In this document: positions 1-55,402 of the stretch, one piece after another
Layout of the letters: every line of letters starts with the position of its first letter
Position numbering within the stretch: the stretch's first letter is position 1
DNA from: a virus
Strand: one strand, 5' to 3'
Virus record (IMG/VR): IMGVR_UViG_3300045988_154458
Location: 1 to 55,402 of that record
DNA length: 55,402 nt
The notes under the pieces: generated by a model
Told to the model about the DNA's origin: nothing
Databases searched by the model: none
Seen by the model: the letters and a program-made list of their open reading frames with translations, nothing else
Program-made: the position numbers and the translations under genes

Positions 1-112
1 AATAAATATCTCTCATAGTAACCAAACATTCAATAAGTTCTTTTTTCTTAAATGTATCATAGTTTATTTCAACATTTTCGGTTGTTACTAATTTATATAA
101 ATAATTCATTCT
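1..112. repeat. Left copy of 112-bp terminal direct repeat (identical to 55291..55402): circular-assembly overlap or terminal redundancy
   Basis: Bases 1-112 (aataaatatctctcatag...ataattcattct) recur exactly as the last 112 bases. Unique length is 55,290 bp. The copy contains the first 36 codons of the gene annotated at 55100..55399. Confidence 0.9.
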
Positions 113-447
113 GACACCTCTTTTAATATATCTTCAACAATTTCTAAATAAGATAATAAACAACTTTTTGATAACATATTGTCATCTCGATTATTATTTA
201 ATATATTTCTTGTTTCTTTTGTTTCATTGAGTATTCTATCAATTACTTTTTTTTGCTTTTTGACTTGTTTAAGCAATTCTCCATAGTCAGGGACTTTTTT
301 AAATGTATCTATTGCACTTCTTAAATCATTTACATCAATACTTCCATAAGCACTTATTGTTTTTCCATCCTTAGCATCAACAACCATAGTAGGTGCTGAC
401 CTTAAAAAGTTATCAAACATTACTTTATCAATTATTTCTTTATCCAT
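106..447 (-). CDS. Hypothetical coiled-coil protein, KQKEVID-motif paralogue family
   Basis: Track ORF 106..471. AGGAG at 459-463 (minus) favours ATG 447; 456 is also possible. The motif KKQKKVIDRI and C-terminus DILKEVSE are shared with 2749..3042 and 3042..3257. The stop overlaps the ATG (107-109) of the gene that continues across the circular junction. Confidence 0.6.
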   Translation of the reverse strand: MDKEIIDKVMFDNFLRSAPTMVVDAKDGKTISAYGSIDVNDLRSAIDTFKKVPDYGELLKQVKKQKKVIDRILNETKETRNILNNNRDDNMLSKSCLLSYLEIVEDILKEVSE

Positions 448-461
448 TATTCTCATTTCTC

Positions 462-767
462 CTAATACCAATCTCCACCATTTGCTTCATCAAGTCTTTT
501 TTGAGTTGGTAAATAATAAGTTTCTATTTCCATATTTCCACCTTCAAACCATTCAAATCCTGTTGCTTTTAGTTCTAACCAAATTGTATCTTTATCAGTT
601 TTTAAATTACCTCTTGTTAATACTTTAAAATCACAACCATCTTTTAATAAAGCATAGCATTCTCCTAATTTACATTGGGAATAATAACTATCTCTATCGT
701 GCCATAAGTCAGTATTAACAAATGCTTGTTCACATATTTTAATTAAATCTTTTCTTGTATATTTCAT
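462..767 (-). CDS. Hypothetical protein
   Basis: 101-aa ORF. ATG 767 is preceded by GGAGAAATAAGAATAAT. Tightly packed in a co-directional block. Confidence 0.6.
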   Translation of the reverse strand: MKYTRKDLIKICEQAFVNTDLWHDRDSYYSQCKLGECYALLKDGCDFKVLTRGNLKTDKDTIWLELKATGFEWFEGGNMEIETYYLPTQKRLDEANGGDWY

Positions 768-774
768 ATTATTC

Positions 775-1029
775 TTATTTCTCCTTTCTTTTATCTAATT
801 CATATTGCAACTCTGTTATTTTTTTATCTACTAAATATGAATTATCATCATAATTATAAAAAATTTCGCCATTATCATAATCATAAAATTCATATTCTTC
901 GCCATAAAAATCATGGTGTTTTTTTAAAAATTTAATTGTATTTTCTATATGTGAATTTTCCATATCACTTATTTTAATTTTTTTATGGTCTTTAGTTTCC
1001 CACCAATCTTTTTTGTAAGGATATTCCAT
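775..1029 (-). CDS. Hypothetical protein
   Basis: 84-aa ORF. ATG 1029 is preceded by GGAGAAATAATT. Co-directional packing. Confidence 0.6.
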   Translation of the reverse strand: MEYPYKKDWWETKDHKKIKISDMENSHIENTIKFLKKHHDFYGEEYEFYDYDNGEIFYNYDDNSYLVDKKITELQYELDKRKEK

Positions 1030-1052
1030 AATTATTTCTCCTTTTATTAAAA

Positions 1053-1346
1053 TTATAATAATTCAATTTCACCATCATCTATTTTACTATTTTCATATTC
1101 AATAGAATCTTTATAACATCGATCACAACATCTGAATTTTTCTCCTTTAAAATTAGTACAAAGAGGCAATTCAATATCGCCATCATTTACAATCACTATA
1201 TCACCACAATTTTCACATATTCTAACAAAATCATTAATATATTCATCAAACGAATATAATTTTTTAAAGCTTTCTCTTTCATCAATATATTTTTGTAATA
1301 TAATATTCATGTTCACCTTATTTAAATTTTCAATTGTCATTATCAT
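1053..1346 (-). CDS. Hypothetical Cys-rich (zinc-ribbon-like) protein
   Basis: Cysteine pairs CENCGD ... C ... CCDRC. AGGAG lies 5 nt upstream of ATG 1346. First gene after promoter 1375..1403. Confidence 0.6.
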   Translation of the reverse strand: MIMTIENLNKVNMNIILQKYIDERESFKKLYSFDEYINDFVRICENCGDIVIVNDGDIELPLCTNFKGEKFRCCDRCYKDSIEYENSKIDDGEIELL

Positions 1347-1374
1347 TTCATCTCCTTACTTATATGACAATATT

Positions 1375-1403
1375 AATATACCATATTATAAGTTATTAGT
1401 CAA
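1375..1403 (-). promoter_or_regulatory. Sigma-70-type promoter, conserved early family (TTGACT-N17-TATATT with TGn)
   Basis: Minus strand reads ATTGACTAATAACTTATAATATGGTATATT. The -35 is at 1398-1403 and the -10 at 1375-1380, spacer 17. Same architecture as the promoters at 4424, 9679, 9938, 10370 and 49563. Confidence 0.6.
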
Positions 1404-1422
1404 TAAAAATAAAAAAAAAAGA

Positions 1423-1815
1423 TTATTTTTTTAAAAATCTTTCTTTATAATCATTTTTTATTAATAATTTCCCCTTTTTTGATTTCATATTTGAAAATTC
1501 TTTTTCAAAATAACATAATAAATCATTAATATATTTTAAATTTTCAATATCAATTCTATTTTTTATTTTTTCATCAATCATTTCAGAGGTTATTCTCATG
1601 AATATCTCATAATCTTTTGATTCTATTAAATGCAGATAGGGGTGTGACGTAGATCTATTTAATATTGCACCATTCCAAATAGTCATTGGCCCGTTTTCTC
1701 TATTTGGTACTACAAGATGATGATAACTAACATCTTCTTTTTTTAAATAATAACCCATCATATCAATACGTTGTATATTCATTTCACGAATAATCAACTT
1801 AGAAATATTTTTCAT
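1423..1815 (-). CDS. HNH endonuclease
   Basis: SYHHLVVPNRENGPMTIWNGAILNRSTSHPYLH gives H-N-H spacing. ATG 1815 follows an AGGTGA SD. The track ORF extension to 1902 has no SD. Confidence 0.7.
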   Translation of the reverse strand: MKNISKLIIREMNIQRIDMMGYYLKKEDVSYHHLVVPNRENGPMTIWNGAILNRSTSHPYLHLIESKDYEIFMRITSEMIDEKIKNRIDIENLKYINDLLCYFEKEFSNMKSKKGKLLIKNDYKERFLKK

Positions 1816-1873
1816 ACGTTCACCTACACTTATATTTATTATATCATATGTTATAATTATTCGCAAATCAACA

Positions 1874-2059
1874 TTAATTACTAATTTTAAACCGGATAAC
1901 ACAATTACTATTTTGTCTTATTACTAGCTCTCTAGTTTCTAAACTTTTAACATAGTCTGTTATCCATTTCTTATATTGTTCTATATTGCCTTTATCTTCA
2001 TATCCTAGCATTGAACCATTTACTAGGTTTGCTAGTCCTATTAAGTATTTTTCTTTCAT
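1874..2059 (-). CDS. Hypothetical protein
   Basis: Track ORF 1874..2068 (GTG start). ATG 2059 is preceded by GAGGTG with 8-nt spacing. Confidence 0.5.
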   Translation of the reverse strand: MKEKYLIGLANLVNGSMLGYEDKGNIEQYKKWITDYVKSLETRELVIRQNSNCVIRFKISN

Positions 2060-2070
2060 AATTAACACCT

Positions 2071-2289
2071 CTATCTAATACCATAAGTATAATTTGGTTT
2101 AACCATTGCAACCATTTGTTCTTTTAAAACTTTATTCTCTAATTCCAACTTATCAATAACTTCTTTTTGCTTTTGATTTTCTTCTTTCCAATTAACCATT
2201 TCATTAAATAACTCTTTAAATACATCTTTTGGTATTAAATAATGGTCTGTGCCTTGTATATAATACTTGCTATAATCTTCTAATTTCAT
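2071..2289 (-). CDS. Hypothetical coiled-coil protein (contains QKQKEVIDK motif)
   Basis: 72-aa ORF. Carries the motif shared with the KQKEVID family. Abuts the stop of 2290..2436. Confidence 0.55.
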   Translation of the reverse strand: MKLEDYSKYYIQGTDHYLIPKDVFKELFNEMVNWKEENQKQKEVIDKLELENKVLKEQMVAMVKPNYTYGIR

Positions 2290-2436
2290 TTAATCATCAC
2301 TCTCTACTTTCAACACTTCTAACATTTCATTATATTTTTCAAATAAATCTTCCAAATACATACCATAGTTATTAAATGCTGTCTTTTTTGTATAATAAAA
2401 TTCTATTAATTTAAAGCATACTTCTTCTTTATTCAT
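2290..2436 (-). CDS. Small hypothetical protein (48 aa), paralogue of 54931..55107
   Basis: Hand translation MNKEEVCFKLIEFYYTKKTAFNNYGMYLEDLFEKYNEMLEVLKVESDD, below the track cut-off. The 3' end tcatcactctctactttc and the start context attcattactatcac are shared with 54931..55107. Confidence 0.5.
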   Translation of the reverse strand: MNKEEVCFKLIEFYYTKKTAFNNYGMYLEDLFEKYNEMLEVLKVESDD

Positions 2437-2752
2437 TACTATCACTTCCTTGTTCTAGTTCTTGTATTTTATTTAATATAGGTTCTATATCATCATTAAA
2501 TGATAAACAATTCTCCCATTCATTTGAATTATATTTGCTAAAAGTTGATTGTCTTATTTTTATTAAATCTTCTTTTAACTCATTCCAATTATCCTTTAGT
2601 TGTTTGTTCTCTTGCTGTAATTGTTTAATATATTTGTATAATATTTTTTGGTCTTTATATGTAAATTCACTTGAATAATCATCATGTGGTTCTAAACTTG
2701 TCGTTTCTAGATAATTCAATATCATATCTAAATCAGTAATTTCTATATTCAT
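2429..2752 (-). CDS. Hypothetical protein, paralogue of 55100..55399
   Basis: Shares QQENKQLKDNWNELKEDL and the C-terminus IQELEQGSDSNE with 55100..55399. About 43 nt are identical at the 3' end. ATGA overlap with the upstream gene. Confidence 0.6.
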   Translation of the reverse strand: MNIEITDLDMILNYLETTSLEPHDDYSSEFTYKDQKILYKYIKQLQQENKQLKDNWNELKEDLIKIRQSTFSKYNSNEWENCLSFNDDIEPILNKIQELEQGSDSNE

Positions 2753-3042
2753 TCTGACACCTCTTTTAATATATCAATTAATGTCTTACTTAAGTGTGCA
2801 GGAAGATAATAATCTTTTCTTAATTTTCCTTCTACAGTTCTTCCTATAACACATTCTTGTTTATTGTTTTCATAAAATGCTATTGCTTTATCAATCACTT
2901 CTTTTTGTTTTTTATTCTTGCTTTTTAATATTTGAATTTGTTTTTGCAAATCTCTTTTCATTTTTTCATATCCTAATATTCTTCTTCTCCAGTTATCAAC
3001 CTTTCTTTCATATTTAGGATATAAATCATAATTTTTAGACAT
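2749..3042 (-). CDS. Hypothetical coiled-coil protein, KQKEVID-motif family
   Basis: Contains NKKQKEVIDKAI and the C-terminus DILKEVSE. GAGGTGAAATA precedes ATG 3042. Confidence 0.6.
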   Translation of the reverse strand: MSKNYDLYPKYERKVDNWRRRILGYEKMKRDLQKQIQILKSKNKKQKEVIDKAIAFYENNKQECVIGRTVEGKLRKDYYLPAHLSKTLIDILKEVSE

Positions 3043-3257
3043 TATTTCACCTCGTTTAATATATCTAGCATATTCTTTAATATATATCTTAAAGTTGAAT
3101 TGTCATTATGTTCTTTATCTGTTCCATAATAATTTATTATTTTACTGATTTTATCAATTAATTCTTTTTGCTTTTTACATCGTTGTTCTAGTACTTTAAT
3201 TTCATTTATAAGTTTAGTTTCATTTTTTCTAACTTCTTCTATTGTTCTATTATCCAT
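3042..3257 (-). CDS. Hypothetical coiled-coil protein, KQKEVID-motif family
   Basis: Track ORF runs to 3284. ATG 3257 has AGGAG 10 nt upstream and avoids overlap with 3271..3429. Contains CKKQKELIDKI and DILNEVK. Confidence 0.55.
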   Translation of the reverse strand: MDNRTIEEVRKNETKLINEIKVLEQRCKKQKELIDKISKIINYYGTDKEHNDNSTLRYILKNMLDILNEVK

Positions 3258-3270
3258 ATTCTTATTTCTC

Positions 3271-3429
3271 CTATTTATTTTCAATATATTTCTTTAATTC
3301 TGGATCGTGTTCAGCCAAGGCTCTTAGACAATTTTGATAATTACTATACATAATTTTATATTTATGCCGCAAATCAAAATACATTACAGTCATTCCAAAA
3401 CCAAATAATATTATACTTATCATTTCCAT
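3271..3429 (-). CDS. Small membrane protein (52 aa)
   Basis: Hand translation MEMISIILFGFGMTVMYFDLRHKYKIMYSNYQNCLRALAEHDPELKKYIENK. The ATG overlaps the upstream stop (TAATG). Confidence 0.4.
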   Translation of the reverse strand: MEMISIILFGFGMTVMYFDLRHKYKIMYSNYQNCLRALAEHDPELKKYIENK

Positions 3430-3602
3430 TATCTGTCCTTTCTATAAACTCTACATGATTTATCTTTATAAAATTCATTTAACGGTAATTCATAACATCT
3501 TTTATCATGTAATGCACCTAAAATACCAATAAATAAACCAAGTACGATAAGGAAGACACCAACATATAACAAGACAACTACCAATTTTAATTTATTATCC
3601 AT
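3429..3602 (-). CDS. Small membrane protein
   Basis: One hydrophobic helix, LVVVLLYVGVFLIVLGLFIGILGAL. ATG 3602 follows GGTGATAAAC. Confidence 0.5.
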   Translation of the reverse strand: MDNKLKLVVVLLYVGVFLIVLGLFIGILGALHDKRCYELPLNEFYKDKSCRVYRKDR

Positions 3603-3607
3603 GTTTA

Positions 3608-3787
3608 TCACCATTTCTTACCTTTCCACAAACGTAATTTACAAAACATATCATATTCAAATTTATATTTTGCGTCTAAAACTTTTCCACAACAACGGCA
3701 TGTGCCATATCGTTTTACATTTTCGGGATAATTATTATAACCACATTCGCATTTTACAAAATCAATTTTCTTTTTATCTTTTTTCAT
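3608..3787 (-). CDS. Zinc-ribbon protein (59 aa)
   Basis: Hand translation MKKDKKKIDFVKCECGYNNYPENVKRYGTCRCCGKVLDAKYKFEYDMFCKLRLWKGKKW, with CxC...CxCC. GAGGTGAAGAAAA precedes ATG 3787. Confidence 0.5.
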   Translation of the reverse strand: MKKDKKKIDFVKCECGYNNYPENVKRYGTCRCCGKVLDAKYKFEYDMFCKLRLWKGKKW

Positions 3788-3977
3788 TTTTCTTCACCTC
3801 TGTCTCTACCAATTCCCAGTTTTCAGGATGTTTGAATTTTTTTAGCCAAATATTTGCTTGCTTTTTATCAAATTTAGTAGCATCTAACGGATCACATACG
3901 TAATGATGATAATTCAATGATTTATAAAATTTTAAAAATACTCGATTCATCTTGTGTTTCAATATGTATTTTTTCAT
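3774..3977 (-). CDS. Hypothetical protein
   Basis: 67-aa ORF. GAGGTGAAGAAAG precedes ATG 3977. Confidence 0.55.
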   Translation of the reverse strand: MKKYILKHKMNRVFLKFYKSLNYHHYVCDPLDATKFDKKQANIWLKKFKHPENWELVETEVKKNEKR

Positions 3978-4185
3978 CTTTCTTCACCTCATAACATTTT
4001 ATTCTCTTTTCTAATTTTGCTATTTTTAAGTTTTGCTTATAAATTTTCTTTTCCAAATTTTTAGAATAATCTAACAGTATTGTATAATTTTTTTTCAAAG
4101 TAGTTATATCGTCTGCGATATAATTATTAATAACGACATTTTCATTATCTTCTATCAAATCGGGGAAAAAATCTTTGTAATTCAT
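3922..4185 (-). CDS. Hypothetical coiled-coil protein
   Basis: 87-aa ORF. ATGA overlap with 4182..4400. Confidence 0.55.
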   Translation of the reverse strand: MNYKDFFPDLIEDNENVVINNYIADDITTLKKNYTILLDYSKNLEKKIYKQNLKIAKLEKRIKCYEVKKDEKIHIETQDESSIFKIL

Positions 4186-4400
4186 AACACTTCAATAATA
4201 TAATCTTTTTCGTAATTCTTACAACCATACATATCTGTATAATAATCTTTATGTTCAGAAATACTACAATTATATCCTTTCTTTTTTAATTCTAGCAACA
4301 ATAATTTTTCTCCAAATTTATCATATATCTTCGAGTCAATATAACAATTTCGATACTTTTTTAAATTTCTATAAACATAGTCATCTAATTTTATTTTCAT
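4182..4400 (-). CDS. Hypothetical protein
   Basis: Track ORF runs to 4433. ATG 4400 follows AAGGAGAAGATAAAA. First gene after promoter 4424..4452. Confidence 0.55.
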   Translation of the reverse strand: MKIKLDDYVYRNLKKYRNCYIDSKIYDKFGEKLLLLELKKKGYNCSISEHKDYYTDMYGCKNYEKDYIIEVL

Positions 4401-4423
4401 TTTTATCTTCTCCTTACAATAAC

Positions 4424-4452
4424 AATATATCATATTATTATATATTAGTCAA
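4424..4452 (-). promoter_or_regulatory. Sigma-70-type promoter, conserved early family
   Basis: Minus strand reads ATTGACTAATATATAATAATATGATATATT. The -35 is at 4447-4452 and the -10 at 4424-4429, spacer 17. A second ATTAGTCAA copy at 4487-4495 suggests a tandem promoter. Confidence 0.55.
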
Positions 4453-4605
4453 TATATTTTAATAAATTTTATAATTATTTTAATATATTAGTCAAAATTC
4501 TTTCCTTTGCTATTTCATAATATTTTTCATAAATTCTAGTGACATTTGACAAAACATATCTAAACTATTTTCATTGTATAATGCAATCATTATCTCATCT
4601 CCTCT

Positions 4606-6078
4606 TTAATTTGCATATGACGATGCCATACCTTCTTTTATTTTAATATTCGACAAATTATAATAACCATTATTCTTCTTAATCTCCGTACCATATCTAG
4701 GTTTCAAATAATCTTCAATTTCCTTATTTTTAAGACCAATAGGTTTTATACCACTATCACGACACCATATCTGATAATTCGTCTTAAACGATTTAACAGA
4801 CAGTCTTTCTGTAACCAATAAACTATTATCAATATCACAACATTCTTCAACGAACTCTAATAATGTATTATTAACAACAACATATCTATCAAGGCCCATT
4901 TTCATTTTATCACTTTCAACAAACTTAAATCTTCTTTTTCTAAGTTTCAATAAGCTTTCAATGCAAAGTGAAACAATATATTCTCCTTCTTTTAACATCT
5001 TATCAACTAAATAAGGATCTTGCTTATCCTTTTCAACAACATGATTGCAAGGGATAATCATAAATCTTTGATACACCGCCTCTTCTTTCTTACCACTAAA
5101 TTTAGGAAAATCATTTGCCAAAAACCAAACTAAGCCATTAAAGATATATGAAAATGCCCCACGACCTTTAAATTCAATACTAATAGGATCTCCACCAACT
5201 AATTGCTTAAAAATACCCATATCACTAACTGTAGTGTATTGCATATCATTACTACCAACTAATCTCTTATTATATAATTCACTGGTACCAAAACGACTAT
5301 CATTCATCTTACTAAGTTCAATACTACTTGTATATTTAACACCGATTAAATGTGTTAACAACTTTTTTATCTGCGTCTTCCCACAATCTTTAGGGCCAAT
5401 CATTAAAATCGACTTTTTCGTAAGATAACCAGGTATATTCGACATAGCAAGACCCATTGCCTCCAACAAACATTCTCTCATTTCCAAGTCACCATCAACA
5501 AGCTCATTCAAATATTTTTCAAATACAAGTCCTTTTTCGCAATTTTCAAGAGGGATATAATTTATAGGAATCTGAATCGTAAACATTTTATCGGGTGTAT
5601 GCTCACTAAGTGTCATTGTATCTAAATTTAAGATACCATTTTTAAAATTAATACAATTCGCATCACTATTCAAATAATCATTATCAACATAAAAACTATC
5701 ATCCATAAGTAACAACTTATAAATTTCATCAATATCTTTCGACTTTTGAATGAGTTCAGGAATCCATTTTCTAATCATACCTTTAAACTCATTTTCAGTC
5801 ACATTCTGATAATAACCATTCTTATACATATATAATGTTATATTACCCAAATTTGAATCCTTAACGAACTTAAAATGCTCACTTTCTTTTATAATCTGCA
5901 CCAATTTAGGACAAACAACCTCAATATCATATCTATATTCAAATTCATTTTCATTTTTAATACTTATCGCACTCTTCGGTAATAAATATTGCAAGTTATT
6001 ACTATTGATAAAAGGTATGCTATCAAGTGGCATCATTGTCTTTTCTAACTCAATCGGAATATTTTTCTGTTTACCCAT
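4606..6078 (-). CDS. SF3 replicative helicase, D5 / P4-alpha (phage-plasmid primase C-terminal) family
   Basis: 490 aa. Walker A is MIGPKDCGKTQ. The segment before it, VFEKYLNELVDGDLEMRECLLEAMG, is typical of the D5_N/P4 primase-helicase family. No primase domain is present; a separate PrimPol is at 49715..50527. Confidence 0.8.
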   Translation of the reverse strand: MGKQKNIPIELEKTMMPLDSIPFINSNNLQYLLPKSAISIKNENEFEYRYDIEVVCPKLVQIIKESEHFKFVKDSNLGNITLYMYKNGYYQNVTENEFKGMIRKWIPELIQKSKDIDEIYKLLLMDDSFYVDNDYLNSDANCINFKNGILNLDTMTLSEHTPDKMFTIQIPINYIPLENCEKGLVFEKYLNELVDGDLEMRECLLEAMGLAMSNIPGYLTKKSILMIGPKDCGKTQIKKLLTHLIGVKYTSSIELSKMNDSRFGTSELYNKRLVGSNDMQYTTVSDMGIFKQLVGGDPISIEFKGRGAFSYIFNGLVWFLANDFPKFSGKKEEAVYQRFMIIPCNHVVEKDKQDPYLVDKMLKEGEYIVSLCIESLLKLRKRRFKFVESDKMKMGLDRYVVVNNTLLEFVEECCDIDNSLLVTERLSVKSFKTNYQIWCRDSGIKPIGLKNKEIEDYLKPRYGTEIKKNNGYYNLSNIKIKEGMASSYAN

Positions 6079-6083
6079 ATTTA

Positions 6084-6296
6084 TTATTCTCCTTCTACCG
6101 TTTCAAAAAAATCATCAATCTCATATTCATTATTCAAGGTCTTAACTATTGCAAGTGCCAGCACTTTCTTACACTTTTTATGGCCATTGAATATATTATA
6201 TAATGTTACTGGTGTATAATTAATCTGCCTACTCAACCATTCAACCGTTCTCCCATCCAACAAGTCAACATACTTATCTTTCTTAAACATGTACAT
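6084..6296 (-). CDS. Small helix-turn-helix DNA-binding protein
   Basis: 70 aa. VEWLSRQINYTPVTLYNIFNG resembles an HTH. First gene after promoter 6333..6361. Confidence 0.5.
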   Translation of the reverse strand: MYMFKKDKYVDLLDGRTVEWLSRQINYTPVTLYNIFNGHKKCKKVLALAIVKTLNNEYEIDDFFETVEGE

Positions 6297-6332
6297 TTTT
6301 GTATCGCCACCTTATCTTTCTAACGTAATTAA

Positions 6333-6361
6333 AATATATCATTTTTATTATTTGTTGTCAA
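6333..6361 (-). promoter_or_regulatory. Sigma-70-type promoter (TTGACA-N17-TATATT)
   Basis: Minus strand reads TTGACAACAAATAATAAAAATGATATATT. The -35 is at 6356-6361 and the -10 at 6333-6338. Confidence 0.6.
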
Positions 6362-6430
6362 TGAGAATTTTATAAAAATATAAAAAAATTATATTTACAA
6401 AATGGCTGGCAACCACTTATATATTAAAAA

Positions 6431-6810
6431 ATCGCCCTTTTTTATGCCCTTTTTTCCCTTAAATTTAAGATTTTTTCCCTTAATTGCCCTAAAAACTCCC
6501 TTAAATGTCCCTTAAGATTTGTTGAAAAATAAGGGAAAAATTGGTATTAAGGGATATTTTTATATAAAAATATTAATATTCTTACGTATGGAAAAATAAA
6601 AAATACATAATGTATATATGTATATGTGTATATATGGATTTTTACTCGCCCTTTTGTCCCTTTTTTGCCCTTAATGGCCTCCAAACCCTTATAAAATAAG
6701 GAAATCGTTAAGGGAGTTTTTTAAAATTTAAGGGAAAAAATGCCCATTTTAAGGGAGTTTTTGCTCTAAAAAGGGCGATTTAAGGGAGTTTTTTGAGTAA
6801 TTTAAGGGCA
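6431..6810. repeat. Helically phased CCCTT / AAGGG (TTAAGGGAGTTTTT) repeat field: candidate iteron origin or pac/TerS-binding region
   Basis: CCC of CCCTT/CCCTA starts at 6435, 6447, 6456, 6477, 6487, 6498, 6509, 6649, 6658, 6668 and 6686. GGG of AAGGG starts at 6533, 6551, 6712, 6732, 6753, 6773, 6784 and 6806. Spacings cluster at about 10-11 and 20-22 bp. An AT-rich TA/TG core lies at 6555-6640. Confidence 0.75.
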
Positions 6811-6825
6811 ATTTTTGATAATTTC

Positions 6826-6854
6826 TTGACTATTTGATTAAATTATGCTATAAT
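6826..6854 (+). promoter_or_regulatory. Near-consensus sigma-70 promoter for terS (TTGACT-N17-TGcTATAAT)
   Basis: TTGACT at 6826-6831, 17-nt spacer, TATAAT at 6849-6854 preceded by TGC. Confidence 0.7.
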
Positions 6855-6886
6855 TATTATAGTATTTTGAAAGAGAGTGATTTTTG

Positions 6887-7480
6887 ATGCCTAGAAGAAG
6901 AATTAATGATGATAACAGAGATAATGTTACTAAATTTATGGAAATCACCAATAAAAGAGGGAATATAAGTAATAACAAAGTTAGTAAAGAATATATGAGT
7001 GATCCTAATGTTAAAGAATTTAATAAAGCTGTTAGAGAACATTGTGTAAAAAAAACTTTTCATCCTAATATGGCTTTTCAAAGTGTTGAAACATTACAGA
7101 AAGATTTAGAGGAATTCTTTGATTTATGTGATAGAACTAACACTGTTCCGACTATAGTAGCTATTGCTTTATATCTTGGAGTTAATAGAGATACAATCTA
7201 CGCTCATGCCAATAATCCGAACTCTCCCGTTTCCGACGTTTTTAAAAATGTTATCTCATATTGTCATATGTCAATGGAAAATGGGGCTTTAGTTGGTAAG
7301 ATAAATCCAGTCACATACATCTTCTTAGGAAAGAACTATTTTGGGTTACGAGATGATAAAAATATCACAGTTACCCCAACTTCTGATAATGCTCAAATAA
7401 GTAGTAAATCGACTATGGATGCAATTCAGAAACAATTGGAAGAAGAAACGATACCTAATGCCGACTATCAAGTAAAATAA
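6887..7480 (+). CDS. terS: Terminase small subunit (gp3-like DNA-packaging protein family)
   Basis: LQKDLEEFFDLCDRTNTVPTIVAIALYLGVNRDTIY...KINPVTYIFLGKNYFGLRDDK matches the recalled pattern of Firmicute-phage small terminases (EEYF..C....PT..GLAL.LG.SR..L....IF.LKN.FGW.DK). ATG 6887 follows GAAAGAGAGTGA. Confidence 0.75.
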   Translation: MPRRRINDDNRDNVTKFMEITNKRGNISNNKVSKEYMSDPNVKEFNKAVREHCVKKTFHPNMAFQSVETLQKDLEEFFDLCDRTNTVPTIVAIALYLGVNRDTIYAHANNPNSPVSDVFKNVISYCHMSMENGALVGKINPVTYIFLGKNYFGLRDDKNITVTPTSDNAQISSKSTMDAIQKQLEEETIPNADYQVK

Positions 7481-7526
7481 AAACGACTATCGACTTTCAA
7501 AAAATTAAAACGACTATCGACTTTCA
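7480..7526. repeat. Two direct copies of AAAACGACTATCGACTTTCA immediately after the terS stop
   Basis: Copies at 7480-7499 and 7507-7526 (27-bp period). A third partial CGACTATC lies inside the last terS codons (7462-7469). Confidence 0.8.
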
Positions 7527-7828
7527 TATTTGAAAAATGAAATTTTATAAATAAATACATAAATAGTATTATAAAATTTTTGAAAATTAGTATCACTTTA
7601 TTAATTCGTTTTTGATATATAAACATATTTAAGCACATGTTTTAGGCGTTTATATATGAATTAATACAAATATACCAAGTCATATGAAAAAACCATGTAT
7701 AAGGCTAAAAACAGGCTTTAAAAAGGTGTGTATATATTAGATACTTAATATTATATACGTTTATATTGTTATTTTTACGCATTCTAAGACGTTTTTAATA
7801 AAATATGTATTATATATTAAATGATAAT

Positions 7829-7849
7829 AAAAAACGCCGTAACAGGCGT
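7829..7849 (-). terminator. Rho-independent terminator (second of two) for the 9910->7916 block
   Basis: Minus strand: ACGCC-TGTTAC-GGCGT followed by TTTTT. Confidence 0.5.
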
Positions 7850-7890
7850 CAAATAAGCATCAAATAGGCTTTATAATCATATAATAATAC

Positions 7891-7914
7891 AAAAAAAAGA
7901 CATTTTACATGTCT
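7891..7914 (-). terminator. Rho-independent terminator after 7916..8317
   Basis: Minus strand: AGACAT-GTAAA-ATGTCT followed by T8, starting 2 nt after the TAG stop. Confidence 0.7.
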
Positions 7915-7915
7915 T

Positions 7916-8317
7916 CTAATTCTTACTAGCGGCTGATATCACTATAACAAACGGTAAAAATAAAATTGTTATAAGTACCCAGAAAATACCCGATATAATG
8001 CTTTTATTATCGTTTTTTGCTTCTGTTTGATTCAATTGTCCCAGTTTTAGCGGTCTTGTGATTATGTATTCGTCAGGATTTTCTGGGAATATTTTATAAT
8101 ATGCTTTTAATTCTTGCATGTTTTCGGCCTCGTCTTCATATACAATATATGATTTTAGCGTTAACCCTCGCCATTCGTTGTGTAATTCAATTCTATTGTC
8201 TAAATTATAATAGAATTCTTTTAACTGTTCTAGTGATTTGAATTTTACCTCGTCAACAAGTTCATCGTTTCCTTTTGTCAATTCCATTTTAAAGTACATC
8301 AATAACACTTCCTTCAT
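7916..8317 (-). CDS. Hypothetical protein with C-terminal membrane anchor
   Basis: 133-aa ORF with C-terminal IISGIFWVLITILFLPFVIVISAA. ATG 8299 (AAGGAAG SD) is an alternative start. Confidence 0.55.
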   Translation of the reverse strand: MKEVLLMYFKMELTKGNDELVDEVKFKSLEQLKEFYYNLDNRIELHNEWRGLTLKSYIVYEDEAENMQELKAYYKIFPENPDEYIITRPLKLGQLNQTEAKNDNKSIISGIFWVLITILFLPFVIVISAASKN

Positions 8318-8594
8318 TGAAGTTTGTTATAGTTCTTTTAGTGGCTGTGTTTATTTCTTTTCTGTAAAATTTCCAATTGTACGGATCGGTTGTGTCTTGT
8401 ATTACTATTTCCTCAAATACAGATATACCTTTTTTGTTTTCAACGTAGTGTAACTCAGTGTTTGCCAATAGTGTTATTGCATCGTTTAAATTTGTGAAAA
8501 ATCGTTTTTCACTTGTTACAGTGTCAACGATTTCCATTTTTTTATTATAATAATTTACTTTTTTTGTATATTTTATTGGTTGAATTGATGTCAT
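8289..8594 (-). CDS. Hypothetical protein
   Basis: Track ORF runs to 8684. ATG 8594 follows GAGGCTAAATAAT and abuts the stop of 8596..8838. Confidence 0.55.
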   Translation of the reverse strand: MTSIQPIKYTKKVNYYNKKMEIVDTVTSEKRFFTNLNDAITLLANTELHYVENKKGISVFEEIVIQDTTDPYNWKFYRKEINTATKRTITNFNEGSVIDVL

Positions 8595-8595
8595 A

Positions 8596-8838
8596 TTATT
8601 TAGCCTCACTTTTTTGACAATCTTGTAATAATTCAATATATATGTTACAAATTGACATCGCATAATCACTTTTATATATATCAAATAAGTAGTTTATATC
8701 GTCGTATATAAAATCATAATTTGCCACACCGATTTTATATATAGGATCATTAATATTAATTTTTACTAATTCATGAGCTTTATTCATATTAATATTTTTT
8801 CTTAGTTCGTTAATAGTTGTTATATATCGTTCTTTCAT
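8596..8838 (-). CDS. Hypothetical protein (C-terminus ...SEAK)
   Basis: 80-aa ORF. Junction GAGGCTAAATAATATG is shared with its neighbours. Confidence 0.55.
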   Translation of the reverse strand: MKERYITTINELRKNINMNKAHELVKININDPIYKIGVANYDFIYDDINYLFDIYKSDYAMSICNIYIELLQDCQKSEAK

Positions 8839-8839
8839 A

Positions 8840-9148
8840 TTATTTAGCCTCGCTTTCTAATATTTCATTGAAATTATTTACATATTTACTATATGAATCA
8901 TTAAAATCTTCTTTAAACTTGGTTAACCTGTTGTCAAATAGCCTAATATCTTCTTTAAAATCTTTTAGCTTGTAATAGTGTAGATAATTTACAGATAGCC
9001 CACTATTTAAATCAATAATATCAAAATCATTAAATTCGTTTTTATATATTCCAAATAAATTAGTTTTTGTTTTAAGTATATAGCCTTTTACTTTAATAGC
9101 TTGTTTTTTATTATTTTTCATGACTAGTGTATAAAATTCTTTTTTCAT
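8840..9148 (-). CDS. Hypothetical protein (C-terminus ...SEAK)
   Basis: 102-aa ORF. Junction GAGGTAAAATAATATG lies upstream. Confidence 0.55.
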   Translation of the reverse strand: MKKEFYTLVMKNNKKQAIKVKGYILKTKTNLFGIYKNEFNDFDIIDLNSGLSVNYLHYYKLKDFKEDIRLFDNRLTKFKEDFNDSYSKYVNNFNEILESEAK

Positions 9149-9149
9149 A

Positions 9150-9377
9150 TTATTTTACCTCATTTCTTTTTATAATTTCATTTAGTTGTAATTCTGTTGT
9201 TATCAATGTATTAAAGCTTTTTTTATCGTCGTTTGTCTCTAAATTGTATTGAATATCATTGATTATTAAGTCTATTATGTTATGAGCTAATTTTAATTGC
9301 TCTAGCAATGTGAAATCATCTCTTATTTGAAAAGCTTCATTTAGTAATGTATCATCATTTATATATTGTTCTTTCAT
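9150..9377 (-). CDS. Hypothetical protein
   Basis: Track ORF runs to 9392. ATG 9377 follows GAGGTGTTATAAG and abuts the stop at 9379. Confidence 0.55.
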   Translation of the reverse strand: MKEQYINDDTLLNEAFQIRDDFTLLEQLKLAHNIIDLIINDIQYNLETNDDKKSFNTLITTELQLNEIIKRNEVK

Positions 9378-9378
9378 C

Positions 9379-9609
9379 TTATAACACCTCACTGACTTTA
9401 TTAAATGGTATTGCGTATAATTTACTTATTTCATCCATTTTATTATATTGTTTGCTTGGTACTAATAAGCTGATATATGTATTATAGTCATTGTTTTTTC
9501 TACCCTCAATATAGTATCCATTGAATTCTTTGTTATATCCTGTTATTTTTAAAGTATAATCATTTACTTTTATAGTATCGTTTACTTTTAATTCTTCAAA
9601 TTTTTTCAT
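9379..9609 (-). CDS. Hypothetical protein
   Basis: 76-aa ORF. First gene after promoter 9679..9707. Confidence 0.55.
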   Translation of the reverse strand: MKKFEELKVNDTIKVNDYTLKITGYNKEFNGYYIEGRKNNDYNTYISLLVPSKQYNKMDEISKLYAIPFNKVSEVL

Positions 9610-9678
9610 TTTCTTTTCCCTTTCGTCCGCTTTCGCGGTTGCTTTTTATACAAGAAGTATAACTTATTTTGTAATTTA

Positions 9679-9707
9679 ATTATATCATATTATTATGTAT
9701 TAGTCAA
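9679..9707 (-). promoter_or_regulatory. Sigma-70-type promoter, conserved early family (TTGACT-N17-TATAAT)
   Basis: Minus strand reads ATTGACTAATACATAATAATATGATATAAT. The -35 is at 9702-9707 and the -10 at 9679-9684. Confidence 0.6.
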
Positions 9708-9724
9708 TAGTTTTTTATTTTTTT

Positions 9725-9910
9725 TTAATATATTCCGTTTACCATTACTATTGTTGTATCATTACTACTTGTAGTACTTGTATTTTTTTCTATTTCTGTC
9801 ATTCTTATTTGCCATATTATTGCAAATATTGTTATAAAACATAAGCAAGCACTAAACAATAATACATCTTTTACCCATGATCTTAATTTTAATTTTTTTA
9901 CTTTTTTCAT
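9725..9910 (-). CDS. Small membrane protein
   Basis: 61 aa with the TM helix VLLFSACLCFITIFAIIWQI. GGAGGACAAA precedes ATG 9910. Confidence 0.55.
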   Translation of the reverse strand: MKKVKKLKLRSWVKDVLLFSACLCFITIFAIIWQIRMTEIEKNTSTTSSNDTTIVMVNGIY

Positions 9911-9937
9911 TTTGTCCTCCTTATTTATTACAATTAT

Positions 9938-9966
9938 AATATACCATATTATAACTTATTAGTCAA
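9938..9966 (-). promoter_or_regulatory. Sigma-70-type promoter, conserved early family
   Basis: Minus strand reads ATTGACTAATAAGTTATAATATGGTATATT. The -35 is at 9961-9966 and the -10 at 9938-9943. Confidence 0.6.
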
Positions 9967-9999
9967 TAGTTTTTATAAAATTTTTTTATTTTCTTTTTA

Positions 10000-10329
10000 G
10001 GGGGGGGGTGGTATACAATAGTAGTTATATACATATTATATATTATTAGTTATATACATATTATATATTATTAGTGTATAGCATGCCTATATATTGTTAT
10101 ATATGTATATATTAGTGTTGTTGTTGGTGTTATGATAATGTGTTAGCTATTGTTATATATGTATAGTGTTGATGTGTGTTGTCTTTTTTTATTATTAATT
10201 ATTTAATGATTGATCAATTGATTAATATTATTTAAAATATTTATATTATTTAAAACATTTATATTGGTTATTATGCCACTATATAACACTATCCCCCTCA
10301 CCCCTAGAGGTCTAGACGTGCCCCCCTGG
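10000..10329. repeat. Repeat-rich divergent control region bounded by a G9 tract and C-rich tracts
   Basis: G9TGG at 10000-10011. A 25-bp unit TAGTTATATACATATTATATATTAT occurs twice (10022-10046, 10047-10071) plus a partial copy. ATTGTTATATATGTATA occurs twice. ATTATTTAAAA(T/C)ATTTATATT occurs twice (10227-10247, 10245-10265). CCCCCTCACCCC is at 10293-10304 and CCCCCC at 10321-10326. Confidence 0.7.
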
Positions 10330-10369
10330 TTTTTTTAGGTCATCGAGTAAATTTTTTATAAAAAGACTA

Positions 10370-10398
10370 TTGACTAATAACTTATAATATGTTACACT
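10370..10398 (+). promoter_or_regulatory. Sigma-70-type promoter, same family, rightward (TTGACT-N17-TACACT)
   Basis: ACTATTGACTAATAACTTATAATATGTTACACT. The -35 is at 10370-10375 and the -10 at 10393-10398. Confidence 0.55.
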
Positions 10399-10425
10399 TA
10401 ATTCAAGAAAAGGAGATGAGATAAA

Positions 10426-10806
10426 ATGAATTATAAATCTTATGACAATTTGAAGGAAAAGTTATTATACAAAAGAATAACCTCTTTCACAGAAAATTCT
10501 TTAACACTAGAGGATGGGACTGTATTATCTATTGTAGAATCTGAACAAGATTGTTGTGCAAGTGCATACGGAACATTTAAAAACGTACAATTAGATGCTG
10601 TTATAACTGATGTTTCCAATCCAGAAATTGAGAATATACCAGATGAAGATACTACAATAAATACTGCAATTGTGACAATATACCATAATCAGAATCCAAT
10701 TGCCATTGCTGATTGTTATTCTGATGCGGGTAATGGTGGATATTATTATAGTGTATGTGCATTCAAAATAGATTGTGATTATTATAAAATTGTAAGTGCT
10801 GAATAG
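10426..10806 (+). CDS. Hypothetical protein
   Basis: 126-aa ORF. Translation-initiation region AAAGGAGATGAGATAAAATG, a motif reused at 10803 and 11133. Confidence 0.6.
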   Translation: MNYKSYDNLKEKLLYKRITSFTENSLTLEDGTVLSIVESEQDCCASAYGTFKNVQLDAVITDVSNPEIENIPDEDTTINTAIVTIYHNQNPIAIADCYSDAGNGGYYYSVCAFKIDCDYYKIVSAE

Positions 10807-10820
10807 GAGGATGAGATAAA

Positions 10821-11135
10821 ATGCATACTAGTATGATACAACCATCTAAATTAATAATGGTTGATGAAAATGGGAACGAATGTGAGTTATGTGGAACAAT
10901 TGAATTAGATGAATTAAATACAAATGATACATATGAAATAGACCCATATAAAAATACATCAATAACCAACTTATCAATGAACATAAACATCGATAAGTCA
11001 ATACCATTGACGAGAAAGAAGTTTATAAAGTTATTGATGTCGAAAGGTATTCAAAGAAATGGTGCCAATGAGATAGCAAAATATGTATTGAAAAAACATG
11101 GTAAATATACAATGGTTGATTTATTACTATGGTAG
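10821..11135 (+). CDS. Hypothetical protein
   Basis: 104-aa ORF. TAGGAGGATGAGATAAAATG. Confidence 0.6.
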   Translation: MHTSMIQPSKLIMVDENGNECELCGTIELDELNTNDTYEIDPYKNTSITNLSMNINIDKSIPLTRKKFIKLLMSKGIQRNGANEIAKYVLKKHGKYTMVDLLLW

Positions 11136-11148
11136 GAGGATGAGAATA

Positions 11149-11418
11149 ATGTTTATAAAAAAAAGTCAATATCTTGCATTAAACGACCACTTAGATGAAT
11201 TAGAAAAAGAAAACGAACAACTTGAAGAACAATTAAAACAAAAAAATATAAATAATCTTGTAGAATTACTAGATTCCGAAGAATATAGATATGTAATCTT
11301 AGTAAAAAACTATGTTCCAATTGTGTATAATAATGGAAGAATAGAAAAAGATGTGCGTTCAATAAAATTTGAAACACAATTGGGTAATATACCAATACTA
11401 ACAATAGAAAAACAATGA
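11149..11418 (+). CDS. Hypothetical coiled-coil protein
   Basis: Track ORF starts at 11098. ATG 11149 follows TAGGAGGATGAGAATA. Confidence 0.55.
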   Translation: MFIKKSQYLALNDHLDELEKENEQLEEQLKQKNINNLVELLDSEEYRYVILVKNYVPIVYNNGRIEKDVRSIKFETQLGNIPILTIEKQ

Positions 11419-11430
11419 GAGACGATAACA

Positions 11431-11850
11431 ATGAGACTATGGCATAAAGCACTAATTCCCTATTTACCCAAACAACAATTGTTGGGGCAGTGGAGGGAAT
11501 TAAATAGCATTTATAAACGGCAAAATAGGCATATGTTGATAAACTTTGTTTATGATTATAATCCCGTTATGTTGTATTATTATTCTAAATTAGTGATTAA
11601 TGAAATGGATAAACGGCATTATAATATCAATTTGAATAATTTTATCAAATATTTCAAAACTAAAGACATAAATACTGTATTATTCGGTCTTAAAGATGTT
11701 GAAATTAATATCAATGAAATATATAGAGATAAAATGAACGATAGGTATCTAAAACAAAATCTGTATAACTTGCAAGAGAAATATGATTGTGGGGGAATAT
11801 CACAAGATGATTGGGATGCGATATCCTTCGATTTTGATGAATTTTTTTAA
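11431..11850 (+). CDS. TIGR02328-like / pyrimidine-dimer DNA glycosylase (Pyr_excise)-related protein
   Basis: The N-terminus MRLWHKALIPYLPKQQLLGQWRE matches the recalled signature MRLWH..LI..LP..QLLGQ.RE of that family. Confidence 0.5.
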   Translation: MRLWHKALIPYLPKQQLLGQWRELNSIYKRQNRHMLINFVYDYNPVMLYYYSKLVINEMDKRHYNINLNNFIKYFKTKDINTVLFGLKDVEININEIYRDKMNDRYLKQNLYNLQEKYDCGGISQDDWDAISFDFDEFF

Positions 11851-11867
11851 TGAAGAGGTGATAATCT

Positions 11868-12134
11868 ATGAAAAAATTGAGTATAATGGGGTTGATCTTT
11901 GGAATGCTGTCAATCACAGGTTGTAGTGTTACTAATATAACACCGATAGACACAAATGGAAAAAATGACACTTATTATATGCAAGATAGTAGTATGTACG
12001 ATTTTTATGTTGATAAAGCTACGTGTGTTGAATATATACGTAGAGTTGGCAACGGAGGAGCAATGACGCCAAGATTAAATAGCGATGGAACACTATTGTT
12101 AAATGAGATATGTTTGAAGGAGAAGAATAAATAA
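11868..12134 (+). CDS. Lipoprotein (possible superinfection-exclusion type surface protein)
   Basis: Signal peptide MKKLSIMGLIFGMLSITGC with lipobox I-T-G-C. GAGGTGATAATCT precedes the ATG. Confidence 0.65.
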   Translation: MKKLSIMGLIFGMLSITGCSVTNITPIDTNGKNDTYYMQDSSMYDFYVDKATCVEYIRRVGNGGAMTPRLNSDGTLLLNEICLKEKNK

Positions 12135-12249
12135 TAAATTTTTTGAAAATGTTAATATTTTTGTTATTACTGGTACCTTATTCACCATCTGAAATAATAT
12201 TCTTTATTTATTCAATAATATCGAAACTATTTAATAAATAAATTAGTGG

Positions 12250-12278
12250 TTGACAAATAAAATAAATATGTTATATTA
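12250..12278 (+). promoter_or_regulatory. Sigma-70 promoter of the RNA locus (TTGACA-N16/17-TATATT, TGn)
   Basis: TTGACA at 12250-12255, then AATAAAATAAATATGT, then TATATT at 12272-12277. Confidence 0.6.
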
Positions 12279-12296
12279 ATATTGTCAATTAAATAT

Positions 12297-12367
12297 TCAG
12301 GTTAACATGTGATGACTGCATGTTGGATTTATATCCTAAAGGGGTAGTTCAATTCTAATAACCTGAA
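12297..12367 (+). ncRNA. tRNA-like cloverleaf with truncated anticodon arm (degenerate tRNA or tRNA mimic)
   Basis: A 7-bp acceptor-like stem pairs TCAGGTT (12297-12303) with AACCTGA (12360-12366). A 6-bp hairpin pairs AACATG with CATGTT (12304-12324). The GGAT-TTAT-ATCC hairpin (12325-12336) has only a 4-nt loop. A T-arm-like GGTAG-TTCAATT-CTAAT lies at 12343-12359. The element ends 7 nt upstream of tRNA-Trp. Confidence 0.45.
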
Positions 12368-12373
12368 TCAGAT

Positions 12374-12448
12374 GCACTTGTAGTTTAAAGGCAAAATAAC
12401 AGACTCCAAATCTGTAAGATCAGGGTTCAAATCCTTGCAAGTGTGCCA
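12374..12448 (+). tRNA. trnW: tRNA-Trp (anticodon CCA)
   Basis: Hand fold: acceptor GCACTTG/CAAGTGT (G1-U72), D stem GTTT/AAAT, anticodon arm ACAGA-CTCCAAA-TCTGT, variable loop AAGAT, T arm CAGGG-TTCAAAT-CCTTG, discriminator G, encoded CCA. Confidence 0.8.
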
Positions 12449-13083
12449 TGTAAATATTTAGTTTTTTGAAGTTAGTACATGCTATCTTTTATAGGTAGCT
12501 TAGAGTAGATATATTGGTGGAAACTTTGTTATCCGCCAACACTTAATGAAATCGAGTGCTTTTCAATATCTATTCTAAGGTACTTATAAAAAAGTACTAT
12601 TTGATTGCTAAGTTTTTTTGCACACAATCTTTAATAGGTTGTGTCTGATTATATGATAGATTGCAATCGAAATTATTTAGGATTAGCATAGAGAAGTGAG
12701 CAAAAGATACGTGTATCGCCATTTGACCGAGGAACTTATAAGACTAGTCAACATCATATAGTCAGACAGTATCTATTAAAGATACGAGTCAAATCGTCCA
12801 GTATGACTATAATAAACTGGAGTGTTTCACATACTTTATGTATGTGTTATTATGTACCTTTCTTACAAGGTTTTATCTCAGTATATAAGTGAGATTATAA
12901 AAACTGAGATGTCAATCGCAAAAGCGAGGAAAAAGCGTAAAGTCTTTTGTAAGGGCACTGTTGTTATAATTAAAGACTATTTATAGCGGGTATACACATC
13001 TATAAATACTCCAAATGACGGAGCCCTATTTTTCTTTAATTTAAAAATGTGGCTAGAAAACTTTAGAAGCTCTAGTTTTTTTT
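12449..13083 (+). ncRNA. Candidate large structured ncRNA (about 630 nt; ROOL/GOLLD-class candidate)
   Basis: No ORF of 60 aa or more on either strand. Lies downstream of promoter 12250 and tRNA-Trp, and ends at a hairpin plus T8 (13076-13083). Many hand-paired helices are listed in the findings. Confidence 0.5.
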
Positions 13084-13092
13084 CATATTATC

Positions 13093-13121
13093 TTGACAAA
13101 TGGTTTATAGTATGATATATT
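13093..13121 (+). promoter_or_regulatory. Sigma-70 promoter (TTGACA-N17-TGaTATATT)
   Basis: TTGACA at 13093-13098, 17-nt spacer, TATATT at 13116-13121 preceded by TGA. Confidence 0.6.
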
Positions 13122-13127
13122 TGATAT

Positions 13128-13290
13128 GTACTATCAAACATGTACAATTGAACTTAGTACCCTATATGTACACAGCTGAGTTCCAATTTCAATGGTAGTA
13201 AAAAACTACCATTTCATGCTTACTGTAGAATACCAACGTATATAGTTGAGCAGTGTGAATCTGCTAGTAAGCTTGTTTTATTTTTTTCAT
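13128..13290 (+). ncRNA. Candidate sRNA (about 160 nt)
   Basis: No ORF. A 9-bp hairpin pairs AATGGTAGT with ACTACCATT (13191-13213). A closing stem pairs GCTTACT (13218-13224) with AGTAAGC (13266-13272). An inner hairpin GCAG-TGTGAAT-CTGC is followed by TTGTTTTATTTTTTT. Confidence 0.45.
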
Positions 13291-13330
13291 CTCCAAATGA
13301 CGAAATATACAGTAATTTTCTTTTCGTATA

Positions 13331-13356
13331 TCAAGGTTTACAAGCCTTGATTTTTT
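13331..13356 (+). terminator. Rho-independent terminator
   Basis: TCAAGG (13331-13336) pairs with CCTTGA (13345-13350), followed by T6. Confidence 0.6.
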
Positions 13357-13359
13357 ATG

Positions 13360-13388
13360 TTGAATATATTATATAAATATGTTATAAT
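13360..13388 (+). promoter_or_regulatory. Promoter of the late/structural operon (TTGAAT-N17-TGtTATAAT)
   Basis: TTGAAT at 13360-13365, 17-nt spacer, TATAAT at 13383-13388 preceded by TGT. Confidence 0.55.
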
Positions 13389-13421
13389 AGTATTGATAAT
13401 ATAACTTTTGTGAGGAAATAT

Positions 13422-13661
13422 ATGGGATTGGTTTATGAAGATATGCTGTTTTATAATTATTATGAATTTTGTGGAAAAGGTGCTTATATAAAATCACGTT
13501 ATAACAAATTATCATTACATGATAAATATGTATATAAATTATATATATATTCAATAGATAATATTAAATATTATTTAAAAGATATGATTTGGGAATATTT
13601 AAACGAGCCTATTGGTAGTTGTTATTTCATGACGTTAGAAACATTATGGGCATATGTATAA
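13422..13661 (+). CDS. Hypothetical protein upstream of terL
   Basis: Track ORF starts at 13410 (GTG). ATG 13422 follows GAGGAAATAT. Confidence 0.5.
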   Translation: MGLVYEDMLFYNYYEFCGKGAYIKSRYNKLSLHDKYVYKLYIYSIDNIKYYLKDMIWEYLNEPIGSCYFMTLETLWAYV

Positions 13662-13673
13662 AAGGGTGATTAT

Positions 13674-15437
13674 ATGGATATAAAAGAATCTGTTGAAAAG
13701 CGTATCGAAAAAACAATAGAATTATTAAATGAATTAAAAGATAAAACTACTCTTACTTATTTACAAGGTTTACATAGTATAAAAGTTGATTGTGAATCGA
13801 TTAGTGATTTTGATAAAGCGTGTAAATATGCTACAATAATCATTGATTTGTTGCAACGAAATGTGATAAAATACGATGACACACCTAAAAATCAAGATGT
13901 GGTAAATGATATTTGGGTTACCGCATATGATACAAAAGCAAGGCAAGGTGATTTTGAATCTTTTTGTATAGCTATGGAATGGAATAGACCGATAAATAAT
14001 CAATTTTATTTGCCCAGAGCGAAGCTTTTGAAAAAACATGGTGTTATACAAGGTGTGCAAGACTTAATTGATGATAAATTGGATTTGTTGGTTTTGAATT
14101 TGCCCCCACGTATTGGGAAGTCGACAATTGGTTTGTTTTTGCAAGTTTTGTTAGGTAGTATGAACCCGCGTGGTAGTATAATTGGCGTAGGACATAGTGC
14201 GAGATTGATAGAATCGTTTTACAAAGAAGTTATAAAGCTTATGACTAGTGACGAATATAGATATAATAAAATTTTTCCAAATAACAAAATTGTCGATAAA
14301 TCAAGTGCTTATAACTTTATAGATATAAACACAACCAAACGTTTCCACACATATAACTATTTATCTATTGAAACAGGTGGTACTGGTAGTGTTGAAGCTA
14401 ACGTTCTGTTGTACTGCGATGATTTAGTTAAAGATGTTGAACAGGCGAATAATCCGGATAGATTGGAAAAGTTGTATTATAATTATACCGGTACAATCAA
14501 AGATAGAAAACTTATGAAGTTATGTAAAGATGGAGTTTATCGTCCATGTCCTGAAATTCATATTAACACTCCCTGGAGTTTATATGATGTTACAAGTCGT
14601 GTTGTCGCAAATGCGAAGATTGATGGGGCTATGGATAGAGTTAGAATCGTTTCAGTACCATGTTATGATGAAAATGGAAATAGTAATTTTGAATATGATT
14701 ATGGAAAAGGTTTTAATACAAAATATTATAAAGACATGGAACTTGCAGAAGATCCGGTAATATTTAGTGCAAAATATCTGATGACGCCTGTTGAGAGAGA
14801 TGGCTTGGTGTTTAATCGTGAAAATGTAAGTTTTTATTATGATTTACCTGGGGAAGAGCCAGATATGATTGTTGGCTATGCCGATGTTACACATGGTGGA
14901 GATGATTATTTTTCACTACCAATTGGATATGTGTATGGAACAGAAGTATATATAGAAGACGTCTTGTTTATAAATAAATTTGGTGGAGACGATGGTAGTA
15001 GACCATTTGTTAGAGATATAATTATAAGAAATAAAGCAACACGTGTTGGTGTTGAAAAGAATAATGGTGGAGATTTTTATTCAACGTTAATGCAACAAGA
15101 TTTAGCAGATGTTGGATATAGGTGTCACATAACAACACATAACGCACCAACGAATAAAGCAAAACGAGATAGAATTCTAGCGTGTCAAAATGAAATAAAA
15201 GGTATTGCTACCGAAAAGAATACATATAGAATATATTTTAAACATCCTGACACAATAAAAGGAAATATACAATATCAGACTGCTATGCAGAATTTATATA
15301 GTTGGAATCAAAATATAAATGCTCAGAAAAAACAGCATGATGATTTTCCAGATAGTTTAGCTGGAATGATAACGAATGTGTTAGGTGGTTTTAAAAATAC
15401 AGCAAAAGTTTATGATGCTAGTCGTTTTGGAATATAA
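13674..15437 (+). CDS. terL: Terminase large subunit
   Basis: 587 aa. Walker A-like LVLNLPPRIGKST. Size and position immediately upstream of the portal gene fit terL. GGGTGATTAT precedes the ATG. Confidence 0.9.
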   Translation: MDIKESVEKRIEKTIELLNELKDKTTLTYLQGLHSIKVDCESISDFDKACKYATIIIDLLQRNVIKYDDTPKNQDVVNDIWVTAYDTKARQGDFESFCIAMEWNRPINNQFYLPRAKLLKKHGVIQGVQDLIDDKLDLLVLNLPPRIGKSTIGLFLQVLLGSMNPRGSIIGVGHSARLIESFYKEVIKLMTSDEYRYNKIFPNNKIVDKSSAYNFIDINTTKRFHTYNYLSIETGGTGSVEANVLLYCDDLVKDVEQANNPDRLEKLYYNYTGTIKDRKLMKLCKDGVYRPCPEIHINTPWSLYDVTSRVVANAKIDGAMDRVRIVSVPCYDENGNSNFEYDYGKGFNTKYYKDMELAEDPVIFSAKYLMTPVERDGLVFNRENVSFYYDLPGEEPDMIVGYADVTHGGDDYFSLPIGYVYGTEVYIEDVLFINKFGGDDGSRPFVRDIIIRNKATRVGVEKNNGGDFYSTLMQQDLADVGYRCHITTHNAPTNKAKRDRILACQNEIKGIATEKNTYRIYFKHPDTIKGNIQYQTAMQNLYSWNQNINAQKKQHDDFPDSLAGMITNVLGGFKNTAKVYDASRFGI

Positions 15438-15464
15438 CAATATGTTATGATAAACCTCATAAAT

Positions 15465-15493
15465 TTGACAAAATAAAAAAAATATGATATAAT
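15465..15493 (+). promoter_or_regulatory. Consensus sigma-70 promoter of an inserted mini-gene (TTGACA-N17-TATAAT)
   Basis: TTGACA at 15465-15470, 17-nt spacer, TATAAT at 15488-15493. Confidence 0.65.
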
Positions 15494-15505
15494 AAGGTGA
15501 GATTA

Positions 15506-15655
15506 ATGGAAAAGAGATACGTAGTTTGTCCACAATGTGGGAAGAAATTATTCAGAGTAGAAAAAGATAGTATTTTTAATAATATATATCTTTGGTGTAA
15601 AAAATGTTGCAAGGAAATAAAAATAGAAGAGCCTAAGAGCCATGTTACTAAATAG
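15506..15655 (+). CDS. Cysteine-rich KTR-like zinc-ribbon protein (49 aa), moron between terL and portal
   Basis: Hand translation MEKRYVVCPQCGKKLFRVEKDSIFNNIYLWCKKCCKEIKIEEPKSHVTK. The CPxCG ... CxKC pattern matches recall of the Cys_rich_KTR family. It has its own promoter, SD (AAGGTGA) and terminator. Confidence 0.6.
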   Translation: MEKRYVVCPQCGKKLFRVEKDSIFNNIYLWCKKCCKEIKIEEPKSHVTK

Positions 15656-15671
15656 CATGGACTCTTTTTTT
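15636..15671 (+). terminator. Rho-independent terminator of the mini-gene
   Basis: AGAGCCATG (15636-15644) pairs with CATGGACTCT (15656-15665, one bulge), followed by T7. Confidence 0.65.
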
Positions 15672-15673
15672 AA

Positions 15674-17197
15674 TTGAAAGTAGGTGATAATCTGAAAGCT
15701 AATAAGTATACGTTGGATAAAATTCAATATGGACGACAAAGAATTATATTAGATTATGACGAGGTTACACCTGATAATCTATTTGAAGTCATACAAAAAG
15801 CGATTCCATACCATATGAGAAATGCTGCAGATTGTGATTATTTAATACATTATTTTTTAGGTGACCAAGATATTCTTACAAAATTACCTTGTTCAACAAA
15901 TAATATAAATAATCAAACAGTTGTTAATTATGCGTTTCCAATAACTAGAGAAATAGTTGGATATTCATTAGGTAATGCTGTTGAATTTTTACAAAAGGAT
16001 ATGAAATACCAACCAGATGTATCAAAACTTGCTGACATTTATGATTATGAAACTAGTTATTATGTAGATATTTGTTCAGCTATATATGCTTCTGTTTGTG
16101 GTATTGGCTATCAGATAACATTACCGAGTGAAAACATAAATAAAGACAATACACCTGAAGTACCAATTGTATATGATTATTTAGATCCTCGTACAACATT
16201 TGTTGTACAAAGTAGTAGTATTGGGAATCCTCAAATACTTTCAGGATATTATATTAAAAATAAATTAACTGGAAAATATGAATATACATGTTATACAAAT
16301 AAATATAAATTTGAATTTACTTATGGTGATCCAAAATCCTTGAAAACTACTGTAAATATTATTGGATTGAATCCTATTACTATGGTTGAAAATTCATTGT
16401 TTTTAACAGGTGATTGGGAACAAGCAATTGCTGTTATGAATGCCAGCAATTTAGTTAGTAGTAATGCTTTAGATGATATTGAAGGAACAATAAAATCTTT
16501 ACTAATTGTTATTGGCGCTGAATTTGAAGATAATGATGCCATCGATAGCGTAAAAGAAAAAAGAATATTGACATTAACAAAAGGCAATGGAAATACAAGC
16601 AATTTAGATGCAAAATTTATATCGCCTTCTCTAGACAGTGTTAGTGTACAAAATATAAGACAGTATTTAGAGGATGCTAGAAATGTAATAACAGGTATTC
16701 CTGATAGAAGTGCTAATTCTAGCGGTGGGGATACTGGTGTAGCTGTTTTAAATCGTGATGGTTGGACAGATATTGAAATAGTCGCAAGACTTAAAGAATT
16801 ATTTTTTAAAAAGGCTAAAAAACAGCAGTTGGCAGTTGGTTTAAAAATTCTTAAAATGTTAGGAATAATAAATAGTGATATTTCAGTTATTGATATCGAA
16901 TTAATTATAGGTAGACACACTACAGATAATTTACAAACTAAGACACAAGCATTTAGTACGTTAGTTGCCACTGGTGAATTAGCGACAATAGATTGTTTAG
17001 AATTATCTAATTTAACAAATAAGACTCGTGAAATGGTAGAACGTGGTGAAGAGGCCAAAGTTAAAAGACAAGAAGATGCTATAGAAATGGCAAAAAAATC
17101 AGCTGAAGCTAGCGGGGAAGGTCAAAGTTCTAATAAGAATGGCGACAATAAAACAGCACAAATAGAAAAGGCCGCAGCAGGAAATGACACAGAATAA
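15674..17197 (+). CDS. Portal protein
   Basis: 507 aa, immediately downstream of terL, with an acidic/Gly-rich C-terminus. No in-frame ATG near the 5' end. Candidate starts are TTG 15674 or CTG 15692 (after AGGTGA). Confidence 0.8.
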   Translation: MKVGDNLKANKYTLDKIQYGRQRIILDYDEVTPDNLFEVIQKAIPYHMRNAADCDYLIHYFLGDQDILTKLPCSTNNINNQTVVNYAFPITREIVGYSLGNAVEFLQKDMKYQPDVSKLADIYDYETSYYVDICSAIYASVCGIGYQITLPSENINKDNTPEVPIVYDYLDPRTTFVVQSSSIGNPQILSGYYIKNKLTGKYEYTCYTNKYKFEFTYGDPKSLKTTVNIIGLNPITMVENSLFLTGDWEQAIAVMNASNLVSSNALDDIEGTIKSLLIVIGAEFEDNDAIDSVKEKRILTLTKGNGNTSNLDAKFISPSLDSVSVQNIRQYLEDARNVITGIPDRSANSSGGDTGVAVLNRDGWTDIEIVARLKELFFKKAKKQQLAVGLKILKMLGIINSDISVIDIELIIGRHTTDNLQTKTQAFSTLVATGELATIDCLELSNLTNKTREMVERGEEAKVKRQEDAIEMAKKSAEASGEGQSSNKNGDNKTAQIEKAAAGNDTE

Positions 17198-17372
17198 AAT
17201 TTGATTATTACGCCTTAGAAATCTTAGGATGTTCTATTAAAGAAAAATATTCTTCGGAATATATTTCAAAAGCGATTAATAAATAAATTTGACCTACCTA
17301 TCGGTCATTTAAATAATTTAGGATTCTGATCGACAGAGAAGTCGTTTAATCGCCAGAATGAAAGGACAATTT

Positions 17373-17993
17373 ATGGATTTTGAATTTATGAAAGACCTTA
17401 TGGGAGACTCTTATAAGGACGGAATTACTTTAGACGAAGTAAAAACATTTATGAGTGGAAAAAAATTTGCAGATTTATCTACAGGAAATTATGTAGATAA
17501 AAATAAATACACAAATGAAGTAACCTCATTACAAGGGCAATTAACTGATGCTCAAACTCAATTAAAAAATAAAATGACAGATGATGAAAAAATAGTACAA
17601 GCGCAAAAAGATAAAGACGCTGAAATAGAAAAATTAAAGCAATTACTTCACGCAAATACAATCACTGGTAATAAAAATATTGTCATTAATGAATTAACAA
17701 ATTCACGTGATATATTAGGAATTGACTCCGGTGATAAAGATTTTCAAACATTTGTTGATAATATTACGGTTGAAGATAGTGATAAAAGCAACAATGTTGC
17801 TAAATATGTATCAAAAATCGTAAAAAATGCGTATGAAAAAGGAAAACAAGACGCAGTAAAAGATGCTATGGGTGATTTTGGTAAAGGAAAAGGCAAAAGC
17901 AATCCTGATGGAAAAGAAACTATTGGTTCTATGGGAAAACGTTTGGCAGAACAAAATAAACCTAGTGGCGAAAAATTCGATTATTTTAAATAA
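17373..17993 (+). CDS. Scaffolding protein (GP20-like)
   Basis: Coiled-coil, charged, Lys/Gly-rich C-terminus, positioned between portal and capsid genes. ATG 17373 follows AAAGGACAATTT; the track ORF starts at 17358. Confidence 0.65.
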   Translation: MDFEFMKDLMGDSYKDGITLDEVKTFMSGKKFADLSTGNYVDKNKYTNEVTSLQGQLTDAQTQLKNKMTDDEKIVQAQKDKDAEIEKLKQLLHANTITGNKNIVINELTNSRDILGIDSGDKDFQTFVDNITVEDSDKSNNVAKYVSKIVKNAYEKGKQDAVKDAMGDFGKGKGKSNPDGKETIGSMGKRLAEQNKPSGEKFDYFK

Positions 17994-18012
17994 GAAAGGA
18001 AGGATATACAAT

Positions 18013-18414
18013 ATGATAACAAAAGAAACATATGGAAATATTAAAAATATTCTTATCGGACAAGATAGTTATCACATTGCATTACCATGTATTATAGGTA
18101 ATACAGGAGTAACTGCTGTTGATGGTAAGAAAATTTTAAAAGCTGGTACACCATTATATGGCGATATTACAGCTAGAGGAACCGCTTTTGTAAAAGCAAC
18201 TACTACAACGGCAGATGGAGGAGCAAAATCTTCAAATGCTACAGCTATTCTATTACATGATGTCGATGTAACATCTGGTAATGCAAATGGAACTATTGTA
18301 TTAGCTGGATGCATTGATTTACTAAAATTAGACAGTGCTACACAAACATTAATAGATGATGCTACAAAAACAGCATTATCTAGAATTATTTTCGTGAAAG
18401 GAAGTGCAATTTAA
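18013..18414 (+). CDS. Head decoration protein (lambda gpD-like)
   Basis: ATG 18013 follows GAAAGGAAGGATATACAAT. KAGTPLYGD...ATAILLHDVDV...IVLAGCIDLLKL fits recall of the HDPD family. Lies directly upstream of an E-type capsid gene. Confidence 0.6.
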   Translation: MITKETYGNIKNILIGQDSYHIALPCIIGNTGVTAVDGKKILKAGTPLYGDITARGTAFVKATTTTADGGAKSSNATAILLHDVDVTSGNANGTIVLAGCIDLLKLDSATQTLIDDATKTALSRIIFVKGSAI

Positions 18415-19457
18415 TGGCAACTATATATGATTTAGTTACAGCAGCAGATGTTGTTGCATATTGGACTGAAAAAAATCAAAACGCACAACCATTATTAGGA
18501 GCTACATTATTCCCAGTTAAAAAACGTTTGGGAACTAAACTTGAATGGGTTAAAGGTGCTAATAATCAACCAGTTGCTTTGAGACCTAGTTCATTCGATG
18601 CGAAAGCTATTCGTAGAGATAGAAAAGGTATCGAAAAAGTATCTACAGAAATGCCATTTTTTAAAGAATCTATGTATGTAGATGAAAAAATGAGACAAGA
18701 TTTAAATAATATGATAGCTAACAACAATCAAGCTGTTGCTGATCAAATATTAATAAATATTTATGATGATGAATCCAGTTTAATTGATTCTAGTGAGATA
18801 GCATTAGAAAGAATGAGAATGGAATTATTAACAACTGGACAAATTGTTATTTCTGGAAATGGTCAATCATACACATATAACTATGGTTTAGACACAGCTA
18901 CTCAAAAAGTAACAGTTACTAAAGCTTGGAGTGATCCTACTGCAGATATCATTGGTGATATAATTGATATTGTTGAAAAAGCAAAAGCAAGAGGTATTAC
19001 AATTACTCGTGCTGTATGTAATTCAACTACTGCAAAATATTTTAGAACAAATACAGCTATTAAAAATGCCGTATATGTATTTGCAAATGGCACTGTTCCT
19101 GTAACAACTGCTAGAGCAATTGAATATATTAAAAATGAAACTGGTGTAACATTCTATGCTTATGATAACGTATATGTTGACGAAGCTGGTACAACTCATA
19201 AATATGTATCAGATAATACTGTAACATTCCTACCAGATGGTGATTTAGGATTCACAAATTTAGGTACTACTCCTGAGGAATCAGATTTAATGAACAGTGT
19301 TAATACTGCAGATGTGAGTATTGTTAACCAAGGTGTTGCTGTTACAACAAGTAAAATAGTAGACCCTGTTAATGTAGAAACAAAAGTTTCAATGATTGGC
19401 TTACCATCATTTGAAATGGCTGACAAAATCGTAATCTTAGATACACATAAAGATTAA
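18414..19457 (+). CDS. Major capsid protein (lambda gpE-like family)
   Basis: 347 aa. The N-terminus MATIYDLVTAADVVAYWTEK...LLGATLFPVKK resembles the phage major capsid protein E family. Position is consistent. Confidence 0.85.
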   Translation: MATIYDLVTAADVVAYWTEKNQNAQPLLGATLFPVKKRLGTKLEWVKGANNQPVALRPSSFDAKAIRRDRKGIEKVSTEMPFFKESMYVDEKMRQDLNNMIANNNQAVADQILINIYDDESSLIDSSEIALERMRMELLTTGQIVISGNGQSYTYNYGLDTATQKVTVTKAWSDPTADIIGDIIDIVEKAKARGITITRAVCNSTTAKYFRTNTAIKNAVYVFANGTVPVTTARAIEYIKNETGVTFYAYDNVYVDEAGTTHKYVSDNTVTFLPDGDLGFTNLGTTPEESDLMNSVNTADVSIVNQGVAVTTSKIVDPVNVETKVSMIGLPSFEMADKIVILDTHKD

Positions 19458-19458
19458 T

Positions 19459-19647
19459 ATGGTAACTATAACAAATGGTGACAAAACAACAATAGTAACA
19501 AGAGGTGTATATGATAACATATACAAACCTCTTGGATATGCTATTGTTTCTGATAAAAAAGATGAAATAAAAAAATCAAAAATTGATTACGATAAAAAAA
19601 ATGATGTAGTGACATCAAAAAATAATGTTAAAAATATTAGAAAGTAG
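19459..19647 (+). CDS. Hypothetical protein
   Basis: 62-aa ORF in the head module. Confidence 0.5.
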   Translation: MVTITNGDKTTIVTRGVYDNIYKPLGYAIVSDKKDEIKKSKIDYDKKNDVVTSKNNVKNIRK

Positions 19648-19655
19648 GTGTAATA

Positions 19656-19892
19656 ATGCTATATGAAATAGACAAAAAGTATTACATTCGTGTGGGTAGA
19701 CGTTTTATTGAGGTTGACGTAGATGTTAAAAACGATGAAATCGATGTGATACCACATAAACCTACAAAAGAAATAGAAAATAATGGAAATATCAAATATA
19801 AAACACAATTAGTAAATGAAGATTTTAAAAAACAGATATTAATGAATAAAGACCGAAAAAATATTGGTGGATCTTCAAAATATAGGAGATGA
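19656..19892 (+). CDS. Hypothetical protein
   Basis: 78-aa ORF. AGGTGTAATA precedes the ATG. Confidence 0.5.
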   Translation: MLYEIDKKYYIRVGRRFIEVDVDVKNDEIDVIPHKPTKEIENNGNIKYKTQLVNEDFKKQILMNKDRKNIGGSSKYRR

Positions 19893-19896
19893 TATT

Positions 19897-20235
19897 ATGA
19901 ATTGTCGTACAATGGATGAATTAGTAACGGAATTAAAACGAATACTAAAATTTAGAGATATCATTGTATCTAACAAAGACGATGATATTCTAAAATATGA
20001 ATTAAATCGCGCAATACAAGAAATTAATAAAGGCCGTAGGTTTGTACCTAGTGAAGACAAACCTTATGATCCAAAATACGATAGTTTAATAATCCCATTA
20101 TGTGTTACAGCTTTTTCTAAAATCGGCGCAGAGGGACAATCTAGTCATAGCGAAAATGGTGTAACAAGAAATTATACATGTGGTGGGGATTACCCTATTG
20201 ACATGTTAGATGGTATAATTCCATTAGTAAAGTAG
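19897..20235 (+). CDS. Head-tail connector (gp6-like) protein
   Basis: ATG 19897 follows AGGAGATGATATT. Called from position and size in the head-completion module. Confidence 0.5.
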   Translation: MNCRTMDELVTELKRILKFRDIIVSNKDDDILKYELNRAIQEINKGRRFVPSEDKPYDPKYDSLIIPLCVTAFSKIGAEGQSSHSENGVTRNYTCGGDYPIDMLDGIIPLVK

Positions 20236-20242
20236 GTGAAAT

Positions 20243-20602
20243 ATGAGAAACCTACGAAGAAACAAAAAAAAATTATATTTATGCCAAATCTATGAAAAAA
20301 ATGGATTGAATTTATTTAAAGAACCAATATCATTATATGAAGATTATCAACCAACAAATAGCAGTGGTGATTTGATATCGATTGGAATGTCTTATCCTTT
20401 ATTTTTAAGGATAAAAACAAATATATCAGAAAAAGATATATTCCATCCAAACGATAGATTATATGTTTATAAAGATATACCCGAAACACACGATCCGCTA
20501 TGCAAAGATGCCGATTACGAAGTATATAAACAACCTTTATTTTACATAAATGAAGGCGAAATAATGTTAAAAAGGTTGAGTGCCGATTGGGATGAAAATT
20601 AA
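20243..20602 (+). CDS. Head closure / head-tail adaptor protein
   Basis: 119 aa. AGGTGAAAT precedes the ATG. Synteny only. Confidence 0.4.
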   Translation: MRNLRRNKKKLYLCQIYEKNGLNLFKEPISLYEDYQPTNSSGDLISIGMSYPLFLRIKTNISEKDIFHPNDRLYVYKDIPETHDPLCKDADYEVYKQPLFYINEGEIMLKRLSADWDEN

Positions 20603-21140
20603 TAAAAATATAAAATTATCATCAAATGATATAACTGGTTTAATAAAATCTTTAAATAAATTATCTAATACACTCAAAGATGCAAATAATACTTTAACAA
20701 AAGATATTGCCGAAGATGGATTGAATGCTCTGAACAATTTTTATAGTAAATCTTTTGATGAAAATATAGAACCACCGGATACATATATTAAAAAATTGCA
20801 AAACGGATATTCTATTGTAGCACATGGCAAAGATGTTGTTTATGAAGAATTTGGTACTGGTGACGAAGGTGCGAAAGATGGGCATCCTTGGAAAGGCCAA
20901 ACGAATTTTAAACTAAACGCATACAATAGTGGTTCACATATACGAGATGCCAATGAATCATCAAAAGAACATAATATAATAAGTGGTAAATATTGGACAT
21001 ACGCAAAAAACGGTAACATCATATATACACAAGGTGTTCCAAGCGGTAAAGAATTGTATAGAACAATACAATATTTGCGAGACGAGGGAATAAATAAAAT
21101 TGTAAATGAGAAAGTGAGGGATACGATATCGAAACTTTAA
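20592..21140 (+). CDS. Neck / tail-component protein (HK97 gp10-like position)
   Basis: Track ORF starts at 20580; ATG is at 20592. Synteny only. Confidence 0.4.
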   Translation: MKINKNIKLSSNDITGLIKSLNKLSNTLKDANNTLTKDIAEDGLNALNNFYSKSFDENIEPPDTYIKKLQNGYSIVAHGKDVVYEEFGTGDEGAKDGHPWKGQTNFKLNAYNSGSHIRDANESSKEHNIISGKYWTYAKNGNIIYTQGVPSGKELYRTIQYLRDEGINKIVNEKVRDTISKL

Positions 21141-21595
21141 CTCCGCAATTAAAAGATGATATTATAGTATTTTTTTCAGATACAAATGCAGTTAAAAGAA
21201 TCTATCCATCATATAATGGTGAATATGAAAATATAACAATTAAAGAAAAATATGAACAGTATCCTAAAATAAATTATCCTATGATTGCTATTTCTGATAT
21301 AAAAAATGAAGATTTAGTTAGATATGATGATGATAGTGGTGAAAATATATCGTATATGGGAAATCAATTTGAAATACATGCAATACAAGATACTGAAAGA
21401 ACGGCGATTCAAAATACTCGAAGAATAGCTGATATTCTAGATACATATCTAAAAGGACAGAAGTATTGCTGTTTACGGAGAATAGGTGATCCCGCAATAG
21501 CTCCATTAAAAAGCGATAACAATGTTATGGTGTGTTATTTAAGATATGAATATAATTTAGACATAAAAAATAATATAATATATAGGAGGTATTAA
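21128..21595 (+). CDS. Tail completion / tail terminator-like protein, non-canonical start
   Basis: The frame is open from 21110. The first ATG is only at 21281, but the 53 upstream codons read as protein (YDIETLTPQLKDDIIVFFSDTNAVKRIYPSY...). GTGAGGGA lies 7 nt before in-frame ATC 21128. Confidence 0.45.
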   Translation: METLTPQLKDDIIVFFSDTNAVKRIYPSYNGEYENITIKEKYEQYPKINYPMIAISDIKNEDLVRYDDDSGENISYMGNQFEIHAIQDTERTAIQNTRRIADILDTYLKGQKYCCLRRIGDPAIAPLKSDNNVMVCYLRYEYNLDIKNNIIYRRY

Positions 21596-21597
21596 TT

Positions 21598-22074
21598 ATG
21601 GCAATTAATTTATCTACAGCAGGTGTACAATTATTATATGCAGTGGAAGCAACTGCAGGTGAAAGACCAACAACTGGTTATACAAGAATTAAAGGTATAA
21701 AATCTACACCAAGTTTAAATCCATCTCCAGAATCATTAGAAACAACAACATTAGATGAAACAGAATATAAGACATATATAGATGGTTTGAAAGATATTGG
21801 TGGTGCGATTGAATTTACATTCAACTTAACAGAAGAATTAATGACAACTTGGGATGCATTAATGACTGCATATGAATCAGCTAAAACATCAAATAAAGCT
21901 ACTTGGTTTACAATAGTAGTCCCTGGTTTAACAAAATCATTTTATTTTACTGGTAATCCAAGTGCTATGGGTTTACCTGAAACGAGCGTTAGTTCTGTTT
22001 TAGAGATTACAAATTATATAACACCAACTAATGCGCCTGAAAAGTTTGCCAAACCAACTGATTTAGGCGAATAA
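21598..22074 (+). CDS. Major tail protein
   Basis: 158 aa. MAINLSTAGVQLLYAVEATAGERPTTGYTRIKGIKSTP... is typical of siphovirus major tail proteins. AGGAGGTATTAATT precedes the ATG. Confidence 0.8.
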   Translation: MAINLSTAGVQLLYAVEATAGERPTTGYTRIKGIKSTPSLNPSPESLETTTLDETEYKTYIDGLKDIGGAIEFTFNLTEELMTTWDALMTAYESAKTSNKATWFTIVVPGLTKSFYFTGNPSAMGLPETSVSSVLEITNYITPTNAPEKFAKPTDLGE

Positions 22075-22105
22075 TTAATGTTTAATGAGAAAAGGAGTGT
22101 AGAAT

Positions 22106-22456
22106 ATGAATACAAAAATAAATCTAACATACAAAGATAATAAATATACTTTAGAATATGATAGAATGAGTATTAAAATGCTAGAAAACAGTGGTTTTGT
22201 TTTAGATGAATTTTTAAAAAAACCAATGAATAATATTGAATTGGCTTTTTCAGCCGCATTTATAAAAAATCACAAAGGCGTTCAACAAAATATTATCGAT
22301 GACATTTATAAACAATGTAAAAATAAGAATTCTTTAATCACAACATTATCTCAAATGATTCAAGAAACATATGATTCATTCTTAGAGGATGGGACAGATG
22401 AGGGAAACGTGGAGTGGGAAGTAATCGACTTATCACCAAAGACAAGTCAAAAGTAG
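22106..22456 (+). CDS. Tail assembly chaperone (gpG-like)
   Basis: 116 aa, between the major tail protein and tape-measure genes. Confidence 0.7.
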   Translation: MNTKINLTYKDNKYTLEYDRMSIKMLENSGFVLDEFLKKPMNNIELAFSAAFIKNHKGVQQNIIDDIYKQCKNKNSLITTLSQMIQETYDSFLEDGTDEGNVEWEVIDLSPKTSQK

Positions 22457-22860
22457 AGTTTACTTCCTTAACAGCCCTTTTTGAAAAACAATGTCCTATA
22501 TATATGTCATTTGGTATGACATATGACGAATTTTGGTATGGCGATGCGTATCGAACAAAATTTTATAGAGACGCATATAAATTGAAAGTTCGACAAAAAG
22601 ACGAAGAATTATGGCAACAAGGCATGTATATATATGAGGCACTTTGTGAAGTTTCTCCTGTATTACATGCTTTTTGTAAAAAAGGGACAAAACCTCTACC
22701 ATATTCATCGAAACCTTATTTATCTGATGTGACTAGTTATAAAACAGATACAGAAAAAGCGAAACAAATAGAAAATGATAGATTAATTGCTAGATTACAT
22801 TTTGAAGCTTGGGCCAGAGAAATGAAAAAGAGATTTAAGGAAAAAGGAGGAGGTGATTAA
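22414..22860 (+). CDS. Tail assembly chaperone, -1 frameshift extension (gpT-like part of a G-T fusion)
   Basis: The ORF is in the -1 frame relative to 22106..22456, overlaps its last 43 nt and has no SD of its own. A-rich candidate slip sites CCAAAG and TCAAAAG lie at about 22434-22452. Confidence 0.6.
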   Translation: MGSNRLITKDKSKVEFTSLTALFEKQCPIYMSFGMTYDEFWYGDAYRTKFYRDAYKLKVRQKDEELWQQGMYIYEALCEVSPVLHAFCKKGTKPLPYSSKPYLSDVTSYKTDTEKAKQIENDRLIARLHFEAWAREMKKRFKEKGGGD

Positions 22861-22862
22861 AC

Positions 22863-25800
22863 ATGAATGGTGCAGATGCAACTATGGATACTTTACAAAT
22901 AAATATAGAAAGCGCAGCAAAGGACTCATCAAAACAGGTGGATGATTTAATCACTAAACTTAAAAATTTAAATACAGCACTTATGGATGTTGTGAAATCA
23001 TCAAGTAACATAAGTAAATTGAAACAAAATGTATCTGGAATAAAAAATAAAACAGCTACAAAAACACCTCAAATAAAGGGTTTTGCTGCTACTGACAAGA
23101 ATATAAAAAATGAAATATCATCAAAATTAGATACCGTGGGTATAAAAAGTTTAAACGGATATAAAATAGCAGCTGAAAATGTATCTTCGGCTTTCGATGG
23201 TATGACTACCTCTATTACCACTTATAAAAATAAAGTAGGTAATACAGTTACAGTTACACAAAAATTAAAAGATGGCATTGCTCAAGTTGGCGTAACAACG
23301 AATAATACAAATAAACGTACAAGTCAATTTCAAACAAAACTAACTGAATTAACTAAAAAAATTTCACTTTATAAATTAGCCATAACTGGTGTAATTACAA
23401 GCCTTATTGTTACTGGCAAAAAAATAGGTAGTTTAGTAGATAATGCATCAAATTACAATGAATCGTTTAATATGTTTATGGTTACAATGGGTGATTATGG
23501 CAAAAAAGGTTTATCATGGATTGAAAAGTTCAGTAATGCTTTATACTTAGATCCGTCGAATGTAATGCAATACATGGGATCATTTAATTCTTTGATAAAA
23601 GGATTAGGAACCGGCAGTGATAAAGCATATCTTATGAGTAAAAATTTAACTCAATTAACATATGATTTAGCATCATTTAAGAATTTATCTTTTGAAGAAT
23701 CTTATCAAAAATTATCAAGCGCTATTTCAGGAGAATTGGAACCTTTGAGAAATGTAGGTGTTGCATTATCACAAAACACATTACAACAAACTGCATATTC
23801 ACTGGGAATAAAAACAAGTATCAATGATATGACAGAGGCTCAAAAAGCTCAATTGCGCTATATTCAAATAATGAAGTCATCATCTGAATGGCAAACAGAT
23901 ATGGGTCGTACGTTAATACAACCTGCAAATGCGTTACGCGTTGTGAAAGAACAATTTAGTTTATTAGGACAAGCTATTGGTAGAGTCTTTTTACCAATTG
24001 TTATGAAAACAATACCATATGTTATGGTTATTACAGAAGAATTGTCAAAATTAGCCAACCGATTAGCTACATTATTAGGTTTTAAAATAGATTTTTCAAC
24101 AACAAAATCAAATTTAAGCAATATATCAACAGGCATAACTAATATCGGTGATTCAGCAGAAGACACTAAAAATAAATTAAATACTATGTTAGCACCATTC
24201 GATGAATTAAATGTGGTTCAATCACAGACACAATCTGCTAGTAAAGGATTAGGAACCGGAGCCGATGATTTAGGTGTTGATTTACCAGAATACGATGCTT
24301 TAGCAGGATTGACAAAACAATTCAGTGACAATATAGACAATGCTAGAAAAAATCTTAAAAAAATAATACCTGTTGTTGTCGCATTGGGGGCTGCATTCGG
24401 TTTATTAAAAGTAGGGAAAAGTGTACTTAGTTTTTTCAGTTTATTAGGTGGTGGATCTGCTAAAGCAGGTTTAAAAACAACAACTTCTCTTGTTGGCACA
24501 TTAGCTGGTAAACTAGGTATGAGTGCTGGAGGTTTAGGTGGCATCATTTTAGCTACTGCAGCAGCAATGGGTGTAGGTGCATATACTGGTGTGAAATTTA
24601 ATAAGATGTTATCAGATGCCGCTAGTGGAAATAAATCATTAACAGAAAGTTTTAATGAATTAAATGGCGTACAAAAAGGTTTATTCATTTATACAGCTAG
24701 CAATCCATTAAGTGGTATAACAGCTGGTACTATCGCGTTAAGTGGTGTGATAAAAGAGTTAAATACAAAAATAAATAGAACAGTTGATGATTTCGATAAA
24801 GGTGTTTCTAAATCAAGTCAAAAAAAATTAACACCTATAATAGATGATATAAAATCACTTGACAAAGCTATAGATACTGTATCTTTTAAAGGAAAATTTG
24901 TGACAGATGCCGATGTAGAAGATGTGAATACAAAGATATCAAATATTAAAAACACAATCGTCACACAATTAGATACTAGTAAAAATAAAGAATTATCAAA
25001 TTTAAAAACATTAGAAAAAACTCTCGGTACAGACAAATACCAAGCATTAGTAGATAAAACTTCTAAATTTTACGATGATCAAAGTTCAAAAGTTCAAGAA
25101 GGATATGATAGAATAAACGAGATTATTGCAACAGCACATTCGGAAAATAGGGAACTTACGGAAAAAGAAATGTCAGAAATAAATACTATACGTAGAACAA
25201 ATAATGATATCGCAATAAGTGACGCAACAAGTAATACAGATGAATACGAACGTGTTATGGCACGTCTAAAGCATAATGTGGGTGCATTAACACTGGAAAC
25301 AGCATCAGAAACTATTAAAAATGCAAAAAAAACAAAAGATAGTACTATAAAAGACGCCGAAGAACAATATACACAGATATTAGCACAAGCTGATAAATTA
25401 GCCGAAGCTGGCGCGATAAACGACGATGAATATCAAGCTATGGTAAACGCTGCCAAAAAAACATATAATGAAACTGTTGATACCGCTAACAAACAATACG
25501 ATGATATTAAAAAAACTACTAAAACAAAATTAGGTGAAAATGCAAAATATATTGATGACAATTCAGGTGAAGTTTTGACAACATGGCAATACCAGAAAAA
25601 AAGAGCAGGAGAAATATTTAGTAATATTGGTAAAAAGATAAGTAATACTTTTTCAGATATGGGTAAAAATATGAAAAAGGCGGCAGGAAAAGTTGGAGAA
25701 ACACTAGATGACTTAAAAAATAAATTTAATAATTGGAAGGCCAAATTAAAGACACCCCATATAAAATGGGATAGCGATGGTTGGCAAGCTACAGGTACGT

Positions 25801-26141
25801 TGCAAAAAGTTTTAAGTACCTTACATTTACCAACTACGTTACCAAAATTAAATGTTGACTGGTATGAAGCAGGAGGTTATCCAACCACAGGAGAACTATT
25901 CTTCGCAAGAGAAAATGGCCCAGAATATGTTGGGTCAATAGGTAATAAAACAGCAGTTGCAAATAACGATCAAATAACAACATCAATTACAAATGCATTA
26001 ATCCAAGCGTTAGATCAATATGATTTCGGAAATAATCAACCTACAAAAAATGTAATTTATATTGGTAACAAAAAAGTATTTGAAGGTTATGGTGAATATG
26101 TGGATTCTGAAAACGATCGTTATGGAGTGTTAAAAGTATAA
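22863..26141 (+). CDS. Tape measure protein
   Basis: 1092 aa. Coiled-coil with a central Gly/Ala-rich hydrophobic segment (GGLGGIILATAAAMGVGAY). Position is consistent. Confidence 0.9.
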   Translation: MNGADATMDTLQINIESAAKDSSKQVDDLITKLKNLNTALMDVVKSSSNISKLKQNVSGIKNKTATKTPQIKGFAATDKNIKNEISSKLDTVGIKSLNGYKIAAENVSSAFDGMTTSITTYKNKVGNTVTVTQKLKDGIAQVGVTTNNTNKRTSQFQTKLTELTKKISLYKLAITGVITSLIVTGKKIGSLVDNASNYNESFNMFMVTMGDYGKKGLSWIEKFSNALYLDPSNVMQYMGSFNSLIKGLGTGSDKAYLMSKNLTQLTYDLASFKNLSFEESYQKLSSAISGELEPLRNVGVALSQNTLQQTAYSLGIKTSINDMTEAQKAQLRYIQIMKSSSEWQTDMGRTLIQPANALRVVKEQFSLLGQAIGRVFLPIVMKTIPYVMVITEELSKLANRLATLLGFKIDFSTTKSNLSNISTGITNIGDSAEDTKNKLNTMLAPFDELNVVQSQTQSASKGLGTGADDLGVDLPEYDALAGLTKQFSDNIDNARKNLKKIIPVVVALGAAFGLLKVGKSVLSFFSLLGGGSAKAGLKTTTSLVGTLAGKLGMSAGGLGGIILATAAAMGVGAYTGVKFNKMLSDAASGNKSLTESFNELNGVQKGLFIYTASNPLSGITAGTIALSGVIKELNTKINRTVDDFDKGVSKSSQKKLTPIIDDIKSLDKAIDTVSFKGKFVTDADVEDVNTKISNIKNTIVTQLDTSKNKELSNLKTLEKTLGTDKYQALVDKTSKFYDDQSSKVQEGYDRINEIIATAHSENRELTEKEMSEINTIRRTNNDIAISDATSNTDEYERVMARLKHNVGALTLETASETIKNAKKTKDSTIKDAEEQYTQILAQADKLAEAGAINDDEYQAMVNAAKKTYNETVDTANKQYDDIKKTTKTKLGENAKYIDDNSGEVLTTWQYQKKRAGEIFSNIGKKISNTFSDMGKNMKKAAGKVGETLDDLKNKFNNWKAKLKTPHIKWDSDGWQATGTLQKVLSTLHLPTTLPKLNVDWYEAGGYPTTGELFFARENGPEYVGSIGNKTAVANNDQITTSITNALIQALDQYDFGNNQPTKNVIYIGNKKVFEGYGEYVDSENDRYGVLKV

Positions 26142-26150
26142 GGAGGAAAT

Positions 26151-26552
26151 ATGAGCAATTTTAAAGGATATTATATGAAGTGTAATGGATGTACATTCCA
26201 AAACCCAAGTTTTAAAAGAAAAGGTTTTAAATATGCTCCTAAATTAGTACAAGTAGCTGATGCTACTACTACTGCAAGCGGTAAGCTAACAATAAAAGTA
26301 TTACCACATACTCGTAGTAAAATATGGTGTTCATTTCCTCCAATGACTCCAGAAAAATTTCAGGTTTATTATGATGCTTTAAAATTAGATGAAGCTGGAG
26401 AAACAATGTATTTGACAATCGAAACTTATAACGATGGCAAAGATAGGTATGAAACTGATACATATTACCACACAGATATTTCATATGCACCTGTGATTTA
26501 TGAAGGACGTAGAATGATTGAAATAGACGATTTCGAATTGATAGGGCATTAG
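26151..26552 (+). CDS. Distal-tail-protein-position protein
   Basis: 133 aa, directly after the tape-measure gene. Synteny only. Confidence 0.4.
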   Translation: MSNFKGYYMKCNGCTFQNPSFKRKGFKYAPKLVQVADATTTASGKLTIKVLPHTRSKIWCSFPPMTPEKFQVYYDALKLDEAGETMYLTIETYNDGKDRYETDTYYHTDISYAPVIYEGRRMIEIDDFELIGH

Positions 26553-26564
26553 GAGTGATAATAT

Positions 26565-29102
26565 ATGACTGACACTGAAAAAGAAGCATTAATAAACAAT
26601 ACTGCAACAATACCTTTTCGTATTAAAATAGTAGATAGCGATGTTATGATTACAGAAGATAGTATATCCGATGCAACATATGAAGATTTTCGATATGTTG
26701 ATACTGCAACGATATGTATTGGTCAATTTGTTGCTAGAACTTTTTCATGTGAATTGAAAGACATAAATAAATTATTTGAAATTGAAAACAAAGAAATTTC
26801 TATAGATATGGGTATTAAAATCGGTAACACAACAACTTGGCATTCGTTAGGTAATTTTTTAATCACCAAACCTACCAACGACGATGTAAAAGAAAAAACA
26901 TCATTTGAAAGTATGGATTATACTAAAAAATTTAATAAAGTGTTTGATGACACCGATTTAACATATCCTTGTACAGCTCAAGAATTAGCACAATATTGTT
27001 GTAATAAATGTGGTGTAGAACTAGCTACAACAAATTTTACGAATAATGATTTTATTATTGAAAATAATCAATATGATAGTGATGATACATATAGAAAAGT
27101 CATGCAAGATATTGGAAAATTAGCTTATTCTTGGATAAGAATTGGTTGGGATAATAAATGTTATATAGATTTTTCAATAGATAATGATGATATTGACCAA
27201 TATAACAAAATTTCACCAGATAATTATTATGATTTATCATTACAAAAAGAAAAATTTGGTCCAGTCAATAGAGTTGTTATTGGATTAAGTAATGTAGAAG
27301 GTGAAAATGTATATGTTGAAGATTCTAATAGTATAATTCAACACGGTGTAACAGAACTTCAAATAACAGACAACAATTTGACATATACTCCAGAATTACG
27401 AGAACAAGTTATAGAAGGTGCAAAAAAATTATTCGGATTAGAATATATACCAATTGAGTCTACTACCACAGGGCATCCTTGGTTATTAGGAAACAAAAGA
27501 ATACAATACAAAGGACTAGATAATAAATTGTATATAACTTATCCATGGGATAGAACTATTTCATATAATGGCCATATCAAAAGTAAATTAAGTAGTAAAG
27601 CTGATACAAAAGTCGAAACAGAATATAAAAATGAAGTTGGTGTTGCATCACAATTAAAAAAGACTAGAATTATTGTCGATAAACAAAATCAAGTTATTAG
27701 TGCTTTAGCAGAAAAAATTGTTGATATTAGTTCTACTGTTGCAAATAACAATAGCGTTACAATCAAAAATGCAGCTAATACACAACCATATAATATTACA
27801 TTAACGGGCAATATAGAGTATCCCATAGTAAATAACGCGCAATTAGGAACCACAGGAATATTATGTGGTATGGTTAAAAGTGGAGTAACATATAGTAGGG
27901 CACATAAAGAATATAGTAAATCATATATTGTTGGTGAATTTAAAGTAAACTCACCTATCTTAAAAATATATAAAAACGATGAACTTATATCCGAATATAC
28001 ATTACCATTCAATCATCTTTATAAAATTGGCGCAGTAATGGACGAATTTCAAATCATCAATAGTGTATGTAAGTTTATACAACGAATAGGAATAACAAAC
28101 AATGGTGTAAAATATATACTAAAAAAGCCAAGAGAATATGAATTAGGAACAATAGATGTGTTATTACCAGAAGGTGATTCTAAGATGGTATTTGATGGTT
28201 TACATATTTCTGTTACGTATTTAAACAAAAATGATTATACAGAAAAATTTGCCACTAAAGTTGATGTAAAAAACGAAATAAAAGTAGCAAGTGATGAAAT
28301 TTTAATACAAAGTAAATCAGAAATATTGGATAATGGTGACGCACTGATAGCTAGTATAAATACAACATCAACTGGTAATGTTAAAATAAAAGCAAGTGAT
28401 ACAATAGCATTAGAAGGTACTACAACAGTTGGTGATAAAATAAAATTCAATTTAGATGGTTCAGTAACCGCTCAAGATTTGCGATTATTAGATGGTGGTA
28501 GAGTAATCGGTGGCGATGGACTACTAACTAATTTACAGTTTATATCTACAGGCGAATTAGATAGTGGCTTTACGTTCCTTGGTTTTAAAGAAATAGATTA
28601 TTATTCACAATACGGTTATGCAGATTGCATTGTTGACGCATTTATTCCAGACAATTTTACAATAACAAATGCTTATATAACAATATATATCAGTTCAGAA
28701 GACGTATTTAATGTTGAAAATGTATCTGTTGGTAATGGTTATCCAAAACAATTAAAATTATATAAAGGCAGTGGAAATGAAATAACTAATTATTATGTCG
28801 CACCTAGTTCAGGTATTTTACAACATTACGATCCGTTGTCAGGAGAAGAAATAGTAAACGCAATTAATAATCAAGCTACATATACGCCCACAACATCGCC
28901 AGGTCATATAACGACAGTAAAAACAATTAATTTAAAAGATAACTTATCGTCTGGACGAAATGTATTTATATTACGAACAACATTGCCTCGCCCAGAATCA
29001 CCGCAGTCAACAAATAATTCAACTCAACCATATTTAGATACAGGCATTGGCAAAATGGTATTGGACATATTAGGATATATGAGCGTAAAGGAGAGTGATT
29101 AA
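26565..29102 (+). CDS. Tail-associated / baseplate hub protein (Tal-like, prophage-tail family)
   Basis: 845 aa, second gene after the tape-measure gene. Confidence 0.6.
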   Translation: MTDTEKEALINNTATIPFRIKIVDSDVMITEDSISDATYEDFRYVDTATICIGQFVARTFSCELKDINKLFEIENKEISIDMGIKIGNTTTWHSLGNFLITKPTNDDVKEKTSFESMDYTKKFNKVFDDTDLTYPCTAQELAQYCCNKCGVELATTNFTNNDFIIENNQYDSDDTYRKVMQDIGKLAYSWIRIGWDNKCYIDFSIDNDDIDQYNKISPDNYYDLSLQKEKFGPVNRVVIGLSNVEGENVYVEDSNSIIQHGVTELQITDNNLTYTPELREQVIEGAKKLFGLEYIPIESTTTGHPWLLGNKRIQYKGLDNKLYITYPWDRTISYNGHIKSKLSSKADTKVETEYKNEVGVASQLKKTRIIVDKQNQVISALAEKIVDISSTVANNNSVTIKNAANTQPYNITLTGNIEYPIVNNAQLGTTGILCGMVKSGVTYSRAHKEYSKSYIVGEFKVNSPILKIYKNDELISEYTLPFNHLYKIGAVMDEFQIINSVCKFIQRIGITNNGVKYILKKPREYELGTIDVLLPEGDSKMVFDGLHISVTYLNKNDYTEKFATKVDVKNEIKVASDEILIQSKSEILDNGDALIASINTTSTGNVKIKASDTIALEGTTTVGDKIKFNLDGSVTAQDLRLLDGGRVIGGDGLLTNLQFISTGELDSGFTFLGFKEIDYYSQYGYADCIVDAFIPDNFTITNAYITIYISSEDVFNVENVSVGNGYPKQLKLYKGSGNEITNYYVAPSSGILQHYDPLSGEEIVNAINNQATYTPTTSPGHITTVKTINLKDNLSSGRNVFILRTTLPRPESPQSTNNSTQPYLDTGIGKMVLDILGYMSVKESD

Positions 29103-29107
29103 TTATT

Positions 29108-29269
29108 ATGAAATTATTAAAATTCCCAAAAAATTTATCAGATAAATTAAAATTACAACAAACAATAATTACTATAAATGAATTGTTATTAGAATTATAT
29201 AAACAAAATATCATTAATTTGGAAGATTCTGAAAAATATGATATAATAAAAAGAGAGGATGATAAATAA
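29108..29269 (+). CDS. Small hypothetical protein (53 aa)
   Basis: Hand translation MKLLKFPKNLSDKLKLQQTIITINELLLELYKQNIINLEDSEKYDIIKREDDK. TAATG overlap with the next gene. Confidence 0.4.
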   Translation: MKLLKFPKNLSDKLKLQQTIITINELLLELYKQNIINLEDSEKYDIIKREDDK

Positions 29270-29769
29270 TGGATAAAATAACTTTCCAAGACGCTACCTT
29301 GAAGACACAAGGATATGTGACAATTAATGGTACGAATTATGAAATAATTGATAGTGTGTATGAAAACGGAACAGAATTAAATGCTGCTATTTTTAATACA
29401 TTACAAAATAATATAGAAACAGCAATCAATAAAGTAGATGCAAAATCAATATCTTATGTAACATCCGCACAATTGTCAGAAGGTGTTACACCTACAGAAG
29501 ATTGTTATATAGAACTTTTTGCATCGGCTTCTGGTTGGGGAACTGGTGGTGCGAAAATAGAATTTACTATAAATAATACAGAAGGTAATGCGGAATTAAT
29601 AAATAGTATAACAAATGGCACACAAGGTCATGATAACGTACCCGATGGGTTGTTTACAATGTCAGTATATAAGTTATTAAAAAATACGACATACAAATTT
29701 CTCGCAAGTGAATTAAGTGGTGGGACGATATATAGTGGTATGATTGGTAAAATAATACCATTTATTTAA
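29269..29769 (+). CDS. Tail fibre / baseplate-associated protein
   Basis: 166 aa. The N-terminal motif ...ELNAAIFNTLQNNIETAI is typical of Gram-positive phage fibre N-termini. Confidence 0.5.
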   Translation: MDKITFQDATLKTQGYVTINGTNYEIIDSVYENGTELNAAIFNTLQNNIETAINKVDAKSISYVTSAQLSEGVTPTEDCYIELFASASGWGTGGAKIEFTINNTEGNAELINSITNGTQGHDNVPDGLFTMSVYKLLKNTTYKFLASELSGGTIYSGMIGKIIPFI

Positions 29770-29780
29770 AGGAGGATTAT

Positions 29781-30326
29781 ATGGCTTATCAAAAACAAAT
29801 ATGGGAAGACGGAAAAACGATTGTGTCCGCAGATAGAATGACTAATATCGAAGATGGAATTACGAATAATGACACACGTATAACCAACCTAACATCCGCT
29901 GTTAATGAAACAAATACAAACATTGGTACATTAAATAATTTACAAACCGAAAATAAAACCAACATAGTATCCGCTGTTAATGAAATTATACCAAAATCAC
30001 ATATAACAAAAAACGACATAGTTTCATTTACACCACTTGTCGGTACTGCATATAATTTCTACGGTAATTGTTATTATTATAGAATAAATAATAAAGTTCA
30101 TATACATTTAGGTCTTAGTAATTTAACATCGAATAAAAGTAATGCAGTATTTAAAACGCCTAGTAACTTAAAACCATTTAGTATAATGTCAGGTATAGGT
30201 ACAGCATCGAGTCAGTCGTCAACAGCAACAATAAACTTATATCCCGATGGCACATGTTATGTGTATCCTATTAATGATACATATTGTTTGATAGATATAG
30301 AATACGATGTATATGTCGCAGAATAA
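29781..30326 (+). CDS. Tail fibre protein
   Basis: 181 aa. The N-terminus W.DG..V.A..M.NIEDGI is typical of fibre proteins. An internal repeat SAVNE occurs twice (17-nt DNA repeat at 29887 and 29961). Confidence 0.55.
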   Translation: MAYQKQIWEDGKTIVSADRMTNIEDGITNNDTRITNLTSAVNETNTNIGTLNNLQTENKTNIVSAVNEIIPKSHITKNDIVSFTPLVGTAYNFYGNCYYYRINNKVHIHLGLSNLTSNKSNAVFKTPSNLKPFSIMSGIGTASSQSSTATINLYPDGTCYVYPINDTYCLIDIEYDVYVAE

Positions 30327-30346
30327 ATAGGAAGGAGTGACAAAAT

Positions 30347-32593
30347 ATGAAGAAAATCACTATAGATGATGATTGTCGTCATTTATCACAATCACATATA
30401 ACAGTAGGATATATCGGTGAGAATAAAACTGAACAAATTGAATTCAAAATTCCAGAAAAATATAAAAACTATGGTAAAAAAATTTGTTTTGAAGCAAATG
30501 GGAAAACATTTCAAAAATTGTTTGACAATGTTACTGATAATACTGTGACATTCACTAGAGATATGACTAAATATGATGAATTATACGCGACAGTTGTATT
30601 TTTTAAAACAAATGATGATGATGAAATAGTAGCTAAAACTTCTTTATTACATATATTAATTGAGGGTGCTGTAAATTGTCCTGATGATGTATCACCAGAT
30701 GATCCTAAAGTTATTATATTAGATAAATTGATAAATGATGTAACAAATCTTAATAACGAAATTACACTGTCTGAAAAGGAAAGAACAAATAACGAATCAC
30801 AACGAATTGAAAACGAAAATCATCGTATCGCAAATGAAACACAGCGTGAAGAGTATATGGAAAACTTAAAATCTAGCGTTGAAAATGGAGATTTTAATGG
30901 AAAAGATGCAACAATTAATGGATTTAATACATTGAATATCGTTGCTGGAACAAATATTGATTTAAAACAAAAAAATGAAACGCTTGAAATAAATAACACG
31001 TATCAATATAATGATAGTGATTTAGTAAAGAAAATAGACGATATTAATAATAATCTTAAAAATTATTCACTAATAACTGAAACTGGTAATAAATTGGATT
31101 TAACAATAGATAGTAAGACATATATAATGACTTTAAAATTGAAAGATAAAGATGATAATGTACTATCGACAGGAAGCGTTGATTTACCAATTGAATCAAT
31201 GATAATCAATGTTACATATAACAACGATAATGAGAAACTAACATTTACATTGCAAAATGGTAGTGTCATAGATGTACCGTTAGACAGTTTAATAAGTGGT
31301 TTGGTTAATGAAACTGACTTAAAAAACATCCTAAAAGATTATGCAAAAACAACTGACGTACCTACGAAAGTGAGTGAATTAGCGAACGATAGCAATTATG
31401 TTAAAAATACTGATTATGCAGAAGAAAATAAAGCTGGAGTAATTAAAACTAATATTCCTTTTTATGCCACTGCAGTAACATCTGACGGAATCTTATATGC
31501 TACACCAAGAACACTAGAACAATATGCAGCACTAAATAATACTGGAATTATCTCAAAAGGTACTCTTGAAAATGTAATTGCTGGTAAGAATTTAGAAACA
31601 ACCAATAATAAGGTTAATTTTGTAAATGAAAATTCAACGGATACACAATATCCAAGTGCTAAATGTACTTATGAAATCAAAAATAATTTAGATAGGTTAA
31701 AAGATAATGTACTTGAGTTTGGAGAGGTAAGCGATACATATATTCACGTAGAAGATAGTTTTTTGAATGAATTAAAAGAACTTAGTGTCGATGGTGTTTG
31801 TGAACAACAAACAACCCCTTCGCCTGATTATCCACAAGAAATCAAAACAATAACAGATAGTTTGAGTGTGACTAGTAATAATGGAAAAGATGAAACAGAA
31901 GAAAATTATCTTGAAAGTGTCATAACTGCCAACCTTCCAGAAGGAGAATTTGTAGCCAAAATAGATGACACTTATAAAGATACATTAAAGGTAGTTTATA
32001 AAGAAGATAGAAAACATCATTTAATACTAAACAAGATTATTAGTAAGACTGTTTTAAATGGAACTCAACCAATTAGCTATTCAAAAGTGATTAATGACGA
32101 TAAATTTGTTGCACAATTTAATATAGGAACTGCTATCAAATCAAGTTCAACAATGATTTCTGATAAATTTATTTATATGTCTAATGGTTGGGCAAGTAAT
32201 TCAGAAAATATTTCCACTGGTGGTTCAAATAACAACCTATTGCAAATGAAGATATTACAATCAAGACTTGAAGAAATTTCAAGTAATGGGCTAACAAATT
32301 GGCTATCAACACATCCTGTAGAAGTCTATTACGTTCTTAATACCCCATACGAAGTCGATTTAGGAATAGTAGATATGCCTTTATCTTACAGCGGAGTAAC
32401 CAACATATTTACTGATAGTGATTTATTACCAAAAATCAATGCTAAATATTATAAAGACTTTAAACTATCAATAGAAAATTATATCAATAATTATATAGAT
32501 AATAAGTTAAACAAATTACAACCAACTACAAATGATGTTCCAGCCGCAGATAATACACAATCAGATGAAAATCAGAATAGTGATTTGAGTTAG
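30347..32593 (+). CDS. Tail fibre / receptor-binding protein
   Basis: 748 aa. Coiled-coil segment ERTNNESQRIENENHRIANETQREEY. Last structural gene before the lysis cassette. Confidence 0.65.
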   Translation: MKKITIDDDCRHLSQSHITVGYIGENKTEQIEFKIPEKYKNYGKKICFEANGKTFQKLFDNVTDNTVTFTRDMTKYDELYATVVFFKTNDDDEIVAKTSLLHILIEGAVNCPDDVSPDDPKVIILDKLINDVTNLNNEITLSEKERTNNESQRIENENHRIANETQREEYMENLKSSVENGDFNGKDATINGFNTLNIVAGTNIDLKQKNETLEINNTYQYNDSDLVKKIDDINNNLKNYSLITETGNKLDLTIDSKTYIMTLKLKDKDDNVLSTGSVDLPIESMIINVTYNNDNEKLTFTLQNGSVIDVPLDSLISGLVNETDLKNILKDYAKTTDVPTKVSELANDSNYVKNTDYAEENKAGVIKTNIPFYATAVTSDGILYATPRTLEQYAALNNTGIISKGTLENVIAGKNLETTNNKVNFVNENSTDTQYPSAKCTYEIKNNLDRLKDNVLEFGEVSDTYIHVEDSFLNELKELSVDGVCEQQTTPSPDYPQEIKTITDSLSVTSNNGKDETEENYLESVITANLPEGEFVAKIDDTYKDTLKVVYKEDRKHHLILNKIISKTVLNGTQPISYSKVINDDKFVAQFNIGTAIKSSSTMISDKFIYMSNGWASNSENISTGGSNNNLLQMKILQSRLEEISSNGLTNWLSTHPVEVYYVLNTPYEVDLGIVDMPLSYSGVTNIFTDSDLLPKINAKYYKDFKLSIENYINNYIDNKLNKLQPTTNDVPAADNTQSDENQNSDLS

Positions 32594-32602
32594 GAGGTAA
32601 AC

Positions 32603-32911
32603 ATGGAAAATATAGTACAACTTGTTTTTAACTATGGCATTGGTTTTGTGATTGTAGGACTATTTATCTACGACTGGTTTACAAATAAAAAAGACATTAA
32701 AATGACACTGAAACAAAATGAAAAATGTCTCGGGGAAATATCCGTTTCAGGAAAAAATACAGAAAAAAGTTTAACACTACTACAGCAAAGTATGAATCTT
32801 GTTCAACAATCAATGGATGAACAGAAAGAAATGATGCTTATACATGATAAAAAAACTGAGCACACACAATTTATTGTGGAAGAAATAAAAAATAATTTAG
32901 AAAAGAGGTAA
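32603..32911 (+). CDS. BhlA/UviB-type holin-like protein
   Basis: 102 aa. N-terminal TM helix FNYGIGFVIVGLFIYDWF followed by a charged coiled coil. This topology and position resemble the BhlA/UviB family. Confidence 0.5.
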   Translation: MENIVQLVFNYGIGFVIVGLFIYDWFTNKKDIKMTLKQNEKCLGEISVSGKNTEKSLTLLQQSMNLVQQSMDEQKEMMLIHDKKTEHTQFIVEEIKNNLEKR

Positions 32912-32918
32912 ATAATTT

Positions 32919-33089
32919 ATGAAAAAAGCATGGGATGATTTAAAGAGTTTTGTAACAGTAATAATGACATTAGCAATGGTTGTGTTATTATTTATACCGT
33001 TTGAAGTTAACAAAGAGGTATTGATGCTATTTAGTACTTCTTACGGAGCAGTAATGACATACTTTTTTAATAAAAAGAAGGAGGTTTAG
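32919..33089 (+). CDS. Small two-TM holin candidate (56 aa)
   Basis: Hand translation MKKAWDDLKSFVTVIMTLAMVVLLFIPFEVNKEVLMLFSTSYGAVMTYFFNKKKEV. AGAGGTAAATAATTT precedes the ATG. Confidence 0.5.
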   Translation: MKKAWDDLKSFVTVIMTLAMVVLLFIPFEVNKEVLMLFSTSYGAVMTYFFNKKKEV

Positions 33090-33162
33090 TAGATATGGCA
33101 ACTACAGATAAAAGAACGGAAGAATCAGAAATCATTGGAATTGTAGAGGGAGATGAGTAGTT

Positions 33163-34098
33163 ATGATTAAAGATCAAAAGTCTATTCGTGGGGGTATAGA
33201 AGATTTTCTATGCCCATTTACAGATATGTATATAACACAGGGTTCAAATAGTAATTTTTCACACAAAGGAATAATGGCTAACGATGTTAGAGGTACTCAA
33301 GTTGGAATCAAATATCCTTACTATGCGCCTTGTACTTGTAAATGTTTAAAAACATATCCATTATCAGGACAAGTAATGTGGCAATCTTTAAATAAAGTTA
33401 GATTTGCAAATGGAAGAATAGATTATGCAACTTTTATGACGGTTCATGATAATACAATGGATGCTAAAATAGGACAAGTTGTCCCTCAAGGAAGCCAATT
33501 AGGTAATATGGGAACAAAAGGTAATGCCACAGGAGTTCATTGTCATATAGAAGTAAGTCAAAGTGCAGATACCAGGTGGACTAAAAACCAATATGGAGTA
33601 TGGCATTTTAATAATGAATATGATCTAGATGATTGTTATTTCGTTGATAATACCAATATATTAAATGGTATGGGAGGTAATTGGAGAACAACAGATAAAG
33701 TGCCAGTAAATAACCCACAGCCTCAAGGTGCGGACCAAATACTTTACAAAGGTAGTAAAGTAAAATTTAATGGAGTATTTAAAGTAGATATTCTAAAAAG
33801 TCCATTGTCGAGTAATTTGTTCGGTTGTTGTCAACTAACAGGTTGCTCTTATAATTCATATAAAGCCGAAAAAGTAAAATCTTATCACTGGTTACCAACA
33901 GGGCCATTTGTAGAATGCGATGTGAATGGAAACCCTACAAAAGATCAAGTCCTAAGTGGTAGTAATTCATATGTTAAGAATGATAGCATTTATACTGTGG
34001 AAGATATAGACATAAACAGTAATTCCGCGAAACTTATTATAGATGATAGAGTAGTATGGGTATTTAGTAAATATTTATATGAAGTTAGTAATAATTAA
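33163..34098 (+). CDS. Endolysin: M23 (LytM-type) peptidase with C-terminal SH3-like wall-binding region
   Basis: GNATGVHCHIEV fits the M23 signature G..TG.H.H.E. Follows the holin genes. 311 aa. Confidence 0.75.
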   Translation: MIKDQKSIRGGIEDFLCPFTDMYITQGSNSNFSHKGIMANDVRGTQVGIKYPYYAPCTCKCLKTYPLSGQVMWQSLNKVRFANGRIDYATFMTVHDNTMDAKIGQVVPQGSQLGNMGTKGNATGVHCHIEVSQSADTRWTKNQYGVWHFNNEYDLDDCYFVDNTNILNGMGGNWRTTDKVPVNNPQPQGADQILYKGSKVKFNGVFKVDILKSPLSSNLFGCCQLTGCSYNSYKAEKVKSYHWLPTGPFVECDVNGNPTKDQVLSGSNSYVKNDSIYTVEDIDINSNSAKLIIDDRVVWVFSKYLYEVSNN

Positions 34099-34103
34099 TA
34101 AAA

Positions 34104-34139
34104 AATTATCGATTAAACATAATCGATAATTTTCTTTTG
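34104..34139 (+). terminator. Strong rho-independent terminator ending the late operon
   Basis: An 11-bp stem pairs AATTATCGATT (34104-34114) with AATCGATAATT (34121-34131), followed by TTCTTTT. Confidence 0.8.
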
Positions 34140-34352
34140 TTTTATTTTTACTTTACTTTTTCTTTATAAATTTTGTATTTTTTATTTAGCTTTTTAATAT
34201 ATAATTTAATCAGAAAGCAAGTTAATACTTAGTTTTCTGTTTACCTAACACGAAGAGGAGTGAATATCATTTTATTATATATAATAATATGGATTACTTC
34301 TCTATTTTTTTATGTTTGAGATGAGATAATTGTTAACTAAAGGAGTGATCAC

Positions 34353-34796
34353 ATGTATAACAATCCGTATGGTTTTAATCCATATATGAATCAAAGATTT
34401 CAAAATCAACCTAATAATCAACCTATACCTCAACAAAATATACAACCACCTATGCAACCTATACAACAATATTGTTCATTATTAGGAAAACAAGTCGATA
34501 GTATAGATGTTGTCAAAGCAACGGACATACCATTAGACGGAAGTACTTGTTATTTTCCATTAATCGATGGAAGTGCAATTGTTACTAAAAAATTACAAAA
34601 TGATGGTACTAGTAAAACAATAATATATAAGCCTGTTGAAAACGAAGAAGAATCATCAATAAAATATGCTACAATGACTGATATTGAAAAAGCTATAGAA
34701 AATATTGATTTAAGTGATTTAGATGATATAAAAGACGACATAAAAGATTTGAAACAATCTATAAAAGATTTAAAGAAAAAGAAGAAGGATGAATAA
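34353..34796 (+). CDS. Hypothetical protein with Q/N/P-rich N-terminus and acidic coiled-coil C-terminus
   Basis: MYNNPYGFNPYMNQRFQNQPNNQPIPQQNIQPPMQPIQQY... AAAGGAGTGATCAC precedes the ATG. Confidence 0.6.
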   Translation: MYNNPYGFNPYMNQRFQNQPNNQPIPQQNIQPPMQPIQQYCSLLGKQVDSIDVVKATDIPLDGSTCYFPLIDGSAIVTKKLQNDGTSKTIIYKPVENEEESSIKYATMTDIEKAIENIDLSDLDDIKDDIKDLKQSIKDLKKKKKDE

Positions 34797-34797
34797 T

Positions 34798-35022
34798 ATG
34801 AATCCAGTAAATATGTTAAAAGGTATGATGGGAATTAGTAATCCAAAAGATATGGCAATGAAAATGCTATCTCAAAATAACAATCCCATATTTAAAAATT
34901 TAATTGATATGGCAAACAAAGGCGACACAAAAGGTGTCGAAGATTTTGCTAGAAATTATATGAAAAGTCAAGGAAAAGATTTCGACCAAGAGTTTAATAA
35001 TTTCAAAGATATGTTTAAATAA
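34798..35022 (+). CDS. Hypothetical small protein
   Basis: Track ORF starts at 34789. ATG 34798 has better SD spacing (AAGGA, 9 nt). Confidence 0.5.
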   Translation: MNPVNMLKGMMGISNPKDMAMKMLSQNNNPIFKNLIDMANKGDTKGVEDFARNYMKSQGKDFDQEFNNFKDMFK

Positions 35023-35088
35023 AATATTTGGTTTTTAATATAATTTTGCAATTCCCAAGTATTTTAAATATAAGAAAGGAGAATTTAG

Positions 35089-35862
35089 ATGAGAGGAGAA
35101 AGTGGACTAACTGCTTCTGACGTTGCCCTATTATCTGGAAGAAACGGAAATAATGATGGTTTCGGAGATGGAACAGGTGCATGGTGGATTATTATCTTCA
35201 TCATCTTCGCATTCATGGGATGGGGAAGAAATGGTTTCGGAGGATTCGGCGGTGGAAACGGATCTGGTGCAACAGACAATTATGTACTAGCTTCTGATTT
35301 CGCAACAATTCAAAGACAATTAAGCGATGGTTTCAATGATTTAACAGCACAATCAAGATACATTCAAAATGGAATCTGTGATGGCTTCTATGCTATGAAT
35401 ACAAGCCTATTAAATGGTTTTGCTGGTGTTAATAATTCAATTATGACAAATGGTTATGAAACTAGAAATGCTATAAATAGTGTATCTAGTCAATTAGCAG
35501 ACTGTTGTTGCAAAACTCAAAGTGCTATTCAAGGAGTTAATTATAATCTAGCAACTAATGCTTGTAATTTACAAAACACAATGAATATGAATACTAGAGA
35601 TATAGTTGACACTGTTAATGCCAATTATCGTGCATTACATGATGAAATAGTCGCTAATAGAATTGAAGATAAGAACGCTCAAATCACTGCTCAACAAAAT
35701 GAAATTAACGCATTAAGATTGTCTGCCAGTCAGTCAGCACAAAACGCTTATTTATTAAGCGAATTAAAACCTTGCCCATCACCTAGTTACATAGTACCAA
35801 ACCCTAACTGTTGCTATAATTATCAAGTAACAAGTGGCTGCGGTGGATGTGGAAATTTTTAG
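35089..35862 (+). CDS. Gly-rich, Cys-rich membrane-anchored protein of unknown function
   Basis: N-terminus GRNGNNDGFGDGTGAWWIIIFIIFAFMGWGRNGFGGFGGGNGSG (one TM helix), an N/Q-rich alpha-helical middle, and C-terminus CCYNYQVTSGCGGCGNF. About 12 Cys in total. Confidence 0.6.
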   Translation: MRGESGLTASDVALLSGRNGNNDGFGDGTGAWWIIIFIIFAFMGWGRNGFGGFGGGNGSGATDNYVLASDFATIQRQLSDGFNDLTAQSRYIQNGICDGFYAMNTSLLNGFAGVNNSIMTNGYETRNAINSVSSQLADCCCKTQSAIQGVNYNLATNACNLQNTMNMNTRDIVDTVNANYRALHDEIVANRIEDKNAQITAQQNEINALRLSASQSAQNAYLLSELKPCPSPSYIVPNPNCCYNYQVTSGCGGCGNF

Positions 35863-35963
35863 TAAGACCTGATTACAGGAACTTGATTACAAGTGCTTAC
35901 TATTTTTAGAGATAGGAAAGCCCTATCTCTTTTTTAAATAATTTATAAGAAAGGAATGATATT

Positions 35964-36422
35964 ATGATACAAAGTTATCAAGAAACACCAGTTTTACTTG
36001 CTTCAAATTCTAGCCCTTTAACATTTTCTACGGATTGTATAAGAACAAGATGTGCTAATTGCTATGGTTTTCTTCAGCATTCACAAGGTTCACCACTTTA
36101 TAAGATTTTAAATGGTGGAAACTATGATGTTACTTTTAACGCAAATGTAACAAGTGCTACTGCTGGACAAGTTGCTTTAGGTTTATATATGGATGGAGTT
36201 CTATTGCCTGGTACGACTGTTATTGCTGATATAGCAACTGCTGGTGATTATGTAAATGTAGCATTTACTAAAACAGTACCAATTTGTTGCAGAGGGGACG
36301 CCACTTTAACAGTACAATCAGTACCTAGCGTGTTAACTGGTACAACTGCAACTGGAACACCAACTGCTACACAAATACCTTTATATCAAAATGCTAACTT
36401 TAGAATTAGCAAAAGATCATAA
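35964..36422 (+). CDS. Beta-sandwich protein, possibly C1q/TNF-like (BclA C-terminal-domain-like)
   Basis: The pattern LTFSTD...YKILNGGNYDVTFNANVTSATAGQVALGLYMDGVLLPGT...GDATLTVQS resembles exosporium BclA-type C-terminal domains. No collagen repeats. This rests on recall only. Confidence 0.35.
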   Translation: MIQSYQETPVLLASNSSPLTFSTDCIRTRCANCYGFLQHSQGSPLYKILNGGNYDVTFNANVTSATAGQVALGLYMDGVLLPGTTVIADIATAGDYVNVAFTKTVPICCRGDATLTVQSVPSVLTGTTATGTPTATQIPLYQNANFRISKRS

Positions 36423-36616
36423 TGAATACTGAAAACAATAACGAGTATTTATTTAATTTAATAAATATATTATCTTTTATTATTGGTATTGAAAATTTGA
36501 ATCTAAATGACAAACAAATCGAAAAGTTGGAAAATCATTTAAACAATCAAGATAAACAATATGAAGAGATAATAAGATTATTAAAGGAAGGAGGTATTTA
36601 TGATAGACAAAGTTAA
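36422..36616 (+). CDS. Hypothetical small protein
   Basis: 64 aa. TAATG overlap with the upstream gene. Confidence 0.5.
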   Translation: MNTENNNEYLFNLINILSFIIGIENLNLNDKQIEKLENHLNNQDKQYEEIIRLLKEGGIYDRQS

Positions 36617-37091
36617 AGAAAAAACAGAATATATAATAGAAGATATTCTTCAAGAAGAAATAACAGAAGATAATATTGACATGCTTGGAAAATTAATAGA
36701 TATTCATAAAGATATGGCAAATGAAGAATATTGGTGTAAAAAGGAGGAAATTATGATGTATAGAGACGATAGATATAATGACTATCCATCAATGAACTAT
36801 GGTGGAGGACGAAGAAGAGATAGCCGTGGTAGATACATGAACAGTGGTCGTGATAGACGTTACAGAGGTCACGATATGATTGATGATATGTATGAATCAT
36901 ATAGTAATTATATGGGCGATAAAGAAGAAATGAATCGTGGTAATTATGGGGCTAAAGACGACACTATGAAATCTCTTGAATATATGTTAGAATCTATGGT
37001 TGATTTTGTAGAAATGTTAAAAAAAGACACAAATTCACAAGAAGAAATGGATTTAATACGAAAATATACTAGAGAAATAAGTGAAATGTAA
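36600..37091 (+). CDS. Hypothetical protein with an R/G/Y/D-rich low-complexity core
   Basis: ...NYGGGRRRDSRGRYMNSGRDRRYRGHDMIDD... GGAAGGAGGTATTT precedes the ATG. Confidence 0.55.
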   Translation: MIDKVKEKTEYIIEDILQEEITEDNIDMLGKLIDIHKDMANEEYWCKKEEIMMYRDDRYNDYPSMNYGGGRRRDSRGRYMNSGRDRRYRGHDMIDDMYESYSNYMGDKEEMNRGNYGAKDDTMKSLEYMLESMVDFVEMLKKDTNSQEEMDLIRKYTREISEM

Positions 37092-37447
37092 TGTATAAAT
37101 ATTATAACAACAATGCTTTAGGATTATTTGAGAATGATTGTACTATAAGGGCGATAAGTCTTGCAACAGGTAATAGTTGGGATGATACATACCAACATAT
37201 GAGTAATTTGGCAAGGATTAAAGGAACTATGATGGACGATAGAGCATTTATAATTAATTATCTAGACGAACGATATAAAAAAGTACCTACATATAATTTA
37301 TCGGTCGGGGAAGTATCAGCAAAATACAACGATAATGTTATTCTTATAACAATGAATGGCCATATTGTTTGTTCTAAATATGGTGTAGTTTATGATAGTT
37401 TTGATTGTCGAGAAAGAAAAGCCGAGTATTGTTGGATTGTTAAATAA
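37091..37447 (+). CDS. Hypothetical protein, possible papain-fold cysteine peptidase/amidase
   Basis: Candidate Cys (ENDCTIRAIS), His (NGHIV) and Asp (VYDSFD) occur in the order expected for a small C39/NlpC-like fold. Weak call. Confidence 0.3.
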   Translation: MYKYYNNNALGLFENDCTIRAISLATGNSWDDTYQHMSNLARIKGTMMDDRAFIINYLDERYKKVPTYNLSVGEVSAKYNDNVILITMNGHIVCSKYGVVYDSFDCRERKAEYCWIVK

Positions 37448-37468
37448 GAAGATTAATTTCTTCTTTAT

Positions 37469-37545
37469 GGGTAGATACTCAAGCGGATTAAGAGGTTGGT
37501 CTGCAACACCAATATTCATGAGTTCGAATCTCATTCTGCCCTCCA
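37469..37545 (+). tRNA. trnC: tRNA-Cys (anticodon GCA)
   Basis: Hand fold: acceptor GGGTAGA/TCTGCCC (one G-U), D arm CTC(A)-AGCGGATTA-(A)GAG, anticodon arm TTGGT-CTGCAAC-ACCAA, variable loop TATTC, T arm ATGAG-TTCGAAT-CTCAT, discriminator T, encoded CCA. Confidence 0.85.
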
Positions 37546-37557
37546 TAATAAAAAAAT

Positions 37558-37582
37558 AACACCCTATTCATGGGTGTTTTTA
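37558..37582. terminator. Bidirectional terminator between convergent units
   Basis: AACACCC (37558-37564) pairs with GGGTGTT (37572-37578), followed by TTTAT. The stem covers the stop codon of the minus-strand gene 37564..37809. Confidence 0.6.
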
Positions 37583-37809
37583 TAATTGTATATTTTTGAG
37601 AATAAAATTTTCATATCATTACTATATGTTGTAGTTGATATCCCCAGATCCATACAAGTTTGAACTCTACTTACTTTATCATAATACTTCATAATCAAAT
37701 TAATTTCATATTCTGTCAATTCCATATTTTTACATAATTCTTCCACATTATTACGACAAAAACATCTTATCTGTCGTTTTAAAACGTGATAAGTACTCTT
37801 ATCAATCAT
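37564..37809 (-). CDS. Small sigma-70 region-4-like HTH protein (candidate transcription regulator)
   Basis: 81 aa. LTEYEINLIMKYYDKVSRVQTCMDLGISTTTYSNDMKILFSKI fits the r4 pattern L..rE..vi.l.y.....s..eia..lgiS..tv... Confidence 0.5.
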   Translation of the reverse strand: MIDKSTYHVLKRQIRCFCRNNVEELCKNMELTEYEINLIMKYYDKVSRVQTCMDLGISTTTYSNDMKILFSKIYNYKNTHE

Positions 37810-37927
37810 ATCTAATTACCTCATTTCTAAATTAATTATAGATAATTATTTACATAAAAACACATAATAAAAGAACTCAATTGAAGTGGTCAAGTAAAAA
37901 TAGACACTTTATAAAAAGAACGTTCTT

Positions 37928-38737
37928 TTAAAACCCTAATTCAATTTTATATTGAATTGGGGTTTTATATTTTAAAGAATAACTTGGTCTTTCATTGTTA
38001 TAATAGTAAATATATTCTTCAATAAGTTTAGGAACATCTTTGCAATGTTTTAAATTAAAATCAACAATTAATTCTTCTTTAATCCAACCATTTAATGATT
38101 CATTAACTGGATTATCAGTTGGTGTTCCTGCTCGACTCATTGAACGAGATATGTTATAATTTTCTAGAAGCTTATTATAAGCTTTAGACGAATAAACTGA
38201 ACCTTGATCTGTGTGAAGAATAATCAAATCATCAGTTTGTTCTTTTTTTATGCGGTTTAATACTTGATTTAATCCATCATAATATGACCTTGTATCTCCT
38301 TTTCTAGATACTAAACCATATCCAACTATTTCTTTATTCCAAGCATCAAAATACATCGTTAATTCATAATATGTTCTGCCAACCCAAAATGCAGTCATAT
38401 CTGAAACTATTACTTCAAATGGTCTTGATAAATATTTCCATCCATTCCATACTAGATTATTAAATTTTTCATGTTCTTCATCAGGTTTCTTCCATTGATA
38501 ATGTTTCCCTTTTGACTTAATACCTTCATATTTACAACATAAATGAACATGGTTATCAGACCAAACTATACCATAATGTAATCTTGCATAAGCATTAATC
38601 CATCTATATCCATGTGATGGATGCTTTTCGTGTATCTCTTTTATTAATTTTATATCGGATTGTCTTGATATCATTTTTTCTGTTGGGTGCTCCTGTCTGT
38701 ATTTCCATTTATAATATCCAGACCTACTAATAGACAT
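37928..38737 (-). CDS. IS3-family transposase OrfB (DDE/rve), expressed as an OrfAB fusion by -1 frameshift
   Basis: The orfB frame is open upstream to the A7 site and reads ...YGVKLLCEYMSISRSGYYKWKYRQ. DDE-type motifs include HTDQGSVY. Confidence 0.85.
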   Translation of the reverse strand: MSISRSGYYKWKYRQEHPTEKMISRQSDIKLIKEIHEKHPSHGYRWINAYARLHYGIVWSDNHVHLCCKYEGIKSKGKHYQWKKPDEEHEKFNNLVWNGWKYLSRPFEVIVSDMTAFWVGRTYYELTMYFDAWNKEIVGYGLVSRKGDTRSYYDGLNQVLNRIKKEQTDDLIILHTDQGSVYSSKAYNKLLENYNISRSMSRAGTPTDNPVNESLNGWIKEELIVDFNLKHCKDVPKLIEEYIYYYNNERPSYSLKYKTPIQYKIELGF

Positions 38738-38784
38738 ATATTCACATAATAATTTAACTCCATATTTATCTTTATATTCATATA

Positions 38785-39144
38785 TTATTTTGTATTCTTG
38801 TCGAATATAGTAACGAATTCCTTTTCGGCACCAACTCCTTTCACCATGTAACCTTTTTTTAATCGAGCAATCTCAATATCTTTCTTCATCAACTCTAATT
38901 CAAGTTCTTCTATTTTATTTTTTGGCTTTTTTAAATGCAATCCAGTACTTAAACTCTTATGTTTTCCAGTATTTGATTTTAATCCTTCAATACCTTTTTC
39001 TTTATAAGAATAATACCATTTTGATAATACACTCTTAGAAATATCATGTTTTTTACTCATAGTATGAAATCCATATCCATTATTAATCATTTCTAAAACT
39101 AGTTTTTCTTTTTCTTCTGGTGTTCTCATTATATTTTTACTCAT
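38785..39144 (-). CDS. IS3-family transposase OrfA (HTH)
   Basis: MSKNIMRTPEEKEKLVLEMINNGYGFHTMSKKHDISKSVLSKWYYSYKEKGIEGL is typical of IS3 OrfA. The slippery sequence TTA AAA AAA GGT is at 38854-38862. Confidence 0.85.
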   Translation of the reverse strand: MSKNIMRTPEEKEKLVLEMINNGYGFHTMSKKHDISKSVLSKWYYSYKEKGIEGLKSNTGKHKSLSTGLHLKKPKNKIEELELELMKKDIEIARLKKGYMVKGVGAEKEFVTIFDKNTK

Positions 39145-39222
39145 ATATTATCCCTCCTATATATATTGTAACAAATTAAAAAAGTAAACAGCTCTTTTTT
39201 TTATCTGTCTACTTTTATTGTA

Positions 39223-40476
39223 TCACTTCAAATTGAGTTCTTTTATACTATCACGTAGTTTATATTTTTTCTTTTGAATACTAGGAACAGAATAATTTAA
39301 TTTTGTTGAAATCCATTTTTCACTATATCCATCTACATAAAATAACTTTCCAATAATATAATCAATACTATTTTTATCAGTAATATTAAGCACAATATTA
39401 TCATACACTTCAATAGTCATACCTCTATATAATTTTTTATTTTTATTATCAACAAAGAAACTGGCAATATAGTTTAATAATATACCTAACAAAACAGAAA
39501 TAATTAGTGATATATTACTAGGTACAGTTATTCTATTTAAACAATAATACGAAATGTTAGAAATAACAAAGCATGATAATGCTGTTTTCATATGAAATGG
39601 TTTTCCAAATAATTTTTTATTCAACCAAAAACTACATAATATAATTACACATTCTATAAAAGTATCATTTAGAAAAGCTATAAATAAAATGACAAATACT
39701 GTAAATATATTCCAAAGTAAATACAACGGTATGTATATCATATTTGTTAATTTATCTACTTTATTTTTACTTTTATTATTTTGATATGCGTTTTGCAACT
39801 TTTTCGGCAAACTCTTTAATAAAGTCTGTAGGCGCAAAAATGAACCAACTACCATATCCCATAGCGAATTACCTCCCATCTGAAAAAATAATTTATAAGC
39901 AATTACAGATAACATTATATAATCAAAATTTAGTATAATATTAGCTATTCCACTGTGTATATAATTTTTACAATTAATAAAAGGAATATTTCTAATAATA
40001 ACACTAATAAATTGAAATAATAAATTAATTATACAATATAACCAATAGTTGCTTATGTGATGTTTACACAAGTTGTTTTTCTTCACAAATTTAATATATA
40101 CAATTTCTAACATAAATAACCATAATAAATCTGTAAAAATAAATATAAAAGGCATATTATAAGTATATTTTAAAAATTGAGATATTATACTTAAAGGCAT
40201 AGTTATTAATGTAAATATCTTCATTGTCTTACTGTTGTCGGCACATGATATACTTAAAATAATATATGTGTATAAAGTTAATGTTATCCCATACCATAAC
40301 ATTTGTAAATGATATTTATTGAAAAACAAATCAATCGATATTAAGATTTTATTATTATCATCTAACCCAAAATAATTTAAACCACATATTTTTAAAATAA
40401 ATATAATGCCTAATATTATAAAATAAGTAGATAATGTACTTGACATTATCTTATCAAGATCTTTCTTCATAACCAA
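39223..40476 (-). CDS. Polytopic membrane protein with C-terminal sigma-70 region-4-like HTH
   Basis: 417 aa with about ten hydrophobic segments by eye. C-terminus ...SIDYIIGKLFYVDGYSEKWISTKLNYSVPSIQKKKYKLRDSIKEL. The last two codons and the stop lie inside the IS terminal repeat. Confidence 0.6.
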   Translation of the reverse strand: MVMKKDLDKIMSSTLSTYFIILGIIFILKICGLNYFGLDDNNKILISIDLFFNKYHLQMLWYGITLTLYTYIILSISCADNSKTMKIFTLITMPLSIISQFLKYTYNMPFIFIFTDLLWLFMLEIVYIKFVKKNNLCKHHISNYWLYCIINLLFQFISVIIRNIPFINCKNYIHSGIANIILNFDYIMLSVIAYKLFFQMGGNSLWDMVVGSFLRLQTLLKSLPKKLQNAYQNNKSKNKVDKLTNMIYIPLYLLWNIFTVFVILFIAFLNDTFIECVIILCSFWLNKKLFGKPFHMKTALSCFVISNISYYCLNRITVPSNISLIISVLLGILLNYIASFFVDNKNKKLYRGMTIEVYDNIVLNITDKNSIDYIIGKLFYVDGYSEKWISTKLNYSVPSIQKKKYKLRDSIKELNLK

Positions 40477-40517
40477 ATCTCCTTACACAAAAAGTCACCC
40501 TTGAGGTGACTTGTTAA

Positions 40518-40955
40518 TTAATCTAAATCGTCATCGTCATTATTTGCAATAATATTTCTAGGGGAATCAGATTCTTCTTCAACTAATTTTAATATTCTTT
40601 TAATATTGGCAAATACTGGTAATTCACCATCTTCGTTTGGACGTGTTCCTTCAACATGAATTACTTCACATAGAACTTTTTTACCAACTAGTTTAGGTGT
40701 GTCATTTTTTGTATCAAATTCATCACCATCTTCAAGACCTAATGCTGTAGATACAAGCATTGACATTTGATATAATGCGCCTGAAATATCAAACTTATAT
40801 TGACTATTTATAAATCCACCTTCACTATCTTGAAATGTTACTTTTAATTTGTCTGGTTTTCCACTTGGTGTTACTTCTGCTTTCGTAATAGTTAATACTC
40901 TTTCTCCTTCTGGTACAGTTTTAAAATTACCTTTTAAATTCATTTTAATCATCAT
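40518..40955 (-). CDS. ssDNA-binding-type protein with acidic C-terminal tail (DUF669/gp2.5-like candidate)
   Basis: 145 aa. C-terminus NNDDDDLD. Adjacent to the exonuclease and ERF genes. AAGGAGAAATAATT precedes the ATG. Confidence 0.45.
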   Translation of the reverse strand: MMIKMNLKGNFKTVPEGERVLTITKAEVTPSGKPDKLKVTFQDSEGGFINSQYKFDISGALYQMSMLVSTALGLEDGDEFDTKNDTPKLVGKKVLCEVIHVEGTRPNEDGELPVFANIKRILKLVEEESDSPRNIIANNDDDDLD

Positions 40956-40957
40956 AA

Positions 40958-42043
40958 TTATTTCTCCTTACTTTTTTTATTCTTAGTTAATTTATATGTT
41001 ATTGATTCTTCACAATATTTATTGTACAATGTTGGATTATCTTCTGCAAATCTTTTACTATTAAATTTCATACTAACGCTACCATTTAATTTATAAGTGT
41101 CATAAGACATCTTTGTTTCACCATCTTTTAATAAATTAATCATTTTATCTTTGATAGCGTCTTGTATTGTTTTTAATTCTTTTTCTTTACTTTCAATACC
41201 CGTTTCATTTTTTATTTTAATTATATCTTGTTCTAATAATTCGGCACTTTTACATAATTCATCTAAACTATTGTCATTTGATGGATTACTAGTTCTTAAT
41301 ATATCAAGATATTCTTTATCCAATTTTTCATCAAATTCTGGTGAAATGCCTGTCTCTATATATTTTTCCCACCATTCTTCGCAATATTTTATTGCGTCAT
41401 CAAATGTTATCATATCGCCATTTGGCATTTCTATCAACACATCTTTTATTTTTTTAACAACCATTTTTGTATTTGTTTCGTTTGGTTCAAACATTTCTGG
41501 ATGATTATAATCATCATCTTGTAAAAAAGCACATATAAATAGTACTCTATCCAATTTTTTTAAATACGAATATTCACAACCTTGTAATAAATACTCAATC
41601 GGAACTTGATTGTTCTCCCAAAGATGTGGCTTTGAACTTGTTTTACATTCAACAATCATTGTTAATGTTTTCAAATCCTCTTTTGTTGCGACAGCATCTA
41701 TTATACCACCAAATATATTACTATCTTCTATAAAATTATTCCATTTATATTTATCTATATTATTACCATAATATTCTTCTATACTCATTACATTTGGGAA
41801 TCTATTTCTCACAAAATCAATTAATTTAGGTTCTATTGCTTTTCCAGCAAGAGTATATTTAGAATCTTCAAAAGGAAGTTTAACAAGTTTTGTTATTTCA
41901 CACCATGCACCGAAAGGTGATTGATATTTATTTAAACCAAGTACACTTGCAACACGATGTCCTGTAATTCTTAATCGTTGTTTAGGTGATTCGGGAAGAA
42001 TGATATTTTTACCATTCTCTCCATATTGCCATTCTTTAGCCAT
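40958..42043 (-). CDS. YqaJ/lambda-Exo-like PD-(D/E)XK recombination exonuclease
   Basis: GGIIDAV...MIVECKTS gives D...E.K spacing. ATG 42043 follows GAGGTGATAATA; the track ORF runs to 42082. Confidence 0.65.
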   Translation of the reverse strand: MAKEWQYGENGKNIILPESPKQRLRITGHRVASVLGLNKYQSPFGAWCEITKLVKLPFEDSKYTLAGKAIEPKLIDFVRNRFPNVMSIEEYYGNNIDKYKWNNFIEDSNIFGGIIDAVATKEDLKTLTMIVECKTSSKPHLWENNQVPIEYLLQGCEYSYLKKLDRVLFICAFLQDDDYNHPEMFEPNETNTKMVVKKIKDVLIEMPNGDMITFDDAIKYCEEWWEKYIETGISPEFDEKLDKEYLDILRTSNPSNDNSLDELCKSAELLEQDIIKIKNETGIESKEKELKTIQDAIKDKMINLLKDGETKMSYDTYKLNGSVSMKFNSKRFAEDNPTLYNKYCEESITYKLTKNKKSKEK

Positions 42044-42254
42044 TATTATCACCTCTACTATCATACCATGTTTTAAATTCATTAGAATTGAAAATATCGT
42101 TTATATTGCCATAATTAATGATTTTATTAGTCTTTTCATCAATTTTTAATAAATCACAAACATCTACTTCTTTTTTTATTGATTTCAATTCCCACCCAGT
42201 TTCTTCTATAAATTGATTAACTAGATGTGTCATCATCACATCATTACCAATCAT
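42036..42254 (-). CDS. Hypothetical protein
   Basis: Track ORF runs to 42266 (TTG). ATG 42254 lies directly after the upstream stop. Confidence 0.45.
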   Translation of the reverse strand: MIGNDVMMTHLVNQFIEETGWELKSIKKEVDVCDLLKIDEKTNKIINYGNINDIFNSNEFKTWYDSRGDNNG

Positions 42255-42255
42255 A

Positions 42256-43971
42256 TTATAATCCAACCTTTTCCATTTTATTTTTAACTTTAAGATCTAT
42301 TTCCATTAAATCAACTGATGTACATTTACCACTCATTATTTTATCAAGTGTCTTTGTAGCCCATTCATTATCGTTTAATTTCTCTCTAACTTTCATAATA
42401 TTTTCACAAATATTTTTTATATCTTCTTCATCAGAATCTTCATGTTGTTCTTGTTTTACAACTTCTTTTTTTATCTCTGCTTTCTTTTGTTCTGGAATAT
42501 ATACAGGAACTTTTGGAAGTTCACTTTTCTCAGTTTCTTCTGGAACTAAAGTTTCGTCATCACCATTTTTTGGTGTAAAGTTTTTATAAAACCATGTTCT
42601 AAATGCCATTGTTGATGCCCCTGACACAGCTTTGTCCATTGTATCACTACCTTGACCTATTGTAGTATATTTTTTTACTACACCAGTATCTATATCAGTA
42701 AATGATGCAGTACATTTTACTGTAGCTAAATGTATAGGAGGTCTACCACTAGGCTTTATACAATCCTTATCAAATGAAATAACATCATTAACATCAAATG
42801 CAAAATCTAAACCAACTTTTATAGATTCTTCTTGAACTGCATCGTAGATTTGATTAATACTATAATACTCACCTCCACCTAAATTGGATGGCAATTCTTT
42901 ATCAAGAATGAATCCCCTTTTTCTTATATTTTTTCTAAATTCATTTAGTTTTTTTGATAATTTTGCATAAGCAGTTTCTTCCATATTATCATCTCCTTTT
43001 TTCGACTCTTTAATTTTATTAACTAATTCTTCATTTTGTGACATAGATTGTTGTAATCTTGTTGCTAATTCAAATTCACTATTTTCTTTTTCTTTCAACT
43101 TATCTTCTAATTCTTGTTTAGTCATGTTTACCTCATCTCCTTTTACACTATCTATATTATCATATTGTACTTTATTAGTCAATGCTTTTTTACGTTCTTT
43201 TATTATTTTTATCAAATCTGCTTTTTTGGTTTTCTTCTCAATATCTATATTAAGTTCCTTTGCTAAATCAAGAAGTTCTTCTTTTTTATATTTCTCTAGC
43301 GTTCTGCCGCCAATAAATTTAATATATTTTTCATTAGCAAAGTCAATATACCATTGTTTATTTATATCATTTATTGTACATTCATTTCCATTATCAACAA
43401 TTGGATCGGTAGGACAATTAGCAAGTGAATCTCTTCTTCCATCTGGTTTTACTTTAATTATAGTTCCACGTGGAACATTACCTGCATAAATTCTATTATT
43501 TCTTTGAAGTTCTATATCACCATCTGGTGATTCTTGGACACATTTTTCATAAGTCGATCCTAAATGTGATATAATTTGAAATCTAAATATATCATTACAT
43601 TTATTTATTGTTTCTTCAATTGGAATATCAAATAACAATTTTTTTAGAAGTGCTTCACTTACGATACTCATTGAATTACTTTTTAAACTTTTTTTATAAG
43701 AATATTTAAATTTCTTTTCTTCTTTATTCCATTTGAACTTATGCTCTCCACGAGTTAATTCACCCCCTTTATAATGCACTTCATAATTATTATTACCAGT
43801 TTGAACTATTTCTGCGTAATTATTTACGTCTCGCATTACAATTTTTACAATTTTATCTTCTTCCAATTCAAGTCCAGTTAATTTTTCCCAATTATGTAAT
43901 ACATCATGAGCTTGTTCTTTATATTCTTTTTCAATTGTGTACATCACGGCATCTGTGTTTGCTGATACCAT
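42256..43971 (-). CDS. Family-B DNA polymerase C-terminal part (motif C region + thumb) fused in frame, via an HeH/SAP-like linker, to an ERF-family single-strand annealing protein
   Basis: The N-terminus MVSANTDAVMY aligns with PolB motif C (YxDTDS). LEKYKKEELLDLAKELNIDIEKKTKKADLIKII is the HeH motif. From M330 (ATG 42984, SD AAGGAG 8 nt upstream), AYAKLSKKLNEF...YYSINQIYDAV...DKAVSGASTMAFRTWF resembles P22 Erf. The frame stays open upstream to 44139. Confidence 0.6.
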   Translation of the reverse strand: MVSANTDAVMYTIEKEYKEQAHDVLHNWEKLTGLELEEDKIVKIVMRDVNNYAEIVQTGNNNYEVHYKGGELTRGEHKFKWNKEEKKFKYSYKKSLKSNSMSIVSEALLKKLLFDIPIEETINKCNDIFRFQIISHLGSTYEKCVQESPDGDIELQRNNRIYAGNVPRGTIIKVKPDGRRDSLANCPTDPIVDNGNECTINDINKQWYIDFANEKYIKFIGGRTLEKYKKEELLDLAKELNIDIEKKTKKADLIKIIKERKKALTNKVQYDNIDSVKGDEVNMTKQELEDKLKEKENSEFELATRLQQSMSQNEELVNKIKESKKGDDNMEETAYAKLSKKLNEFRKNIRKRGFILDKELPSNLGGGEYYSINQIYDAVQEESIKVGLDFAFDVNDVISFDKDCIKPSGRPPIHLATVKCTASFTDIDTGVVKKYTTIGQGSDTMDKAVSGASTMAFRTWFYKNFTPKNGDDETLVPEETEKSELPKVPVYIPEQKKAEIKKEVVKQEQHEDSDEEDIKNICENIMKVREKLNDNEWATKTLDKIMSGKCTSVDLMEIDLKVKNKMEKVGL

Positions 43972-44096
43972 TTCAAGGGTTGGTATTTCTTTTAAATCAT
44001 AAATAAGTTGTAGAATAAAACATTGCGCTGTAGTGCATATACTAAATCCTTGTAAGTTGTCGTATAAAGCATTGAAACTAGCTCTTAAAGTTCCAG

Positions 44097-44324
44097 TTAA
44101 GTATACGCATTTAAAGGTAACTTTAAACCTAGTTTTAAATCATCGTTTGTAAGACTAAGAGGTTTAAGAAATTCATCAGGTAATTCACCATGTTTTGCTT
44201 TCATTCTCATTGAAAGTAAATCAGTATAAGCTTGTTTATCTTTTTGATTTCTACTTGAATAACCATATAATCTGACTAGGTTAGGATATAGTGAACCTAC
44301 ATCCCAGTTCTCTAAAACACGCAT
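44097..44324 (-). CDS. Family-B DNA polymerase fragment (motif A and start of motif B)
   Basis: WDVGSLYPNL matches DxxSLYPS (motif A). KLPLNAYT followed by a stop is a truncated K...N[SA].YG (motif B). The sequence continues in the -1 frame as ...TGTLRASFNALYDNLQGFSICTTAQ. Confidence 0.65.
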   Translation of the reverse strand: MRVLENWDVGSLYPNLVRLYGYSSRNQKDKQAYTDLLSMRMKAKHGELPDEFLKPLSLTNDDLKLGLKLPLNAYT

Positions 44325-44963
44325 TTATTCATCACCTTCTTTCTTATGGAATTTCCATTTAAAACCATTTAATAACTTATTATGTTTACAAGCATATGAA
44401 AGACTATGATAAGGTAAATTTAGTTCTTTTTCAGCGAGATGCATAGATTCATACGTTTTTATAAAAATATTGTTTTCGTCATAGCAATCAACGGGTTTTG
44501 ATTTATGATGTTTTAAACCGATATTATACTTAAAAGGTGTATAATGCCTATTTTTCTTTATACAGTCTTGCATATTATCTGAATGTGTTCCCACTCTTAA
44601 ATTACAAAGCCTATTATCACAAATGTTTTCAGTAACATCTATATCATGTAATATTTCTTCATTTTTATGAGCATTTAAAAAAATTTCTCCCATTAAACGA
44701 GATACCGTGTAATTTTTTCTTTGTTTATTATTTTTATCAGTTAATTTTATCATGTAATAACTGTGGGTATTTTTCCAAGGCTTTAATATTTTAATACAAT
44801 CTTGTTTTTTATTATATCTTAATGTCTTTATTCTACTATAATTAGAAATATACATATAATTACAAAAGGATATTTTTAACCAATATTCATTTGGTAAATC
44901 TTCAATATTATACCACCTATCGTCATCTGGTGTAATAAATATTTGTTCACATTTTACTAGCAT
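44325..44963 (-). CDS. HNH homing endonuclease (NUMOD4/HNH_3 type with C-terminal DNA-binding repeat)
   Basis: HDIDVTENICDNRLCNLRVGTHSDNM is the HNH/N motif. The N-terminus W..I....YW.S..G.I is NUMOD4-like. C-terminus KPVDCYDENNIFIKTYESMHLAEKELNL. The gene sits inside the polymerase gene. Confidence 0.8.
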   Translation of the reverse strand: MLVKCEQIFITPDDDRWYNIEDLPNEYWLKISFCNYMYISNYSRIKTLRYNKKQDCIKILKPWKNTHSYYMIKLTDKNNKQRKNYTVSRLMGEIFLNAHKNEEILHDIDVTENICDNRLCNLRVGTHSDNMQDCIKKNRHYTPFKYNIGLKHHKSKPVDCYDENNIFIKTYESMHLAEKELNLPYHSLSYACKHNKLLNGFKWKFHKKEGDE

Positions 44964-44976
44964 TTTAAATCATCAC

Positions 44977-45252
44977 CTATGTATCTAAGTTATCTTTTTC
45001 TTCTTCACCAAGAACCCAACGAAGTGTACCTAACACACCATTCCAAAAACCACACTCCCAATTATCAAAACCTTTTTTAACTTCTGGATATTCTTTTTCA
45101 ACTCTTTTTATGGATTTTAATCTTCCTTTTTCAATGTTAGGTATGTCACATGGATGACTTCTCATAAACCATACTTTGTCAAAAGCTTCATCCATATATT
45201 TCTTTATTTCTTTTTCTGTTCTTATCTTTTTATTTCCCATTATATAATCCAT
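44977..45252 (-). CDS. Hypothetical protein inserted in the polymerase gap
   Basis: Track ORF runs to 45333 and overlaps the pol exo fragment. Starts at 45252 or 45240 follow AAGGAG. Trp-rich C-terminus FDNWECGFWNGVLGTLRWVLGEEE. Confidence 0.45.
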   Translation of the reverse strand: MDYIMGNKKIRTEKEIKKYMDEAFDKVWFMRSHPCDIPNIEKGRLKSIKRVEKEYPEVKKGFDNWECGFWNGVLGTLRWVLGEEEKDNLDT

Positions 45253-45265
45253 CTCCTTCATATTT

Positions 45266-46129
45266 TTAATCGCAATATAATACTTCGTTTTCTCCATACA
45301 CAAATGTATTTTCCTTCGCACCATGTAATCCACCGTAACCCAATTGTATTAAGCAATCATCTATTTTAAAACTCGGTGCTTCAATATTATAGTTTAAATC
45401 ATTATGTGCAATAATATCATCGAAATAATCTAATACACTTTGTGGTATCTTTGATTTATCAATAACATCTGGATAAACATATGCAAAATTGTCATCATGT
45501 TCTTTCCTCTTAGCTCCAAGTAATACTGCTGTCAAATTAGCATCAGTCAAACTAAGTGCATATTCTTCATCAATATTTCCAAGCCTTGCAATAATATACT
45601 TTGATTTAAATCTAGTCATTAGCATATCAAATATTGGAAATAATGCTTCAACATCACAAGTACAATAATATAGAACTTCTTCATATTGTTGTTTATTCCA
45701 TTTGTCAGGTAAATCGAAAGGAACTGTAGTTTCTGTAATATTCATACATAAATTTCCTTCTAGTTCCTTTAATGATTTCCTAGGAATAATGCAATTAATC
45801 AAATCTATTTGTGTTGGTAGTTTTGCATATCCTGTATCAATATCCCAAGCGTTGCCACCGTTAACTATATAATCTGCTACTTCTTTTATTTCCTCAGGTG
45901 TATAGTTATTTAAGCAACATTTTAATATCCATTTATCGAATCCATTGTTATTATATCCCATCAATATTGGATTATATTCATCAATGAAGTTTTGATAATC
46001 TTCTGGCAATGCGTTATGAAAAACTACTTTTTGTTTTGTACGATAATTTATAAAGACAAATAATGTATCATGTGCGAATGTTTCGCAGTCGTATCCCCAA
46101 ATTCTATCTAATAACGAATCAAAACTCAT
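45266..46129 (-). CDS. Family-B DNA polymerase N-terminal fragment (3'-5' exonuclease domain)
   Basis: Exo I is YDCETF (DxE). Exo II is NNNGFDKWIL (N...FD). Exo III is YYCTCDVEAL (Y...D). The fragment ends ...GYGGLHGAKENTFVYGENEVLYCD then a stop. Confidence 0.7.
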   Translation of the reverse strand: MSFDSLLDRIWGYDCETFAHDTLFVFINYRTKQKVVFHNALPEDYQNFIDEYNPILMGYNNNGFDKWILKCCLNNYTPEEIKEVADYIVNGGNAWDIDTGYAKLPTQIDLINCIIPRKSLKELEGNLCMNITETTVPFDLPDKWNKQQYEEVLYYCTCDVEALFPIFDMLMTRFKSKYIIARLGNIDEEYALSLTDANLTAVLLGAKRKEHDDNFAYVYPDVIDKSKIPQSVLDYFDDIIAHNDLNYNIEAPSFKIDDCLIQLGYGGLHGAKENTFVYGENEVLYCD

Positions 46130-46293
46130 TGTTTGTCCTCATTATTGTCTATATTATTTAAGAATTCCTTATGCATCTCATAATTTTTTTCTGCTTGTTT
46201 TTTTGCTGAAATACCAGACCAAATTAGAATTACTAAAAAACAAGATATAAATCCTAATACAAAATAGAATACACTAGCAGGTATCACAACCAT
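46126..46293 (-). CDS. Small membrane protein (55 aa)
   Basis: Hand translation MVVIPASVFYFVLGFISCFLVILIWSGISAKKQAEKNYEMHKEFLNNIDNNEDKQ. ATGA overlap with the pol gene. Confidence 0.45.
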   Translation of the reverse strand: MVVIPASVFYFVLGFISCFLVILIWSGISAKKQAEKNYEMHKEFLNNIDNNEDKQ

Positions 46294-46294
46294 A

Positions 46295-46762
46295 TTATTC
46301 ACCCTCTTTCACTATCTCAACATCATAACCAAGTTCTTTACATATTTCAGATACTGTCATTTTCTTAGGTTCTTTAGGTCTTGAAAATACCTCAATATAT
46401 TCAACTGGTCTACTTACTTTTATAATATCTGATTCACGATTGTTTGAACTATAGTGCATCATATCATCATTAAGATCACTAATACGATATAAACAATTAC
46501 CATAAGTACTTGATGTATCATAAAAATAATTATTAACATATATCAATTTATCACCATTCTTCAATGTAACAATATCACCATTTTTTAGATCATTTTTTGT
46601 GAATGAGTGAATAAAATTAAAGTAATCACAAGATAAACCAACATACATATCCCCATTATCAGCTAATATATCACAACTGTTATCAGACACGCGAACTACA
46701 ATACCTCTCCAATCTTTTATTATTTTATCATCTACCTTATCTCCTATTTTAAATTTTTCCAT
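46295..46762 (-). CDS. Hypothetical protein
   Basis: 155-aa ORF. AAGGAGAATAAATAAGT precedes the ATG. Confidence 0.6.
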   Translation of the reverse strand: MEKFKIGDKVDDKIIKDWRGIVVRVSDNSCDILADNGDMYVGLSCDYFNFIHSFTKNDLKNGDIVTLKNGDKLIYVNNYFYDTSSTYGNCLYRISDLNDDMMHYSSNNRESDIIKVSRPVEYIEVFSRPKEPKKMTVSEICKELGYDVEIVKEGE

Positions 46763-46764
46763 AC

Positions 46765-46920
46765 TTATTTATTCTCCTTTATATACGTTCTTCCCTTAAT
46801 TATTGTATTTTTTTTATTATTATATTCAGGTTCTTTGGACACCCAAAACATTTTTGTTTCTTTACTTCTTTGTTTATAATATTTTTGTTTTTCTTTATAA
46901 TTTTTAAATTGTTTTTCCAT
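46765..46920 (-). CDS. Small basic protein (51 aa)
   Basis: Hand translation MEKQFKNYKEKQKYYKQRSKETKMFWVSKEPEYNNKKNTIIKGRTYIKENK. AAGGAGAAATAAAT precedes the ATG. Confidence 0.4.
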   Translation of the reverse strand: MEKQFKNYKEKQKYYKQRSKETKMFWVSKEPEYNNKKNTIIKGRTYIKENK

Positions 46921-47113
46921 ATTTATTTCTCCTTATATTTAGTTATAATAATCATCATATTTGTTATACATGCCATAAACATATTCTTCAAATTCATCAG
47001 TATCATACTTATTACTATCAACAAACAATATGATATTAGATTCAAAATATTTAATAGCTGCTTTCAATTTATCTGAACAAATCCTTATTCTTATATATTT
47101 TCAAGGCGTGTCA

Positions 47114-47335
47114 TCATTGGGCCTTGTTCAAAAAATATACAGTTTTTTGAACAAAACTAAATTTTTCAGCATTATCAATAATTGTTAATAATTTTGTATC
47201 TTTAATATATTCTATTTTTATAAATCTGCCATTCATCCCAGTCGCATAATCCTCGTCAATATAAACAACATCATCTAATTTTTCGTTATTATAATAAATA
47301 TCAAAATCATATAAATTTTTCATAAAATATCCCAT
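47114..47335 (-). CDS. Hypothetical protein
   Basis: 73-aa ORF. Alternative ATG at 47323 overlaps the upstream stop (ATGA). Confidence 0.5.
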   Translation of the reverse strand: MGYFMKNLYDFDIYYNNEKLDDVVYIDEDYATGMNGRFIKIEYIKDTKLLTIIDNAEKFSFVQKTVYFLNKAQ

Positions 47336-48315
47336 CCTTCTTTTTTATATACACTTTTTCTTTTTGCGGTGAATCTATCAAGCATACCAACATTATCAAC
47401 CAAATCATATACTTTTGCTAATGTTTTACCTTCACTAGGTCTTTGACATCTACCAATACTTTGAATGACAAGTCGTTCATCTTTCACAGGCGTAGCCATT
47501 ATCAAATATTCTAATTGTGGAATATCAAGACCTTCTGCTACTAATGAATAACTAGCAAACAATACATTATATTTATTATCTTTAAAATCAGCAATAGATT
47601 GTTCCCTAATAGCTTTTTTTGTTTTGCCATCAATATATACTGAATTTGGAGTTTTTTCACTAAGATAATGCAATTGGTCGACTCTTTCTGAAATAACTAT
47701 CGTAGGCTTATCTAAGCCATGTAAGATAGATAATATTTGTTGATTTCTTTCTTCGTCTTGTGATATATCTGTTATTAATTTTGTAAACATTATTCTACCA
47801 GTTCTATCATACACATCTTTATCCATTACTGAATAATTAGTTTTTACAAAAGTTATTCTAGCTGGCACTTGAAACATATTACTTGGTACTTCAACAACTG
47901 GTTTACCTTCATAATAACCTATTAATTTATCTTTTGTATCATTCTTTTTTAATTCATAAATAACATTCCCTATTAATTTTGTAGTAGTTTTTTCAAGACC
48001 ATCTGAGCGATGCAATGTTGCAGTAATACCCATCTTATATCTCGCTGAAAAATAATTTATACATTTTTCAAACATCATTACACTTTCAGCATTACTTGCT
48101 AAATGGTGACATTCATCCATAATTAATAAACCGAACTCATCTTGTTTTATTTCTTCTTTATCTATAATATTTGATAAAGTTTGAACTGTTGCAAAAACTA
48201 TATCACCAGATGAATCACATTTACCATCTGTTATAATACTAGTAGAACAGTTTAAATTATTTTCGCATCGTTCTTTTGCTTGGTTAAGTAAATCTTTGGT
48301 ATGTGTCAACCACAA
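47320..48315 (-). CDS. SF2 (DEAD/DEAH, res-subunit-like) helicase, part downstream of an in-frame TAA
   Basis: DECH (motif II), TAT (motif III) and QSIGRCQR (motif VI). The frame is open up to 48372, where it reads GTGKTQIG directly after the TAA at 48373-48375. The nearest start is TTG 48315. Confidence 0.7.
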   Translation of the reverse strand: MWLTHTKDLLNQAKERCENNLNCSTSIITDGKCDSSGDIVFATVQTLSNIIDKEEIKQDEFGLLIMDECHHLASNAESVMMFEKCINYFSARYKMGITATLHRSDGLEKTTTKLIGNVIYELKKNDTKDKLIGYYEGKPVVEVPSNMFQVPARITFVKTNYSVMDKDVYDRTGRIMFTKLITDISQDEERNQQILSILHGLDKPTIVISERVDQLHYLSEKTPNSVYIDGKTKKAIREQSIADFKDNKYNVLFASYSLVAEGLDIPQLEYLIMATPVKDERLVIQSIGRCQRPSEGKTLAKVYDLVDNVGMLDRFTAKRKSVYKKEGWDIL

Positions 48316-48372
48316 TGTGTGTTGTTTTAAAGTTGCAGCACACTCTAAACCAATTTGTGTTTTACCAGTACC

Positions 48373-48750
48373 TTAACCAGCTGGTAACACAAAGATTCCA
48401 TTAACATATCTTTTTAAAGCATTTGTACATGGTTTTTGATATTCTCTAAGTTGTATATTACTTGTTATGTTTCTAGTAACTGTTATTGAATAATCTTTAT
48501 AATCATCTTTAATAGGATGTAATTTCCATATATTATCAAAACAACCTATAGGCAAATAAATATTATTATCATATATATCATATAATGATATATTTTTTGG
48601 AGTTTTACCAATCCAAAAACCTAATTTTTGTTTTTTAATATAATCTGGATTTTTAAAAGTTAATTCATTCTTACAATAATCTAATATGTCTTTTGTTGGA
48701 TCTTTTATTTCAATTATATTACTAAGTGTTATCAGCATTTCCATCACCAC
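48373..48750 (-). CDS. SF2 helicase N-terminal fragment ending at an in-frame TAA inside Walker A
   Basis: Ends ...NGIFVLPAG then TAA. It is in the same frame as 47320..48372. Confidence 0.65.
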   Translation of the reverse strand: MVMEMLITLSNIIEIKDPTKDILDYCKNELTFKNPDYIKKQKLGFWIGKTPKNISLYDIYDNNIYLPIGCFDNIWKLHPIKDDYKDYSITVTRNITSNIQLREYQKPCTNALKRYVNGIFVLPAG

Positions 48751-48771
48751 CTTTCATCTATTAGAAATATT

Positions 48772-49161
48772 TTATTTTCTTATATTTGCACAAAAACAAT
48801 CAGTTGCTAAATCTAAATATCCTTTTTCTTCAAATATTGGTTTTGCTTTTAACCAAGTTGTCCAATAAATTCCTAAATCATCAGATTTTATCATAATATA
48901 AATATTGTTATTATATTTCTTTACAAAATTATCCAATTCATCTCTTTTTTTATTAATCCCATTTGCTTTATAATATAATTTCTTATGTTTAATATGTTTA
49001 CATTCAATAAACATGCACGAACCATTTCTAGCAATAATTAAATCACAAATAGTACCATTGAATTCGGTAGGAAATTTATATGTGAAAAATCCTCTTTTAT
49101 GATAATAATCCATTAATTCCTCTTCCCAAGATTTTCCAACCTTATATTGTTTTACCCCCAT
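48772..49161 (-). CDS. PD-(D/E)XK Holliday-junction-resolvase-like nuclease
   Basis: GKSWEEELMDYYHKRGF...ICDLIIARNGSCMFIECKH gives the E...D...E.K arrangement seen in Hjc/RecU-type resolvases. Confidence 0.55.
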   Translation of the reverse strand: MGVKQYKVGKSWEEELMDYYHKRGFFTYKFPTEFNGTICDLIIARNGSCMFIECKHIKHKKLYYKANGINKKRDELDNFVKKYNNNIYIMIKSDDLGIYWTTWLKAKPIFEEKGYLDLATDCFCANIRK

Positions 49162-49298
49162 AATTTCACCTTACCAATGAGCTTAATTCTTTTTGAGTAT
49201 CTGCATTTTGTTAAAAAATTATTCATTTGATATGGACTATCAAATATTTTTACAAATTCTTTATCATTTTCCAAATTTTTGAAATAACATTTATACAT
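49152..49298 (-). CDS. Small hypothetical protein (48 aa)
   Basis: Hand translation MYKCYFKNLENDKEFVKIFDSPYQMNNFLTKCRYSKRIKLIGKVKLWG. GAGGAGAATAAA precedes the ATG. Confidence 0.4.
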   Translation of the reverse strand: MYKCYFKNLENDKEFVKIFDSPYQMNNFLTKCRYSKRIKLIGKVKLWG

Positions 49299-49299
49299 T

Positions 49300-49539
49300 T
49301 TATTCTCCTCGTTCTTTTAAAATAGTTTTATTATAATTTTCCATAACCATATAAGCAATACCTAAATGATTGTGTATTTTAGCCATTGTTTGTTCTCTCA
49401 ATGGTCGAAATGGCTTTTCTGTATTAAAAAATTCTATAAGCGTACCATAACATAAACCACATTCCTTTGCCAATTCTCTTATAGAACACTCTTTACTACG
49501 TTTGATATAAACCATTTGTTTATAAAAATCTGTATCCAT
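49300..49539 (-). CDS. XRE-like HTH transcription regulator
   Basis: ATG 49539 follows AAGGAGGAATTGTTT. IKRSKECSIRELAKECGLCYGTLIEFFN is the HTH. First gene after promoter 49563..49591. Confidence 0.6.
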   Translation of the reverse strand: MDTDFYKQMVYIKRSKECSIRELAKECGLCYGTLIEFFNTEKPFRPLREQTMAKIHNHLGIAYMVMENYNKTILKERGE

Positions 49540-49562
49540 AAACAATTCCTCCTTACAAATAT

Positions 49563-49591
49563 AATATAACATATCTTATTTAATTAGTCAA
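49563..49591 (-). promoter_or_regulatory. Sigma-70-type promoter, conserved early family
   Basis: Minus strand reads ATTGACTAATTAAATAAGATATGTTATATT. The -35 is at 49586-49591 and the -10 at 49563-49568. Confidence 0.6.
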
Positions 49592-49606
49592 TAGTTATTA
49601 GCCATT

Positions 49607-49635
49607 TTGACAAAATAAAATAAATCTGTTACAAT
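49607..49635 (+). promoter_or_regulatory. Sigma-70 promoter of a divergent sRNA (TTGACA-N17-TGtTACAAT)
   Basis: TTGACA at 49607-49612, 17-nt spacer, TACAAT at 49630-49635 preceded by TGT. Confidence 0.6.
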
Positions 49636-49641
49636 GTAACA

Positions 49642-49716
49642 TGTGTTAGATGAGACATATCATCTACACAGCAATTATCTCATTTCAACCCACGTTAAGG
49701 TGGGTCTTTTTTTTTT
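49642..49716 (+). ncRNA. Candidate sRNA of about 75 nt (promoter + two hairpins + terminator)
   Basis: Hairpin AGATGA-GACATA-TCATCT (49648-49665). Single-stranded CAATTATCTCAT (49672-49683). Terminator ACCCAC-GTTAAG-GTGGGT (49688-49705) followed by C and T10. No ORF. Confidence 0.55.
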
Positions 49717-50527
49717 AATCATCATTTAATTTTATAAATAAACAAGTTCCTCTATCTCTTTCAAATATTTTATTAACTTTATATTTAATTACCCTTTCTG
49801 GAAAGGGTTTTTCTAATATATTTTCATTAAAATTGAATGCTAAACATAATATTTCATCAGAATCTAATCTAGTATTATAATATAAATTTGTTATATACAT
49901 GAATAATTGATTATCTCTATCACCACATTCAACTGAAATAGGCTTTTTATAAGGCTCTTTTTTTATATCAGATTTTAAATTCGCATGTTCTAGTATATAT
50001 CGTTTAAGTTCAAGCGGTATTGACTTGGGATTACAATTATTTGGAGTAACAAATTCATATTTTTTTCCATTTATAATACTAGGTTCAACTACGATATATC
50101 CATCAGTTCTGCAATCTATACCTGGATAATCTTTAAATATATTAGAATTATTAGCAACATTTTTAAGATCATCATCGGTTTTAAATATCATATGCTGCCC
50201 ACCGCTTGGAGTTTCTTGGATACATTCCAATGTTTTACAATATGTATTAATACCACCTAAATTTTTTATCAATTTATTATAGTTATCAACACCATTTTTT
50301 TCTTTATCATGTTTGTCTAAATCAAGTACAAAAATATTATTAGGCGTACATGGTAAACCCCAATTACAATCAGGGCAATGTGTATACCAATATAGAACTT
50401 GCATATAATCAGATGAACAATCATTCATCCAATTTTCTATCATTGGTTTCTTTCCATTTGATTCTATGGGAAATATTTTTAAACCTTTATTTATATAATT
50501 ATCTTTTATGTATTCCCATGTGTTCAT
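49715..50527 (-). CDS. Primase-polymerase (PrimPol / bifunctional DNA primase-polymerase N-terminal domain) protein
   Basis: VLDLDKHD (DxD), ETPSGGQHMIF (sGG.H) and IDCRTDGYIVVEPS match the recalled AEP PrimPol motifs. Confidence 0.7.
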   Translation of the reverse strand: MNTWEYIKDNYINKGLKIFPIESNGKKPMIENWMNDCSSDYMQVLYWYTHCPDCNWGLPCTPNNIFVLDLDKHDKEKNGVDNYNKLIKNLGGINTYCKTLECIQETPSGGQHMIFKTDDDLKNVANNSNIFKDYPGIDCRTDGYIVVEPSIINGKKYEFVTPNNCNPKSIPLELKRYILEHANLKSDIKKEPYKKPISVECGDRDNQLFMYITNLYYNTRLDSDEILCLAFNFNENILEKPFPERVIKYKVNKIFERDRGTCLFIKLNDD

Positions 50528-50581
50528 AAGTGATCATCTCCTTAATTGTGTATCTAATATAAATAGATACCTTTGACATTT

Positions 50582-50932
50582 TTAATTGGCATTTTGTTTA
50601 TCTCCCTTAAAATAATCTTCCACAATTTTGTGTATGATATCGTGGCTGTTAGAACTTATATTGCATAAATCTTCTTCTGTATATTCTTTTTCAACATTAA
50701 ATAAATAACAACCTATATAGCAGTGCATAAGTTCGTGTTTTAATGTTTGTTTCTTTTGGTCTAAGCATAAATCTTTATCAATATAAATTTTACTATTGTC
50801 TAAATATGTTAATCCAAAATATCTGCCCTCTTTCGGCTCTCCATCATATTTATATTCTCTAATTTTTTCTCTTATTTCTTCTTGAGAAAGTTCTATTATT
50901 TCCCATTCTCTATCATTCATTTCAAATTTCAT
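50582..50932 (-). CDS. HExxH zinc metallopeptidase (SprT/ImmA-like)
   Basis: FGLTYLDNSKIYIDKDL...TLKHELMHCY. Confidence 0.55.
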   Translation of the reverse strand: MKFEMNDREWEIIELSQEEIREKIREYKYDGEPKEGRYFGLTYLDNSKIYIDKDLCLDQKKQTLKHELMHCYIGCYLFNVEKEYTEEDLCNISSNSHDIIHKIVEDYFKGDKQNAN

Positions 50933-51058
50933 TTAATCAACCTCATTTTCATAAATATTTTCAGTTTTAACAAACCCTCCCAACTCATCCCTATTAAGTA
51001 AAGTTGTTCTTTTATTTTTTATATGTTTTTTAATCCCTTTTCTTAAATGATTAGACAT
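50933..51058 (-). CDS. Small hypothetical protein (41 aa)
   Basis: Hand translation MSNHLRKGIKKHIKNKRTTLLNRDELGGFVKTENIYENEVD. Fills an otherwise empty gap. Confidence 0.3.
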   Translation of the reverse strand: MSNHLRKGIKKHIKNKRTTLLNRDELGGFVKTENIYENEVD

Positions 51059-51073
51059 TCTTATTTTTTCTTT

Positions 51074-51610
51074 TTAATAGTCAGATATTGTTTTACCTTT
51101 ATTATGTTTGCTTTGATGTAATGAGGCATTAATAAACATTAAATTATCTTTTGAGGCATTTAATTTATTTTCATCTATATGATGAACATATGTATTTTTA
51201 TCCCACACATTTCCTATTACTTTCATTCTATCTAAACGCTTCATAGAAGAACTGGGAATATGACCTTTTATTTGAAAACTAGCCGTATCTTTATTCCAAG
51301 TTATAATACCGATTTCATTAGGTTCAGTCCATTCATAATCATACATAACTTTATCTCCTTCGTAAACATCTTTACCATTTTTATCCTTTAATCCCGTCCA
51401 CATCATAATAGATAAATCAATTTCATCAGCAATTCCACCACCAAAATCATCATCATATTCGTTATAACCTCTACATTTAAGAACATTTTCTTCAACATAT
51501 AATTCATATACATCAAATTCATCAATACAGCCAAATGATACACAATCTTTTAAATAAATCATTCTATTATGAACACTATCCCATGCTCTAAATTTTATTT
51601 CCCTATTCAT
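51074..51610 (-). CDS. YopX-family protein fused to a C-terminal HNH-like motif
   Basis: IKFRAWD...WTGLKDKNGKDVYEGDKV...KVIGNVWD is the YopX signature. C-terminus VHHIDENKLNASKDNLMFINASLHQSKH is H-N-H-like. Confidence 0.65.
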   Translation of the reverse strand: MNREIKFRAWDSVHNRMIYLKDCVSFGCIDEFDVYELYVEENVLKCRGYNEYDDDFGGGIADEIDLSIMMWTGLKDKNGKDVYEGDKVMYDYEWTEPNEIGIITWNKDTASFQIKGHIPSSSMKRLDRMKVIGNVWDKNTYVHHIDENKLNASKDNLMFINASLHQSKHNKGKTISDY

Positions 51611-51870
51611 TATTCCTCCACCTTTACAACTAAATTGGCTTTTATTAAATCATCAATATTTTTTGTATCAAACCATTCTTCATCACTAAATGTAGCAGTC
51701 CAATAACCTATTTCTTCTGTCATTTCAAATATTTCTCTGTCTTTATCAACACATATTATGTTCCACCATTTATTATCTATTTTTCTTTCATAAAACCCAG
51801 AAGATGTGTCAAACTTAAACCCATACTTTTGCAACACATCCAAATCCACATCTTTTCTTATTCTATACAT
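51610..51870 (-). CDS. Hypothetical protein
   Basis: 86-aa ORF. AAAGGACTGATATT precedes the ATG. Confidence 0.55.
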   Translation of the reverse strand: MYRIRKDVDLDVLQKYGFKFDTSSGFYERKIDNKWWNIICVDKDREIFEMTEEIGYWTATFSDEEWFDTKNIDDLIKANLVVKVEE

Positions 51871-51884
51871 AATATCAGTCCTTT

Positions 51885-52622
51885 CTATTCATTGGCTTTA
51901 AAATTATATATTGGTTTAATTATTTTAATAATATCTACTGTATCCCCTATATTGTCAATTATTTCTTGCATTGGTTTATATACAAATGGGGCTTCATCAA
52001 TGGTATTTTCATTTACCGAAGTTGTATAAATATTTTTCATAATTTCTTTATATTCATCTAAATTAAAAGTTTTTTTCGCTTGCATTCTTGACATTAGTCT
52101 GCCTGCTCCATGTGGCGCTGAACAATTCCAGTCATCATTACCTTTACCAATTCCAATAATACAACCATCTCGCATATTCATTGGTATAAGCACCTTTTCT
52201 CCTTTTTTGGCAGATATAGCACCTTTACGGACAATATTATCTTCAAATGATATGTAATTGTGTATTGTTTCAAAATAATTTATACAATCTAAATTCATTT
52301 TACTCATAATAACAAAAGCGATTTCTCTTCTATTTCTGCTTGCAAATTCTTGACATATTTTCATATCGTGCAAATAATTTTCTCTTAATTTTCCTTCTAA
52401 ATAGCATAAATCTTTTGGAATTTTAGTTTTTCCTTTGTATTTTTCGGTTATCTCATTTATTTTTGCTTGTATTTCATTTTCTCTATGTTCAACCTTTAAC
52501 ATATTAATTGTAGATTGTTTTTCTGCTTGCATTTCGTTTTCAAAAGAACATTCATGGATTGCTTCATCTTGATAATTTTCTTCTAGTGGCACTTCCTTCA
52601 GTTTGATATGTGTGTAAGTCAA
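51885..52622 (-). CDS. rtcB: RtcB RNA-ligase C-terminal fragment (5'-truncated)
   Basis: IHNYISFEDNIVRKGAISAKKGEKVLIPMNMRDGCIIGIGKGNDDWNCSAPHGAGR and DEAPFVYKP match RtcB C-terminal signatures. The N-terminal roughly 150 aa (metal-binding Asp/Cys/His region) are absent. The start is only a TTG, and the frame opens at 52631. Confidence 0.7.
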   Translation of the reverse strand: MTYTHIKLKEVPLEENYQDEAIHECSFENEMQAEKQSTINMLKVEHRENEIQAKINEITEKYKGKTKIPKDLCYLEGKLRENYLHDMKICQEFASRNRREIAFVIMSKMNLDCINYFETIHNYISFEDNIVRKGAISAKKGEKVLIPMNMRDGCIIGIGKGNDDWNCSAPHGAGRLMSRMQAKKTFNLDEYKEIMKNIYTTSVNENTIDEAPFVYKPMQEIIDNIGDTVDIIKIIKPIYNFKANE

Positions 52623-52728
52623 CCATATTTTTACCTAAATAATAAACATTATCTTCATAAACTATTTTTTCTGGAAGTTTTTCTCCATTTGCTATTTTAT
52701 TAAGCAAATCTATAATTTTAATTTTCAT
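52564..52728 (-). CDS. Possible small ORF (54 aa) running into the RtcB fragment in another frame
   Basis: Hand translation MKIKIIDLLNKIANGEKLPEKIVYEDNVYYLGKNMVDLHTYQTEGSATRRKLSR. Overlaps the first 59 nt of 51885..52622. Confidence 0.3.
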   Translation of the reverse strand: MKIKIIDLLNKIANGEKLPEKIVYEDNVYYLGKNMVDLHTYQTEGSATRRKLSR

Positions 52729-52948
52729 TCTTAACATCTCCTTTTGCTTTTTTGATTATTTCTAATATATCTTCAATATCTTCTCCATACAAACACATAC
52801 TTTTTGAATAGCAAGCTATTTCACCAACACCATTTAAAATTTTTTCAATTTCATTTAATGCTTGTTCTAATTTTTTTACATAATCGTTTAATTCTCCTAT
52901 TGTTTGTCTACCTACATTATCAACTACAATTTTAGTTTGTTTTATCAT
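52718..52948 (-). CDS. Hypothetical protein
   Basis: 76-aa ORF. AAGGAGTTGATTAA precedes the ATG. Confidence 0.55.
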   Translation of the reverse strand: MIKQTKIVVDNVGRQTIGELNDYVKKLEQALNEIEKILNGVGEIACYSKSMCLYGEDIEDILEIIKKAKGDVKNEN

Positions 52949-52967
52949 TTAATCAACTCCTTAATCT

Positions 52968-53189
52968 CTAAAAACAATTCTCTAAATATTCTGCTAATGT
53001 TATATGATATTCTTTTACGATTTCATTTTCTATTATTTCATCAAAATATTTGCTAAATATATAAAATTCATGTTTATTAATTTCTTTTGCACTATATACA
53101 TACTTGTGTATTGGTTTCTTTGAAGAAATTATTGCAACATTTCTATTATTATAGTCATCTGGTTTGCTTTGTATTAAATACCATTTCAT
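52968..53189 (-). CDS. Hypothetical protein
   Basis: Track ORF runs to 53222. ATG 53189 follows AAGGTGGGTGAGTAAA. Confidence 0.5.
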   Translation of the reverse strand: MKWYLIQSKPDDYNNRNVAIISSKKPIHKYVYSAKEINKHEFYIFSKYFDEIIENEIVKEYHITLAEYLENCF

Positions 53190-53190
53190 T

Positions 53191-53553
53191 TTACTCACCC
53201 ACCTTATATGCCATTTGTTCAAATTGCTCGTGTGTTATGACTGATTTTATTTCTTCTTCCCAATGTCCCACATCATCATTTGGGTTTTCATAATCATAGT
53301 AAAATTGTCGCATAGCACCTTTGCAATCGTCTATATTGAAAATTTTATCTCCATTAACGTAATCCCCAACTTCCAAAATATCAATTATGTTATAACTGGC
53401 TTTAACTACCTTATAATTTATTGTATCATGTGGTATTCTTGTTATTAATTTATAAAGAATTTTTTTATCATTGCTCAAATATATTAAATCACCATCAGTT
53501 TTAAATATTTTTCCTTCTTCTGTTCTGACATACATTTCAACTTCTAATTTCAT
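53191..53553 (-). CDS. Hypothetical protein
   Basis: 120-aa ORF. Confidence 0.55.
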   Translation of the reverse strand: MKLEVEMYVRTEEGKIFKTDGDLIYLSNDKKILYKLITRIPHDTINYKVVKASYNIIDILEVGDYVNGDKIFNIDDCKGAMRQFYYDYENPNDDVGHWEEEIKSVITHEQFEQMAYKVGE

Positions 53554-53660
53554 TTTTTATCACGTCCTATTATTAATAAAATTATATATAATATTGCTAC
53601 ACCTAATCCTATAAAAGCTCCTATAACTTCTATTTTTGCTCTTAGTTCTAACCAAAACAT
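53550..53660 (-). CDS. Small membrane peptide (36 aa)
   Basis: Hand translation MFWLELRAKIEVIGAFIGLGVAILYIILLIIGRDKK. ATGA overlap with the downstream gene. Confidence 0.3.
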   Translation of the reverse strand: MFWLELRAKIEVIGAFIGLGVAILYIILLIIGRDKK

Positions 53661-53673
53661 TATTTATCACCTC

Positions 53674-53931
53674 CTAAAACAATGGTTTGCCTATATATTC
53701 TAAACTAAAATAATTAGCAAAATACATATCAATTATAGTTATGACATCATCAGTTTTTATGCCATAATGTTCTTTAAATTTTGTTATTTCTCCAAGCAAT
53801 TCTTTTGCTTTCTTTTTTTCTTTAATTGATACTACTTTTCCATCTTCATAAACAACATTAACTTTTATTAATCCATAAAATTTAATATTAAAGTCTTTAC
53901 TATAATCTTTTTCAAATGTTACTTTTATCAT
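53674..53931 (-). CDS. Hypothetical protein
   Basis: 85-aa ORF. Confidence 0.55.
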   Translation of the reverse strand: MIKVTFEKDYSKDFNIKFYGLIKVNVVYEDGKVVSIKEKKKAKELLGEITKFKEHYGIKTDDVITIIDMYFANYFSLEYIGKPLF

Positions 53932-54194
53932 TATTTATCATCTCCTAATTTGTAGTGCTTGTTTATACTTAAACAACTTACTAACTTTATTTTTTTTATG
54001 TGTGATTTTCTAAACCTTACACCATTTTCTCTTATATCAGTACCTACAAAATAATGGTTTTTCATATCTAATAATTTTGTTTTATTCATATAGTCATTAG
54101 TTGAATATAAATAACCTCTAAAGGTATCATTATTAAACAATACAACTTCTACCATTTTGTTTAGATATTTTTGTTCAAATTCATTTTTTTTCAT
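53931..54194 (-). CDS. Hypothetical protein
   Basis: 87-aa ORF. 1-nt overlap with its neighbour. Confidence 0.55.
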   Translation of the reverse strand: MKKNEFEQKYLNKMVEVVLFNNDTFRGYLYSTNDYMNKTKLLDMKNHYFVGTDIRENGVRFRKSHIKKIKLVSCLSINKHYKLGDDK

Positions 54195-54729
54195 CAGATA
54201 CTCCTGTTATTTCTTTGTATTTTTGTAAAATTTCAGTAATTATTTGTCGCCTTTCTACTTTAAAATATTTTACATTGTTATCAATTTCTTTTTCTATATC
54301 ATTTTGAATTTTAGTAAATTCATCTTCTAAATACTTTATAAACTCTTTTTGTTGAGATAAACATTCATTTAATTCTCTTTCATAACCATCTCTTTCAGAT
54401 GTTCTATTATGTAAATCACATCTTACAAGTTCTAACTCTTCACTTATATCTTCAACTTGTTTCTTTAATTCTTGATTTTGATATTCTAATTGCTCTGTAT
54501 ACTCATTTAATTCTTCACTTTTTATATAGTAAGCTTTTTCCTCTTCCTCATCTAATGCAAATGGTTCGTTATTATGTTTATTAATATAAACCTTTCTTTC
54601 TTCATCAAAATCTACATACCCTATTTTTCTTAAATATCTTAATGCAAGTTCTGCGTCATCACCAAATGCAATCCAATTTAATTTTTGTTTTAATTCTTGA
54701 TTTTCTTTTATTATTTTTTCAATATTCAT
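54181..54729 (-). CDS. Hypothetical coiled-coil protein
   Basis: 182-aa ORF. Heptad-rich and acidic. Confidence 0.55.
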   Translation of the reverse strand: MNIEKIIKENQELKQKLNWIAFGDDAELALRYLRKIGYVDFDEERKVYINKHNNEPFALDEEEEKAYYIKSEELNEYTEQLEYQNQELKKQVEDISEELELVRCDLHNRTSERDGYERELNECLSQQKEFIKYLEDEFTKIQNDIEKEIDNNVKYFKVERRQIITEILQKYKEITGVSDEKK

Positions 54730-54930
54730 CTACTCATTACCTTCCATTATTAAATCTTTCCAAGGAGATATTTTCCTATAAACAATTTTACATTCTTCAT
54801 ATTTTATTTTTAATTGTTTTAATCTTTTATTTACAGTTTTTAAATTTTGATGCCTCTCTCCATCTCTATACCACTTTTCACCTTTTTTATAGGCTACTAC
54901 ATATTGTATATAAACTTCTTTATCATCCAT
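54730..54930 (-). CDS. Hypothetical protein
   Basis: 66-aa ORF, abutting its neighbours. Confidence 0.55.
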   Translation of the reverse strand: MDDKEVYIQYVVAYKKGEKWYRDGERHQNLKTVNKRLKQLKIKYEECKIVYRKISPWKDLIMEGNE

Positions 54931-55107
54931 TTACTCATCACTCTCTACTTTCTCTACTAATTTTTCAAATTCTTTATCTCCTAAATTATTAACTAAATCT
55001 ATTACTTGTTTTAGGAAAGTTAAAAATTCATCTCTTTTATCAAAACCAACAATTTTATTTCCGTAAATCACTGAGACCAAATTGCAAACTAATTGTTCTT
55101 TATTCAT
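54931..55107 (-). CDS. Small hypothetical protein, paralogue of 2290..2436
   Basis: Track ORF runs to 55116. ATG 55107 is in the same ATGAATAA overlap context as at 2429-2436. C-terminus ...VEKVESDE compares with ...LKVESDD. Confidence 0.5.
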   Translation of the reverse strand: MNKEQLVCNLVSVIYGNKIVGFDKRDEFLTFLKQVIDLVNNLGDKEFEKLVEKVESDE

Positions 55108-55399
55108 TACTATCACTTCCTTGTTCTAGTTCTTGTATTTTAATTAGCAATTCAGAGTAAGCATTATATCCTTGCCATTCGCAATTATGTTTTTTATCCC
55201 ACTCTAAATTTTCTTTTCTAGTACTTTTTAAAAATTCATTTAATTTATTCCAATTATCTTTTAGTTGTTTGTTCTCTTGTTTCAAGCTAAAATAAATATC
55301 TCTCATAGTAACCAAACATTCAATAAGTTCTTTTTTCTTAAATGTATCATAGTTTATTTCAACATTTTCGGTTGTTACTAATTTATATAAATAATTCAT
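55100..55399 (-). CDS. Hypothetical protein, paralogue of 2429..2752; its 5' end lies in the terminal repeat
   Basis: KQENKQLKDNWNKLNEFL and IQELEQGSDSNE are shared with 2429..2752. The ATG at 55397-55399 equals 107-109 in the left repeat copy. Confidence 0.6.
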   Translation of the reverse strand: MNYLYKLVTTENVEINYDTFKKKELIECLVTMRDIYFSLKQENKQLKDNWNKLNEFLKSTRKENLEWDKKHNCEWQGYNAYSELLIKIQELEQGSDSNE

Positions 55400-55402
55400 T
55401 CT
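55291..55402. repeat. Right copy of the 112-bp terminal direct repeat
   Basis: Identical to 1..112. Confidence 0.9.

What the first reader, a model, noticed from the sequence alone, without database searches (positions are those of the whole stretch)
42256..46129. Family-B DNA polymerase gene in at least three pieces: HNH homing endonuclease insertion, an extra frameshift, NTD instead of DTD, and in-frame fusion to ERF
Seen in sequence:
- 45266..46129 carries Exo I (DCE), Exo II (NNNGFD) and Exo III (YYCTCD), then stops.
- An insert of about 940 bp follows. It holds a 118-aa-track ORF and an HNH/NUMOD-type endonuclease (44325..44963).
- The polymerase resumes immediately after the HNH stop, with an ATG and WDVGSLYPNL (motif A), at 44097..44324.
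- That piece stops inside motif B (KLPLNAYT then a stop). The expected continuation TGTLRASFNALYDNLQGFSICTTAQ...LEMVSANTDAVMY is in the -1 frame, which is open from 44139.
- Motif C reads NTD rather than DTD.
- After an HeH/SAP-like motif, the same ORF runs without a stop into an ERF-family annealase. That domain has its own strong SD + ATG at 42984.

Established knowledge: HNH endonucleases (for example I-HmuI) invade phage DNA polymerase genes, either within group I introns or as free-standing elements that split genes.

Inference: this is either a mobile-element-split but functional polymerase, needing trans-assembly or splicing plus a recoding event, or a decaying polymerase gene.
Basis: partly seen in the sequence, partly recalled or inferred. 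Interest (0 to 1): 0.7.

Follow-up and report, generated by a model that had tools for sequence, protein, structure and literature searches.

The report
Split phage polymerase needing a ribosome hop
A gut-phage DNA polymerase gene is cut in two by a mobile nuclease gene and carries a 5-base, stop-containing insert in a catalytic motif; comparison with about 65 related sequences indicates that ribosomes hop over it, a rare decoding trick known mainly from one phage T4 gene.

Summary
The pieces match one phage PolB profile (phrog_1252) in order: positions 53-349, 351-409 and 412-653.

The "extra frameshift" is a 5-nt insertion, TAACT, inside motif B: tat ACT TAA CT GGA. It is identical in four independent assemblies. 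A +5 re-pairing of peptidyl-tRNA-Thr from ACU to the next ACU, over the UAA, restores the family motif KLPLNAYTGTLRA exactly.

Related phages carry at least 12 different 2-16-nt elements at three fixed codon positions in motifs A and B. Nearly all start with a stop codon or CGG, the rarest codon here. Most end with a codon synonymous to the take-off codon. They occur only in split genes and mostly beside an HNH endonuclease gene. Both flanks stay under purifying selection (dN/dS 0.04-0.3).

The window's helicase has a similar 6-nt element in Walker A (GGT TAA GGT).

No group I intron was found. NTD in motif C is family-wide, including a cultured Enterococcus phage. The fusion to an ERF-like annealase is conserved.

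Best reading: a homing-endonuclease cassette plus a short translational bypass, analogous to T4 mobA/gene 60. No experiment supports this yet.

The parts
45266..46129 (-). PolB gene 1: N-terminal and 3'-5' exonuclease part (287 aa; Exo I DCE, Exo II NNNGFD, Exo III YYCTCD). It ends about 7 codons before motif A.
   Evidence: phrog_1252 profile positions 53-349, E=1.4e-48. It aligns to residues 1-282 of the intact homologue P0004.
44977..45240 (-). 87-aa ORF of unknown function, first gene of the insert (SD AAGGAGA plus ATG 45240).
   Evidence: No Pfam or PHROG family. A homologous ORF sits beside a different HNH in L059 (100 aa), and a 58-aa remnant is present in L019.
44325..44963 (-). Free-standing HNH/NUMOD4-type homing endonuclease gene (212 aa), not inside an intron.
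   Evidence: phrog_59 HNH endonuclease, E=7e-16. Pfam HNH_3 and NUMOD4 hits are sub-threshold. No Rfam intron. Relatives carry 13 or more different HNH alleles at the same site.
44100..44324 (-). PolB gene 2, first coding segment: SD AAGGTGA, ATG 44324, motif A DVGSLYPN (44280..44303) and the first half of motif B (KLPLNAYT). It ends with the take-off codon ACT at 44100..44102.
   Evidence: phrog_1252 profile positions 351-409. Sequence. dN/dS 0.1-0.3 against other lineages that carry an element.
44095..44099 (-). 5-nt coding gap TAACT: zero-frame stop TAA (44097..44099) and landing codon ACT (44095..44097). Decoding resumes at GGA 44092..44094.
   Evidence: Intact homologues read KLPLNAYTG[TAC]LRA with no gap. 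The same element has different synonymous flanks in L026, L033, L059 and L065. Variants TAATA and TGAAACG occupy the same position.
42256..44094 (-). PolB gene 2, second coding segment: rest of motif B, motif C SANTDAV (NTD at 43951..43959), thumb, HeH-like linker (about 43177..43296), ERF-like annealase core (about 42568..42984) and a conserved C-terminal tail. Stop TAA at 42256..42258.
   Evidence: phrog_1252 profile positions 412-653, E=1.4e-48. Single ORFs of 910-1037 aa in relatives. AlphaFold2 model plus Foldseek: RAD52 N-terminal domain and viral ERF/SSAP proteins.
47320..48750 (-). SF2 helicase gene interrupted in Walker A by a 6-nt in-frame element: GGT (48376..48378) TAA (48373..48375) GGT (48370..48372), then ACT GGT AAA ACA. 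It reads VLPAG*GTGKT.
   Evidence: Intact relatives read P[AC]GTGK[ST]. The same element is in L001, L006, L010, L017 and the distant L063, with synonymous differences in the flanks.
40958..42082 (-). YqaJ/RecE-like exonuclease gene downstream, the usual partner of a single-strand annealing protein.
   Evidence: Pfam PF09588, E=2.5e-7. phrog_434 RecE-like exonuclease, E=2e-30.

Best explanation
The polymerase is functional and is made from two genes plus one recoding event.

1. Shown: a mobile cassette (an 87-aa ORF plus a free-standing HNH homing endonuclease) sits at a recurrent insertion hot spot about 7 codons before motif A. It splits the family-B polymerase into an exonuclease gene and a polymerase-annealase gene. 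Each gene has its own SD and ATG.

2. Shown: the second gene carries a 5-nt insertion, TAACT, inside motif B.

3. Inferred: ribosomes reach ACU (Thr) and find UAA in the A site. The peptidyl-tRNA-Thr un-pairs and re-pairs with the identical ACU five bases downstream. Decoding resumes at GGA. The product reads KLPLNAYTGTLRA, exactly as in uninterrupted homologues.

4. Inferred: the window's helicase is made the same way, across GGU UAA GGU in Walker A.

5. Inferred by analogy with T4 mobA/gene 60: the short inserts break the DNA target of a homing endonuclease inside an invariant motif. This protects the genome from cleavage without changing the protein.

6. Inferred from precedent: the two polymerase polypeptides assemble non-covalently, as other split polymerases do.
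For: - The lesion is real. The DNA at the site is identical in four independent assemblies: L001, L009/L010 and L016.
- It is conserved. ACT/ACG TAACT GGN occurs in L026, L033, L059 and L065, with synonymous differences on both sides: TAT/TAC, ACT/ACG, and GGA/GGT/GGC. So NAYT is read in the upstream frame up to the Thr codon, and the downstream frame starts at the Gly codon.
- Independent elements share one logic.
  - After Thr in motif B: TGAAACG (ACT to ACG) and TAATA.
  - After KLPL in motif B: TG (CUC UGA to CUG) and CCCA.
  - In motif A, as CTN CGG ... CTN TAT: inserts of 9, 10, 12 and 16 nt, plus CGGTA; separately, an in-frame TAA inserted after the Tyr codon (TAT TAA CCA, L050).
  - In the helicase: GGT TAA GGT.
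- Landing codon: it is synonymous with the take-off codon in at least 7 of 11 elements, against 3-6% expected (P about 7e-7).
- A-site codon: it is a stop or CGG in 7 of 8 frame-breaking elements, against 10.5% expected (P about 1e-6). CGG is the rarest codon in the window, 2 of 11,850.
- Selection: dN/dS is 0.04-0.3 with dS of 0.5 to more than 2 on both sides, between lineages that all carry an element. An intact pair gives the same range.
- Lesion positions: every frame break or in-frame stop in about 65 loci lies at P0004 residues about 265-302 or about 346-366. None lies elsewhere. None of 18 unsplit genes has one.
- Link to endonucleases: 12 of 14 endonuclease alleles at the split site come with an element. 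Among split genes without an endonuclease the figure is 3 of 14 (Fisher P=0.002), and among all other lineages 3 of 32 (P=9e-7).
- Cassette tract: the elements lie inside a tract of low identity (48-80%) centred on the insertion site. The rest of the gene is 96-100% identical.
- Precedent: in T4 mobA/gene 60 the bypass insert blocks self-nicking, the A site holds a stop or a hungry codon, take-off and landing codons match, and the endonuclease or the bypass can later be lost (PMC5009743; bioRxiv 10.1101/2022.08.31.505936).
Against: - There is no protein, transcript or ribosome data. Hopping is inferred only from comparative sequence analysis.
- In E. coli, short hops without stimulators run at a few percent or less (my recollection of the older literature; the review read describes such synthetic, non-programmed hops only as low-efficiency). 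I found no significant stimulatory RNA structure (z -0.2 to -1.4).
- Four of the twelve element types lack a cognate landing codon: TAATA, CCCA, CGGTA and the in-frame TAA of L050. They would need two-out-of-three pairing or would add a residue.
- The immunity role is untested, and the pattern is not clean. Two endonuclease alleles have no element (L012/L018 and L041). The helicase element sits in the allele that lacks the neighbouring HNH.
- The element may spread horizontally. If so, part of the divergence used for dN/dS could predate its arrival.
- The host, and therefore its tRNA set and release factors, is unknown.
Confidence: 0.66

Rival explanations
1. The element is decoded, but by an ordinary +2, -1 or +1 shift or by stop read-through rather than a matched-codon hop. 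The polymerase would then carry one or two extra residues in motif B.
For: Some related elements have no cognate landing codon: CCCA in L002-L005, CGGTA in L006/L007/L066, TAATA in L014/L031 and the in-frame TAA in L050. A simple slip there would add Pro or Arg.
Against: In the window the ACU-to-ACU re-pairing is perfect and gives the exact family motif. Any other route inserts residues between the invariant K, N, Y and G of motif B. Most elements of different lengths (2-16 nt) end with a synonymous codon directly before the resume codon.
Confidence: 0.12
2. The polymerase, and the helicase, are pseudogenes. The phage replicates with host or helper enzymes, and the ERF part is made from the internal ATG at 42984.
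For: Two lesions sit in catalytic motifs. Sequence-only models in Pfam do not recognise the protein. A reasonable SD and ATG precede the annealase domain.
Against: - dN/dS is 0.04-0.3 on both sides of the lesion, across saturated synonymous divergence.
- In an AT-rich genome, no second lesion appears in about 25 loci that carry an element. Lesions occupy only three codon positions.
- The 43 codons between the lesion and the next Met are conserved.
- The internal ATG is absent from many relatives.
- The alleles are widespread: clusters P0054 and P0065 were seen on 19 and 37 contigs.
Confidence: 0.08
3. Three separate polypeptides: translation re-initiates after the stop and the fragments assemble.
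For: Split family-B polymerases do exist, and the first split here clearly yields two proteins.
Against: There is no ATG, GTG or TTG between 44139 and the Met at 43971. The break falls inside the motif B helix. In the helicase it falls inside the P-loop, where a break cannot be tolerated.
Confidence: 0.04
4. Canonical -1 programmed frameshift at the in-frame heptamer U_UUA_AAU (CCT TTA AAT), 12 nt upstream of the stop.
For: The heptamer is present in the window, in the correct phase.
Against: - The product would read KLPLNCVYLTG, which destroys motif B.
- The heptamer is absent from L026, L059, L014 and L065, which carry the same element.
- Synonymous variation shows that NAYT is read in the zero frame.
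Confidence: 0.03
5. The HNH-containing insert is a group I intron or an intein that is removed, or the frame break is a sequencing error.
For: HNH genes in phage polymerase genes are often intron-borne, for example I-HmuI.
Against: - Rfam finds no match at E<=1 over 41500..47000.
- ORFs fill 903 of the 941 insert bases.
- Stop codons rule out an intein.
- The flanking ORFs have their own stop, SD and start.
- Four independent assemblies have identical DNA at the break.
Confidence: 0.02

Closest known systems
Phage T4 mobA / gene 60 mobile cassette (HNH homing endonuclease plus a 50-nt translational bypass in the topoisomerase large-subunit gene)
   Same: - A free-standing HNH gene splits an essential replication gene into two ORFs.
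- A non-coding insert lies a short way downstream, at an invariant codon.
- The insert starts with a stop or a very rare codon in the A site and ends with a landing codon matching the take-off codon.
- Relatives show every decay stage: unsplit; split with endonuclease and bypass; endonuclease lost but bypass kept; bypass lost but split kept; endonuclease replaced by another family.
   Different: - The target genes differ: PolB and an SF2 helicase, not topoisomerase.
- The gaps are 2-16 nt rather than 20-50 nt.
- I found no significant take-off hairpin.
- There are many unrelated element sequences at three sites, and up to two per gene.
- The HNH genes are NUMOD4/I-HmuI-like or phrog_374. Homology to MobA was not tested.
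- No experiment exists.
Synthetic 'stop-hops' and +2/+5/+6 hops in E. coli (Weiss, Dunn, Atkins and Gesteland 1987, as cited in PMC5009743)
   Same: Matched codons flank a stop, so 9 nt encode one amino acid. That is the helicase arrangement, GGU UAA GGU. The +5 geometry matches the polymerase element.
   Different: Those were engineered, low-efficiency events. The 2016 review states that no natural in-frame stop-hop was known. Here the elements are natural, conserved and sit in essential genes.
'byp' elements of Magnusiomyces capitatus mitochondria (81 short bypassed inserts)
   Same: Many short inserts lie in conserved coding sequence. [quoted passage not shown] An unused or rare codon occupies the A site.
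   Different: Byps are 27-55 nt (my recollection; the review read says only 'blocks of nucleotides'). They occur in a mitochondrion with relaxed decoding and are not linked to homing endonucleases.
Split family-B polymerases: gp43A/B of some T4-like Aeromonas phages and the two-gene PolB of Methanothermobacter (from my own knowledge)
   Same: A PolB is divided into two separately translated polypeptides, associated with an inserted mobile gene in the phage case.
   Different: The split point differs (my recollection), and I know of no recoding element described in them.
PolB of Enterococcus siphophages (IME-EFm5, SANTOR1 and others; phrog_1252)
   Same: About 30% identity over residues 10-626. 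Same motifs: DVGSLYPN, KLPLNxxYG and NTD.
   Different: Those genes are single and uninterrupted. They have no annealase fusion, no HNH and no coding gap.

Membership tests
Family-B DNA polymerase (phage phrog_1252 clade) | Exo I, II and III plus motifs A (DxxSLYP), B (KxxxNxxYG) and C (xTD) in order in one protein; match to a family profile | tested here: met
   The three pieces map in order onto phrog_1252 profile positions 53-653. Motifs were read directly. Identity is 57-63% to intact 950-976-aa homologues. Pfam PolB models do not hit.
Family-B DNA polymerase (phage phrog_1252 clade) | Canonical DTD in motif C | tested here: not met
   NTD at 43951..43959. NTD is invariant in this clade, including the cultured phage IME-EFm5. 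It is a clade trait, not a lesion.
Group I intron-encoded homing endonuclease (I-HmuI type) | A ribozyme core flanks the endonuclease ORF, and exons join in frame after splicing | tested here: not met
   No Rfam family at E<=1. ORFs fill 903 of the 941 insert bases. The upstream piece has its own stop, and the downstream piece has its own SD and ATG.
Free-standing HNH homing endonuclease | HNH/NUMOD domains in an ORF that lies between, or splits, conserved genes and is present or absent among close relatives | tested here: met
   phrog_59, E=7e-16. Homologous alleles hit NUMOD4, HNH_3 and I-HmuI_NUMOD above the Pfam cut-offs. Close relatives differ in presence, absence or allele at the same site, with a tract of low identity around it. 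Nuclease activity and homing were not tested.
Programmed translational bypassing (gene 60 type) | Two ORF segments that together encode one conserved protein, separated by a non-coding gap | tested here: met
   Removing TAACT gives KLPLNAYTGTLRA, as in the intact homologues.
Programmed translational bypassing (gene 60 type) | [quoted passage not shown] | tested here: met
   Polymerase: ACT TAA CT, with landing ACT. Helicase: GGT TAA GGT. The pattern recurs across element types well above chance.
Programmed translational bypassing (gene 60 type) | Stimulators: a nascent-peptide signal, a take-off stem-loop, or an SD in the gap | tested here: inconclusive
   Predicted hairpins place both sites in loops, but they are not better than shuffled sequences (z -0.2 to -1.4). 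A nascent-peptide effect cannot be tested here.
Programmed translational bypassing (gene 60 type) | A single polypeptide spanning the gap is actually produced | not testable with these tools
   This needs mass spectrometry, a reporter assay or ribosome profiling.
MobA-type endonuclease-plus-bypass mobile cassette | The insert disrupts the endonuclease's own recognition or nicking site | not testable with these tools
   Only indirect support. Elements co-occur with endonuclease alleles (12 of 14 against 3 of 32) and lie inside the divergent tract around the cassette.
ERF family of single-strand annealing proteins | Match to the ERF sequence model (Pfam PF04404 or an ERF PHROG) | tested here: not met
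   No Pfam hit even at E<=10. No ERF PHROG hit. A family profile found nothing among PDB sequences.
ERF family of single-strand annealing proteins | Rad52-like annealase fold, and a neighbouring recombination exonuclease | tested here: met
   AlphaFold2 model with mean pLDDT 72. Foldseek top PDB hits are the human RAD52 N-terminal domain (probability 0.94-1.0, E=1e-3). 49 BFVD hits at E<=1e-3 are mostly annotated ERF or SSAP (best 1.5e-7). A YqaJ/RecE-like exonuclease gene lies directly downstream.
-1 programmed ribosomal frameshift | Conserved X_XXY_YYZ heptamer at the frame junction | tested here: not met
   U_UUA_AAU is present in the window only. It is absent from L026, L059, L014 and L065, and the product would break motif B.

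The most novel reading that the evidence does not exclude
These uncultivated gut and rumen phages of about 55 kb use a whole repertoire of natural short-range ribosomal hops, +2 to +16 nt. The repertoire includes true in-frame stop-hops and two hops within one gene. The hops read through small inserts that homing-endonuclease cassettes place in, or select for in, the invariant DNA of polymerase motifs A and B and of the helicase Walker A motif. Translational bypassing would then be a general, repeatedly evolved way for selfish nuclease genes and their targets to coexist, not a T4 curiosity.
Probability: 0.55. Interest if true: 0.9.

Novelty: new variant of a known kind. Interest (0 to 1): 0.8.

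Why it matters
- Programmed translational bypassing in bacteria and phages rests essentially on one case, T4 gene 60 and its homologues, all in topoisomerase genes.
- The 2016 recoding review states that no natural in-frame stop-hop is known (PMC5009743).
- This family would supply a dozen minimal, independently evolved elements of 2-16 nt. They lie in two other essential genes, and natural intact controls sit beside them.
- Such small elements are well suited to defining the minimal requirements for take-off and landing.
- The family would also generalise the idea that homing endonucleases can invade invariant coding sequence by pairing a target-breaking insert with recoding.
- Gene callers split these genes into 'fragments'. 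Polymerases and helicases of this kind are therefore probably mis-annotated as pseudogenes in viromes.

Tried and rejected
- Group I intron: Rfam with permissive filters over 41500..47000 found nothing.
- Pfam on all pieces: no significant family, so the family assignment rests on PHROGs and homologues.
- blastn of the region against GenBank phages: no match. tblastn finds only relatives at about 30% identity.
- Sequencing error: rejected by independent assemblies.
- -1 frameshift at U_UUA_AAU: rejected because it is not conserved and would destroy the motif.
- Re-initiation: rejected because no start codon lies before 43971.
- Stimulatory RNA structure: not significant.
- ERF by sequence models and by a PDB sequence profile: negative. 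Only the fold search was positive.
- Window-wide scan for 'codon-stop-same codon' junctions: only the polymerase and helicase sites lack a nearby start codon. The candidate at 21138 is an ordinary gene boundary.
- Host: a GTDB scan gave only two MAG contigs of phage size, one binned to Candidatus Gastranaerophilales. This is weak evidence.
- Names for relatives: none on record.
- Literature: four full-text searches found no description of bypass elements in a polymerase or helicase. The library lacks most subscription journals.

Full report
**1.

- The window is an AT-rich (about 27% GC) phage-like sequence.
- On the minus strand, searches confirm every coordinate in the finding.
- The exonuclease piece (45266..46129, 287 aa) carries DCE, NNNGFD and YYCTCD.
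- A 941-nt insert follows. It holds an 87-aa ORF (ATG 45240 behind AAGGAGA; the longer 118-aa track only adds upstream codons) and a 212-aa ORF (44325..44963).
- A 75-codon piece starts at ATG 44324 behind AAGGTGA. It contains DVGSLYPN and stops at TAA 44097..44099, after KLPLNAYT.
- The continuation GTLRASFNALYDNLQGFSICTTAQ...SANTDAV lies in another frame and runs unbroken to 42256.
- Pfam recognises none of the polymerase pieces.
- PHROG 1252 'DNA polymerase' matches the three pieces in order and without gaps: profile positions 53-349, 351-409 and 412-653 (E=1e-48, 4e-8, 1e-48).
- The 212-aa ORF is an HNH endonuclease (phrog_59, E=7e-16).

**2. Relatives show what the intact gene looks like**

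- I searched 5.8 billion proteins with the concatenated pieces. This returned uninterrupted proteins of 910-1037 aa that cover the whole query at 49-63% identity.
- Two conclusions follow. The fusion of polymerase to the C-terminal domain is a conserved single ORF. The intact motif B reads KLPLNAYTG[TAC]LRA.
- Motif C is NTD in all of them.
- NTD is also present in the cultured Enterococcus phage IME-EFm5 (IIQSNTDAHYY), whose polymerase is about 30% identical. NTD is therefore a clade trait, not decay.
- I fetched 66 related loci from Logan, IMG/VR, metagenomes and GTDB. I mapped the intact homologue P0004 onto the 64 loci then in hand and onto L065 and L066 separately.

**3. The first break is a two-gene split at an insertion hot spot**

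- Eighteen loci have an unsplit gene.
- All the others are split at P0004 residues about 282-286, just before motif A.
- The gap varies from a few bases (a stop, an SD and a start) to 2.1 kb.
- Cargo found in the gap:
  - at least 13 different HNH alleles of two families: NUMOD4/HNH_3/I-HmuI-like, and phrog_374;
  - a C5-cytosine methylase plus an HNH;
  - a PAPS-reductase-like ORF;
  - remnants of these genes.
- Rfam finds no intron at E<=1, and the insert leaves no room for a ribozyme. This is a free-standing homing endonuclease cassette.
- Between otherwise 96-100% identical genomes, identity drops to 48-80% over the last 250 nt or so of the exonuclease gene and the first 450-550 nt of the polymerase gene. 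That is the signature of cassette-linked exchange of flanking sequence.

**4. The second break is a 5-nt insertion, it is real, and it is conserved**

- The DNA reads AAT GCG TAT ACT TAA CT GGA ACT TTA AGA. Removing TAACT (44095..44099) restores the intact motif.
- The DNA at the site is identical in four independent assemblies: L001, L009/L010 and L016.
- The same element occurs in lineages only about 58-70% identical at protein level: L026, L033, L059 and L065, the last on a 57.5-kb contig binned to Candidatus Gastranaerophilales.
- Those copies have synonymous differences immediately on both sides: TAT/TAC, ACT/ACG, and GGA/GGT/GGC.
- So the upstream frame is read up to the Thr codon, and the downstream frame is read from the Gly codon.

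**5. A family of such elements**

| Site | Element (take-off, insert, next codon) | Loci | Shift |
|---|---|---|---|
| Motif B, after Thr | ACT/ACG TAACT GGN | window, L001, L009, L010, L016, L026, L033, L059, L065 | +5 |
| Motif B, after Thr | ACT TGAAACG GGT | L049 | +7, ACT to ACG |
| Motif B, after Thr | ACG TAATA GGA | L014, L031 | +5, landing ATA |
| Motif B, after KLPL | CTC TG AAT | L019, L038, L048, L055 | +2, CUC UGA to CUG |
| Motif B, after KLPL | CTC CCCA AAC | L002-L005 | needs +1 |
| Motif A, after SL | CTG CGG TGA CTT TAT | L052 | +9 |
| Motif A, after SL | CTC CGGATCC CTT TAT | L037 | +10 |
| Motif A, after SL | CTT CGG TGA GGA/GAA CTA TAT | L038, L048 | +12 |
| Motif A, after SL | CTC CGGTGGAAAATGA CTA TAT | L055 | +16 |
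| Motif A, after SL | CTT CGGTA TAT | L006, L007, L066 | +5, landing GTA |
| Motif A, after SLY | TAT TAA CCA | L050 | +3, in frame |

- L038, L048 and L055 each carry two elements in one gene.
- Nearly every element begins with a stop codon or with CGG. CGG is the rarest codon in the window's ORFs, 2 of 11,850.
- Most elements end with a codon synonymous to the take-off codon, placed directly before the codon that continues the conserved motif.
- Against base composition, synonymous landing in at least 7 of 11 elements has P about 7e-7.
- A stop or CGG in the A site in 7 of 8 frame-breaking elements has P about 1e-6.

**6. The same thing in the helicase of this window**

- The SF2 helicase is called as two ORFs: 48373..48750, and 47320 upward.
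- The junction reads GTG TTA CCA GCT GGT TAA GGT ACT GGT AAA ACA, that is VLPAG*GTGKT.
- Intact relatives read P[AC]GTGK[ST].
- This is a 6-nt in-frame insert inside Walker A. Identical GGT codons flank a UAA, which is the classical 'stop-hop' geometry.
- The element recurs in L001, L006, L010 and L017. It also recurs in the distant L063, with synonymous changes in the flanks.
- Read-through would put two extra residues into the P-loop. Only a hop gives a functional motif.
- Alleles without the element have an HNH gene immediately upstream and a diverged 5' part.

**7. The genes are not decaying**

- Between lineages that all carry an element, dN/dS is 0.04-0.3 on both sides of the motif B site. 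dS runs from 0.5 to saturation. An intact pair gives the same range.
- Across the loci mapped, every frame break or internal stop lies at P0004 residues about 265-302 or 346-366. None lies elsewhere, and none occurs in an unsplit gene.
- No start codon lies between 44139 and the Met at 43971, yet those 43 codons are conserved.
- The truncated gene calls from such alleles are common: 19 and 37 contigs for two clusters.

**8. Mechanism**

- The simplest reading of ACU UAA CU GGA is a +5 hop.
  - With UAA in the A site, peptidyl-tRNA-Thr leaves ACU.
  - It re-pairs with the identical ACU five bases on.
  - GGA is decoded next.
- A -1 slip at the in-frame U_UUA_AAU is excluded. That heptamer is not conserved, and the product would wreck motif B.
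- I found no significant hairpin, so efficiency is unknown.
- Elements co-occur with endonuclease alleles: 12 of 14, against 3 of 14 split genes without an endonuclease (Fisher P=0.002), and against 3 of 32 for all other lineages (P=9e-7).
- They lie inside the cassette-linked divergent tract.
- The range of states among relatives parallels the T4 MobA element: unsplit; split with endonuclease and element; endonuclease lost but element kept; element lost but split kept; endonuclease family swapped.
- In T4, the 50-nt bypass insert blocks self-nicking by MobA (PMC5009743; bioRxiv 10.1101/2022.08.31.505936).
- I therefore infer that the inserts protect the genome from a homing endonuclease without altering the protein.
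- That step is the weakest.
  - Two endonuclease alleles lack an element.
  - The helicase element sits in the allele without the neighbouring HNH, which suggests resistance to an invader rather than self-immunity.

**9. The C-terminal domain**

- No ERF sequence model matches.
- An AlphaFold2 model (mean pLDDT 72) matches the human RAD52 N-terminal domain (probability up to 1.0, E=1e-3).
- It also matches 49 viral proteins at E<=1e-3, mostly annotated ERF or single-strand annealing protein (best 1.5e-7).
- A YqaJ/RecE-like exonuclease gene follows.
- It is an ERF-like annealase by fold and by gene context.
- The SD and ATG at 42984 exist, but distant relatives have no Met there. The fusion is the conserved form.

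**10. Novelty**

- Four full-text searches found bypass cassettes only in topoisomerase genes, plus a candidate in Streptomyces phage terminases. None was in a polymerase or helicase.
- The 2016 review says no natural in-frame stop-hop is known.
- This is a new variant of a known kind.
- All of it is comparative inference. A single peptide, LPLNAYTGTLR, would settle it.

Noticed in passing
window 48367..48378 (helicase gene 47320..48750, minus strand): A 6-nt in-frame insert in Walker A, GGT TAA GGT ACT GGT AAA ACA (VLPAG*GTGKT). It is a natural 'stop-hop' candidate in a second essential gene. It is conserved in L001, L006, L010, L017 and the distant L063.
   Followed up: partly
L002 1199..1855 and 1818..3248; also L003, L004, L008, L009, L012, L018, L019: Helicase alleles without the stop-hop. 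In L002-L004 and L008, gene calls show a 218-aa NUMOD4/HNH gene overlapping the helicase start; the upstream gene was not examined in L009, L012, L018 or L019. The first 230 codons or so are strongly diverged (compared for L002). Helicase and polymerase alleles assort independently: L009 has the window's polymerase allele but this helicase allele.
   Followed up: partly
L038 about 4520..4700; L048 about 1335..1510; L055 about 4350..4520: Two coding gaps in one polymerase gene: a 12- or 16-nt 'CGG...CTA' element in motif A, plus the 2-nt CTC TG AAT element in motif B.
   Followed up: partly
L049 2374..4500; L013 3931..4776 and L020; L027 and L042 4167..4481: The polymerase split site also holds other cargo. 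L049 has a C5-cytosine DNA methylase (Pfam E=2e-58), a 106-aa ORF and an HNH. Others have a PAPS-reductase-like ORF of 281 aa, or a 104-aa remnant of it.
   Followed up: partly
window 44977..45240: An 87-aa ORF with no family match travels with the HNH. It has a homologue next to a different HNH in L059 (100 aa) and a 58-aa remnant in L019. It may be an accessory gene of the cassette.
   Followed up: partly
window 42256..42567 (C-terminal tail of the polymerase-annealase protein): After the annealase core come a low-confidence linker with a conserved PKVPVYIPEQKK stretch, an acidic run, and a well-predicted helical end domain (pLDDT above 80). All are conserved across the family. Function unknown.
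   Followed up: no
P0063, P0084, P0018 (relatives): Some relatives have an extra in-frame insertion of about 60-77 aa, with a repetitive, coiled-coil-looking sequence, in the thumb after YEKCVQE. The window lacks it.
   Followed up: no
L065 (CALUPN010000001.1, 57.5 kb) and L066 (CAVIDW010000007.1, 54.5 kb): The only GTDB genome hits are phage-sized contigs binned into MAGs. One is labelled Candidatus Gastranaerophilales. This is a weak hint to the host. Other loci come from human gut metagenomes (several ENA contigs are so labelled); a rumen origin for some JGI contigs is my assumption and was not checked.
   Followed up: partly
L021 about 4490..4510: In some relatives with a minimal split, the exonuclease ORF overlaps the polymerase ATG at GGT TTA AAA TGC. 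This contains a U_UUA_AAA heptamer in phase. A -1 slip there would fuse the two ORFs.
   Followed up: no
window 12374..12448 and 37469..37545: Two tRNA genes on the plus strand: Trp (CCA) and Cys (GCA). Neither reads Thr, Gly or Leu codons, and neither is a suppressor.
   Followed up: no
window 44111..44117 (CCT TTA AAT): A canonical slippery heptamer, U_UUA_AAU, lies in phase 12 nt before the stop. It is not conserved in relatives that carry the same element, so it is probably coincidental.
   Followed up: yes
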